From Eledone cirrhosa (Eukaryota), in assembly GCA_964016885.1 (NCBI GenBank), contig OZ024740.1, positions 386,198,001 through 386,262,000 of the forward strand: a stretch of 64,000 bases of DNA, given 5' to 3'. Shown here piece after piece: positions 1 to 64,000 of this stretch. Position 1 is the stretch's first letter. Each line of letters opens with the position of its first letter. The position numbers and the translations under genes were made by a program. The notes under the pieces are model-generated. The model searched no databases. It saw nothing but the letters and a program-made list of their open reading frames with translations, and was not told the DNA's origin.

Positions 1-3000
1 AACCACTGGAGAGAGTAGTACTACATAGACATCTGGATAGAATGGGAGAGGAGGGAACCACTGGAGAGAGTGGTACTATATAGACATCTGGTTAGAATGG
101 CAGTTGAGGGAACCACTGGAGAGAGTGGTACTACATAGACATCTGGTTAGAATGGCAGAGGAGGTAACCACTGGAGAGAGTGGTACTATATATACATCTG
201 GTTAGAATGGCAGTTGAGGGAACCACTGGAGAGAGTGGTACTACAGAGACATCTGGTTAGAATGGGAGAGGAGGGAAGCACTGGAGTGAGTGGTACTATA
301 GAGACATCTGGTTAGAATGACAGAGGAGGGAACCACTGGAGAGATTGGTACTACATAGACATCTAGTTACAATGGCAGAAGAGGGAACCACTGGAGAGAT
401 TGGTACTACATAGACATCTGGTTAGAATGGCAGAGGAGGGAACCATTGGAGAGAGTGGTACTATATAGACATCTGTTTAGAATGGCAGAGGAGGGAACCA
501 CTTGAAAGATTGGTAATATATAGACATCTGGTTAGAATGGGAATGGAGGGGACCACTGGAGAGAGTGGTACTATATATCATCTGGTTAGAATGGCAGAGG
601 AGGGAACCACTGGAGAGAGTGGTACTATATAGACATCTGGTTAGAATGGCAGAGGAGGGACCCATTGGAGAGAGTGGTACTATATAGACATCTGGTTAGA
701 ATGGGAGAGTAGGGAACCACTGCAGAGAGTGGTACTATATAGACATCTGGTTAGAATGGCAGAGGAGGGAAACACTGGAGAGAGTAGTACTACATAGACA
801 TCTGGATAGAATGGGAGAGGAGGGAACCACTGGAGAGAATGGTACTATATAGACATCTGGTTAGAATGGCAGTTGAGGGAACCACTGGAGAGAGTGGTAC
901 TACATAGACATCTGGTTAGAATGGCAGAGGAGGTAACCACTGGAGAGAGTGGTACTATATATACATCTGGTTAGAATGGCAGTTGAGGGAACCACTGGAG
1001 AGAGTGGTACTACACAGACATCTGGTTAGAATGGGAGAGGAGGGAAGCACTGGAGTGAGTGGTACTATAGAGACATCTGGTTAGAATGACAGAGGAGGGA
1101 ACCACTGGAGAGATTGGTACTACATAGACATCTAGTTACAATGGCAGAAGAGGGAACCACTGGAGAGATTGGTACTACATAGACATCTGGTTAGAATGGC
1201 AGAGGAGGGAACCACTGCAGAGAGTGGTACTATATACACATCTGGTTAGAATTGGAGAGGAGGAAACCACTGGAGAGAGTGGTACTATATAGACATCTAG
1301 TTACAATGGCAGAAGAGGGAACCACTGGAGAGAGTAGTACTATATAGACATCTGGTTAGAATGGCAGAGGAGGGACCCACTGGAGAGAGTGGTACTACAT
1401 AGACATCTTGTTAGGATGGGAGAGGAAGGAACCACTGGAGAGAGTGGTACTATATAGACATCTGGTTAGAATGGCAGAGGAACGAACCACTGGAGAGAGT
1501 GGTACTACACAGACATCTGGTTAGGATGGGAGAGGAGGGAACCACTGGAGAGAGTGGTAGTATATAGACATCTGGTTAGAATGGGAGAGGAGGGAACCAC
1601 TGGAGAGAGTGGTACTATATAGACATCTTGTTAGCATGGGAGAGGAGGGAACCACTGGAGAGAGTGGTAGTATATAGATATCTGGTTAGAATGGGAGAGG
1701 AGGGAACCACTTGAGAGAGTGGTACTATATAGACATCTGGTTAGAATGGGAGAGGAGTGAACCACTGGAGAGAGTGATACTACATAGTCATCGGGGTAGA
1801 ATGGCAGAGGAGGCAACCACTTGATAGAGTGGTACTATATAGACATCTGGTTAGAATGGCAGAGGAGGGAACCACTGGAGAGAGTGGTACTATATAGACA
1901 TCTGGTTAGAATGGCACAGGAGGGAAGCACTGGAGAGAGTGGTACTACATAGACATCTGGTTAGAATGGGAGAGGAGGGAACCACTGGAGTGAGTGGTAC
2001 TATATAGACATCTGGTTAGAATGGGAGAACAGGGAACCACTGGAGAGAGTGGTACTACATAGACATCTGGTTAGAATGGCAGAGGAGGGAACCACTGGAG
2101 AGAGTGATACTACACAGACATCTGGTTAGAATGGGAGAGTAGGGAACCGCTGCAGAGAGTGGTACTATATAGACATCTGGTTAGAATGGCAGAGGAGGGA
2201 AACACTGGAGAGAGTAGTACTACATAGACATCTGGATAGAATGGGAGAGGAGGGAACCACTGGAGAGAGTGGTACTATATAGACATCTGGTTAGAATGGC
2301 ACAGGAGGGAACCACTGGAGAGAGTGGTACTACATAGACATCTGGTTAGAATGGAAGAGGAGGTAACCACTGGAGAGAGTGGTACTATATAGACATCTGG
2401 TTAGAATGGCAGTTGAGGGAACCACTGGAGAGAGTGGTACGACACAGACATCTGGTTAGAATGGGAGAGGAGGGAAGCACTGGAGTGAGTGGTACTATAG
2501 AGACATCTGGTTAGAATGACAGAGGAGGGAACCACTGGAGAGATTGGTACTACATAGACATCTAGTTACAATGGCAGAAGAGGGAACCACTGGAGAGATT
2601 GGTACTACATAGTCATCTGGTTAGAATGGCAGAAGAGGGAACCATTGGAGAGAGTGGTACTATATAGACATCTGGTTAGAATGGCAGAGGAGGGAACCAC
2701 TGGAGAGAGTGGTACTACACAGACATCTGGTTAGAATGGGAGAGGAGGGAAGCACTGGAGTAAGTGGTACTATAGAGACATCTGGTTAGAATGACAGAGG
2801 AGGGAACCACTGGAGAGATTGGTACTACATAGACATCTAGTTACAATGGCAGAAGAGGGAACCACTGGAGAGATTGGTACTACATAGACATCTAGTTACA
2901 ATGGCAGAAGAGGGAACCAATGGAGAGATTGGTACTACATAGACATCTGGTTAGAATGGCAGAGGAGGGAACCATTGGAGAGAGTGGTACTATATAGACA

Positions 3001-6000
3001 TCTGGTTAGAATGGCAGAGGAGGGAACCACTGGAGAGAGTGGTACTACACAGACATCTGGTTAGAATGGGAGAGGAGGGAAGCACTGGAGTAAGTGGTAC
3101 TATAGAGACATCTGGTTAGAATGACAGAGGAGGGAACCACTGGAGAGATTGGTACTACATAGACATCTAGTTACAATGGCAGAAGAGGGAACCACTGGAG
3201 AGATTGGTACTACATAGACATCTGGTTAGAATGGCAGAGGAGGGAACCATTGGAGAGAGTGGTACTATATAGACATCTGGTTAGAATGGCAGAGGAGGGA
3301 ACCACTGGAGAGAGTGGTACTACACAGACATCTGGTTAGAATGGGAATGGAGTGGACCACTGGAGAGAGTGGTACTATATATCATCTGGTTAGAATGGCA
3401 GAGGAGGGAACCACTGGAGAGAGTGGTACTACATAGACATCTGGTTAGAATGGGAGAGTAGGGAACCACTGGAGAGAGTGGCACTATATAGACATCTGGT
3501 TAGAATGGCAGAGGAGGGAAACACTGGAGAGAGTAGTACTACATAGACATCTGGATAGAATGGGAGAGGAGGGAACCACTGGAGAGAGTGGTACTATATA
3601 GACATCTGGTTAGAATGGCAGTTGAGGGAACCACTGGAGAGAGTGGTACTACATAGACATCTGGTTAGAATGGCAGAGGAGTTAACCACTGGAGAGAGTG
3701 GTACTATATAGATATCTGGTTAGAATGGCAGTTGAGGGAACCACTGGAGAGAGTGGTACTACACAGACATCTGGTTAGAATGGCAGAGGAGGGAACCACT
3801 GGAGGTAGTGGTACTACATAGACATCGGGTTAGAATGGGAGAGCAGGGAACCACTGGAGAGAGTGGTACTATATAAACATCTGGTTAGAATGGCAGAGGA
3901 GGGAACCACTTGATACAGTGGTACTACATAGACATCTGGTTAGAATGGGAGAGGAGGGAACCACTGGAGAGAGTGGTACTATATAGACATCTGGTTAGAA
4001 TGGCACAGGAGGGAAGCACTGGAGAGAGTGGTACTATATAGACATCTGGTTAGAATGGGAGAACAGGGAACCACTGGAGAGAGTGGTACTACATAGACAT
4101 CTGGTTAGAATGGCAGAGGAGGGAACCACTGGAGAGAGTGATACTACACAGACATCTGGTTAGAATGGGAGAGTAGGGAACCGCTGCTGAGAGTGGTACT
4201 ATATAGACATCTGGTTAGAATGGCAGAGGAGGGAACCACTGGAGAGAGTAGTACTACATAGACATCTGGATAGAATGGGAGAGGAGGGAACCACTGGAGA
4301 GAGTGGTACTATATAGACATCTGGTTAGAATGGCAGTTGAGGGAACCACTGGAGAGAGTGGTACTACATAGACATCTGGTTAGAATGGCAGAGGAGGTAA
4401 CCACTGGAGAGAGTGGTACTATATAGACATCTGGTTAGAATGGCAGAGGAGGGAAGCACTGGAGTGAGTGGTACTATAGAGACATCTGGTTAGAATGGCA
4501 GAGGAGGGAACCATTGGAGAGAGTGGTACTATATAGACATCTGTTTAGAATGGCAGAGGGGGGAACCACTTGAAAGATTGGTAATATATAGACATCTGGT
4601 TAGAATGGGAATGGAGGGGACCACTGGAGAGAGTGGTACTATATATCATCTGGTTAGAATGGCAGAGGAGGGAACCACTGGAGAGAGTGGTACTATATAG
4701 ACATCTGGTTAGAATGGGAGAGTAGGGAACCACTGGAGAGAGTGGTACTATATAAACATCTGGTTAGAATGGCAGAGGAGGGACCCATTGGATAGAGTGG
4801 TACTATATAGACATCTGGTTAGAATGGGAGAGTAGGGAACCACTGGAGAGAGTGGTACTATATAGACATCTGGTTAGAATGGCAGAGGAGGGAAACACTG
4901 GAGAGAGTAGTACTACATAGACATCTGGATAGAATGGGAGAGGAGGGAACCACTGGAGAGAGTGGTACTATATAGACATCTAGTTACAATGGCAGAGGAG
5001 GGAACCACTGGAGAGATTGGTACTACATAGACATCTGGTTAGAATGGCAGAGGTGGGAACCATTGGAGAGAGTGGTACTATATAGACATGTGGTTAGAAT
5101 GGCAGAGGAGGGAACCACTGGAGAGAGTGGTACTACATAGACATCTGGTTAGAATGGGAGAGGAGTGAACCACTTGAGAGAGTGGTACTATATAGACATC
5201 TGGTTAGAATAGCAGTTGAGGGAACCACTGGAGAGAGTGGTACTACACAGACATCTGGTTAGAATGGGAGAGGAGGGAAGCACTGGAGTGAGTGGTACTA
5301 TAGAGACATCTGGTTAGAATGACAGAGGAGGGAACCACTGGAGAGATTGGTACTACATAGACATCTAGTTACAATGGCAGAAGAGGGAACCACTGGAGAG
5401 ATTGGTACTACATAGACATCTGGTTAGAATGGCAGAGGGGGGAACCACTGCAGAGAGTGGTACTATATACACATCTGGTTAGAATTGGAGAGGAGGAAAC
5501 CACTGGAGAGAGTGGTACTATATAGACATCTGGTTAGGATGGGAGAGGAGGGAACCACTGGAGAGAGTAGTACTACATAGACATCTGGTTAGAATGGTAG
5601 AAGAGGGAACCACTGGAGAGAGTAGTACTATATAGACATCTGGTTAGAATGGCAGAGGAGGGACCCACTGGAGAGAGTGGTACTATATAGACATCTGGTT
5701 AGGATGGGAGAGGAGGGAACCACTGGAGAGAGTGGTACTATATAGACATCTGGTTAGAATGGGAGAGGAGGGAACCACTGGAGAGAGTGGTAGTATATAG
5801 ACATCTGGTTAGAATGGGAGAGGAGTGAACCACTGGAGAGAGTGATACTACATAGACATCTGGTTAGAATGGGAGAGGAGGGAACCACTGGAGAGAGTGG
5901 TACTATATAGACATCTTGTTAGCATGGGAGAGTAGGGATCCACTGGAGAGAGAGGTACTATATAGACATCTGGTTAGAATGGGAGAGGAGGGAACCACTG

Positions 6001-9000
6001 GAGAGAGTGATACTACATAGACATCTGGTTAGAATGGGAGAGGAGGGAACCACTGGAGAGAGTGGTACTATATAAACATCTGGTTAGAATGGGAAAGGAG
6101 GGAACCACTGGAGAGAGTGGTACTATATAGACATCTGGTTAGAATGGGAGAGGAGGGAACCACTGGAGAGAGTGGTACTATATAGACATCTGGTTAGAAT
6201 GACAGAGGAGGGATCCATTGGAGAGAGTGGTACTATATAGACATCTGGTTAGAATGACAGAGGAGGGATCCATTGGAGAGAGTGGTACTATATAAACATC
6301 TGGTTAGAATGGGAGAGGAAGGAACCACTGGAGAGATTGGTACTACATAGACATCTAGTTACAATGACAGAGGAGGGAACCACTGGAGAGAGTGGTACTA
6401 CATAGACATCGGGTTAGAATGGCAGAGGAGGGAACCACTTGAAAGATTGGTAATATATAGACATCTGGTTAGAATGGGAATGGAGGGGACCACTGGAGAG
6501 AGTGGTACAATATATCATCTGGTTAGAATGGCAGAGGAGGGAACCACTGGAGAGAGTGGTACTATATAGACATCTGGTTAGAATGGGAGAGTAGGGAACC
6601 ACTGGAGAGAGTGGTACTATATAAACATCTGGTTAGAATGGCAGAGGAGGGACCCATTGGAGAGAGTGGTACTATATAGACATCTGGTTAGAATGGGAGA
6701 GTAGGGAACCACTGGAGAGAGTGGTACTATATAGACATCTGGTTAGAATGGCAGAGGAGGGAACCACTGGAGAGAGTGGTACTACACAGACATCTGGTTA
6801 GAATGGGAGAGGAGGGAACTACTGGAGAGAGTGGTACTATATAAACATCTGGTTAGAATGGCAGAGGAGGGAACCACTTGATAGAGTGGTACTACATAGA
6901 CATCTGGTTAGAATGGGAGTGGAGGGAACCATTGGAGAGAGTGGTACTATATAGACATCTGGTTAGAATGGCACAGGAGGGAAGCACTGGAGAGAGTGGT
7001 ACTATATAGACATCTGGTTAGAATGGGAGAACAGGGAACCACTGGAGAGAGTGGTACTACATAGACATCTGGTTAGAATGGCAGAGGAGGGAACCACTGG
7101 AGAGAGTGATACTACACAGACATCTGGTTAGAATGGGAGAGTAGGGAACCGCTGCAGAGAGTGGTACTATATAGACATCTGGTTAGAATGGCAGAGGAGG
7201 GAAACACTGGAGAGAGTAGTACTACATAGACATCTGGATAGAATGGGAGAGGAGGGAACCACTGGAGAGAGTGGTACTATATAGACATCTGGTTAGAATG
7301 GCAGTTGAGGGAACCACTGGAGAGAGTGGTACTACATAGACATCTGGTTAGAATGGCAGAGGAGGTAACCACTGGAGAGAGTGGTACTATATAGACATCT
7401 GGTTAGAATGGCAGTTGTGGGAACCACTGGAGAGATTGGTACTACATAGACATCTAGTTACAATGGCAGAAGAGGGAACCACTGGAGAGATTGGTACTAC
7501 ATAGACATCTGGTTAGAATGGCAGAGGAGGGAACCATTGGAGAGAGTGGTACTATATAGACATCTGGTTAGAATGGCAGAGGAGGGAACCACTGGAGAGA
7601 GTGGTACTACACAGACATCTGGTTAGAATGGGAGAGGAGGGAAGCACTGGAGTGAGTGGTACTATAGAGACATCTGGTTAGAATGACAGAGGAGGGAACC
7701 ACTGGAGAGATTGGTACTACATAGACATCTGGTTACAATGGCAGAAGAGGGAACCACTGGAGAGAGTGGTACTATATAGACATCTGGTTAGAATGGGAGA
7801 GTAGGGAACCACTGGAGAGAGTGGTACTATATAAACATCTGGTTAGAATGGCAGAGGAGGGACCCATTGGAGAGAGTGGTACTATATAGACATCTGGTTA
7901 GAATGGGAGAGTAGGGAACCACTGGAGGGAGTGGCACTATATAGACATCTGGTTAGAATGGCAGAGGAGGGAAACACTGGAGTGAGTAGTACTACATAGA
8001 CATCTGGATAGAATGGGAGAGGAGGGAACCACTGGAGAGAGTGGTACTATATAGACATCTGGTTAGAATGGCAGTTAAGGGAACCACTGGAGAGAGTGGT
8101 ACTACACAGACATCTGGTTAGAATGGCAGAGGAGGTAACCACTGGAGAGAGTGGTACTATATAGACATCTGGTTAGAATGGCAGAGGAGGGAACCACTGG
8201 AGAGACTGGTACTACACAGACATCTGGTTAGAATGGGAGAGGAGGGAAGCACTGGAGTGAGTGGTACTATAGAGACATCTGGTTAGAATGGCAGAGGAGG
8301 GAACCATTGGAGAGAGTGGTACTATATAGACATCTGTTTAGAATGGCAGAGGAGGGAACCACTTGAAAGATTGGTAATATATAGACATCTGGTTAGAATG
8401 GGAATGGAGGGGACCACTGGAGAGAGTGGTACTATATATCATCTGGTTAGAATGGCAGAGGAGGGAACCACTGGAGAGAGTGGTACTATATAGACATCTG
8501 GTTAGAATGGGAGAGTAGGGAACCACTGGAGAGAGTGGTACTATATAAACATCTGGTTAGAATGGCAGAGGAGGGACCCATTGGATAGAGTGGTACTATA
8601 TAGACATCTGGTTAGAATGGGAGAGTAGGGAACCACTGGAGAGAGTGGTACTATATAGACATCTGGTTAGAATGGCAGAGGAGGGAAACACTGGAGAGAG
8701 TAGTACTACATAGACATCTGGATAGAATGGGAGAGGAGGGAACCACTGGAGAGAGTGGTACTACATAGACATCTAGTTACAATGGCAGAGGAGGGAACCA
8801 CTGGAGAGATTGGTACTACATAGACATCTGGTTAGAATGGCAAAGGAGGGAACCATTGGAGAGAGTGGTACTATATAGACATGTGGTTAGAATGGCAGAG
8901 GAGGGAACCACTGGAGAGAGTGGTACTACATAGACATCTGGTTAGAATGGGAGAGGAGGGAACCACTTGAGAGAGTGGTACTATATAGACATCTGGTTAG

Positions 9001-12000
9001 AATGGCAGTTGAGGGAACCACTGGAGAGAGTGGTACTATATATACATCTGGTTAGAATGGGAGAGGAGGGAAGCACTGGAGTGAGCGGTACTATAGAGAC
9101 ATCTGGTTAGAATGACAGAGGAGGGGACCACTGGAGAGATTGGTACTACATAGACATCTAGTTACAATGGCAGAAGAGGGAACCACTGGAGAGATTGGTA
9201 CTACATAGACATCTGGTTAGAATGGCGGAGGAGGGAACCACTGCAGAGAGTGGTACTATATACACATCTGGTTAGAATTGGAGAGGAGGAAACCACTGGA
9301 GAGAGTGGTACTATATAGACATCTGGTTAGGATGGGAGAGGAGGGAACCACTGGAGAGAGTAGTACTACATAGACATCTTGTTAGCATGGGAGAGGAGGG
9401 AACCACTGGAGAGAGTAGTACTATATAGACATCTTGTTAGAATGGGAGAGGAGGGAACCACTTGAGAGAGTGGTACTATATAGACATCTGGTTAGAATGG
9501 GAGAGGAGTGAACCACTGGAGAGAGTGATACTACATAGTCATCGGGTTAGAATGGCAGAGGAGGCAACCACTTGATAGAGTGGTACTATATAGACATCTG
9601 GTTAGAATGGCAGAGGAGGGAACCACTGGAGAGAGTGGTACTATATAGACATCTGGTTAGAATGGCACAGGAGGGAAGCACCGGAGAGAGTGGTACTACA
9701 TAGACATCTGGTTAGAATGGGAGAGGAGGGAACCACTGGAGTGAGTGGTACTATATAGACATCTGGTTAGAATGGGAGAACAGGGAACCACTGGAGAGAG
9801 TGGTACTACATAGACATCTGGTTAGAATGGCAGAGGAGGGAACCCTGGAGAGAGTGATACTACACAGACATCTGGTTAGAATGGGAGAGTAGGGAACCGC
9901 TGCAGAGAGTGGTACTATATAGACATCTGGTTAGAATGGCAGAGGAGGGAAACACTGGAGAGAGTAGTACTACATAGACATCTGGATAGAATGGAAGAGG
10001 AGGGAACCACTGGAGAGAGTGGTACTATATAGACATCTGGTTAGAATGGCACAGGAGGGAACCACTGGAGAGAGTGGTACTACATAGACATCTGGTTAGA
10101 ATGGAAGAGGAGGTAACCACTGGAGAGAATGGTACTATATAGACATCTGGTTAGAATGGCAGTTGAGGGAACCACTGGAGAGAGTGGTACTACACAGACA
10201 TCTGGTTAGAATGGGAGAGGAGGGAAGCACTGGAGTGAGTGGTACTATAGAGACATCTGGTTAGAATGACAGAGGAGGGAACCACTGGAGAGATTGGTAC
10301 TACATAGACATCTAGTTACAATGGCAGAAGAGGGAACCACTGGAGAGATTGGTACTACATAGACATCTGGTTAGAATGGCAGAGGAGGGAACCATTGGAG
10401 AGAGTGGTACTATATAGACATCTGGTTAGAATGGCAGAGGAGGGAACCACTGGAGAGAGTGGTACTACACAGACATCTGGTTAGAATGGGAGAGGAGGGA
10501 AGCACTGGAGTAAGTGGTACTATAGAGACATCTGGTTAGAATGACAGAGGAGGGAACCACTGGAGAGATTGGTACTACATAGACATCTAGTTACAATGGC
10601 AGAAGAGGGAACCACTGGAGAGATTGGTACTACATAGACATCTGGTTAGAATGGCAGAGGAGGGAACCATTGGAGAGAGTGGTACTATATAGACATCTGT
10701 TTAGAATGGCAGAGGAGGGAACCACTTGAAAGATTGGTAATATATAGACATCTGGTTAGAATGGGAATGGAGTGGACCACTGGAGAGAGTGGTACTATAT
10801 ATCATCTGGTTAGAATGGCAGAGGAGGGAACCACTGGAGAGAGTGGTACTACATAGACATCTGGTTAGAATGGGAGAGTAGGGAACCACTGGAGAGAGTG
10901 GCACTATATAGACATCTGGTTAGAATGGCAGAGGAGGGAAACACTGGAGAGAGTAGTACTACATAGACATCTGGATAGAATGGGAGAGGAGGGAACCACT
11001 GGAGAGAGTGGTACTATATAGACATCTGGTTAGAATGGCAGTTGAGGGAACCACTGGAGAGAGTGGTACTACATAGACATCTGGTTAGAATGGCAGAGGA
11101 GTTAACCACTGGAGAGAGTGGTACTATATAGACATCTGGTTAGAATGGCAGTTGAGGGAACCACTGGAGAGAGTGGTACTACACAGACATCTGGTTAGAA
11201 TGGCAGAGGAGGGAACCACTGGAGGTAGTGGTACTACATAGACATCGGGTTAGAATGGGAGAGCAGGGAACCACTGGAGAGAGTGGTACTATATAAACAT
11301 CTGGTTAGAATGGCAGAGGAGGGAACCACTTGATAGAGTGGTACTACATAGACATCTGGTTAGAATGGGAGAGGAGGGAACCACTGGAGAGAGTGGTACT
11401 ATATAGACATCTGGTTAGAATGGCACAGGAGGGAAGCACTGGAGAGAGTGGTACTATATAGACATCTGGTTAGAATGGGAGAACAGGGAACCACTGGAGA
11501 GAGTGGTACTACATAGACATCTGGTTAGAATGGCAGAGGAGGGAACCACTGGAGAGAGTGATACTACACAGACATCTGGTTAGAATGGGGGAGTAGGGAA
11601 CCGCTGCTGAGAGTGGTACTGTATAGACATCTGGTTAGAATGGCAGAGGAGGGAACCACTGGAGAGAGTAGTACTACATAGACATCTGGATAGAATGGGA
11701 GAGGAGGGAACCACTGGAGAGAGTGGTACTATATAGACATCTGGTTAGAATGGCAGTTGAGGGAACCACTGGAGAGAGTGGTACTACATAGACATCTGGT
11801 TAGAATGGCAGAGGAGGTAACCACTGGAGAGAGTGGTACTATATAGACATCTGGTTAGAATGGCAGTTGAGGGAACCACTGGAGAGAGTGGTACTACATA
11901 GACATCTGGTTAGAATGGCAGAGGAGGTAACCACTGGAGAGAGTGGTACTATATAGACATCTGGTTAGAATGGCAGAGGAGGGAACCACTGGAGAGACTG

Positions 12001-15000
12001 GTACTACACAGACATCTGGTTAGAATGGGAGAGGAGGGAAGCACTGGAGTGAGTGGTACTATAGAGACATCTGGTTAGAATGGCAGAGGAGGGAACCATT
12101 GGAGAGAGTGGTACTATATAGACATCTGTTTAGAATGGCAGAGGAGGGAACCACTTGAAAGATTGGTAATATATAGACATCTGGTTAGAATGGGAATGGA
12201 GGGGACCACTGGAGAGAGTGGTACTATATATCAACTGGTTAGAATGGCAGAGGAGGGAACCACTGGAGAGAGTGGTACTATATAGACATCTGGTTAGAAT
12301 GGGAGAGTAGGGAACCACTGGAGAGAGTGGTATTATATAAACATCTGGTTAGAATGGCAGAGGAGGGACCCATTGGATAGAGTGGTACTATATAGACATC
12401 TGGTTAGAATGGGAGAGTAGGGAACCACTGGAGAGAGTGGTACTATATAGACATCTGGTTAGAATGGCAGAGGAGGGAAACACTGGAGAGAGTAGTACTA
12501 CATAGACATCTGGATAGAATGGGAGAGGAGGGAACCACTGGAGAGAGTGGTACTACATAGACATCTAGTTACAATGGCAGAGGAGGGAACCACTGGAGAG
12601 ATTGGTACTACATAGACATCTGGTTAGAATGGCAGAGGAGGGAACCATTGGAGAGAGTGGTACTATATAGACATGTGGTTAGAATGGCAGAGGAGGGACC
12701 CACTGGAGAGAGTGGTACTATATAGACATCTGGTTAGGATGGGAGAGGAGGGAACCACTGGAGAGAGTGGTACTATATAGACATCTGGTTAGAATGGGAG
12801 AGGAGGGAACCACTGGTGAGAGTGGTAGTAGATAGACATCTGGTTAGAATGGGAGAGGAGTGAACCACTGGAGAGAGTGATACTACATAGACATCTGGTT
12901 AGAATGGGAGAGGAGGGAACCACTGGAGAGAGTGGTACTATATAGACATCTTGTTAGCATGGGAGAGTAGGGAACCACTGGAGAGAGAGGTACTATATAG
13001 ACATCTGGTTAGAATGGGAGAGGAGGGAACCACTGGAGAGAGTGATACTACATAGACATCTGGTTAGAATGGGAGAGGAGGGAACCACTGGAGAGAGTGG
13101 TACTATATAGACATCTGGTTAGAATGGGAGAGGAGGGAACCACTGGAGAGAGTGGTACTATATAGACATCTGGTTAGAATGACAGAGGAGGGATCCATTG
13201 GAGAGAGTGGTACTATATAGACATCTGGTTAGAATGACAGAGGAGGGATCCATTGGAGAGAGTGGTACTATATAAACATCTGGTTAGAATGGGAGAGGAG
13301 GGAACCACTGGAGAGATTGGTACTACATAGACATCTAGTTACAATGACAGAGGAGGGAACCACTGGAGAGAGTGGTACTACATAGACATCGGGTTAGAAT
13401 GGCAGAGGAGGGAACCACTTGAAAGATTGGTAATATATAGACATCTGGTTAGAATGGGAATGGAGGGGACCACTGGAGAGAGTGGTACAATATATCATCT
13501 GGTTAGAATGGCAGAGGAGGGAACCACTGGAGAGAGTGGTACTATATAGACATCTGGTTAGAATGGGAGAGTAGGGAACCACTGGAGAGAGTGGTACTAT
13601 ATAAACATCTGGTTAGAATGGCAGAGGAGGGACCCATTGGAGAGAGTGGTACTATATAGACATCTGGTTAGAATGGGAGAGTAGGGAACGACTGGAGAGA
13701 GTGGTACTATATAGACATCTGGTTAGAATGGCAGAGGAGGGAACCACTGGAGAGAGTGGTACTACACAGACATCTGGTTAGAATGGGAGAGGAGGGAACT
13801 ACTGGAGAGAGTGGTACTATATAAACATCTGGTTAGAATGGCAGAGGAGGGAACCACTTGATAGAGTGGTACTACATAGACATCTGGTTAGAATGGGAGT
13901 GGAGGGAACCACTGGAGAGAGTGGTACTATATAGACATCTGGTTAGAATGGCACAGGAGGGAAGCACTGGAGAGAGTGGTACTATATAGACATCTGGTTA
14001 GAATGGGAGAACAGGGAACCACTGGAGAGAGTGGTACTACATAGACATCTGGTTAGAATGGCAGAGGAGGGAACCACTGGAGAGAGTGATACTACACAGA
14101 CATCTGGTTAGAATGGGAGAGTAGGGAACCGCTGCAGAGAGTGGTACTATATAGACATCTGGTTAGAATGGCAGTTGAGGGAACCACTGGAGAGAGTGGT
14201 ACTACATAGACATCTGGTTAGAATGGCAGAGGAGGTAACCACTGGAGAGAGTGGTACTATATAGACATCTGGTTAGAATGGCAGTTGTGGGAACCACTGG
14301 AGAGATTGGTACTACATAGACATCTAGTTACAATGGCAGAAGAGGCAACCACTGGAGAGAGTGGTACTATATAGACATCTGGTTAGAATGGGAGAGTAGG
14401 GAACCACTGGAGAGAGTGGTACTATATAAACATCTGGTTAGAATGGCAGAGGAGGGACCCATTGGAGAGAGTGGTACTATATAGACATCTGGTTAGAATG
14501 GGAGAGTAGGGAACCACTGGAGGGAGTGGCACTATATAGACATCTGGTTAGAATGGCAGAGGAGGGAAACACTGGAGAGAGTAGTACTACATAGACATCT
14601 GGATAGAATGGGAGAGGAGGGAACCACTGGAGAGAGTGGTACTATATAGACATCTGGTTAGAATGGCAGTTGAGGGAACCACTGGAGAGAGTGGTACTAC
14701 ACAGACATCTGGTTAGAATGGCAGAGGAGGGAACCATTGGAGAGAGTGGTACTATATAGACATCTGGTTAGAATGGCAGAGGAGGGAACCACTGGAGAGA
14801 GTGGTACTACACAGACATCTGGTTAGAATGGGAGAGGAGGGAAGCACTGGAGTGAGTGGTACTATAGAGACATCTGGTTAGAATGACAGAGGAGGGAACC
14901 ACTGGAGAGATTGGTACTACATAGACAACTAGTTACAATGGCAGAAGAGGGAACCACTGGAGAGATTGGTACTACATAGACATCTGGTTAGAATGGCAGA

Positions 15001-17475
15001 GGAGGGAACCATTGGAGAGAGTGGTACTATATAGACATCTGGTTAGAATGGGAGAGTAGGGAACCACTGCAGAGAGTGGTACTATATAGACATCTGGTTA
15101 GAATGGCAGAGGAGGGAAACACTGGAGAGAGTAGTACTACATAGACATCTGGATAGAATGGGAGAGGAGGGAACCACTGGAGAGAGTGGTACTATATAGA
15201 CATCTGGTTAGAATGGCAGTTGAGGGAACCACTGGAGAGAGTGGTACTACATAGACATCTGGTTAGAATGGCAGAGGAGGTAACCACTGGAGAGAGTGGT
15301 ACTATATATACATCCGGTTAGAATGGCAGTTGAGGGAACCACTGGAGAGAGTGGTACTACACAGACATCTGGTTAGAATGGGAGAGGAGGGAAGCACTGG
15401 AGTGAGTGGTACTATAGAGACATCTGGTTAGAATGGGAGAGTAGGGAACCACTGGAGAGAGTGGTACTATATAAACATCTGGTTAGAATGGCAGAGGAGG
15501 GACCCATTGGAGAGAGTGGTACTATATAGACATCTGGTTAGAATGGGAGAGTAGGGAACCACTGCAGAGAGTGGTACTATATAGACATCTGGTTAGAATG
15601 GGAGAGTAGGGAACCACTGCAGAGAGTGGTACTATATAGACATCTGGTTAGAATGGCAGAGGAGGGAAACACTGGAGAGAGTAGTACTACATAGACATCT
15701 GGATAGAATGGGAGAGGAGGGAACCACTGGAGAGAGTGGTACTATATAGACATCTGGTTAGAATGGCAGTTGAGGGAACCACTGGAGAGAGTGGTACTAC
15801 ATAGACATCTGGTTAGAATGGCAGAGGAGGTAACCACTGGAGAGAGTGGTACTATATTTACATCTGGTTAGAATGGCAGTTGAGGGAACCACTGGAGAGA
15901 GTGGTACTACACAGACATCTGGTTAGAATGGGAGAGGAGGGAAGCACTGGAGTGAGTGGTACTATAGAGACATCTGGTTAGAATGACAGAGGAGGGAACC
16001 ACTGGAGAGATTGGTACTACATAGACATCTAGTTACAATGGCAGAAGAGGGAACCACTGGAGAGATTGGTACTACATAGACATCTGGTTAGAATGGCAGA
16101 GGAGGGAACCACTGCAGAGAGTGGTACTATATACACATCTGGTTAGAATTGGAGAGGAGGAAACCACTGGAGAGAGTGGTACTATATAGACATCTGGTTA
16201 GGATGGGAGAGGAGGGAACCACTGGAGAGAGTAGTACTACATAGACATCTGATTAGAATGGTAGAAGAGGGAACCACTGGAGAGAGTAGTACTATATAGA
16301 CATCTGGTTAGAATGGCAGAGGAGGGACCCACTGGAGAGAGTGGTACTACATAGACATCTTGTTAGGATGGGAGAGGAGGGAACCACTGGAGAGAGTGGT
16401 ACTATATAGACATCTGGTTAGAATGGCAGAGGAACGAACCACTGGAGAGAGTGGTACTACACAGACATCTGGTTAGGATGGGAGAGGAGGGAACCACTGG
16501 AGAGAGTGGTAGTATATAGACATCTGGTTAGAATGGGAGAGGAGGGAACCACTGGAGAGAGTGGTACTATATAGACATCTTGTTAGCATGGGAGAGGAGG
16601 GAACCACTGGAGAGAGTGGTACTATATAGATATCTGGTTAGAATGGGAGAGGAGGGAACCACTGGAGAGAGTGGTACTACATAGACATCTGGTTAGCATG
16701 GGAGAGGAGGGAACCACTGGAGAGAGTGTTACTATATAGACATCTTGTTAGCATGGGAGAGGAGGGAACCACTGGAGAGAGTGGTACTACATAGACATCT
16801 TGTTAGCATGGGAGAGGAGGGAACCACTGGAGAGAGTAGTACTATATAGACATCTTGTTAGAATGGGAGAGGAGGGAACCACTTGAGAGAGTGGTACTAT
16901 ATAGACATCTGGTTAGAATGGGAGAGGAGTGAACCACTGGAGAGAGTGATACTACATAGACATCGGGTTAGAATGGCAGAGGAGGCAACCACTTGATAGA
17001 GTGGTACTACACAGACATCTGGTTAGAATGGCAGAGGAGGCAACCACTGGAGAGAATGGTACTATATAGACATCTGGTTAGAATGGCAGAGGAGGGAACC
17101 ACTGGAGAGAGTGGTACTACACAGACATCTGGTTAGAATGGCAGATGAGGGAACCACTGGAAAGATTGGTAATATATAGACATCTGGTTAGAATGAGAGA
17201 GGAGGGAACCACTGGAGAGAGTGGTACTACATAGACATCTGGTTAGAATGGCAGAGGAGGGAACCACTGGAGAGAGTGGTACTACACAGACATCTGGTTA
17301 GAATGGCAGATGAGGGAACCACTGGAAAGATTGGTAATATATAGACATCTGGTTAGAATGAGAGAGGAGGGAACCACTTGAGAGAGTGGTACTACATAGA
17401 CATCTGGTTAGAATGGCAGAGGAGGGAACCACTGGAGAGAGTGGTACTATATAGTCATCTGCTTAGAATGGCAGA
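1..17475. repeat. 55-bp tandem satellite, about 318 monomers, open at the window's left edge
   Basis: Monomer AACCACTGGAGAGAGTGGTACTAYATAGACATCTGGTTAGAATGGSAGAGGAGGG recurs at 1, 56, 111... and ends at ...GCTTAGAATGGCAGA (~17475). Occasional 54-bp variants shift the phase. Confidence 0.99.
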
Positions 17476-17518
17476 ATATGTATGTATATATGTATACGTA
17501 TATATGTATATATATGTG

Positions 17519-17578
<60 letters not shown>
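17476..17578. repeat. (TA)n/(CA)n microsatellite at the satellite boundary
   Basis: Read directly from the sequence. Confidence 0.95.
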
Positions 17579-17579
<1 letters not shown>

Positions 17580-17720
17580 TAACACAGAATAATAAAAAAA
17601 CTCAGGAAGAAATACCGCAAAGCATTCTATCCGACGTTCCAACGCCGCCTACATGGAGTAATAGGAAATATTTGTGAATGTATTGTTATTTTCGAAACTG
17701 TTTATTGATATGTTAATAAT

Positions 17721-17907
17721 TGTTTCTACTTTTGGCACAAGGCCAGTAATTACTCCAGTGTATTATCGGTACTTTATTTTATCGACCCCGTAAGGATGAA
17801 AGGCAAAGTTAACCTCGGCGAGAGTTGAACTCAGACAGTAAAGGGCCGTAACTCTTTGCTGCAAAACATGGCGTCCGAGTCTCTACCAATACTGCCAACC
17901 CACCGCC
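17721..17907 (-). mobile_element. Full-length tRNA-derived SINE with a 15-bp target-site duplication
   Basis: Minus strand begins GGCGGTGGGTTGGCAGTATTGGTAG (A-box-like), has GAGTTCAACTC (B-box-like) and the core GCCTTTCATCCTTACGGGGTCGATAAAAT. Flanked by TGATATGTTAATAAT at 17706-17720 and 17908-17922. Confidence 0.9.
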
Positions 17908-19339
17908 TGATATGTTAATAATGTCGATCCAATAAGGGATCCTCAATTGTGATACATTGGACCTGCTATTTTAGAAAAGGCAAGTACATCGTATTATGTA
18001 TATAGGAAAAAAGACAGTAAATCACATAACACTGTTACACCTTTGATATTAAAACGCTTTTGATCCTATTTGCTTGGTCATGACTAATCCAGATTTCAAG
18101 TTACCTCTCGGTAATCTAAAATCGCTTTCATATTACCCCCGAGGTTTAGCTGAACTTTATTTCAAATTTCCCCAGCCCTGTTCATAATTCTTCCTTCTTT
18201 TGTTTAACTAAAATTATATACTCTAATGCTTACAACTTATGATACGTTCAACGTGTAAAACATTACACATACAAGATTTTCTATATATATTTCTATATAC
18301 AAAGAAATGTAGAAACATAAAAAAATAGATGAAGAAAAAAGAACGGAATGTAAAATAATAAAGTATAAAAACGGAAAAGGAAGGTAAAGGCAAGGGCTCT
18401 AGCGTCACAGAAGAATTGGGAGGGAAAAGGGGAGAGTCATGTGCCTAGTGCGCGGTGCCCTGCGGACAATGGCCAGCGACACCCATTGCACTCGGAATGT
18501 TTTGTTTTTATTAAATCTCACAAAGGTTGATTTAAAATCCTGCACCTTTATCATTTTTATTGTACCTTTTCAAAAAGCGCTCTTTAGATTTTTATGTTTT
18601 GAACATCGGCATATGATGAAATTATCTTCAAGCAATCCTTGGTGATATGTAAGTTCGTCAGAACTGGTAACCTGGAAGGACATCAAATGCAAGTCAATCG
18701 GCACACGCATCGAATCGTCCTTGAGTCAACACCATCTCGTCTGGTTCCGTTTTGTTTTGCAGCGGGACACATTTCGGTGCCTGCCTCGTCAACCAGCATC
18801 CCTCCTGATGATGAGTGTACCCGCATTTGGAGCGACTGTGCGCCTTGGCCGCCATGTGTGTGAGCCCACACAATACTGGTGGGGCCACGGTTAACGTGTT
18901 CGAACTACACCCGCTCTCCTGTCGCCAGTGAAGATCTGTTTTTACTGCAAACATGTAATCTAATTGAAATATGTTGAATAATATTATTCTAGTAAAACTT
19001 TACTGTCTATCTGAACGATGTAACGACCTGGTCTATCTTATGTATATTTGAAGCCCCTGGGCAAAGTAATACACTAGGATTCATAATCCTCTCGCAACCA
19101 GCACATTGGAATTAACCGTTTCAATTAAGAAATTCGCAGAGAATTGTTTTATAATTGTTTGAAAGTCTATGCTTTAGATGTAGCTTTCTATGCAAACGAA
19201 GGAAAATAAATTAAACAACACGAACCAGAATGTATACTTTCCAAATTGAACCTTGGGGTCCAGTGAACTCCTACAATCGCATGGGCTCCAAGTAATTGTC
19301 ATGTGCATCTATGCAATAAGACGGCTTTGGCAACTACCT

Positions 19340-19870
19340 CAACTAAGGAACTGCCTGAGCATCGATTTTATAAGTAGCTATCGGCACTTAAATTACTGTA
19401 TTCTTTTAAACCCAAAGTTACGATTGAGGTGACTGTTTATATCTATCTCTGGTACTCTCCAGAAAGCCTCTTAGTAAAGACAATGATCTTGTGGCTAAAT
19501 GATAGAGGAAGCATTAGTATTAAGTTACCTTTAACGTAGCTGCTATTGTGATCTAAGAACCAACATACTTTGTCAAAAAGTACCCGTTCAAATAAAGCAG
19601 CAATCACAAGTAATAGACAGTTACCGCTCCCTAGCCAAGACCTAAATCGAATGAAACAAGGCAACTTATCCTGGCAGTAATACCAGCGGTAAAGCACAGC
19701 TGGATGAGAAGATCGAGAAAAGAAAGACGAACGTAATTATTTGGAGAGCTCCAAAAAGGTTTCGGTGCTGCTTTCATGTGACATACTACATCAGATCTCA
19801 ACTTTACGCAAGAAGTTTGATCTAGTGTGGAATAATTGACATGGCATGGGATGCAGGTATAAAACTTCAT
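19340..19870 (+). mobile_element. Possible very old RTE-type LINE 3' remnant
   Basis: Only fragmentary translations (HSWMRR, NVIIWRAPKRFR) resemble RTE ORF C-termini (AGHCWR...DVILWEP). Heavily decayed. Confidence 0.3.
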
Positions 19871-20651
19871 GCCTACATAATTTCAGATTAATCATGAACT
19901 TACTCTGGTTTGATTTATTAAATTATTCAAAGATAACTAAACTTGCCAACAAGGAAAATGTCTTCACTTGAGCGATTATATAAAAAGAATAGAATCTCAT
20001 CGCTCGCAACTCTAATAACTGTTTTATTCCACTCAAGAGAATAATGAAACAGAACATTATCAAGTAACAGAAATTAAACTATAAGTTGGAGATATCACTT
20101 AGTATATTGCATAAACTAAGAATTGCTTCACAGTGATTGTTGTGCACCACTTTCAGAATTATCGTAGTGTGATCTGTAAAATATGGCCAGGGTGTATCAC
20201 TTGACTATGGATCCCCTCCCCCGACCAATTTGCAATTAGAAATCGTGGAAAGGTAGACAGACAACTAGCATCGGCTTCATTTAGCAATGGACCGAAAACT
20301 TGAATAGATGAACTATAATATACACGTACAGAAATATGTTTTGACCTTTTATGGCATTGAAATTTTATCGGGGTGAGTTATAAGGAAAAAACACAAGAAT
20401 CATTAGTGAATTTTTAAGTGGGTCTGTAAATAAAGGCAGTACCTCTATGAAAAATTGTCCCGATAGAAATAGTTTGAATATTCCTGTAATCGCTTCTACT
20501 TTCAAATAAAATGAAGAACATATTGAATAAAACACACTCTCCTTAAACAAAAATAAAAGGTTGGCTGCGACTAATGTACCTTTGATCATAACTCTACTCA
20601 ACCAAAGTTAACCTGGCTTAAACGACAATTGATTTCTACGAATAAATAAAT

Positions 20652-21100
20652 AGGGGAGGGGAAGGTCGATTAAATCGACCCCAGTGCATTACTGGTGCTT
20701 TATTTTATCGACTCCGTGAGGATGAAAGGCAAAGCTAACCTCAGTGGGATTTGATTTTCTACAGATAAATAATGGTTTCTGATTTAGGCACAAGACCAAC
20801 ATTTTTGGAGGAAAAGAAAGTCCATTAGATCGACTCCAGTGCTTTACTGGTATTTTATTTTATCGTAAATGATGAAAGACAAAGCTAATCTCGGTAGGAT
20901 TTGAACTGAGAACGTAAAGGGCTGTAACAATATGCCGCAAAGCATGTCCGATGCTCTATTGATTCTGCAAATCCATCGCCCTTATTTCCACAAATAAATA
21001 GTAGTTTCTAATTTTAGACACAAGGCCAACAATTTGGGGGGAGAGGAAAGTCGATTAAATTGACCCCAGTGCATTACTGATCTTACCGATACTGCCAATC
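20652..21100 (-). mobile_element. Three stacked, partly truncated copies of the tRNA-SINE family
   Basis: Repeated CGACCCCAGTGCATTACTGG, GGATGAAAGGCAAAG and GCACAAGGCCA motifs at ~20652-20753, ~20770-20980 and ~21000-21100. Confidence 0.85.
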
Positions 21101-21764
21101 TAATGAAACACAAATGGCTTCAAACAGTCAAGAAAAGGACCCAAATTCTGAATAGGATGTTCATCTATCGAAACATTTGTCACGAGAGAAATTGAACTGT
21201 GATCTAATAAATCACTCGTCAATTTCACAATAGTCACCTGACGGCACCTATTTGAAAATAGATTAGGATATTGAGGATTGAGTTTGTTGAAAATTTTCAC
21301 ATCGTAGATCAAGTAACCGAATACGTACTACCAACAGCTTGACTGTGTTTCTGATACCACATCGAATCTAAATAAAAACAACACATCTAATATTAAACGT
21401 TGTTACATTCCCAATCATACTAAAACAGTATATTTGTTACAAAAATATCGTATAATACAAGTTATACTTACATTTTATCACGATTTTAGAGACAGGAGGT
21501 AATGTTTTAGCTTGAATATTTGACGTATATATTGTATAAACTATCGTATCAAAGACAGAAAAATTCGTACACAAACGAGCCACTGAGAGACAAAACTATA
21601 TATATATACATGTATAAATAACTTTCGTTTTTATGTTTATTTTTTTGCACATATATTAAGGTAACTTTCCCGTACCTCACACTATCGTATCATTAAAATA
21701 AAAGCTCAAAAGCATTAAAATCACTACAAAAGTTAAGCATCATAATTTGATTGATTTTATTTTT

Positions 21765-21956
21765 TAGCCTCACGTCAGTCTTTTCAAGCTGAATTATGAT
21801 CAATGATTTTTCTGTCTTTACTATTCTATCTTTTTGTATATCTGATGCTGCATTACCCAATGTATCTTTCCTTTATTTAAGACAGTATGGTGCGATATGA
21901 AGGAGATTTAGCCTGTCATTTTTATCAGGGTGGGAGACCATGTAGGGGTTTACCCC
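21765..21956. mobile_element. Decayed ~200-bp interspersed repeat (same family as 26765-26972, 27088-27292, 17930-18100, 56657-56840)
   Basis: Shared TATGATCAA...CCAATGT...AAGACAGTA...GGAGATTTAGC...CCATGTAGGGG motif order. Confidence 0.65.
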
Positions 21957-22327
21957 CATTGACTGATCTCTTATGGCAAGCCTAAATTGCTGAAAATGCA
22001 TAATAAAATAACGGTTCCTCCTTAAAGTCAGGAAATACTTTAGCCCCGATGAAGTTTTAACACTACAGAGCATAAGTAAGATCACATTGGAGTACCGTTT
22101 ACATTTAAAGGGTGGTACTACTGCTACATACAGAAACATCCTTGAGCGACGAAGGTCGTTCGCAACGATCCAGTCAACAGAATTCATTCACTAATTTAAC
22201 GACATATTGCTTCTTTTTGCCATCATTTTTTTACAACCACTAAAACCACTTCAGCTCTGCTGAACTATATATAAAGCCTGGTTTTTCCCTGAATCACATT
22301 ATACAGGTTGACTGATAAAATGGCAAG

Positions 22328-22555
22328 TCAGTCAATCATATTGGTGGCCTCCCCACATCCCCAGCGGACAGAATGGAGAAGGCGTTTCCCCGGAGGACGG
22401 CAAGAGAGACGCACTGGAAGAACCATTCCAACTCGCGAGGCTCACAACTGTGGCTGGCCAACTCAGCGCCTATGGTGGTGAGTAGGGAGGTAGCCCTAAG
22501 GCACCAGAAGTCTCCACTGCCAAGGGCACGGCCGCAAACCTGTCGGAGAGCGAAC
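22328..22555 (+). mobile_element. Repeat fragment homologous to 28100-28261 (minus); probably the 5'/ORF1 start of a Tx1-like LINE
   Basis: CGGACAGAATGGAGAA...GAGACGC...CATTCCAACTCGC...GCTCAC...CCAACTC...AGAAGTCTCCACTG aligns colinearly with the reverse complement of 28100-28261. The Tx1 assignment is inference. Confidence 0.55.
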
Positions 22556-23269
22556 GGTACATGTATACTTTATTCACCCAGACACATCCGTCTTGCGACT
22601 TCTCTAACTGTGTATCACTTTCGCGATCAAGCATTGAACCAGTTATCGAATCCTTTCTTAATGGAACAACAATCTTCTAGAACACTCTCACCACTCACCT
22701 TTATCCCGTGCAGATATCGACCAACAGATGTTCAAACAAAATTAATCGCCTCGACTACACCAGTCCCTGAAAATTCCCTTCGCCCACCTTCTCTAATAGC
22801 TTAAACAAACAAAATTATTAATAAACATTTTCTTTGATTTATATTCTCTTGTATTTACGTTCTACTGTTCACTTAGTTTTATTTGAAAAATAAACAAGGC
22901 AGGCAAAATCAAGACAATTACAACATCTGCTGTATTAGGATCAAGAGAGTCTGACATGACAGGAAACCATCTGTTTCCGGATTTAAAAAAATATATCAGA
23001 GCAGAAATAGTTGTTGTACATGTCCGCTTTTCTTATGTAGCTGACAAATAGTTGAGATATATGATGAAATTAAATAGAGTAAAAAGAAAAAAAAAACGTA
23101 TTAAAATACTTCAATGTATCCAATATCTTATATTATTTGTTTGTCTGTTTTTAAAGTATTTCAATACTAATTGTTGTGGTTGAAGCTGTATGCATATATT
23201 AAGCATTTGACTGGCTTGATTTTAACATATCAGCACTATTAATTATAACCATCATCATTTCTTGAATTT

Positions 23270-25810
23270 TCCACCAGAGGGAACATTTCAAAGACAAATC
23301 ACAAAAACTGTGAGGCTTTAAACAGAATCAATTATAAAAAAAAGTAAGCATGGAAAAATAACTATGGAAAAAGGAGTGGAACGCGCCGTACCAATGAGAG
23401 GACAGTCACCTCGGACTAATCTATGAACTTCACAGATTACTCGTTTTCTTATCCATTCACCCATACTATTCTCGCCACTTTAGCTCATCTTTTAACAAAT
23501 TCACTGAATGACAGGACCACTTATCTACTTTCATATCTATGTGGAAATTCAAGTTAAAAGTGAAGAAAGTGTGTCATCAGTCATTTCAATCTTGTCCATT
23601 ATATATATTGTGTCATTGTCACCAGAACGAGGGAAACTGCTTGCACTTCCCAAATAAAGAAAGGCAGTGATGCGATCGTTATAATGGATTCGGCGCATTA
23701 CCGTATCCGTCCTACATGCGATAACAGATGTCCAAGGTAATTCCACAAGTCAGTAATGCTCGGACAATAGATTCGCCGCTTTACGGCCATTTTGGAAGGC
23801 CCATCTGATGGCATTTCCGTGCCTGCAAAGTTTATACCGAATCATCTAGTCCTGGAAACTCTGAAAGTTCTTCAATTGATTTTCATCGATACCTAGAATC
23901 TCCCTCCAAACGCCGCAACTCTGTTCTACTATTAATTTTATAAGGATTGCAAGAGTTAACCTAACTTTGACTATACAGTCCGAGCGATAGAGAATTGTGA
24001 GCGCTAGACAGTATTCCGAATGCTACACATTTAATTTGGGTTTCATTTTGATCCAGGATTACGGCTCTATTAAAGCTACACTTAAAACACGATGACCACA
24101 ATGGTTTCCCGCTCTGGAAACTATGCGCATTATCAACAACGACATACCAAACTTTCTTTACAAGGTGTTGACAGCAGATGATCCTTCTGGGCAGTAGCAT
24201 GCGTCCCTTTCGCTGGAGGCAAAATAGTAAATGTTCCAATATGGTCAAATGAAAGGAAAAACAGAGCATGGCCAGGCGGTAATAAATTAGAAACACGATG
24301 TGTGAATTCACCACCCCCTGAACGATTTTTCTCAACCCATACCTGGGTGGGTGTGACCATTCTACTCATAACTTGGCCCCAGTCGCTATCCATCTGTAGA
24401 CCTACTTAAAAAAAAGACACCAATGTTGACTGGGCCATTAGTCTAGCATCTCATGACGCTAACCGCACGAACTCTTCAGGTTCCGAGCTGCAAGCCCACT
24501 AGCTTGTCTTAATGCCTCGTATTTCTTTAGTGTGGAACAGTCCACCTTGATTTATGTCCGACACTATGACGAGGACCGTTCATTTATGCCAACCCGGCTT
24601 TTTAGCTTTCAGTTCAATCGACAAACACCTCAACATCTTTAGCTTTCGAAGCAATAAACCTAAAGCCCTAACATACAAAAGTGAAAAAAAGGGAACACAT
24701 TCGGTGAGCATGAGAATCAAAGGGGCTCCGATAGTTGGCCCTTTACTCTCATCACCGAGTGGATGCCGACATGCATTGAAACGATACAACATCTGAAAAC
24801 GATCCCGAAACCGGCTGCAGTGACATCCACAAAGTACTGTGGCCAACTCTGTCAAAATATTCAGATTGGTGCAAATGGATGAGAGCTATATCGAAACTGG
24901 GTTTATTACTCACCCTATATGCAATATGTTGCATGAGGTGGGGACTGATGTACATAAATCTGATAGGAATTACATACGTCTTCGTGCACCCAACCAACAA
25001 CAAACCCGAACGTCATTGAGAACACCTTGGCCAGAATCTCAATTCTCTAAATATAGCAGAATTATGAGCTAAAACTGATTTGCCCTCTTCCTCACCATCA
25101 GTCTTCAACTAACACAGCTGAGAATGCTTCCACTTTCGATATACGTCTCTGAAGGTGGGGCAAACAAGTCTGGCGTACCTGTAAAGCTTGTAGAACAAAC
25201 TAATAATTTTCTCCTAGCACAATCACACAACTAACCGTTTCTTACCTGCTATTATCAGTTTTTCGCAACATTACATTCTCTACCAAGAAACACGACAAAC
25301 TGTCTAGGTAAGCACTTATAGCCACAGCTTCTGGTTTACCACTTCCCTCAAACAGTCTGGAATCTGGTCTACCACTTCTCTCAAACAGTCTAGAAAAGTG
25401 CTACTAGAAAACTGTTCATATCAGCCTAAAATCGATTTGCATGTGTCCATTGTGGTCCATCAAAGACGGAATGATGGCATAGTTTCCACGTCGGATCTCC
25501 CAGAACCTTCAAATGACTTCCGCTCCTTCGTATTTAAGAGCGCACTTATAGCTGATAATGCAACAGTTTTCCAAAGAGATGATCAAGCGCTACTTTACCT
25601 ATAGCACGTCGATTGCTGTTCTTTTTCTCAATCATCTCTTCTAGCTACCCTAATCAATCATTTTATATCATTAATTATTTGATATATCATATGAATTTTA
25701 CTCTAGTTACTCTTTGGCGAGGCTTGTTATTGAGGATCGTGTCCGTCAACTGCAGCTCAACTAGTTCGTTAATCCTGTCTCTGTAAGCCTTTTGCACCAG
25801 CCTAAGTCAA
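23270..25810 (-). mobile_element. Decayed Tx1/L1-clade LINE ORF2 (linker, reverse transcriptase, C-terminal region)
   Basis: Frameshifted pieces in the correct order: AYRDRINELV (25.78k), ALKYEGAEV..RRGNYAIIPSLMDHNG (25.5k), ALIHLHQSEYFDRVGH (cf. LDQEKAFDRVDH), FFSLLYVRALGLLLRKL (cf. LSPLLYVLALEPLL), LQMDSDWGQVMSRM, IYYRL...RRIICCQH. Confidence 0.85.
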
Positions 25811-26764
25811 AGTCTCACGTACGCGACAGAAAGATTTTCATGACTAATATTTTTCTGAAACATGGTAACTTGTTCGTTTTGATAATATTTATACTATGCA
25901 ATGTACCCATAAAATACAATAAGATGGAAAAAAAAAGGAATTTATCAATGGGAAAACAGAAGAAAGGCAATTTACCAAAAGTAAAAACGGAATTAGGGAA
26001 AATGTGTCCCCCTTCACATATCCCACTTACTATCATATGTGTAATAATTTTGATGAAAAAAATAGTAGCCTATCAGCTGTATTGCATAGTAACATTACAA
26101 CTAGGGGAAAACAGTTCACCTCCACCTCATTTCACTTTTGGCCCACTGTGACCAAAGTAAGAAATTATTTAAATTATTTCCAAATAGTCCTTAACCAGAT
26201 GACCATATTTAAAGGAGCAACTCTACTGTTTTATTCCTGTATACATACAGGCCAGTAGTATTTCTAACCGATGCAGCTACATAAATATCATTTTTGATTT
26301 TTACGAAAAATAACTCATGGGGTATAAAAAGTAAAATACAAGTAAAAAAAATATTAGTAAGACTGGAGCTTAATCAAATTAAACTAGCTTACTTCTCATT
26401 GGCTCATATTGTGGTCAGACTCATTGATTTCGACTGAATAGTTTTATAATATCCATAACTCGTGTGAATATAGAGGAAGCGATCAATTTTATTTCGTCAA
26501 GCGACGCTTAAAGATAATAGTAGCAGTTATCGAAGTCTAAAACGAGGGTGCTTTTAGACGCGTATCTAAATTAACATTAACCTATGTGTTCTTTTTCAGG
26601 ACCGGCACTGACAGTTTACCTCTCGGCAATTCCGTGGGGTTTTTCATCTTCAAGAACAAAAAGATCGAGATTGTAATTCCATTCATATTTAGTCACTTAT
26701 CCCTTCTTTCCAGACTAACTATAATCTAACCTAGATTAAATTAGTGCAAAACTTGGCAATGATA

Positions 26765-27292
26765 TTGCTTAGTTAGAGGCCAGCGCTGATTCAGTAAACA
26801 TATGATCAAAGGTGTTACCACCACGAACATCCTGTCTATTTTTTTCAGACTCAATGTGTAAGGGTCTAGTCCAATATGCCATTCTTTTTTCTACGACAGT
26901 AGTGTGCATTTTGAGAGAAATTTGGCTGCTTTTTTTAGAAAGTCGAACGATTGTGTAGAGGCTCCCTCGTTAACCATGTTATTCAATTGTTTCACAGTTT
27001 AACTTGACTAGATCTAGATATTTAGACAATCCGAGAAGCTGCAATAATGGCAAACTGAGACTGGCTTGGCCACCCTTGGAGTAAACAAACCAATGCGGGA
27101 ACTCCATCACGTCACTTGACCTGCTAAAAATAACAGGCAAATTCCTCTCAATTTACAATCAACCGTTTTTTTTTAAGGAAAGAAAACATTAGATAGTATA
27201 GTCAAACAAACCTCTAAAAGGACGTGATGGTCATAGTTAGATTGACCATAGTCCTGCTGGATGAAGATCGGCGTGGAGTTAACCAACAAAAA
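26765..27292. mobile_element. Two decayed copies of the ~200-bp interspersed repeat in opposite orientation (26765-26972, 27088-27292)
   Basis: TTTGAGAGAAATTTGGCTGCTTTTTTTAG..AGTCGA versus TTGACCTGCTAAAAATAACAGGCAAATTCCTCTCAA are reverse-complement matches. Confidence 0.7.
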
Positions 27293-27712
27293 GAACAGCC
27301 ATTGGGAAAATGGAGGGAGCAGTTTTATGCATTATATTTCCTATCTATGAACGTACGCAGGACAATTTGCACAATAAGTTTGATTTGATTTGAATATGTC
27401 CAGTAAAATACCTCATTCACTTGCACTAGATACATACGGCGGCAACTGAGTAGATTATTCAACAGTATGTTTTTTTTTTTTTCCGGGGTTTCTGAAATTG
27501 TTGGCAAGAAGTTATCCTCTATCTGAAAACCTGGCCCTATTGCTTACAATAAAGTGAACTCTGCTAAAGCCATTTAACGACCAGGTGACTGTTAAACAGG
27601 GCTACTGAGTAAGACTGCCATCCAAGAATTCAGAAGGCTAAGATGCAGAACAAATACCACAAGGCATCTAATCCCACTTTCTGATAATTCTGTCAATACA
27701 ACCACTCTGGGT

Positions 27713-27848
27713 TAATACTTTATTCTACTGACCCCCAAAAGGATGACAAAGTCGATTACGGCGGGATTTAAACTCAGAGTGCAGAAAACCGAAACACATA
27801 CTGAAAAGCATTTTGTCCTACTCTCTAAAGACTCTGCTAATTCGCCGC
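27713..27848 (-). mobile_element. Decayed tRNA-SINE copy
   Basis: TACTTTATT..GACCCCCAAAAGGATGACAAAGTCGATTACGGCGGGATTTAAACTCAG matches the SINE core. Confidence 0.75.
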
Positions 27849-28099
27849 GTGTGGCGTGTATGTGCGACTTGTGAACTTTCAGCAAAGTCTGCTAATGTTG
27901 GGAGCGGCAATTTAAACTCGGACTGGTTGATACATCTGATCTTGAAATATCAAACAATACTGCTTGACTGAAAAGAATATATTTAATTCATTTACTCTTC
28001 TCTTGCAACTCAGAGTTTAGAAAGCTTTGACTTCCAGCAAAGAAATCACCAACACAAAATTTGAGTAATCTCTGCCTCTTTCGATTCAACAACTTTTAA

Positions 28100-28330
28100 C
28101 AGTAGAGGCTTCCGGCGATCTTGGTCCCTGGACCACCACCTTTCTGCTATTGGGGCAGAGTTGGTCACCCAAAGAAGTGAGCTCTGCGAGTTGGAATGTC
28201 TATTTCAACGCGTCTCCCTCACAATCCACCGGAGTAACGTTTCTCAATTCTGTCCGTTTGGACCACGAGGTAGCTTGCGCCCAGGTTTCTACATGCCAGC
28301 GAGCATTTTCCCACACGACCCGGGCTCGTA
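28100..28330 (-). mobile_element. Repeat fragment homologous to 22361-22519; probably the 5' end of the minus-strand Tx1-like element
   Basis: Colinear match to 22361-22519. It lies upstream of, and on the same strand as, the Tx1 ORF2 remnant. Confidence 0.5.
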
Positions 28331-28382
28331 TAACTGAGGTAGCGTCGTTTGAGTATTCTATCCCATATGGCTTTGGATTAAA

Positions 28383-28780
28383 AAATCGTTAGTGTGTCAG
28401 ACAAATGTTTTGCAGTGCTTGCTCTGTACCTTTACATATTGCATTCAAATCCTGCCGAGGTCAACTTTGCCTTTCATCTTTCAGAGGTGGATAAAATAAA
28501 GCACCAATCAAGTACCAGGGTCGATATCACCGACTTCCCCCCTCTCCTTCATATTGCTGATTTTATGCGCAAATTAGAAACCACCATTATGTGGTGGATT
28601 GGCAGAGCAGTATTTTTCCGGTTCTTTATGTTCAGAGTTCAAATCCCAACGAGGTCAACTTTGCCCTTCGTCATTCTGGGGTCGATAAAATAAAGACGAA
28701 CTAAATACTGTAGTCGACACAACCGACTTTCCTATTCCATAAAAATTGCTGGCATTGTGCCAAAATTAGAAACCATTCTT
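28383..28780 (+). mobile_element. Two head-to-tail tRNA-SINE copies
   Basis: TTCAAATCC..CGAGGTCAACTTTGCC..GATAAAATAAAG..CAAATTAGAAACCA occurs twice (28383-28590, 28591-28780). Confidence 0.85.
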
Positions 28781-29055
28781 ATTAAATATAATATAAAAAA
28801 TAATCAATAACCTTTGGCAGCGGATATATAATACCTATTGTTGACTACTGGAGAAAAATGAGGTTTGTAATTGCGGTTATTGTATGCAGTTAACAACACG
28901 AATGAAAATATCGGTGATAAGAGGTAGGGGCATGAGTGGTTTCATTAAGCCTCCTTTCCTCAAAGCTTCGCCTACTACTACTATTACTACTAATACTACC
29001 ACATTCATTCTCTGTTCTGTTCGCCAGGCGGCCAAAGCATGGGCTCCCATTTGCT

Positions 29056-29110
29056 CATAATTGTTTCTACTTTAGGCACAAGGCCAGCAATTACCCAGTG
29101 CATTACTGGT
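29056..29110 (-). mobile_element. 3' fragment of the tRNA-SINE
   Basis: ATAATTGTTTCTACTTTAGGCACAAGGCCAGCAATTACCCAGTGCATTACTGGT, near-identical to the SINE 3' end at 62914 onward. Confidence 0.8.
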
Positions 29111-30220
29111 TAATAGTGAGTGATGGGGAGAGCAGTTGAGACGGAGGTAGTAACTGGGAGTTTGGTTCTTTTTTGTGTTCGGACCGGGTGTATGTGTATA
29201 TGTTTCAAGAACACACACACACAAACACTAAATACTATTTAAAAAAATAGTAAATTTCCTTGCAGGTCTTCATATAATTAGTACTCCATTGATTGTAAAC
29301 AAACAATTAAGAAAATGATTATCAAGAAGGTTAAATAAAATAGAAATGTTTCTAATTCTCTCCAGTTTTAGCTGTATATCGAATTAGATAGAAAGGAGTA
29401 AACAATAACTCCTCCTAACAAACAACTCTGTTACATTACTACCACGATGACCATCAATTGTAGTAAATAATTGATAGTGACCATAACGCGACTGACCAAT
29501 ATGTCGAGAGCGTTATTCATGATAATCGGGCAAACAGTAAACAAAGAAATAAAAACAAATACAGTCAATTATTTAGTGGTGTATTTAATTCGGAAGAGGC
29601 TATGTAGACGGTAAGAGTGTCAGACACCATGAGTTGCAGCCCGAGTTAAGACAATTGTTAAGATAATTTGAAATCTTTTCCACCATCAATTGTTAAAAAA
29701 CAAGTTAAAATTATTTAGTCGTCCATTCGTAACGTACGTTACGCTTTAGTTACATACACACATATCTAAACGTAAATACATAAACAGATACAGAAGGAAG
29801 GAATTGGTGAAACGCTATAGCGATGTGTGTTTTGTACGTTTAGGGTTTATCGGCTACATAGCCTATTCGATTTAATTCGTTCCAAAACCTCGCATGTTAT
29901 CATATCTGTTCAAAACGCCAATACCTAAAGTACCCCTTCACAATTTTACAAAAATGTTATAAAAGATAAATACATATACTAGAAATAAAGTAATAATTAT
30001 ACAATAAGTTAATAAATTGCCAGAGAAAATAAATAAAGAAAAAAATTCACTTTCAATTTGTCTTACTTGATACATATAATTGAAAGAAGAATTTGAACAA
30101 AGACAAATAATTAAACAAAATATTTGCGTGAGCGAATCAAAGTGACCTTTGTCGCCAGAGTATATACAGTACTACCTATCCTTCACATACACACAATATT
30201 ATATAAATATATATATATAT

Positions 30221-33190
30221 GTTTATCTCGGGTTCAATCGGGGGTAACCACAGTAAGTAAGGTACTCAATACATAGCAGTTCTGGTCCTGTAGAAGCCAT
30301 TTCTCTCTCTCTATATATATATATATTTTCTTTTACCTGTTCCATCCATCATGCTGTTCCACATTCTATCTCCAGCCTGTTTTGGCTGGCCATTGGTGTA
30401 AGAGGGAGTTCGTTGCTGCTGCCCTTAGGTTACCTTCGTACCGTGCAATGGGCTCATCCGGGATCCTGGATAGCAGGGAGTCGAGATGTTTCTTGAAAAC
30501 ATCCACGTCCACACCATGCAGATCTCTCAAATTTCTTGGCAGCTTTTTGAAGAGTTGAGGGCCTTTCAAACCCAGGCTATTACAATATCTGCTCCTTATT
30601 CTAGATGTGGAAGACGGGACCTTTGGCACCACAGTGACGTCCTGTTCGGGGGTTGGTCCAACTCTCAATGCCAAAGTTTCGTCCAGGATTTTCCATATGT
30701 ATATCACTGCATATCTCTCCCGTCTTCGTTCCAAGGAGTAGTTTCAGTCCTTTTAGCCTCTCCCAGTAGCTCATCTCCTTCATCGTGGCAATTCTCTTGG
30801 TGTAGCTTCGTTGGATTGGCTCCAGCTCCGTGGTTAGTTTGATACTATGGAGTGACCACAGTTGGGAGCAATAGTCCAGGAGGTTTAGGGCAAATGTCCT
30901 CCATAGTATCAACATGGTCTCTCGGTCTCTTGTACGGAAAGTCCTCAAGATCCAGCCAGCGAGTCGCTTGCACGTTGTCGCCACCCTCATGATGTGCGAA
31001 GAAAAAGATGCATCATCGCTCATGTCTATCCCCAAATCTCGTATTGATTTTGACACGGGGATTTCGATCCCTCCTGGGTCGGTGAGGCTGTGTTATATTG
31101 TCTTTGTGTTTGCAGATTGCTATTGTAGGGCTTGAAGTTTTCCAAGATTAAACTGCATCTTGTTGTCCTCAGCCCATTTGTATATAGCATCCAGATATTG
31201 CTGTAAAAGGGCATCATCAGCCGGATTTTTTATTGCTTGTGCTACCTTTGTGTCATCAGCATAGCTAGTGAGGGATGTTGTATGTACTACAGAGGGCATG
31301 TCTGAGAGAACCACCAAAAACAGTAGTGGTCCCAAGACTGTGCCCTGGGTTACCCCACTTATTATTGATGTTTCTTTTGAGAGGGCCCCATTGGCTGCAA
31401 CTGTCTGGCTTCTGTCTTTTAAGAAACCATGCAGCCACTCACCTACTTTTCCAGTTATGCCGAGTGCGTGTAGTTTGTGACATATCATTCCCTGGTCGAC
31501 CTTCGCAAAGTCAAGATATATCACGTCCACATGTGGGCTGTCCAGCAGTTGTTTCAGTACCCAGTCATAGTGTTGTAACAGCTGTGTAAGGCAGCTTCTT
31601 CCTGAGCGAAAGCCATGCTGTGTGCTAGTTAGGCGGTCATTTTCCTCGAGCAGCTGAGTTTATTCTAATTTCGTTTATGGCAGATTCCTCGAGCAGCTGA
31701 GTTTATTCTAATTTCGTTTATGGCAGATATCCCATCTTCCGCCGTTATGTCTAAGTGGTGGTGGTCACCATTTCTTCGTGGGGTGTTGTGGCATCAAAGA
31801 AATCCTCTGGCTTTGTTATCTGCATGTGCCTCAATGGGGGTGTGAACACACTTTTGTACTGTTCATTCAGTATTTCACTTATCTCTTGGAGATCCTTGGT
31901 TAATGAACCATCTTTATGGAAGAGTGACCAAATCATGCAGTGTACCGAGGCAGTCTCTTTTGCAAAGAAGGCCTAAGGGTTTGTTTTAATATTTTCTATG
32001 GCCCTGGCTTCTGTCTCTGCCCTCTCCTTCTCATGGAAAAGTTTTGAGTGCAGTTTCAATTTCAAGTAGTGCCCGTTTCAGATAGGGTTCCTTCTTGTTT
32101 TTTCTGTTGTGCATTTAACTGGTTTGAGATCTTAGTTCTTCATCTCATAAGGAATTTCCGGTATCTGGGAATAAAAAATTTATGTCCGTTGGTCTATTTC
32201 TCCGGGACAAACTTATGGCATATGGTTTCTATTGTTGTCATGAAATGTTGAAAATGTGTGTTGGTGTCTTGTGTGGTGATGTCGCTCCAGTTTTGCTTCC
32301 GGATCTCTTTCTTGATCTTTTTCCAATTAGGTTTCTGAAAGTTTAGGCTGGATAAATTCCAGGAGTTTCTTAATGGTTGCGTGTCTCTGATGACTCTCTC
32401 AGACCACATAACATTAGTTCTACTAATTTATGATCGTTGGTGTCACCTTTACATTTTGGATGAGCACTACGTTGTTTGTAAAGCAGAGATCCAGGACATT
32501 CTCGCCTCTTGTTGGGAGGAGTACTGCTTGTTCCATGAACAGCCAGTGTGTGAAGGCCAACAGGGGCTCTGTCTGTCCCTGTCCGAGTGATGTCATTCCA
32601 GGGAGGAGGTGGCCCTCAGGCCATCTGACTTTTGGTAGGTTAAAGTCTCCCAGCAGCAGGATGTTGAGACCCTGGTCCAGTTCGTCAAAGACTTCTATCC
32701 TTCTGAGGCTATCCTCAAATTTACCTTCATGACTAGGGGCATCGGGTGGCCGATATGTGACACATATTACCGTTTTTAGTTGCTTCATATCTATTATCAG
32801 TGTGTCACAGACTGAGTTTGAATGTGTCAATAGTACATTGGGTGTGACATCTTCACGGATGTACAAAGCAATCCCACCATGAGTTCTCTCCTTCCTGTCT
32901 GAGCGAAAAAAAGTTCATTTTGATATATGTATTTACGCATCTACTATCCTGCTTGTCAGGTGCGTTTCGGTTAGAGCCAGACATATTGCTTGACTGCTTA
33001 TGGCTAAGTTCTCAGATAGGGAATTTTACTCATGTTAGTGGGTTTCATCAGACCTCTGCCATTCAACAGCAGCACTGGTGTGACATTTGGGATGTCAGCA
33101 ATGGCTGTCGGTGTGGTACCTGGCATTGTGTAAGTCAACAGGTTAAATTTATTCATATTCACTGCTATATACATTTCGGTGATAACCATT
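30221..33190 (-). mobile_element. CR1/L2-group LINE ORF2 remnant (APE endonuclease plus RT), frameshifted
   Basis: APE motifs LLNGRGL, YRPP, LLGDFNLP, LDLCFTN, and RT motifs QHGFRSGRSCLTQLL, DVIYLDFAK, GVTQGTVLGPLLF, YADDTK, DLGI, LDYCSQLW, ERRRERY. Confidence 0.93.
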
Positions 33191-33859
33191 ATTCAACAGC
33201 TATGACCCCATCAGGCAGAACTTGAACAGAAAAAAAACAGAACATAATGTTGGAATAGATTTTACATTGTTAATTCGTTGATATGTTCAGATCCAGAGTG
33301 TGGTGTTAATCCTCTAAGGAACTGAAAGCGTATGATTTAGAATGAACGAATTCCAGCGTCCAAAGGACATACGGCTGACTAATAAAGTGAAGGTAAGTCT
33401 ATTGAAATTCTTCGGTCAGCCTGTTAGAGTTGCTTTTAACTGCATATATATTATGGTCCAGTTAACCTACTTGCTTGTAGTGGCAGTGGTGTGAGCAGGT
33501 TTATCACTATCACCCTGTTGTGGTACTATTCGGGCTGTTAGGGAAGAATTCATGTATGTAAACTGATATGGGTTCCTCTGGTAACGTTAGTGCTTCTCCA
33601 TATCACTAGGTCTTATAATGGGAGATGCTATAAATGTGTGTTAAAACCAAAACATGTTAAAATCTAGAGGTGTTAAAAATTATAATCTATATTTTAAACA
33701 TTTAGTACACACCCGCAAACATCCATCGGCGTACACACATACCTACATCTATACATGCACATACATCCGTAGCTAAACGTAACTGCGTAAACGTAACTGC
33801 GTACACATATATACACACACACACGTGCATACGTACACACAGACGCATATGTCCCCCCA

Positions 33860-35840
33860 AGGTGGGGGAGAAATAATAGGTGTCTTATTTACTTGTAATA
33901 GTCAGTACTGATTTATTTGTGATAGTTTTGCGTGCGAAAGGTGTAAGGTTTGAGGTAGCATATCCCTCGGAGAACCGGGTCACAGACTGGGGTGGGTGGT
34001 GAGGCTCGGTGGTCGGAAATGTAGGGTCCCTGGCTTTACACAGGGTAGGACTCTGCCGACGTATATCATCTCGCTAATGAGCTAGTGTCAGTTAACTTGG
34101 GTTCGAGTTATGGAAGTGAGAGAGAAGGGTGGGCCACAGCGATGTGGTGTACGGGTCTAGCTGCTAAGTGTGGCTCTGTGGTGTCTTAAATGCTAGTTGA
34201 AACGAGAAGAGAGGGGGAGAGAGGTAGGTATAGGGGGCGGGGTTGGTGTCTCGGCGACTCAGTGCGATGGGGTTGCTATCCATATAGCTTGAGGAAAGTT
34301 CCCGTCCTAAGGTGTCTACATGTACCAAAGAAATCGGTCCTACGATTGATTAGATTAATCCCACCACTGAGTATCTCCAGAGTCTCACTTAGAGGTTGGA
34401 GATGTCAGATCCACCTCCGTCTGGTGGTACCGCCCTAAAATTGGACCACACCAAAGAGTACGGGGTCCTGTCCAGCTTGAGCTTCCATATCAATTCGGAA
34501 AGGGTCGTACTTTTCCTTTTGTCGATCCCATTAAAGGAATGGCGGTGGTTATACCATCTGTCCTTGAAGCTCGTTGATGTGACTCCTATGTAAAGGTGTT
34601 GCGAGTTGGGGGTTGTAACTCATCGCATCGGTAGACTATGTTCTTCAATAGGTATTCATTTCTTAGGGGGCATAATGTGCGGTTTCTGCAGTTGCATGAA
34701 GTGATCAACCCCTGCATGTTTACTTTGGGATTCCCAATGTCTAGGTTCGGGCAGTCGGTCCCTGTGACTAGTACAGGGTCCCTAGGCTGGTGGATGTTCC
34801 TCTGGTCAATCCCGGGTCCACCATTTACCCACTCTAGGCTCTGTTGCGTGGTTATAGGATCAACTGTTGTCTGTCTAAAGGTCCTAAGTCTATTCCTTCC
34901 TACTGATATTAACTATGTGCTGGGCTACGCTGTGCGTGGTGGAAATCTTCACTGTGTGCCTATTAAAGATTTTGTGGTATATGTGGGGCCTCGAGAATCA
35001 TTTATCCAGTGCCTTAAAGAATGAACCGGCCAGACTTGTCTGCAAGCCCGCGAAGTATGATGGATTATACCATGTAATTTTTCTAAGCCTAGTCCCATGT
35101 GGGTGGGTGGGTTGAACACGCAGCAGGCCGTCGGGGACCTACAGCTTACCGCACTATTGCTATCCCATTGGGCGTTATGTTTTTGCTAACTGTTCTGCTC
35201 TTACCGGTGGAATGGTGCCTGCCCACACCGGGGGCTCCACGCTCGGATGTTCCACCGCCCATCCCGGTCGGTGTCATGTGGTTGGGGACGCTAGGTCCGG
35301 GGTGGTTAGTATCCCCGCTATACCCAACTCGCGTATTGGGTTTATTCGCATGCCCAGGCGCATGCGTCATTTTCGCAAGCGTAGTGGTGCCAGGCTCAGG
35401 GGGTTTAGGTGCAGTGGCTTCAACCCTACCTGTACTAATTGGGTTTCCTCTCTTCCGGATACTGCAGCTCGAAGGGCCGATAGGCCATCTCTATCATCAT
35501 AGCGCATCGGGTTATAAGATATAGTTTGGCCATGGGCCGCCTTTCCTAGAACTATATTATAATAATCAGCGTCACTATCGAATATCTCCTTATTGGCAGA
35601 CAAGTTGGAGTCCTGTCCGAGACACTCTTGACTACGGCCTTAATAATAGATCTAGGGTGGTTGGACTTCGCATTAACATACACCAGCTTCTCGTTAGGCT
35701 TATGATTGGGTAGTAGAGCTCAGTGTTTAGGTTTAGGGTGGTGTCTAGGAAGTTAACTACCTTTCTATTGGAGTCTATTTCTATACTGAGCCCTTGATTC
35801 TTAAATAAATGTCTAATTAGCCTCATCATTCCCTCCACCA
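33860..35840 (-). mobile_element. 5'-truncated Penelope-like element: RT end, thumb/linker and GIY-YIG endonuclease
   Basis: VNFLDTTLNL, KPNEKLVYVNAKSNHP, HKIFNRHTVKIS, then CNCRNRTLCPL..KNIVYRC...YIGVTSTSFKDRWYNHRHSF..TTLSELIWKLK (34400-34700). Confidence 0.9.
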
Positions 35841-35849
35841 TACACACAC

Positions 35850-35918
<69 letters not shown>
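35841..35918. repeat. (CA)n(TA)n microsatellite
   Basis: Read directly from the sequence. Confidence 0.95.
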
Positions 35919-35920
<2 letters not shown>

Positions 35921-36807
35921 TGGTAAACGGAATAGAAAATGCTGACAAATTGTTCACAGTGAAAAATAGTTTAATTAGGAATAAATGAGAATTAGTAATT
36001 GTATTGGTTAGTATTCAGTTTTGGTTTTAAGTTTTACCGGTTGCGCATTTCTAAATGCTTTTCAAAAATAATTTTGAGATAGAGCGTCCGTGATGTTTGC
36101 TCTGATCTGATTAGTTTTGGGAATTCTACCTGTTTTTATGTTAAATTAAAATACGGGAATACAGGAAAATACCACTGAGTGAACACATTGATACCTGTGC
36201 CGCAAAAATCATCCCAACTTCAGAATCTTTCCCCTTTACAAATTTAAAGATAATGCCACCCACACCCAGCGCATCAGCAAGGAATCTTACTTTATTAACA
36301 AATACGGACCCCGTCTAAACACTTCTCCCTAAGACGAACCCACAACATACACACGTCAACATACATACCTACATCAGCACACATCTCTACCCACATATAA
36401 ACACAATGACATACGTAAACACACATGTTCTATGGTGCAACACAAATATATATATATATATATATATATAGTGAATATATGTATGTATATATATATATAG
36501 TAAATATCATTTCACACCTTTTATTGTTAAGGTTTTTGATGTTCTATTGAGAGAATCGATTTTACCTAAAATATCGAATGTACACCATTTTACCAGGAAA
36601 AAAATAATGGTCCACCCACACACACACACACACACATACACATACACTAACATACAAAGAGACTTATACACACACACACGCACACACACATACACACACA
36701 CTTCTCCGTACAAGACAAGAGCTGAAAAATATCTTTTAACATGTTAAAATATCCCCCACTCACAGACACATTCCTACTGACCATCCCTCTACCACGAATT
36801 ACTCTGC

Positions 36808-36860
<53 letters not shown>

Positions 36861-37349
36861 TCTTAATAGGCATTTGAACTGTCAACAGGCTGCGGTTCGC
36901 GCACACATCCCTGCTAACCATTATCACAACAACGAACACTTTACTACTACTACTACACACACACACATATTTGTTGTGAAAGAGTCATTTCTCAGTCTTG
37001 GCGCAAAATCAATTTTTTACATTCACATGACCTCTACCGACCAATCAAAATTTTTTGACCACAAGAATTTTTGCAACACGAATTGGCGCAAAAACCAATT
37101 TTAATAGCGCTGGAGCCATTTTTTTTAAACATAGAAACAGGTAGAATTCCCAAAACTAATCAGATCAGAGCAAACATCCCGGACGCTCTATCTCAAAATT
37201 ATTTTTGAAAAGCATTTAGAAATGTGCAACCGGTAAAACTTAAAACCAAAACTGAATACTAACCAATACAATTACTAATTCTCATTTATTCCTAATTAAA
37301 CTATTTTTCACTGAACAATTTGTCAGCGTTTTCTATTCCGTTTACCAAT
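35919..37349 (+). mobile_element. Truncated Penelope-like element (Neptune-type endonuclease end) preceded by an inverted copy of its own 3' end
   Basis: 36150-36320 translates REYRKIPLSEHIDTCA..NFRIFPLYKF..KESYFINKYGPRLN (GIY-YIG C-terminus). 35919-36142 is the reverse complement of 37128-37349. Confidence 0.8.
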
Positions 37350-37395
37350 ATATAATAACTTGTGTGTTACACCTCTATTCTTTTAACTATATATA

Positions 37396-38009
37396 TATTC
37401 TTCTTTGAGCTAATATTATTATTATTACTGTGAACTGCCGAATACTCTTAATTCTGATCCTAGTATACTTAACGAGCTCCAAATTGTTGAGCTAATAAAT
37501 TCGAATGGTTGGGCTGCTCTCTCTAGCATTTTCCCCAATCCATGAGAACCGTTATTGGATGCAAATAACACGTGATTTCACCCTACCCTGTGCAGCGTGT
37601 ATATTAGATTTCTCTCTATTCATGAGGTTAGATGTGTAGTAAACAGAATCCACATTTGCTGACTGAAGAAACTGTGGCTGTTAAACTGCACATTCCTGTG
37701 GCGAAACGAACTTAATTCGTATCAGCAAACTTATAGTTATAAGGTTAGTAATTTAAAATCTACTTCAGAGATTTGATTCTGACTTAGGTTATTTTCTATT
37801 TAATTGCTAAACATGTAGATATTGTTTTCTATACAGTAACGGTCAAAATCACTAGTAATAATCCTTTACACACATTTCACTGTGTAACACACTTCTATTT
37901 GTGTAATATATTTGTATCTGAGCTCAGAAGAAAATTCTCTATTCTTCTTTGAGCTAATAATATTATTATTATTACTGTGAACTGCGGAATACTCTTAATT
38001 CCGATCCTA

Positions 38010-38014
<5 letters not shown>
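37396..38014 (+). mobile_element. 544-bp non-coding unit with ~72-bp terminal direct repeats and one hammerhead motif (retrozyme or solo-pLTR-like)
   Basis: TATTCTTCTTTGAGCTAATA...GATCCTAGTATA at 37396-37467 and 37940-38014. Both ends abut (TA)n. Confidence 0.75.
37655..37729 (+). ncRNA. Type I hammerhead ribozyme motif (family A)
   Basis: Stem I TTTGCTGA/TCAGCAAA (8 bp); core CTGAAGA (37663-69); GAAA (37703-06); stem III ACGAA-cttaa-TTCGT; cleavage triplet GTA. Stem II is weak. Confidence 0.8.
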
Positions 38015-38072
<58 letters not shown>

Positions 38073-38761
38073 TATATATAAATATATATATAAATAAATA
38101 TATATATAAATAAATATATATATAAATAAATATATATATAAATAAATATATATATAAATAAATATATATATAAATAAATATATATATAAATAAATATATA
38201 TATAAATAAATATATATATAAATAAATATATATATAAATAAATATATATATAAATAAATATATATATAAATAAATATATATATAAATATATATATGAATT
38301 AATATATATATAAATATATAAATAAATAAATATATATATAAATATATAAATAAATATAAATATATATATAAATATATAAATAAATAAATATATATATAAA
38401 TATATAAATAAATATATATATATAAATAAATATATATATATAAATAAATATATATATAAATATATATATAAATAAATATATAAATAAATATATATATATA
38501 TATATATAAATATATATATAAATAAATATATATATAAATAAATATATATATAAATAAATATATATATAAATAAATATATATATAAATAAATATATATATA
38601 AATAAATATATATATAAATAAATATATATATAAATAAATATATATATAAATAAATATATATATAAATAAATATATATATAAATAAATATATATATAAATA
38701 AATATATATATAAATAAATATATATATAAATAAATATATATATAAATAAATATATATATAA

Positions 38762-38810
<49 letters not shown>

Positions 38811-38820
38811 TATATATATA

Positions 38821-38852
<32 letters not shown>

Positions 38853-39394
38853 AATAAGTATATATATAAATAAATATATATATAAATATATATATATATA
38901 TAAATAAATAAATATATATATAAATAAATATATATATAAATAAATATATATATATATATATATAAATATATAAATAAATATATATATATATAAATATATA
39001 AATAAATATATACATAAATATATACAAATAAATATATGATAGGGATTAACACTAATACAAGTATGTAAGTGTTTGTATTGCAAATGACCAAGTTAGCTAG
39101 ATTGTAAAAGACTGTTTGAGTTTATAACTATATATAGTATAAATATATATAAATATATAAATAAATGTATAAATAAATATAAATATAAATATATATATAA
39201 ATATATATAAATATATATATAAATATATATAAATATAAATATATATATAAATATAAATATAAATATATATATAAATATAAATATATATACATATATATAA
39301 ATATATATATATATAAATATATGCAAAAGTTTTATTTAAAATTGTTGGGTTACAACGAATAAATATTTGTATAAATAAATATATAAATATATAT

Positions 39395-39481
39395 ATAGGA
39401 ACGAGTAGGACCCCGACGGCTGAGCTCAAGCCGTTTTAAAACGGCTTGAGCACAGCCGTTTGGGGTCCTACTCATTCCTAT
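39395..39481. repeat. 87-bp near-perfect spacerless palindrome, copy 1
   Basis: ATAGGAACGAGTAGGACCCCGACGGCTGAGCTCAAGCCGTTTT|AAAACGGCTTGAGCACAGCCGTTTGGGGTCCTACTCATTCCTAT. Confidence 0.95.
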
Positions 39482-40079
39482 TACCCACTCTACTACCCGA
39501 AGTATTGAGTACTTTGGTGCGTTATGGTCCACCTGGTTCCTTAACACATTTCCTTCGTTAATATATATATAAATATATATATAAATAAATATATATATAT
39601 ATATATCAATAAATAAATATATATATATATATATCAATAAATAAATATATATATATATATACAATAAATATATATATCAATAAATATATATATATATATA
39701 TCAATAAATATATATATATATATATAAATAAATAAATATATATATATAAATAAATATATATATATATATATAAATAAATATATATATATATAAATAAATA
39801 TATATATATATAAATAAATATATATATATATATAAATAAATATATATATATATATAAATATATATATATATATTTATTTATATATATTTTATATATATTT
39901 ATTTATACAATAAGCTAACTGCTGCCAAAACATTCTCTCTTCACAATCTCTACTAGTCTGACAGTCTTAAACCCTAAGACTCCCTCCACCTTACTCACTT
40001 CCCTCTTCCCCTTCTCTTCCTACCTCCTTCTTTATCTTTTATCTAGTGTATGAAATATTTTCATATCATTCTAATACAA

Positions 40080-40196
40080 AGGTCTGATGACATGGTGTGT
40101 TGGCTTACAGTGTACTTTCGGTTTTTGATAATATTTGTGTATTATTCAAATAGCGAGGTATAGGTAACTCATACACTATAGAAACAATTGTTACCT
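40080..40196 (+). ncRNA. Type I hammerhead ribozyme motif (family D), copy 1, inside the ~340-bp island 39903-40240
   Basis: Stem I AGGT/ACCT; CTGATGA (40084-90); stem II ATGGTGTGT/ATACACTAT with a long loop; GAAA (40181-84); palindromic stem III AACAATTGTT; triplet GTT. Confidence 0.7.
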
Positions 40197-40282
40197 AATA
40201 AATTCTATATACCCGCATTTCCATTTCGTAAATTTTTTCTATATATATATATTTATATATATATATATATATAAATAAATAA

Positions 40283-40313
<31 letters not shown>

Positions 40314-40354
40314 TAAATATATATTTATATATATATATATATATCAATAAATAA

Positions 40355-40415
<61 letters not shown>

Positions 40416-40874
40416 TAAATATATATATATATATAAATAAATAAATATATATATAAATAAATAAATAAATATATATATATATAAATAAATATATATATAA
40501 ATAAATATATATATATATAAATAAATATATATATAAATAAATATATATATATATAAATATATATATATATAATAAATAAATATATATATATATAAATAAA
40601 TATATATATATATAAATAAATAAATATATATATAAATAAATAAATATATATATATATATATAAATAAATATATATATATAAATAAATATATATAAATAAA
40701 TATATATATATAAATAAATATATATATATAAATAAATATATATATATAAATAAATATATATATATAAATAAATATATATAAATAAATATATATATATAAA
40801 TAAATATATATATATAAATAAATATATATATATAAATAAATATATATATATAAATAAATATATATATATAAATA

Positions 40875-40926
<52 letters not shown>

Positions 40927-40954
40927 AATATATAAATATAAATATATATATATA

Positions 40955-40986
<32 letters not shown>

Positions 40987-41023
40987 AATATATAAATATA
41001 TAAATATATATATATATATAAAT

Positions 41024-41054
<31 letters not shown>

Positions 41055-41089
41055 AATATATATATATATAAATATATATATATATAAAT

Positions 41090-41190
<101 letters not shown>

Positions 41191-41246
41191 TATATATATA
41201 TAAATATATATATATATAAATATATATATATAAGTATATATATATA

Positions 41247-41320
<74 letters not shown>

Positions 41321-41321
41321 T

Positions 41322-42097
41322 ATATGAGAGACGTAAAATAAGAAAATTATAAAATTAACTTACTAAAATTTCACTCCCAACTAATTAGTTTCTGAAATGG
41401 AATAAATATACTTCCGAAGAAGATATAGAGAATCATTTCGTCGTCAGGGAAGTCTATTCTCAGCTAAGTTTCCAGGCAAAGCGTGGACTCTGGAGACTTA
41501 TACAAAAATAATTCAGTGGATAGAAAATAGCAAAGCGTGGACTGAATTCCTAGCCATTGCGAAAATCACTCCCTACTGCGTCGGTGGCAAATTCAAAAAG
41601 AATCAATCACGTGACATCGAGGTTATTCAGTGGAAAGTGGTTTGTTAAGAAGACTAGCGGCCTGCCTGCTACCATAGCAGCAGTCTTGGCCAATATTGCT
41701 CGAAAGATAATTTGGAGATAATTATAAAGAATTAATATATCTAGTAACATATATATACATACAGATGCATATCAATGCTAGCAAATATATAGGTTTTGTC
41801 TTAGTAACTTTGTGGTTCAATGCATGGGGTTGCAGAACAAAAATATGAGAGACGTAAAATGATTCTCTATATCTTCTTCGGAAAGTATATTTATTCCATT
41901 TCAGAAACTAATTAGTTGGGAGTGAAATTTTAGTAAGTAAGTTAATTTTATAATTTTCTTGTTTTACGTCTCTCATATTATTGTTCTGCAACCCCATGCA
42001 TTGAACCACAAAGTTACTAAGACAAACCTATATATTTGCTAGCATTGATATGCATCTGTATGTATATATATATGTTACTAGATATATTAATTCTTTA
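41322..42097 (-). mobile_element. 521-bp terminally redundant hammerhead element (family E) plus an inverted junction-spanning partial copy
   Basis: ATATGAGAGACGTAAAAT at 41322 and 41843. 41857-42097 is the reverse complement of the monomer end (41722-41860) running on into the monomer start (to ~41437). Confidence 0.8.
41373..41453 (-). ncRNA. Type I hammerhead ribozyme motif (family E), copy 1
   Basis: Minus strand: ACTTCC-CTGACGA-cGAAATG...CATTTCa-GAAA-CTAATTAG-TT-GGGAGT. Stem I ACTTCC/GGGAGT, stem II GAAATG/CATTTC, palindromic stem III AACTAATTAGTT. Confidence 0.75.
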
Positions 42098-42453
42098 TAT
42101 AAATATATATAAATATATATATAAATATATAAATAAATAAATATATATATAAATATATAAATAAATATATATATATAAATAAATATATAAATAAATATAT
42201 ATATAAATAAATATATATATAAATATATATATAAATAAATATATATATAAATATATATATATAAATAAATATATAAATAAATATATATATAAATAAATAT
42301 ATATATATAAATATATATAAATAAATATATATATAAATAAATATATATATAAATAAATATACTATATATATAAATAAATATATATATAAATAAATATATA
42401 TATAAATAAATATATATATAAATAAATATATATATAAATAAATATATATATAA

Positions 42454-42492
<39 letters not shown>

Positions 42493-43010
42493 TATATATA
42501 TAAATATATATATAAATATATATATATAAATATATATATAAATATATATATATAAATATATATATAAATATATATATATATATAAATAAGTATATATATA
42601 AATAAATATATATATAAATATATATATATATAAATAAATAAATATATAATAAATAAATATATATATAAATAAATATATATATATATATATATAAATATAT
42701 AAATAAATATATATATATATATAAATATATAAATAAATATATACATAAATATATACAAATAAATATATGATAGGGATTAACACTAATACAAGTATATAAG
42801 TGTTTGTATTGCAAATGACCAAGTTAGCTAGATTGTAAAAGACTGTTTGAGTTTATAACTATATATAGTATAAATATATATAAATATATAAATAAATGTA
42901 TAAATAAATATAAATATAAATATATATATAAATATATATAAATATATATATAAATATATATAAATATAAATATAAATATAAATATAAATATAAATATATA
43001 TATAAATATA

Positions 43011-43044
<34 letters not shown>

Positions 43045-43139
43045 AATATATATATATATAAATATATGCAAAAGTTTTATTTAAAATTGTTGGGTTACAA
43101 CGAATAAATATTTGTATAAATAAATATATAAATATATAT

Positions 43140-43226
43140 ATAGGAACGAGTAGGACCCCGACGGCTGAGCTCAAGCCGTTTTAAAACGGCTTGAGCACAG
43201 CCGTTTGGGGTCCTACTCATTCCTAT
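43140..43226. repeat. 87-bp palindrome, copy 2
   Basis: Identical to 39395-39481. Confidence 0.95.
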
Positions 43227-43317
43227 TACCCACTCTACTACCCGAAGTATTGAGTACTTTGGTGCGTTATGGTCCACCTGGTTCCTTAACACATTTCCTT
43301 CGTTAATATATATATAA

Positions 43318-43353
<36 letters not shown>

Positions 43354-43676
43354 CAATAAATAAATATATATATATATATATCAATAAATAAATATATATA
43401 TATTATATCAATAAATATATATATATATATATCAATAAATAAATATATATATATCAATAAATAAATATATATATATATATATATCAATAAATAAATATAT
43501 ATATATATCAATAAATAAATATATATATATATATATCAATAAATATATATATATATCAATAAATATATATATATATATATCAATAAATATATATATATAT
43601 ATATCAATAAATAAATATATATATATATATATATAAATATATATATATAAATAAATATATATATATATATAAATAA

Positions 43677-43707
<31 letters not shown>

Positions 43708-43985
43708 TATATATATATAAATAAATATATATATATATAAATAAATATATATATATATATAAATATATATATATATATTTATTTATATATATTTTTATAT
43801 ATATTTATTTATACAATAAGCTAACTGCTGCCAAAACATTCTCTCTTCACAATCTCTACTAGTCTGACAGTCTTAAACCCTAAGACTCCCTCCACCTTAC
43901 TCACTTCCCTCTTCCCCTTCTCTTCCTACCTCCTTCTTTATCTTTTATCTAGTGTATGAAATATTTTCATATCATTCTAATACAA

Positions 43986-44102
43986 AGGTCTGATGACATG
44001 GTGTGTTGGCTTACAGTGTACTTTCGGTTTTTGATAATATTTGTGTATTATTCAAATAGCGAGGTATAGGTAACTCATACACTATAGAAACAATTGTTAC
44101 CT
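43986..44102 (+). ncRNA. Type I hammerhead motif (family D), copy 2
   Basis: Identical to 40080-40196. Confidence 0.7.
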
Positions 44103-44214
44103 AATAAATTCTATATACCCGCATTTCCATTTCGTAAATTTTTTCTATATATATATATATAAATAATATATATATATATATATATAAATAATATATATAT
44201 ATGGTATATAAATA

Positions 44215-44246
<32 letters not shown>

Positions 44247-44344
44247 AATAAATAAATATATATATATAAATAAATAAATATATATATATAAATAAATAAA
44301 TATATAATATATATATATAAATAAATAAATATATATATATAAAT

Positions 44345-44375
<31 letters not shown>

Positions 44376-45404
44376 ATATATATAAATATATATATATATT
44401 ATATATATATATTTATTTAATAATATATATATATATTAATATATATATAAATAAATATATACATATATAAATAAATATATATATATATAAATAAATATAT
44501 ATATATATAAATAAATATATATATAAATAAATATATATATATATATATAAATAAATAAATATATATATATAAATAAATAAATAAATAAATATAAATAAAT
44601 ATATATATATATAAATAAATAAATATATATATATATAAATAAAAAAAATATATATATATAAATAAATATATATATAAATAAATAAATATATATATAAATA
44701 AATATATATATATATAAATAAATATATATATATATAAATAAATATATATATATATAAATAAATATATATATATATAAATAAATATATATATATATAAATA
44801 AATATATATATATATAAATAAATATATATATATATAAATAAATATATATATATATAAATAAATATATATATATATAAATAAATATATATATAAATAAATA
44901 AATATATATATAAATAAATAAATATATATATATATATAAATATATATATATATAAATAAAATAAATATATACATATATAAATAAATAAAAATATATATAT
45001 AAATAAATATATACATATATAAATAAATATATATATATAAATAAATATATATATATATAAATAAATATATATATAAATAAATATATATATATATAAATAA
45101 ATATATATATATATATAAATAAATATATATATATATATAAATAAATATATATAAATAAATAAATATATATATATAAATAAATATATATAAATAAATAAAT
45201 ATATATATAAATAAATAAATATATATATAAATAAATAAATATATATATATATATAAATAAATATATATATATAAATAAATATATATATATAAATAAATAT
45301 ATATATAAATAAATATATATATATAAATAAATATATATATAAATAAATAAATATATATATATATAAATAAATATATATATAAATAAATAAATATATATAT
45401 AAAT

Positions 45405-45471
<67 letters not shown>

Positions 45472-45576
45472 AATAAATAAATATATATAAATAAATATAT
45501 ATATATAAATAAATATATATATATAAATAAATATATATATATATAAATATAAATATATATATATATAAATATATAT

Positions 45577-45607
<31 letters not shown>

Positions 45608-45730
45608 AATATATATATATATAAATATATATATATATAAATATATATATATAAATATATATATATAAATATATATATATAAATATATATATATAAATAT
45701 ATATATATATAAATATATATATATATAAAT

Positions 45731-45833
<103 letters not shown>

Positions 45834-45886
45834 AATATATATATATATAAATATATATATATAAATATATATTTATAAATATATAT

Positions 45887-45917
<31 letters not shown>

Positions 45918-46018
45918 AATATATATATATAAGTATATATATATAAATATATATATATATATAAATATATATGAGAGACGTAAAATAAGAAAATTATAAA
46001 TTAACTTACTAAAATTTC

Positions 46019-46100
46019 ACTCCCAACTAATTAGTTTCTGAAATGGAATAAATATACTTTCCGAAGAAGATATAGAGAATCATTTCGTCGTCAGGGAAGT
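46019..46100 (-). ncRNA. Type I hammerhead motif (family E), copy 2
   Basis: Same as 41373-41453 with one extra base in loop II. Confidence 0.75.
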
Positions 46101-46768
46101 CTATTCTCAGCTAAGTTTCCAGGCAAAGCGTGGGACTCTGGAAAACTTATACAAAAATAATTCAGTGGATAGAAATAGCAAAGCGTGGACTGAATTCCTA
46201 GCCATTGCGAAAATCACTCCCTACTGCGTCGGTGGCAAATTCAAAAAGAATCATCACGTGACATCGAGGTTATTCAGTGGAAAGTGGTTTGTTAAGAAGA
46301 CTAGCGGCCTGCCTGCTACCATAGCAGCAGTCTTGGCCAATATTGCTCGAAAGATAATTTGGAGATAATTATAAAGAATTAATATATCTAGTAACATATA
46401 TATACATACAGATGCATATCAATGCTAGCAAATATATAGGTTTGTCTTAGTAACTTTGTGGTTCAATGCATGGGGTTGCAGAACAAAAATATGAGAGACG
46501 TAAAATGATTCTCTATATCTTCTTCGGAAAGTATATTTATTCCATTTCAGAAACTAATTAGTTGGGAGTGAAATTTTAGTAAGTAAGTTAATTTTATAAT
46601 TTTCTTGTTTTACGTCTCTCATATTATTGTTCTGCAACCCCATGCAACAAAGTTACTAAGACAAATCCTATATATTTGCTAGCATTGATATGCATCTGTA
46701 TGTATATATATATGTTACTAGATATATTAATTCTTTATATAAATATATATAAATATATATAAATATAT

Positions 46769-46838
<70 letters not shown>

Positions 46839-46875
46839 ATAAATATATAAATATATATATAAATATATATATATA

Positions 46876-46909
<34 letters not shown>

Positions 46910-46937
46910 AATATATATATATAAATATATATATATT

Positions 46938-46968
<31 letters not shown>

Positions 46969-47004
46969 ATTTTTATATATATATATTTTTATATATATAT
47001 ATAT

Positions 47005-47037
<33 letters not shown>

Positions 47038-47152
47038 ATTTATATATATATATTTATATATATATTTATATATATATATTTATATATATATATTTATATA
47101 TATATATTTATATATATATATATTTATATATATATATTTATATATATATATT

Positions 47153-47183
<31 letters not shown>

Positions 47184-47186
47184 ATT

Positions 47187-47217
<31 letters not shown>

Positions 47218-47236
47218 ATTTATATATATATATATT

Positions 47237-47307
<71 letters not shown>

Positions 47308-47664
47308 TTTTATATATATATATTTATATATTTTTATATATATATATTTATATATTTTTATATATATATATTTATATATTTTTATATATATATATTTATA
47401 TATTTTTATATATATATATTTATATATTTTTATATATATATATTTATATATTTTTATATATATATATTTATATATTTTTATATATATATATTTATATATT
47501 TTTATATATATATATTTATATATTTTTATATATATATATTTATATATTTTTATATATATATATATATATTTTTATATATATATATTTATATATTTTTATA
47601 TATATATATTTATATATTTTTATATATATATATATATATTTTTATATATATATATATTTATATT

Positions 47665-47745
<81 letters not shown>

Positions 47746-48002
47746 TTATATATATATTTATATATATATATTTATATATATATATATTTATATATATATA
47801 TATTTATATATATATATATATTATATATATTTATTATATATATATATTTATATATATATATTTATATATATATATATTTTATATATATATATATTTATAT
47901 ATATATATTTATATATATATATTTATATATATATATATATTTTATATATATATATATTTATATATATATATATTTATATATATATATTTATATATATATA
48001 TT

Positions 48003-48033
<31 letters not shown>

Positions 48034-48094
48034 ATTTATATATATATATTTATATATATATATTTATATATATATATATTTATATATATATATT

Positions 48095-48199
<105 letters not shown>

Positions 48200-48604
48200 T
48201 TTTATATATATATATTTATATATTTTTATATATATATATTTATATATTTTTATATATATATTTATATATTTTTATATATATATATTTATATATTTTTATA
48301 TATATATATTTATATATTTTTATATATATATATTTATATATTTTTATATATATATATTTATATATTTTTATATATATATATTTATATATTTTTATATATA
48401 TATATTTATATATTTTTATATATATATATTTATATATTTTTATATATATATATTTATATATTTTTATATATATATTATTTATATATTTTTATATATATAT
48501 ATTTATATATTTTTTATATATATATATTTATATATTTTTATATATATATATTTATATATTTTTATATATATATATTTATATATATATATATATTTATATA
48601 TTTT

Positions 48605-48635
<31 letters not shown>

Positions 48636-48651
48636 ATATATATATATTATA

Positions 48652-48764
<113 letters not shown>

Positions 48765-48781
48765 TTATATATATATATATT

Positions 48782-48814
<33 letters not shown>

Positions 48815-49137
48815 ATTTATATATATATATTTATATATATATATTTATATATATATATTTATATATATATATATTTATATATATATATTTATATATATAT
48901 ATATATTATATATATATATTTATATTATATATATTTATATATATATATTTATATATATATTATATATATATATATTTATTATATATATATATTTATATAT
49001 ATATATTTATATATATATATATTTATATATATATATTTATATATATATATATTTATATATATATATTATATATATATATTTATATATATATATATTTATA
49101 TATATATTTTATATATATATATTTATATATATATATT

Positions 49138-49168
<31 letters not shown>

Positions 49169-49226
49169 ATATATATATATTTAATATATATATATTTATA
49201 ATATATTTAATTTATATATATATATT

Positions 49227-49260
<34 letters not shown>

Positions 49261-49275
49261 TATATATATATATTA

Positions 49276-49306
<31 letters not shown>

Positions 49307-49308
49307 TT

Positions 49309-49340
<32 letters not shown>

Positions 49341-49348
49341 TATATATT

Positions 49349-49382
<34 letters not shown>

Positions 49383-49390
49383 TATATATT

Positions 49391-49425
<35 letters not shown>

Positions 49426-49442
49426 ATTTATATATATATATT

Positions 49443-49475
<33 letters not shown>

Positions 49476-49536
49476 ATATATTTATATATATTTATATTTA
49501 TATATATATATTTATATATATATATATATATTTATA

Positions 49537-49587
<51 letters not shown>

Positions 49588-49634
49588 ATTTATATATATA
49601 TATTTATATATATATATATTTATATATATATATT

Positions 49635-49667
<33 letters not shown>

Positions 49668-49770
49668 ATATATTTATATATATTTATATTTATATATATA
49701 TATTTATATATAATATATATATATTATATATATATATTTATATATATATATATTTATATATATATATATA

Positions 49771-51094
49771 TCATCATCATCATCATCATCAACGTTTAAC
49801 GTCCGTGTTCCACGCTTGCATGGGTTTGGACGGGGTAGTCCCACTTGAGGCAAGAGTGATTGTCTTGCTCGCATAGGACTGTCTGGCAGGTTTTCTACAG
49901 TTGGATGCCCTTCCTAACACCAACCACATTTACAGTGTGGGTCTGGGAGGTTTTTACCGTGTTGCCTACACGGCACATTACAGCGTGGACTGTGTGTTTT
50001 TTTGTCGTGACACCTACACGATCTCGTTTGTTTCGGCCCGGATGGCGCGGCCACCAACATAACTTTACATAGGACGGGGTGGTGTGGATGGGGTGGGGGT
50101 GGTGGTGGTGGGACGGGGTGTATTTTGTTAGAGATGCCTACTGGCAAGGCGGGTCTTCTCTGTTACTGAGTACCGCCAAAGGTCTCGGTCCAGTGACATT
50201 GTCTTGGAGAGGTGTAAGTGTGTGAGGTCGGAGTTTATCAGCTCGTCCCAGGTTTTTCTAGGTCTGCCTATTCCGTGGCTACCGTCTATCTTTATTGCCC
50301 TGCACTTTGTTATACAGCTATCGACTTTCATGCGCATCACGTGTCCATACCAACGTAGCCTTCTCTCGAGTAAACAACATCTGATCCCTCTTATCTCTAA
50401 TTTTTTCCTTAGTTCGTTTATGCTTTGCCGTTCACGTATATTACTGTTACACATCCAGCGGAGCATGCAAGCTTCGTTCCTCTCTAGTCTGCGTATATCC
50501 TCTGCACACAATGCCCAGGTCTCACTGCCATGCAACATTGCTGTTCGTATGCAGGCATCGTACAACCTGCCTTTCATTTTTAGGGAGAACCCTTTAGCAG
50601 CTAATAGTGGTATAAGCTCTCTGAACTTTTTCCAACCAGTTCTGACTCTAGCTACAGTACTTTCAGAGCACCCTCCCCCCACTGCTGATTTTATCGCCCA
50701 TAACGGAAGCTGTCCACTATTTCTATAGAACCCTCTGCGCAATTGAAAGAGCTAGTATTGTGTGGGCACTTGCTGCTACTTATTGCACCAGAACACCGGC
50801 CACATGTAAAATCTATGTTCTTAGTTAGCTTACCTGTGATCCCACTACATCTTTTATGCACCCATACTTTGCATTTAGGACACAAAATGGAGTTTCTACC
50901 TACGCCTTTCCTACACACCGAGCACGACCATTTCCCAGAAGGGACCGCCGCCTTGTTTTCTTTCCTACAAACTAGAACTTTGGTCTTAGCCAGGTTAATT
51001 TTAAGTCCTTTTGACTCTAGGCCGTGCTTCCATGTTTGGAATTTCTTCTCTAGCTCGGCCATTGATTCCGCTATGAGTGTCAGGTCGTCTGCGT
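49771..51094 (-). mobile_element. RTE-clade LINE 3' portion with (GAT)n tail, cut by an assembly gap
   Basis: ADDLTLIAES..GLKINLAKTK, KGRLYDACIRTAMLHGSETW, RRLRWYGHVMR, GRPRKTW; (CAT)n at 49771-49790. Confidence 0.95.
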
Positions 51095-51294
51095 NNNNNN
51101 NNNNNNNNNNNNNNNNNNNNNNNNNNNNNNNNNNNNNNNNNNNNNNNNNNNNNNNNNNNNNNNNNNNNNNNNNNNNNNNNNNNNNNNNNNNNNNNNNNNN
51201 NNNNNNNNNNNNNNNNNNNNNNNNNNNNNNNNNNNNNNNNNNNNNNNNNNNNNNNNNNNNNNNNNNNNNNNNNNNNNNNNNNNNNNNNNNNNNN
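51095..51294. other. Assembly gap (200 N)
   Basis: Run of N. Confidence 1.
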
Positions 51295-51919
51295 TATTCA
51301 ACCCATGCCAGCATAGAAGGTGGACATAAAATGAAGAAATGTGTCAAACAACAAATACATAGGCTAACCCAAGATATAGAAAACGTACATGTGGAAAGTC
51401 TGCAGTTAACGAAAGATAATAAATCAGTCAAGAAAGATACATTTATTAAACAATCCATATTCAGCTATTGAAAATATAGACATCACTTTCATTTTGAAAT
51501 TGATACACCGATATAAACAAACTAAGCAGGCTATATATGAATAAAATTGCTCTATTCACACCAGCAGATAAATTTCTCAACCTCTCACAACATAGATTCA
51601 GCCTAGACTAAATTATGCTCTTCAACCTTGGTATCAAACTCCCACTTGTAGCCGAAATATGAGCAAAACAGAAAAAAAATTGAAATGAAGCTACTACATA
51701 TACACACAGAAGATGAGTTGCCGTTTTTACACCACCCCACCCAAAAATGGCATGAAAATTTGCAGGCAGTTTATTTACCAAACCTTCTTACAGGCTTGAA
51801 ATTTGCAGTACAAACTAACACTCACAAACGTAAATGATTGTGTATGCTGAGTTGTTGGTCATGCCCCTACGTAGTCTATATGAACATTAGCAGTGCGCAC
51901 ACACACACACACATGCACA

Positions 51920-52109
51920 CAGTGAAATTCTGTTATAGTAAAATTCACGAAGTATTAAAAACAATTTGTTGTAACGAAAAATTCTTTATAACGAGATCGA
52001 CCGAAACAAATTAAGTGTTTGTTTGTTATTAGCTCGGGGATTGAAAAAAATGTTGTTATAACGAATACTATTATAATGAATTTTTCAGTATAACAGAATT
52101 TTATACCTG
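51920..52109. mobile_element. Decayed MITE (pogo/Tigger-like terminal inverted repeats)
   Basis: CAGTGAAATTCTGTTATA ... TATAACAGAATTTTATACCTG, followed by TA. Internal TTATAACGA subrepeats. Confidence 0.65.
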
Positions 52110-52609
52110 TACATGTTATATTATTCATATCTCCCTAAACTTCTTGCCTGTATATATACAGATTTGTTGGCAGAAGCATTAAAGAAAATATGATTCTATT
52201 TCTGATAGAAAAAGTCAACAATAAAAACAACTAAACTATGAGCACTAAAGGCAAAAGATCAAGTTATGTAACTGGTTTTATGTTGCGTTTTATTGAATAT
52301 GCTGAAGAGCATGGAATCTGAGTTGAAAAAAAAGTTTTGTGAAAAAAATCAGTAAGAAAATGCCAAAAGCAAAATATGCTAAATGATATACTGTCTTATA
52401 TAAGAAATTGGAAAAGGATTTATATACTTGGCTATGTGAATTATGTGAATGAAATCGTCTCCCTCGTGGATATTAGAATAAAAACATTATAACCATGTGA
52501 GAAATGAACTAGCATTACATCAAAGCAGTACCTAAGATTAAGTATAGACTGTCACCAACAATTCTGTGAACAACCAAAACAATTGTATGGATGTTATAAA
52601 TGTATTTTA

Positions 52610-53090
52610 ACTTTCAACATCTATTTTCTATGCTTGCATGAGTTAGATGGGCTGTCATGTTCTGAGGCTTGACTGGACATATGACTGTCTTGCTCGTACA
52701 TTCCATGTTTAGCTTGGTTTCTACAGCTGGATGTCTTTCTTAATACCAACTACTTTACAAAATGTACTAGGAACATTTTATCATAACTCTGGCACTACTA
52801 TATTATAGTGCAAATTGGGCATTTTAAAATTAATTCACAAATGTTATTTCATTCTGTCAATGTTGGGGTCTGAATTGTAAACTTGTGAGTTCACTTCCTG
52901 GACAGAATGGTGTGTTGTGCCCTTAAGTAAGGCACTTTATTTCATGATGCCCCAGTCCACTCAGCTGTGATGACATTGGTGCCAAGATGTATCAACTTGG
53001 AAACATTAGTTAACATGGAGAGCAGAGACTGGTTGGTATGCATGGGTGAGTGTTGATCTTTCACAAAAAAACCTTTCCAGGTGCAAACCC
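52610..53090. mobile_element. Decayed RTE-tail SINE (52610-52800, minus) and a tRNA-SINE fragment (52860-53090, plus)
   Basis: CTATGCTTGCATGAGTTAGATGG...TTTCTACAGCTGGATGTCTTTC matches the RTE 3' end at 49800-49925. TGTGCCCTTAAGTAAGGCACTTTA..CCAGTCCACTCAGCTG is SINE-core-like. Confidence 0.55.
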
Positions 53091-53730
53091 ATGGCCAAAG
53101 AAGCTGCCTTTATATTTTTCTTTTCTTTCCTTTTTTTATTTCATGAACTTATAGATCAACACTCTCCATGTGTGTAAAATACATACACACACACTACTCT
53201 ATTGACCAACAGTATGCTTCATGCCTATTTTAATGCTGCATATGTCATCAGTCAACCAGGAGAGATGATTTAAAGCACCAGTTGATATTTATTTTGGGTA
53301 TGGATGTATGGTTCCAGGACTTTGCTAGACTATACTGGCAGTGATTGGGATTATTTCAGCTAAATGCATTTATTACTTGAATGCAACCACAAGTGAAATT
53401 GCAAACAGTATTCATAGAAAGAAATGCATTATTTACAGACAGTCGAGGGTTGAAGCCAAAATATTATAAACACAAAGAGGGCATGACTTATCTATCACTG
53501 CAACATATACACAAGTATATACAATACTCTACCAAGTCATGGAAAATTTGAGATTAAATCATTATAAAGAAGACAATAAACTTCAAGACTTACTTCGAGA
53601 TGAATATAATGAAAATAGACACCTACACAACAATAAACAAATACTCAACAAGAAAGACAATCAAGTGGTACATAATTTCAGAAATAATGACAACATCAAA
53701 GTATGTAAGAGTAGCTTTAGTAGAAGACAT

Positions 53731-53808
53731 GTGCCCAAGGTGCTGCACAGTAAGATTGAACCCAGAAACAAGGTTGTGAACTGAAATTCTTTACACAGCC
53801 ATGTCTGC
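53731..53808 (-). mobile_element. tRNA-derived SINE head (second family), decayed
   Basis: Reverse complement GCAGACATGGCTGTGT...GGGTTCAATCTTACTGTGCAGCACCTTGGGCAC with A/B-box-like motifs. Confidence 0.6.
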
Positions 53809-54984
53809 TTATGGGCTTACTCACCTTTATCCTCAGCATCATAAAATTTTCCTGTCTGACTGCTCCATGGCAGTATGTATCAATGGTGCTCTCTCTTTGC
53901 AGCCACTATTCTGTCAATCAGTTGTAACTCATTTTCTTCTCATTCTTATTAAATTTGTGCCTGTTTTGGCATTTCTGAAGTACAATATTACTTATTCCTT
54001 TTCTCTTGTTTCTATGTTGTGTATTGTTTGTCACCATAATCAAAAAGTAAGATGAACATACATTGTGTTATATATATTGAAAGAAATACACTAACTTTGA
54101 ATGCAATTAAGATTTTAAAAATGGGGGGGGGGGGGTTATAGATGAAAAGGTTTAGCAAACTAAATAATTAGTAAGGATGAAAGAAAAGAAATAATGATGA
54201 TTCCTTATATTAGCCACAAGGGCCCAAGACATTGGGGACAATACAAGGATAAATACAACACAAAAAATGGGGGCCATATTGAAGAAAAGAAAGGGGGATA
54301 TCATTAAGTGAAAAAAGTAGGAATAACAACAGAAAAAAATGAAGAAAACAATAACAAATGTCAACAAGGACAAGTTCCTCAATAGTGATAGACTGCACTT
54401 TAGAGTCAAATAACACTAACAAGACATGTTAATACATTTACCTTAGGCACCAAGAAAACTGAGAACAAATCTCAAAGACATGCATTTTCTTACATTAATT
54501 TTATCTCTTTATATATATATATATATGAATATATCAACAAAACTTCATAAATAGCAGTATAACTTCACTGAAATCATACTCAACCATCATAAGAAAGGAA
54601 AGAATCATTGGATAATGTGGTTCTTGGTAAACTATACACCATCTTTCTCTCTATCTTACTCTTCAAGTGCAACTTGGAGGGCTAACTGGAAAGGAAGATT
54701 TCTGTCCTCAATCCCTTTAGGTGAATCCGAGTCTATTATATAGCTTCCTTTGCTATAGCTACCAGACAGAGGAAGAATTGTTGTGCCTCTCTTCTAAAAG
54801 AAAGTGGCAGTTCAATTTTCACTATAGACTCTGCTGGTAGCTGGATCTGTCCTACACATGATAGCAGTTGTTCAACCCAAGCCCACAACTCTACAGTACA
54901 CGAGCACTGGGTGGTGGCATGCAGGACAGTTTCATTGCCCTGTGTGCAAATCGGAGAGGTCTGGCTGTTGGGACTTCCATGCCT

Positions 54985-55447
54985 GTAACAGAGTATGACA
55001 AAGCAACCATACTTTGGGATATGGCAATACACACAAACAGGGGGATTAAAGCTAACCAGCCTGATATTATAATCAAAGACCACAAAGAAAAAAAAAAAAT
55101 GGCTTCTAATTCATGGATCTATCCCCGCAGATGACATTATACCCATCAAAGAAATGAAAAAATTATCCAAATATAAAAATCTGGAGATAGAAATATCCTG
55201 AATGTCGATGATGAAAACAGAAACAATCCCTTTAATAATAGGTGCTCAGAGAATGATAAAAAAAAATACACAGACAAATACATAACCAAAACACTAAGAC
55301 TTATAAATATATACAGCATACAGAAAATAGCACTACCAAGCACTGCACAAACACAAGGCACACAGAGCTGTGCTCAGTAATGCAATAACAATATACAATA
55401 AAAATAATTATAACAATAACAACAATGACGATAATAATAATAATAAT
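54985..55447 (+). mobile_element. 3' fragment of an R4/Dong-like non-LTR element (restriction-like endonuclease) with a (TAA)n-type tail
   Basis: ILWDMAIHTNRGIKANQPDIIIKD, then frameshifted KE.EK..KYKNLEIEI, IIGA, IQKIAL; AAT/AAC tail at 55400-55447. Confidence 0.8.
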
Positions 55448-57614
55448 CCACTAGGGCATGTGTTTGTATGCAGATATGGCAGTTCCAATAAATTGATGTT
55501 ATGCTGAATTTTACTGAAAATGACAAAATTTGTTCTGGGTCTTGGAACACACACTCCAGCTATCATGATTGTCAAACAGAGAGTTTCATATTTAGAGGCA
55601 TGGGATTAAAGTGGAAGACATGGAGTATGATGTCATAGTTGGCAAAATTCAAAATAAAAACCTCAGATAATGGTAGAATGGAATGGAACTTGATCTACAA
55701 AACTGACATAAAAATGAAGGATCTCAAGAAAGAAGTAAATGAGCAGTTTAACAGGAAATATTGTTGTCCAAAACAACCTTGGCATCTAACAACACTTGCA
55801 TACATATAATTAACTGACATTAAAAAATCTTTAAACATTTTTTTACAAGATCTTATTCCTAAAATATAAAAAAATAAAGAATCAGTGGCATAAAGGTTTA
55901 ATCTGCAAACAAAGCAATTTCCTACAACTAATTTGGAATGACAGTGAGAAAAAAAAAAATGCAACAACATTTTTCCTTTTTAGCAATTTCCTTTTTACAA
56001 TAACAGAAATCAAAGCCTATTTCTTATAACTTTCAGCTAAGGTAACAGAATATTCTCTTTGAAATGTTAAACTGATACAAACTAGAAATCTGTTTAAGTC
56101 AACAGGAATGTAAATTTTGGACAAAAGCACTTAACAGATTAAGTTGTGTGAAGTTCAAAACAACCAAATATCTAGAAATCCATCAAAAGTTATTATAATC
56201 ACAAAGAATCATTAAGAAATTAGGAAATATGAGCTAAAAGAGAGGAGGTATAACAATATTGGTATGAACATGTCATGACAATGAACAGTATTATTTGACA
56301 AAAGTGTTTCTGTTGTGCACAGTTCTATTAAGTAGAAATCAAACAAGGAATACTTCAGTGGAAGTATTTTAGGGATGTGTAGAGATATATGCCTTACTAT
56401 ACACATGAAAAGTTTTACTTTCATTTAAGGTAATCTATTAATTTTGTACTCAATGTCCAAATATTGAAACTGGCTAAATCTGATCACCATGAAGATGTGG
56501 TTGATAAAAACAAATAACACTAACAAGACATGTTAATACATTTACCTGAGGCACCAAGAAAACTGAGGTCAAATCTCAAAGACTAATGCCTTTTCTTACA
56601 TTAATTTTATCTTCTTTTTTTTATATGAATATATCAACAAAACTTCATAAATAACACTGGAGCCTCTATGAGACAGCCCAGTCTGGTAAAAATAGCAGTA
56701 TAACATTACTGAAATCATACTCAACCATCATAAGAAAGGAAAGAATCATTGGATAATGTGGTTCTTGGTAAACTATGCATTTGATCATACATAGATACTC
56801 TTAATCAGGACAAATCTAGAGCTGAACAGCAACAACAACCATGAATATTAATGATGTGAAAGCGTTCAAGTCAAACAAGACCAGGAGATTTGTGTTTCTG
56901 GATTTAAAACGGTAATAAATGCAAACTTCTCTGGCACACAACGTTCACTAGCTATCATCATCATCATCATCATTGTTTAACGTCCATTTTTTCCACACTA
57001 ACATGGGTTAGACAACTGTCCTGTTGGGAGACAAACCAGGTCAGATGACAATATCTTGCTCATACAAAACTCATTCTAGCTATGTATTATTAGTTATTGC
57101 TTGCGAAAACCACCTTGACCTGGATATTTAAAAACCATAATAAAAAGCGGTAGCAACATTCAATTTTGAAATATCATTTCTTTAATCAGTTTTGGCAACA
57201 GCTGGCAATTCAAGCAATACAATTTTAGGAAGCAGAATAGGAGGAATGGAAAAGCAAGCCAACTAATAATTTCTACAGTCCCAAACAGACGTTAATCCAC
57301 CCAACAAATATATTTTAACTTACCAGTTTATGTAGGTGTGAACCAATCGAGAGGATATGATATGAAGCTACTAATTATTATATCCTTGAATTAAACTTTG
57401 CTGCAAACATTTCATTATGTGGTAAAAGCAGTAGAATCCAATGAACCTAATGCTGGTCTGTGTCAGAGTTCAAACAATATAATACATGTTTTAAACAAAA
57501 CCCTTCATTAGAGAAAGATGAAATGTTTATTTATGTTACTAGAATAATAAACTGGGAGTAGTGTGAGTGAAATTTTTCCTGACTCACAACTTTCAATCAT
57601 TATTACAAACACAG

Positions 57615-57800
57615 GGCGGTGAATTGGCAGTATCGGTAGAGGGTCGGACACCATGCTTTGACGCATAGAGTTACGGCCCTTGCCATTCTGAGTTTAAATC
57701 CCGCCGAGGTTAACTTTGCCTTTCATCCTTACGGGATCGATAAAATAAAGTACCAGTAATGTACTGGGTAATTGCTGGCCTTGTGCCAATAGTAGAAACA
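57615..57800 (+). mobile_element. Full-length tRNA-SINE
   Basis: GGCGGTGAATTGGCAGTATCGGTAG...GCCTTTCATCCTTACGGGATCGATAAAAT...GTAGAAACAATT. ATTATTACAAA occurs near both ends (possible TSD). Confidence 0.9.
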
Positions 57801-58282
57801 ATTATTACAAATAATCATTTCATATTTCTATGACAAAAGGTTCTCTTCACAACATAAAATTTATTCCAGTTTGTAACTCTTTGCATTTCATTGTGTAGTT
57901 GAGCAGTCCACTTAATTATTTGTGTGTATTTAGCTATCAGGAATAGACACCATATCTAGTAATGTCATTCCCCATAGATTAATATTTAAGCTGTAAAATT
58001 ATTGGTGATAGGAAGGGCATCTAGCCATAGAACACCTGCCAAAGTAGGGTTAGGAGGGCTGGTGCTATGATGAAATGTACTCAGTAGAACACATGAATGT
58101 ATATAAGCTAGATGCAAACCCTTAACCCATCTGAGAGATTATTAGCTCTGCTTGAGTACTTAGTCCGTGAAAACTTATCAAACCTTGCTAGAAGGGAAGA
58201 TGGACATTAAATGATGATGATGATGATGATGATACTTAAACCCTTTGACATCAACCTGGTTAAAAACTGGCTTTGGTTCTAT

Positions 58283-59838
58283 GTGAGAGCTATACAAGCT
58301 ATGTATAAAGAAACAGTCAGTAAAGTTAGAATTAACAATGAATATTGTGAAGAATTTAGTGTAAAAGTTGGTGTTCATCAAGGCTCTGTCCTTAGCCCCC
58401 TCCTATTTATTATTGCCCTTCAGGCTATAACAGAGGAGTTCGAGACTGGCTGCCCATGGTAACTCCTATACGCAGATGATCTAACTCTCATAGCTGAATC
58501 TATGGCTGAACTAGAGAAGAAATTCCAAACATGGAAGCATGGCCTAGAATCAAAAGGCCTTAAAGTTAACTTGTCTAAGACTAAAGTTCTAGTTTGTAGA
58601 AAGGAAAATAGGGCAGGAGTGCCCTCAGGAAAATGGCCATGCTCAGTGTGTAGGAAAGGAGTAGGCAGAAATTCCATTTTATGTCCCAAATGCAAACTAT
58701 GAGTACATTAGAGATGTAGTGGGATCACAGGTAAACTATCTAAGAACGTAGACTTTATGTGTGGCCGATGCTCAGGTACAATAAGTAGCAAGTGTCCACA
58801 GGATACTAGCTCCTTCTATTGCCCAGATGGTTCTATAGAAATAGTGGACACTTTCCGTTACCTGGGTGACAAAATCAGCAGTGATGGAGGGTGTTCTGAA
58901 AGTACAGTAGCCGAGTCAGAACAGAATGGAAAAAGTTTAGAGAGCTTATACTGCTGTTGGCCACAAAAGGTTTTTCTCTAAAAATGAAAGGCAGATTGTA
59001 TGATGCCTGTATACGAACAGCAATGCTACATGGCAGTGAGACATGGGCATTACGTGCAGAGGACCTGCGCAGACTGGAAAGGAATGAAGCATGCATCCTC
59101 CATTGGATGTGTAATAGTAATATACGTGAACGGCAAAGCATAAATGAAGTGAGAAATTAGGAATAAGAGGGATCAGATGCTGTTTACTTGAGAGAAGACT
59201 ACGTTGGTATGGCCACGTGATGCACATGAAAGATGACAGCTGTATAAAAAAGTGCAGGGCGATCAAAATTGATGGTAGTTACGGAGTAGCTAGACCCAGA
59301 AAAACCTGGGACGATCTGATAAATTCCAACCTTACACATTTGCACCTCTCTAAGACAATATCACTAGACCGAGATCTTTGGCGCTACGCAGTAATACAGA
59401 AGACCCGCCTTGCCTATGTACAACGCGGAACCTACAGTCAGTAGGCACCTCTTAACCAAATATACACCCCAATCCACTACCGTATCCTCCCACTCCCACC
59501 AACACCACCCTCTTTCTGTAAAGTCGGTACCACAAAATCCAGTCCAAATAAATGAGATAAATGAGATCAAGATCGTGTAGGTGTCACGACAAAAAAAATA
59601 CACAGTCCACGCTGTAATGTGGCCATGTAGGTAACACGGTAAAAAGTTCCCAGTTCCACACTGTAAATGTGGTTGGTGTTAGGAAAGGCATCCAGCCATA
59701 GAAAACCTGACAGATAGTCCTATATGAGCGAAACACGGTCACCCAACCGACCTTGCCTCAAATGGGACAACTCCCGTCTAACCCATGCTAGCATGGAAGA
59801 TGGACGTTAAACGAAGATGATGATGATGATGATGATGA
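58283..59838 (+). mobile_element. 5'-truncated RTE-clade LINE, same family as 49771-51094, with stops and frameshifts
   Basis: VGVHQGSVLSPLLFII, W*LLYADDL, GLKVNLSKTK, FRYLGD, LHGSETW, RPRKTW; (GAT)n tail at 59816-59838. Confidence 0.95.
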
Positions 59839-60574
59839 AATAAATTTAAATTTAATTAAAATTTAAATCTTCCAACATAACTTTAAATAAGAACCATATG
59901 TTAAGTTAGTATCTTAGTAATAAAATAATTAATAATTTTAGTAAATCCCTAAAAAATTCTCATTAATTGAAATAGAGTGCATTTCATTAGAAATATGGTC
60001 ACAAAATGATTAATGCTACTGAAGCTAAAATTGGTTATTATGTCCTTACTAGAACAACAAGAATAAAAAGAAAGAAGCCAAGAGAGAAATACTCTTGTAA
60101 GAAATATTTTATATCTGTACCTTTAATATTCATTACAATTTTTATTAGGACATATAACCCTAAGTGAACTCAGATAATGCATTCATGGAGTTAGTTATAA
60201 GGCATTTTTAAAATATGAATCATACCAAGGTGTTTTAAGGTAATTTTGCCTTCAGGTCTTAATAAAAAGTGCCTTCAATTGGTTTTGTTGTTTTTATCAG
60301 AAGGCTACTTTTAATCTGGTATCTCAACAATAAGACAAAAAAAAAATACAATCTTCATCCTCTACTCCACCATTAATTTTCTTGTCATATTTACACCTAA
60401 CTCTCATTTTCAGTTACTCCAAATACTTTTATAAGATTTTATTTTTAATCACTCACTTCAGACACCACTTAACATTTTCCATACCAACCAGCTCAAACTC
60501 AGCTTTGGTTCTATTAAACAAAACCAACCCTTTAACATCATTTTATGTCAAATTACTATCTTCAGAATAAAAGA

Positions 60575-60870
60575 AAATTTCACCTGCAACTCAGAAAACC
60601 TAATCTATGTGATGACAAGCTGTAAATGTTTGCAAAATCACATAGGAGAGACGAGAGTGTCATTACACAAAAGAATGACCATACTTTGCCAACAAATCCA
60701 TGTTGAAAATGTGAGACAAATCCCCTTAAGCAGCCACATTGCAATGTGTGTAGGAATGGATATATCCTACTTCATAATTTCCCCCTCAACAAATATGTCA
60801 CTCAACAACAGAATAAATATATAAAAACAATTCAAATAATTCATTAACAAATATAAACCAATATAAATAT
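60575..60870 (+). mobile_element. Penelope-like (Neptune-type) GIY-YIG endonuclease remnant
   Basis: FTCNSENLIYVMTSCKCLQNHIGET..LHKRMT..QQI..RQIPLSSHIAMC; similar to 36150-36320. Confidence 0.75.
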
Positions 60871-62901
60871 GTAATTAGACAGATAAATAACGATCTATAG
60901 ATGGGAACAACCAATTTACATTATATCTGTAAGCAAGCCTATGCATGAGCAACCACACACACACACACACACACACAAGAAAAAAGGAAAAATCCACCCA
61001 AAACCTTTTTAGTAGGATTTATCTATTATATCACCCAGAAACCTTTTCTTTGACAAATGTAATCCCCTTTCAATCATGTTTATATCTATATTTGTATTTA
61101 CTTCTCTTCATTGTTTTATTCTTATTATATGCAAACCATAAAAATAAACTTTAACTGTTGACACAGTTGAGCCACACACACAAAGACAAAAGAAAAACTC
61201 ACAACTTTCCTAAAAATATCACCACACCAAAAACAATTCTTCATGATTGAAAAATATTTTTCCCTAAAAGGCCACTTTTTATTTATATATTAGTCTTTGT
61301 ATTTTTTAAGACACTTTCTTTATCATTGTAAATGAGCAAAACATAAGAAATCTTTGCATAGAAGTAAAAAAAAATTCAAAATACACAAACCTTAATAGTG
61401 GAACATATAGGTCAATCTTATATTAATTCCTAAGAGCCCATGCTTGGAGGTGTGAGTTAGAACAATATCCAACCCTCACGACAAAACAAAATATACATAC
61501 ACAACAAAATCCTTTACAATCTGTTTCTATAACAAAGCTTACAGTACATGAACCCTGCAACCTCTCTGCCACCACCAAACTTTTACAACATTTACTCATT
61601 CATTCATTCATTCATTCATTCATTCATGAGACAAAGTAAAATAAGACAAGAAAGAAGAATGGAGAGAGAAAGAGCGAGAAAAAGAGCGGGAGATAGGGAA
61701 AGAGAAAGTGTGACATGAAACAAGGGAATGAAATTAAGTCAATGCAGCTAACAGTGGGATTATCAAAGAAATGCAGAGAGTTGCTGTGTTACTGAAGATC
61801 AATAAACAATTCAGTGTAAAAACAAACAAAAACCACAACCAGCAGATAGAGATAGAAGAATGCAAGAGGGAGAAAGAGGAGTACAATGAATGAGTTGAAA
61901 TTTGATTTGGATGTTAGACTTAAGGTAATTTACCAGCAGCATATAAAATGTATTGATTAGCTAGAGAGAGAGGACAGCTAGCATTAGAAATTGACATGTA
62001 AAAGTGAAATTGAAATGAAGCACTTTTTGTCCTGTAAAATATATATTTGTTTTCACTGTTTGCTTGTAACAATAACCAGCATATGTGTAGATGTTATTGC
62101 AATAAAAGACTTTATTTTTATCTGTTCTGGCTAGGTTGATACCAATTAACATAACAGTAATAAAATGTAAATCTCTCAGATAAGTACATTATATTGTGTT
62201 GTCACAACAACAAAGGAAAAAAACTGAAGTATTTGCAATGTTTGATGAAACCTCATTGGCAAAAGAGAAACAAAATTAACCACATGCAGGCAGTACCACA
62301 TTGAACATTACTAAACTGAATGTCTGTAGAATACAATATATTCTGCACTTAACCAACACTTCAGTCAAGCAAATATTCATGTTAAAATTTCCTCTTCGAC
62401 TTACGACTCCTCAGATTACATCAACAGTTATATCACTATGAAATTATATTCTACTATTGTCTTTCATTATCTGAATTAAAGGATGATGATGTTTATGGGA
62501 AACAAGTAAACTTCTAGTGATCCAGACTTATAATGTTTGGTACTGATTCAAGAAACTACTGCCTGCTAATGGCCTTCAGAAACACAAATATCTCACAATC
62601 TTATTCCACTCCCCTGTAAACGTATAACCTTATTTCTAAATAAGAAACCATTATCTGAATTAATGATATAAACAATGTAAAAATTGAAACCTCCTATAGG
62701 GCCTTTTCTAAACTTAACAAATTGTCCTTCTTTAATGAGGGGTTGTTTTTTTTATTTAATTTTGTTGATTAAATTGGATACAGATTGTAAAAAGAAAATA
62801 TTTCCCTCCATAATTAAAATAATGCCTTTTTACTTGCTATTAATAATCAAGTTGAAATTAATATAAAATCAACAAAGGAGATAAAAATGGTCACATTTTT
62901 C

Positions 62902-63282
62902 ATGTCTGAGTAAATAATTGTTTCTACTTTAGGCACAAGGCCAGCAATTATTCCAGTGTATTACTGGTACTTTATTTTATCGACCCCATTAAGGATGAAA
63001 GGCAAAGTTAACCTCGGCCTTTCATCCTTACGGGGGTCGATAAAATAAAGTACCAATAATACCAGTAATAAATGTCTGAGTAAATAATTGTTTCTACTTT
63101 AGCCACAAGGCCAGCAATTAACCAGTGTATTACTGGTACTTTATTTTATCGACCTCGTAAGGATGAAAGGCAAAGTCAACCTCGGCGGGATTTGAACTCA
63201 GAATGGCAAGGGCCGTAACTCTATGTGTCAAAGCATGGTGTCCGACCCTCTACCGATACTGCCAATTCACCGAGTAAATAAT
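62902..63282 (-). mobile_element. tRNA-SINE (63089-63271) preceded by a partial duplicate with a fold-back inversion
   Basis: GAGTAAATAAT TSD at 63078-63088 and 63272-63282. ATGTCTGAGTAAATAAT plus the SINE 3' end is repeated at 62902 and 63072. Confidence 0.9.
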
Positions 63283-63294
63283 GTCTTACAAAAG

Positions 63295-63595
63295 ACATAC
63301 TCATGTTTCATCAGGTAACAATGTCTTCCGAATGAGATACTTATGTTTGATAAAGCAACCAAGCCTTGCAAGAAACATGCTCGTAGTTGACATATTCATG
63401 TTTGATAAAGCAACCATGTCTTGCAGTTGACATATTCATGTTTGATAAAGCAACCATGTCTTGCAGTTGACATATTCATGTTTGATAAAGCAACCATGTC
63501 TTGCAGTTGACATATTCATGTTTGATAAAGCAACCATGTCTTGTGGTTGACATACTTATGTTTGATAAAGTAACCATGTCTTGCAAGTGAGATAC
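63295..63595. repeat. 40-bp minisatellite, ~5 good and 2 degenerate copies
   Basis: GTTGACATATTCATGTTTGATAAAGCAACCATGTCTTGCA with period 40 from 63386. Confidence 0.95.
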
Positions 63596-64000
63596 TCTGA
63601 ACATAATGCCCAACATAATGTTGAGAATTCTTAAAGTCATACTTGCTACCAAACTGTGTTCTAATAAAAATTAATAGTAAAATACATAAAAATTTATTGA
63701 AAGAAATGAAGCTTACAAACGAAGGAATGAGTTGCTATTATATATATTTTTCATTTTTTAATGTGTGTTGAAAAAGAGAGCCAAATTCAGGTAAAAATTA
63801 AAGTTACTCGTCAAGTATTCCTTGTAAAATGATTTATATGTATAAATAAAAAGGGGAAAGCTACAGAAGTTAAAATGGCATGAATATATATATATGTGTA
63901 TATATAAATATATAGTCTGCTAGTCAATAAAAGTTGGCAGAATGCCATCATTGCCATCACTACAGTATTTCCCAAATATTCAAAATTGCAATTATGAATA

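What the first reader, a model, noticed from the sequence alone, without database searches (positions are those of the whole stretch)
41322..42097. Element E preserves a monomer-to-monomer junction, pointing to a circular or multimeric template
Seen: the 521-bp unit starts and ends with ATATGAGAGACGTAAAAT. The adjacent inverted piece (41857-42097) runs, on the opposite strand, from the unit's last ~140 bp straight through that 18-mer into its first ~100 bp. It differs slightly from the direct copy (extra CTTA, AAAC versus AAAT), so it is not a simple fold-back of the neighbouring DNA. The switch point has AAAT microhomology and removes the CTGACGA half of the second hammerhead. Inference: reverse transcription of a circular or concatemeric RNA with a template switch, matching the partial-tandem-plus-inverted structure known for PLE insertions.
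Basis: partly seen in the sequence, partly recalled or inferred. Interest (0 to 1): 0.75.

Follow-up and report, generated by a model that had tools for sequence, protein, structure and literature searches.

The report
Two-armed hammerhead retrozyme, Penelope footprint
This is one of roughly two thousand insertions of a 521-base protein-free repeat that carries a predicted self-cutting RNA; its copies sit back-to-back in TA repeats and start at two fixed points, which suggests that a Penelope-type transposon enzyme likely copies one small RNA, probably a circle, from both ends of the cut DNA.

Summary
It is one of two fixed outer ends (A, B; 121 nt apart) of a 521-bp non-coding repeat with about 1,900 estimated insertions, mostly flush with (TA)n. 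In a positional sample, 84 of 91 arms start at A or B, so starts are not permuted. Head-to-head insertions pair one A arm with one B arm in 95 of 96 cases: the known Penelope 'tail' footprint, also seen in an ORF-bearing Neptune-like element here (11 of 11). The minus strand carries one type I hammerhead per unit, with two compensatory pairs; predicted cleavage is at 41379/41378, which both arms cross. Support for a re-read monomer template comes from the family: 71 of 213 arms exceed one period (maximum 4.87), and successive rounds and both arms look identical at birth (odd-one-out 34/31/23). A covalent circle is favoured but unproven, and expression was not tested. Verdict: new member of the animal non-LTR retrozyme / non-autonomous Penelope kind. 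The scan earlier noted sister families with this layout elsewhere in this genome.

The parts
40240..41321 (.). Left (TA)n/(TAAA)n tract; inferred insertion target
   Evidence: Sequence. Nearly all A and B starts in the sampled loci are flush with (TA)n.
41322..41339 (+).
   Evidence: 46 of 91 arms start here; 881 exact TA-flush 42-mer matches genome-wide.
41322..41860 (+). Direct arm, 1.03 periods (unit 521 to 17); cDNA orientation, RNA sense is the minus strand
41373..41453 (-). Type I hammerhead. Helix I 41453-41448 / 41378-41373; CUGACGA 41447-41441; long helix II; GAAA 41392-41389; palindromic helix III; predicted cleavage after GUU between 41379 and 41378
   Evidence: The MFE fold gives the three-way junction (z 0.08, so stability alone is no evidence). 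Helix II has compensatory pairs AU 93/GC 39 of 135 and UA 98/GC 35 of 137. Core bases vary little.
41723..41790 (-). Internal copy of site B (41723) with an upstream RNA hairpin (41735-41790)
   Evidence: Fold z -3.1, 2 of 200 shuffles as stable; role inferred
41843..41860 (+). Second pass through site A (start of round 2), not a terminal repeat
   Evidence: Inner arm ends are scattered over the whole unit.
41857..41860 (.). Head-to-head joint with 4-nt AAAT microhomology
   Evidence: In the family, 37 of 56 joints without inserted bases have 2 nt or more of overlap, against 17% for random joins.
41857..42099 (-). Inverted arm, 0.45 period (unit 401-521, then 1-116). Carries the 3' half of the hammerhead, with the predicted cleavage site at 41917/41918
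41979..42099 (-). 121-nt 'tail' between fixed outer end B (42099) and site A
   Evidence: 38 of 91 arms start at B; A+B pairing in 95 of 96 head-to-head insertions.
42100..42760 (.). Right (TA)n tract
45969..46739 (+). Near-identical duplicate of the whole composite, part of a local tandem duplication (39013-42093 vs 42744-46733); not an independent insertion

Best explanation
The locus is one insertion of a high-copy, non-coding 521-bp repeat with fixed outer ends and a predicted hammerhead ribozyme, likely mobilised in trans by a Penelope-like (PLE) RT-endonuclease that would cut (TA)n DNA on both strands and would prime two cDNAs on one RNA, one at site A and one at site B, the RNA being probably a monomeric circle read round more than once. 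SHOWN: copy number, two fixed outer ends, strict A+B pairing, variable inner ends, arms up to 4.87 periods, microhomology joints, a covarying hammerhead, and both arms and all rounds sharing one source sequence. INFERRED: transcription from the minus strand, self-cleavage at 41379/41378, ligation to a circle, two-primer target-primed RT, joining of the two cDNA ends by microhomology, and the identity of the partner PLE. Odds: non-autonomous PLE passenger about 0.9; two primers on one template about 0.75; monomer re-read (circle or end-to-end jumps) about 0.7; covalent circle about 0.55.
For: Fixed ends: 84 of 91 arms start at A or B in an unbiased positional sample of 57 loci. Pairing: 28 of 29 A+B in that set on re-mapping; 51 of 51 in an A-anchored set of 75 loci (could only reveal AA); 16 of 16 in a B-anchored set of 40 loci (could only reveal BB). 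The same rule holds in 11 of 11 scorable composites of an ORF-bearing PLE with intact 777-aa frames in this genome, whose two starts lie 36-38 nt apart. This matches the in vitro result of two internal RT start sites, AT-rich targets and both strands cut and extended (PMC11167929). Template longer than one unit: 71 of 213 arms exceed 1 period, 17 exceed 1.5, 7 exceed 2. One source per insertion: the partner arm is among the closest 10% of arms in 35 of 39 pairs (median distance 0.018 vs 0.078). Star test at 3,717 triple sites: earlier round odd 31, later round odd 34, other arm odd 23. The register version (34/31/26 at 3,666 sites) disfavours a source whose rounds differed by 0.5% (P about 0.03) or 1% (P about 2e-5). 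Recurrent round-to-round differences show no shared direction (37 same, 37 opposite). Crossing of the predicted cleavage site is clean: 1 indel event in 1,115 nt at unit 57-60. Match density in the first 93.5 Mb extrapolates to about 3,200 against 3,365 observed, leaving little room for large master arrays (arithmetic). No ORF over 34 codons.
Against: No RNA-level evidence was obtained, so cleavage and circularity are untested. Arm termination is not memoryless: A arms stop more often in round 2 (10 of 36 vs 9 of 121 at unit 38-58, P=0.003; 11 of 15 vs 31 of 90 at 138-400, P=0.009). A finite linear template predicts this, though strand displacement on a circle could too. A+B pairing is not specific to circles, since the ORF-bearing PLE shows it. 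The hammerhead has a short palindromic helix III and an extra A before GAAA, 40 of 136 copies vary in helix II, and in vitro PLE insertion did not need hammerhead cleavage (PMC11167929). 8 of 9 predicted Xenopus retrozyme dimers did not cleave in vitro (10.64898/2026.07.22.740005). Of 347 round-to-round differences, 45 have a minor allele above 5% elsewhere, about twice the uniform expectation; this may be hypermutable sites or some template mixing. Unit 54 and 56 carry 10 and 22 single-base deletions in the G run next to the cleavage site; these look like subfamily alleles but I did not test that. No autonomous partner with extended homology was found. Gene conversion between neighbouring copies could mimic the star pattern.
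Confidence: 0.6

Rival explanations
1. Same two-site PLE insertion, but the template is an uncleaved linear multimer read through from young, homogeneous genomic tandem copies; no circle is involved.
For: Stops rise in round 2 for A arms. Unprocessed RNA was the dominant substrate in vitro and no reads ended at the hammerhead site in the anole PLE (PMC11167929). Dimer-type hammerheads cleave weakly (PMC4209133). Genomic arrays up to 4.87 periods exist.
Against: Rounds are as alike as the two arms, and there are no shared directional round differences (37/37). Sub-lineages have diverged by several percent while rounds within an insertion have not, which needs a homogenising step each generation. 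No sign of large source arrays (arithmetic).
Confidence: 0.2
2. The template is the cleaved linear monomer, and the RT jumps end-to-end each time it reaches the 5' end (pseudo-circular).
For: Stops are enriched just before the cleavage site (unit 38-58: 0.62 per 100 nt vs 0.16-0.26 in most other zones and 0.42 at 99-137). Short templated inserts at some joints show that the RT can jump (L085, L170, L216, L283). This model gives the same star pattern.
Against: Only 2 of 213 arms end at unit 55-56, and the peak lies about 10 nt short. No insertions were seen at unit 48-65 in about 280 passes, whereas jumps usually leave scars.
Confidence: 0.13
3. The inverted arm comes from self-priming or fold-back (for example on an antisense template, as proposed for rotifer PLEs), i.e. 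one cDNA with a template switch.
For: 9 of 92 joints are near-symmetric (both arms end within 10 nt) against 4.8 expected (P about 0.045). Palindromic joints were read this way in PMC3846280. A shared source sequence is also expected under this model.
Against: 83 of 92 joints are asymmetric. A fold-back has no reason to end exactly at the other fixed site, flush with (TA)n, in 95 of 96 cases.
Confidence: 0.05
4. Assembly or chimeric-read artefact.
For: The composite lies in kilobase (TA)n tracts inside a near-identical local duplication that may itself be an assembly error.
Against: The same architecture, with different inner ends and private mutations, occurs at about 100 sampled loci. The arms differ by substitutions that both local copies share.
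Confidence: 0.02

Closest known systems
Animal non-LTR retrozymes (PMC7229834, parts 2-4 of 6 read; bioRxiv 10.64898/2026.07.22.740005, parts 1-3 of 5 read)
   Same: Non-coding, low-GC head-to-tail repeats with one type I hammerhead per unit and a short palindromic helix III; co-occur with PLEs; circle-templated, PLE-driven insertion is the proposed life cycle.
   Different: The unit (521 nt) is above the 170-400 nt of the first paper but inside the 51-972 bp range of the preprint. Copies here are mostly dispersed 0.1-2.5-period two-armed insertions, not long arrays. The parts I read do not describe fixed RT starts or inverted arms for retrozymes (supplements not seen). Circles are shown there and untested here.
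Endonuclease-containing Penelope-like elements: pLTR, tail and inverted 5' copy (PMC8557442 and PMC3846280, passages read; PMC11167929, parts 1-2 of 4 read)
   Same: Partial tandems, an adjacent inverted 5'-truncated copy, a tail on one end only, (TA)n targets, microhomology joints, two internal RT start sites.
   Different: No ORF. The tail is 121 nt rather than 30-40. The whole unit, not only a pLTR, is repeated.
[quoted passage not shown]
   Same: (TA)n targets, two fixed starts, A+B pairing 11 of 11, start motifs resembling the element's A (7 of 11 after ATAT; background 1.3%) and, in older subfamilies, B (by eye).
   Different: No extended homology. The order of the A-like and B-like motifs is reversed. 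The young B motif matches only 4 of 10 (background 31%). A candidate partner only.
Minimal PLE hammerheads (PMC4209133, parts 1-2 of 4 read)
   Same: Long helix II, unpaired base between positions 9 and 10.1, G10.1-C11.1 pair, palindromic helix III implying dimer cleavage.
   Different: Has a 3-bp helix III with a 4-nt loop and an extra A between C11.1 and G12. No Rfam family reached its gathering score in the window.

Membership tests
Animal non-LTR retrozyme | Type I hammerhead in each repeat unit | tested here: met
   Core boxes conserved in more than 120 passes; three helices; two compensatory pairs.
Animal non-LTR retrozyme | Head-to-tail tandem copies with two or more hammerheads | tested here: met
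   19 of 84 arms cross unit 93/94, in the middle of the hammerhead, at least twice; maximum 4.87 periods. Not met at this particular locus, which has one full hammerhead and one half.
Animal non-LTR retrozyme | Non-coding; no LTR/PBS/PPT | tested here: met
   Longest Met-ORF 34 codons. The apparent terminal repeat is not a fixed feature. PBS and PPT were not searched specifically.
Animal non-LTR retrozyme | Self-cleavage of the RNA | not testable with these tools
   Needs an in vitro assay.
Animal non-LTR retrozyme | Expressed as monomeric linear and circular RNA | not testable with these tools
   No RNA run was available to lay (see Tried and rejected).
Penelope-like element insertion (non-autonomous) | Fixed 3' ends with an optional tail on one end | tested here: met
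   84 of 91 arms start at two sites; A+B in 95 of 96 pairs.
Penelope-like element insertion (non-autonomous) | Variable 5' truncation, partial tandems, adjacent inverted copy | tested here: met
   28 of 57 loci are head-to-head; inner ends are spread over the unit.
Penelope-like element insertion (non-autonomous) | AT-rich or microsatellite target | tested here: met
   Outer flanks. Target-site duplications cannot be read in (TA)n.
Penelope-like element insertion (non-autonomous) | Homology to the 3' end or pLTR of an autonomous PLE | tested here: inconclusive
   Only short start-motif likeness to the L129 family. 30 of 150 listed matches from 8,938 endonuclease candidates were inspected.
Autonomous Penelope-like element | RT plus GIY-YIG ORF | tested here: not met
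   No ORF in the unit.

The most novel reading that the evidence does not exclude
These insertions are a genomic record of rolling-circle, two-primer retrotransposition. A PLE dimer loads one hammerhead-made RNA circle at two fixed sites, primes from both strands of a (TA)n break, and runs round the circle by strand displacement. One mechanism would then explain PLE tails, inverted 5' copies and tandem arrays, and would show that animal retrozyme circles are the actual insertion templates.
Probability: 0.4. Interest if true: 0.75.

Novelty: new member of a known kind. Interest (0 to 1): 0.5.

Why it matters
How Penelope-like elements make their tandem and inverted insertions, and whether retrozyme circles are their templates, are stated as open or hypothetical in the papers read (PMC8557442, PMC4209133, PMC7229834). 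This family gives counts that constrain the mechanism: one A end plus one B end in 95 of 96 two-armed insertions, and one source sequence for both arms and all rounds. It also supplies a short RNA substrate and an intact candidate enzyme from the same genome for a direct in vitro test. The parts are known and the circle model was proposed in 2014 and 2020, so this is supporting evidence rather than a new kind of system.

Tried and rejected
Rfam scan of the window: no family at gathering score. My first hammerhead reading (no helix II, cleavage at unit 93/94) was dropped for a register that pairs in 88-99% of copies at 15 of 16 tested pairs (the outermost helix I pair 74%) and covaries. An apparent left end at unit 476 was a BLAST splitting artefact. 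The first 30 loci were biased to full-length copies and are left out of the start, end and pairing counts (they gave 13 of 13 A+B); they are included in the sequence-sharing tests. Sequencing runs: no RNA holder listed. The three contig sets (one sample) did not cover 41842-41873, even the multi-copy 18-mer, so the joint is neither supported nor contradicted. Partner search: no homology beyond AT repeats to 30 PLE endonuclease loci; one B arm joined to a decayed PLE-like frame (L095, read by eye) looks like a nested insertion, a single case. The idea that the RT lengthens (TA)n at the primed end was not supported (14 vs 12 among 26 loci with TA on both sides). A direct genome-wide count of tandem pairs was not obtained. 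Dropped rows: arms under 80% identity (older subfamilies), L090 (two insertions), L002 (local duplicate), L184 (fetched on the wrong side, replaced by L237); simple-repeat columns were masked. In the B-anchored set, 24 of 40 loci had no scorable pair, including some with very short or non-standard partner arms. Literature: 7 searches showed no paper that quantifies A+B pairing or round-to-round identity. Subscription papers and bioRxiv supplements were not searchable and no supplements were read, so older PLE reviews may hold such a model.

Full report
1. Observation. The 18-mer lies at 41322 and 41843, giving a 521-bp period. The direct arm (41322-41860) is 1.03 periods. The inverted arm (41857-42099) aligns without a break to unit 401-521 then 1-116 of a dimer. 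The arms overlap by AAAT and differ by two substitutions and four small indels. A second, near-identical composite at 45969-46739 belongs to a local tandem duplication and is not independent.

2. The family. A 17-mer of the unit has 3,365 exact matches genome-wide and the reversed control has 0. The first 100 matches by position fall into 57 loci, which scales to about 1,900 loci (an estimate, exact matches only). I mapped those 57 loci, 75 further loci anchored on end A and 40 anchored on end B. Outer ends are fixed: of 91 arms, 46 start at the 18-mer (site A), 38 start 121 nt earlier (site B, unit 401) and 7 elsewhere, some of these being short inserts at joints. Nearly all are flush with (TA)n. 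Inner ends are spread over the unit. About half of the loci (28 of 57) are head-to-head pairs like this one. Pairs are A+B in 28 of 29, 51 of 51 and 16 of 16 cases in the three sets; the anchored sets can reveal only AA or only BB pairs respectively. Joints show microhomology of 2 nt or more in 37 of 56 cases without inserted bases, against 17% for random joins, and 20 of 76 joints carry inserted bases. So the 18-mer is a fixed start, not a monomer end, and the copies are not circularly permuted.

3. The ribozyme. On the minus strand, 41453-41373 folds as a type I hammerhead: helix I, CUGACGA, a bulged C, a 6-bp helix II with a long extension, an extra A, GAAA, a palindromic helix III, and GUU before the predicted cut at 41379/41378. 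Folding energy alone is not significant (z 0.08). However, helix II has two compensatory pairs (AU 93/GC 39; UA 98/GC 35) and the core is nearly invariant. The bulge, the G-C closing pair and the palindromic helix III match PLE hammerheads described in PMC4209133 (parts 1-2 of 4 read). There is one per unit. Rfam did not detect it. A cleaved linear monomer would let an A-primed cDNA run only 56 nt and a B-primed cDNA 177 nt, and both arms at this locus run past that point.

4. What template? Of 213 arms, 71 exceed one period, 17 exceed 1.5 and 7 exceed 2; the longest is 4.87. Within an insertion, both arms share lineage variants: the partner is among the closest 10% of arms in 35 of 39 pairs. 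In three-way comparisons the odd base falls about equally on the earlier round, the later round and the other arm (31, 34, 23). The register version (34, 31, 26) disfavours a source whose rounds already differed by 0.5% or more. Round-to-round differences that recur between loci have no preferred direction (37 vs 37). Sub-lineages differ by several percent while rounds within an insertion do not, so a monomer-length sequence is probably re-read at each insertion (inference). Against a simple circle: A arms stop more often in round 2 than in round 1, and stops cluster just before the cleavage site. Finite templates, end-to-end jumps, or strand displacement by an RT without RNase H (recalled property of PLE RTs, not checked) could each explain this. 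Gene conversion is not excluded. I put a covalent circle at about 0.55.

5. The enzyme. A decayed PLE endonuclease frame in the window led to an abundant ORF-bearing PLE with intact 777-aa frames. It also sits in (TA)n, has two fixed starts 36-38 nt apart, and pairs them A+B in 11 of 11 scorable composites. The pairing rule is thus a property of PLE integration and not evidence for a circle. Its start motifs resemble the element's A and, in older subfamilies, B, but in reversed order and with modest statistics, and there is no extended homology. It is a candidate partner only.

6. Comparison with what is known. The architecture (partial tandem, inverted 5' copy, tail on one end, TA targets) is the described PLE footprint (PMC8557442 and PMC3846280, passages). 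Two internal RT starts with both strands extended were shown in vitro (PMC11167929). Non-LTR retrozymes as circular RNAs, and PLEs as their likely movers, are proposed in PMC7229834 and 10.64898/2026.07.22.740005; more-than-unit copying of circles was proposed in PMC4209133. The element works like a PLE insertion and meets the sequence-level retrozyme criteria; cleavage and circular RNA are untested. Differences are the 121-nt tail and the dispersed two-armed layout. Seven literature searches found no quantification of the pairing rule or of round identity, with the limits stated in Tried and rejected.

7. Earlier scan notes. The scan had already described 310-, 316-, 318-, 467- and 530-nt hammerhead families with this layout in the same genome, two of them with the same both-ends, one-circle reading. 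A look-up by sequence found no note on this family, and none near this place. These notes are unchecked and are not independent support; my sharing tests were planned before I saw them (note).

8. Verdict. A real feature; first reading partly supported; new member of a known kind; interest 0.5, or 0.75 if the circle-templated two-primer model is confirmed.

Noticed in passing
L126, L127, L132, L136, L244-L268 (L129-family PLE, outer B ends): 12 of 19 distinct outer B ends carry 6-30 AG units where internal copies of the site have 2 (44 of 44 rows classed internal). This may be telomerase-like stuttering of the RT at initiation, or a preference for (TA)n(GA)n targets. One older-subfamily arm of the 521-bp element (L046) shows the same.
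   Followed up: partly
window 39013-42093 and 42744-46733: Near-identical tandem duplication (100% over 332 bp; element copies differ mostly by homopolymer indels): a very young duplication or an assembly artefact.
   Followed up: partly
window 43141-43303 and about 39400-39558; also L129:6240-6450: Another small TA-flanked repeat built as a long inverted repeat with an ~80-nt extension on one side, possibly a further two-armed PLE passenger.
   Followed up: no
window 36163-38011: 3' part of a PLE (endonuclease-end match at 36163-36320), a hammerhead-like motif on the plus strand at about 37655-37727, and a repeated end segment (37396-37463 vs 37940-38010) flush with the (TA)n tract.
   Followed up: no
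window 60435-60860: Decayed PLE GIY-YIG-like endonuclease frame, 53% identical to the L129 protein over 104 aa.
   Followed up: partly
L013, L026, L046, L075, L078, L087, L298, L302-L308: Older subfamilies of the element (70-86% identical) keep the same two starts and the palindromic helix III, with further changes in helix II.
   Followed up: partly
L036, L218, L297, L298: Four arms begin at unit 502-503; a possible minor third start or later truncation.
   Followed up: no
L129:780-860 (minus strand): The ORF-bearing PLE has a hammerhead-like motif that appears to have the U3-A8 core variant (read by eye; not modelled).
   Followed up: no
window 1-17500: Long stretch with constant GC of about 0.46 and strong GC skew (about 0.44), probably a satellite array.
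   Followed up: no
window 30366-32914 and 50128-51471: Fragments that look like LINE-type RT/endonuclease frames; an assembly gap (run of N) lies near 51 kb.
   Followed up: no
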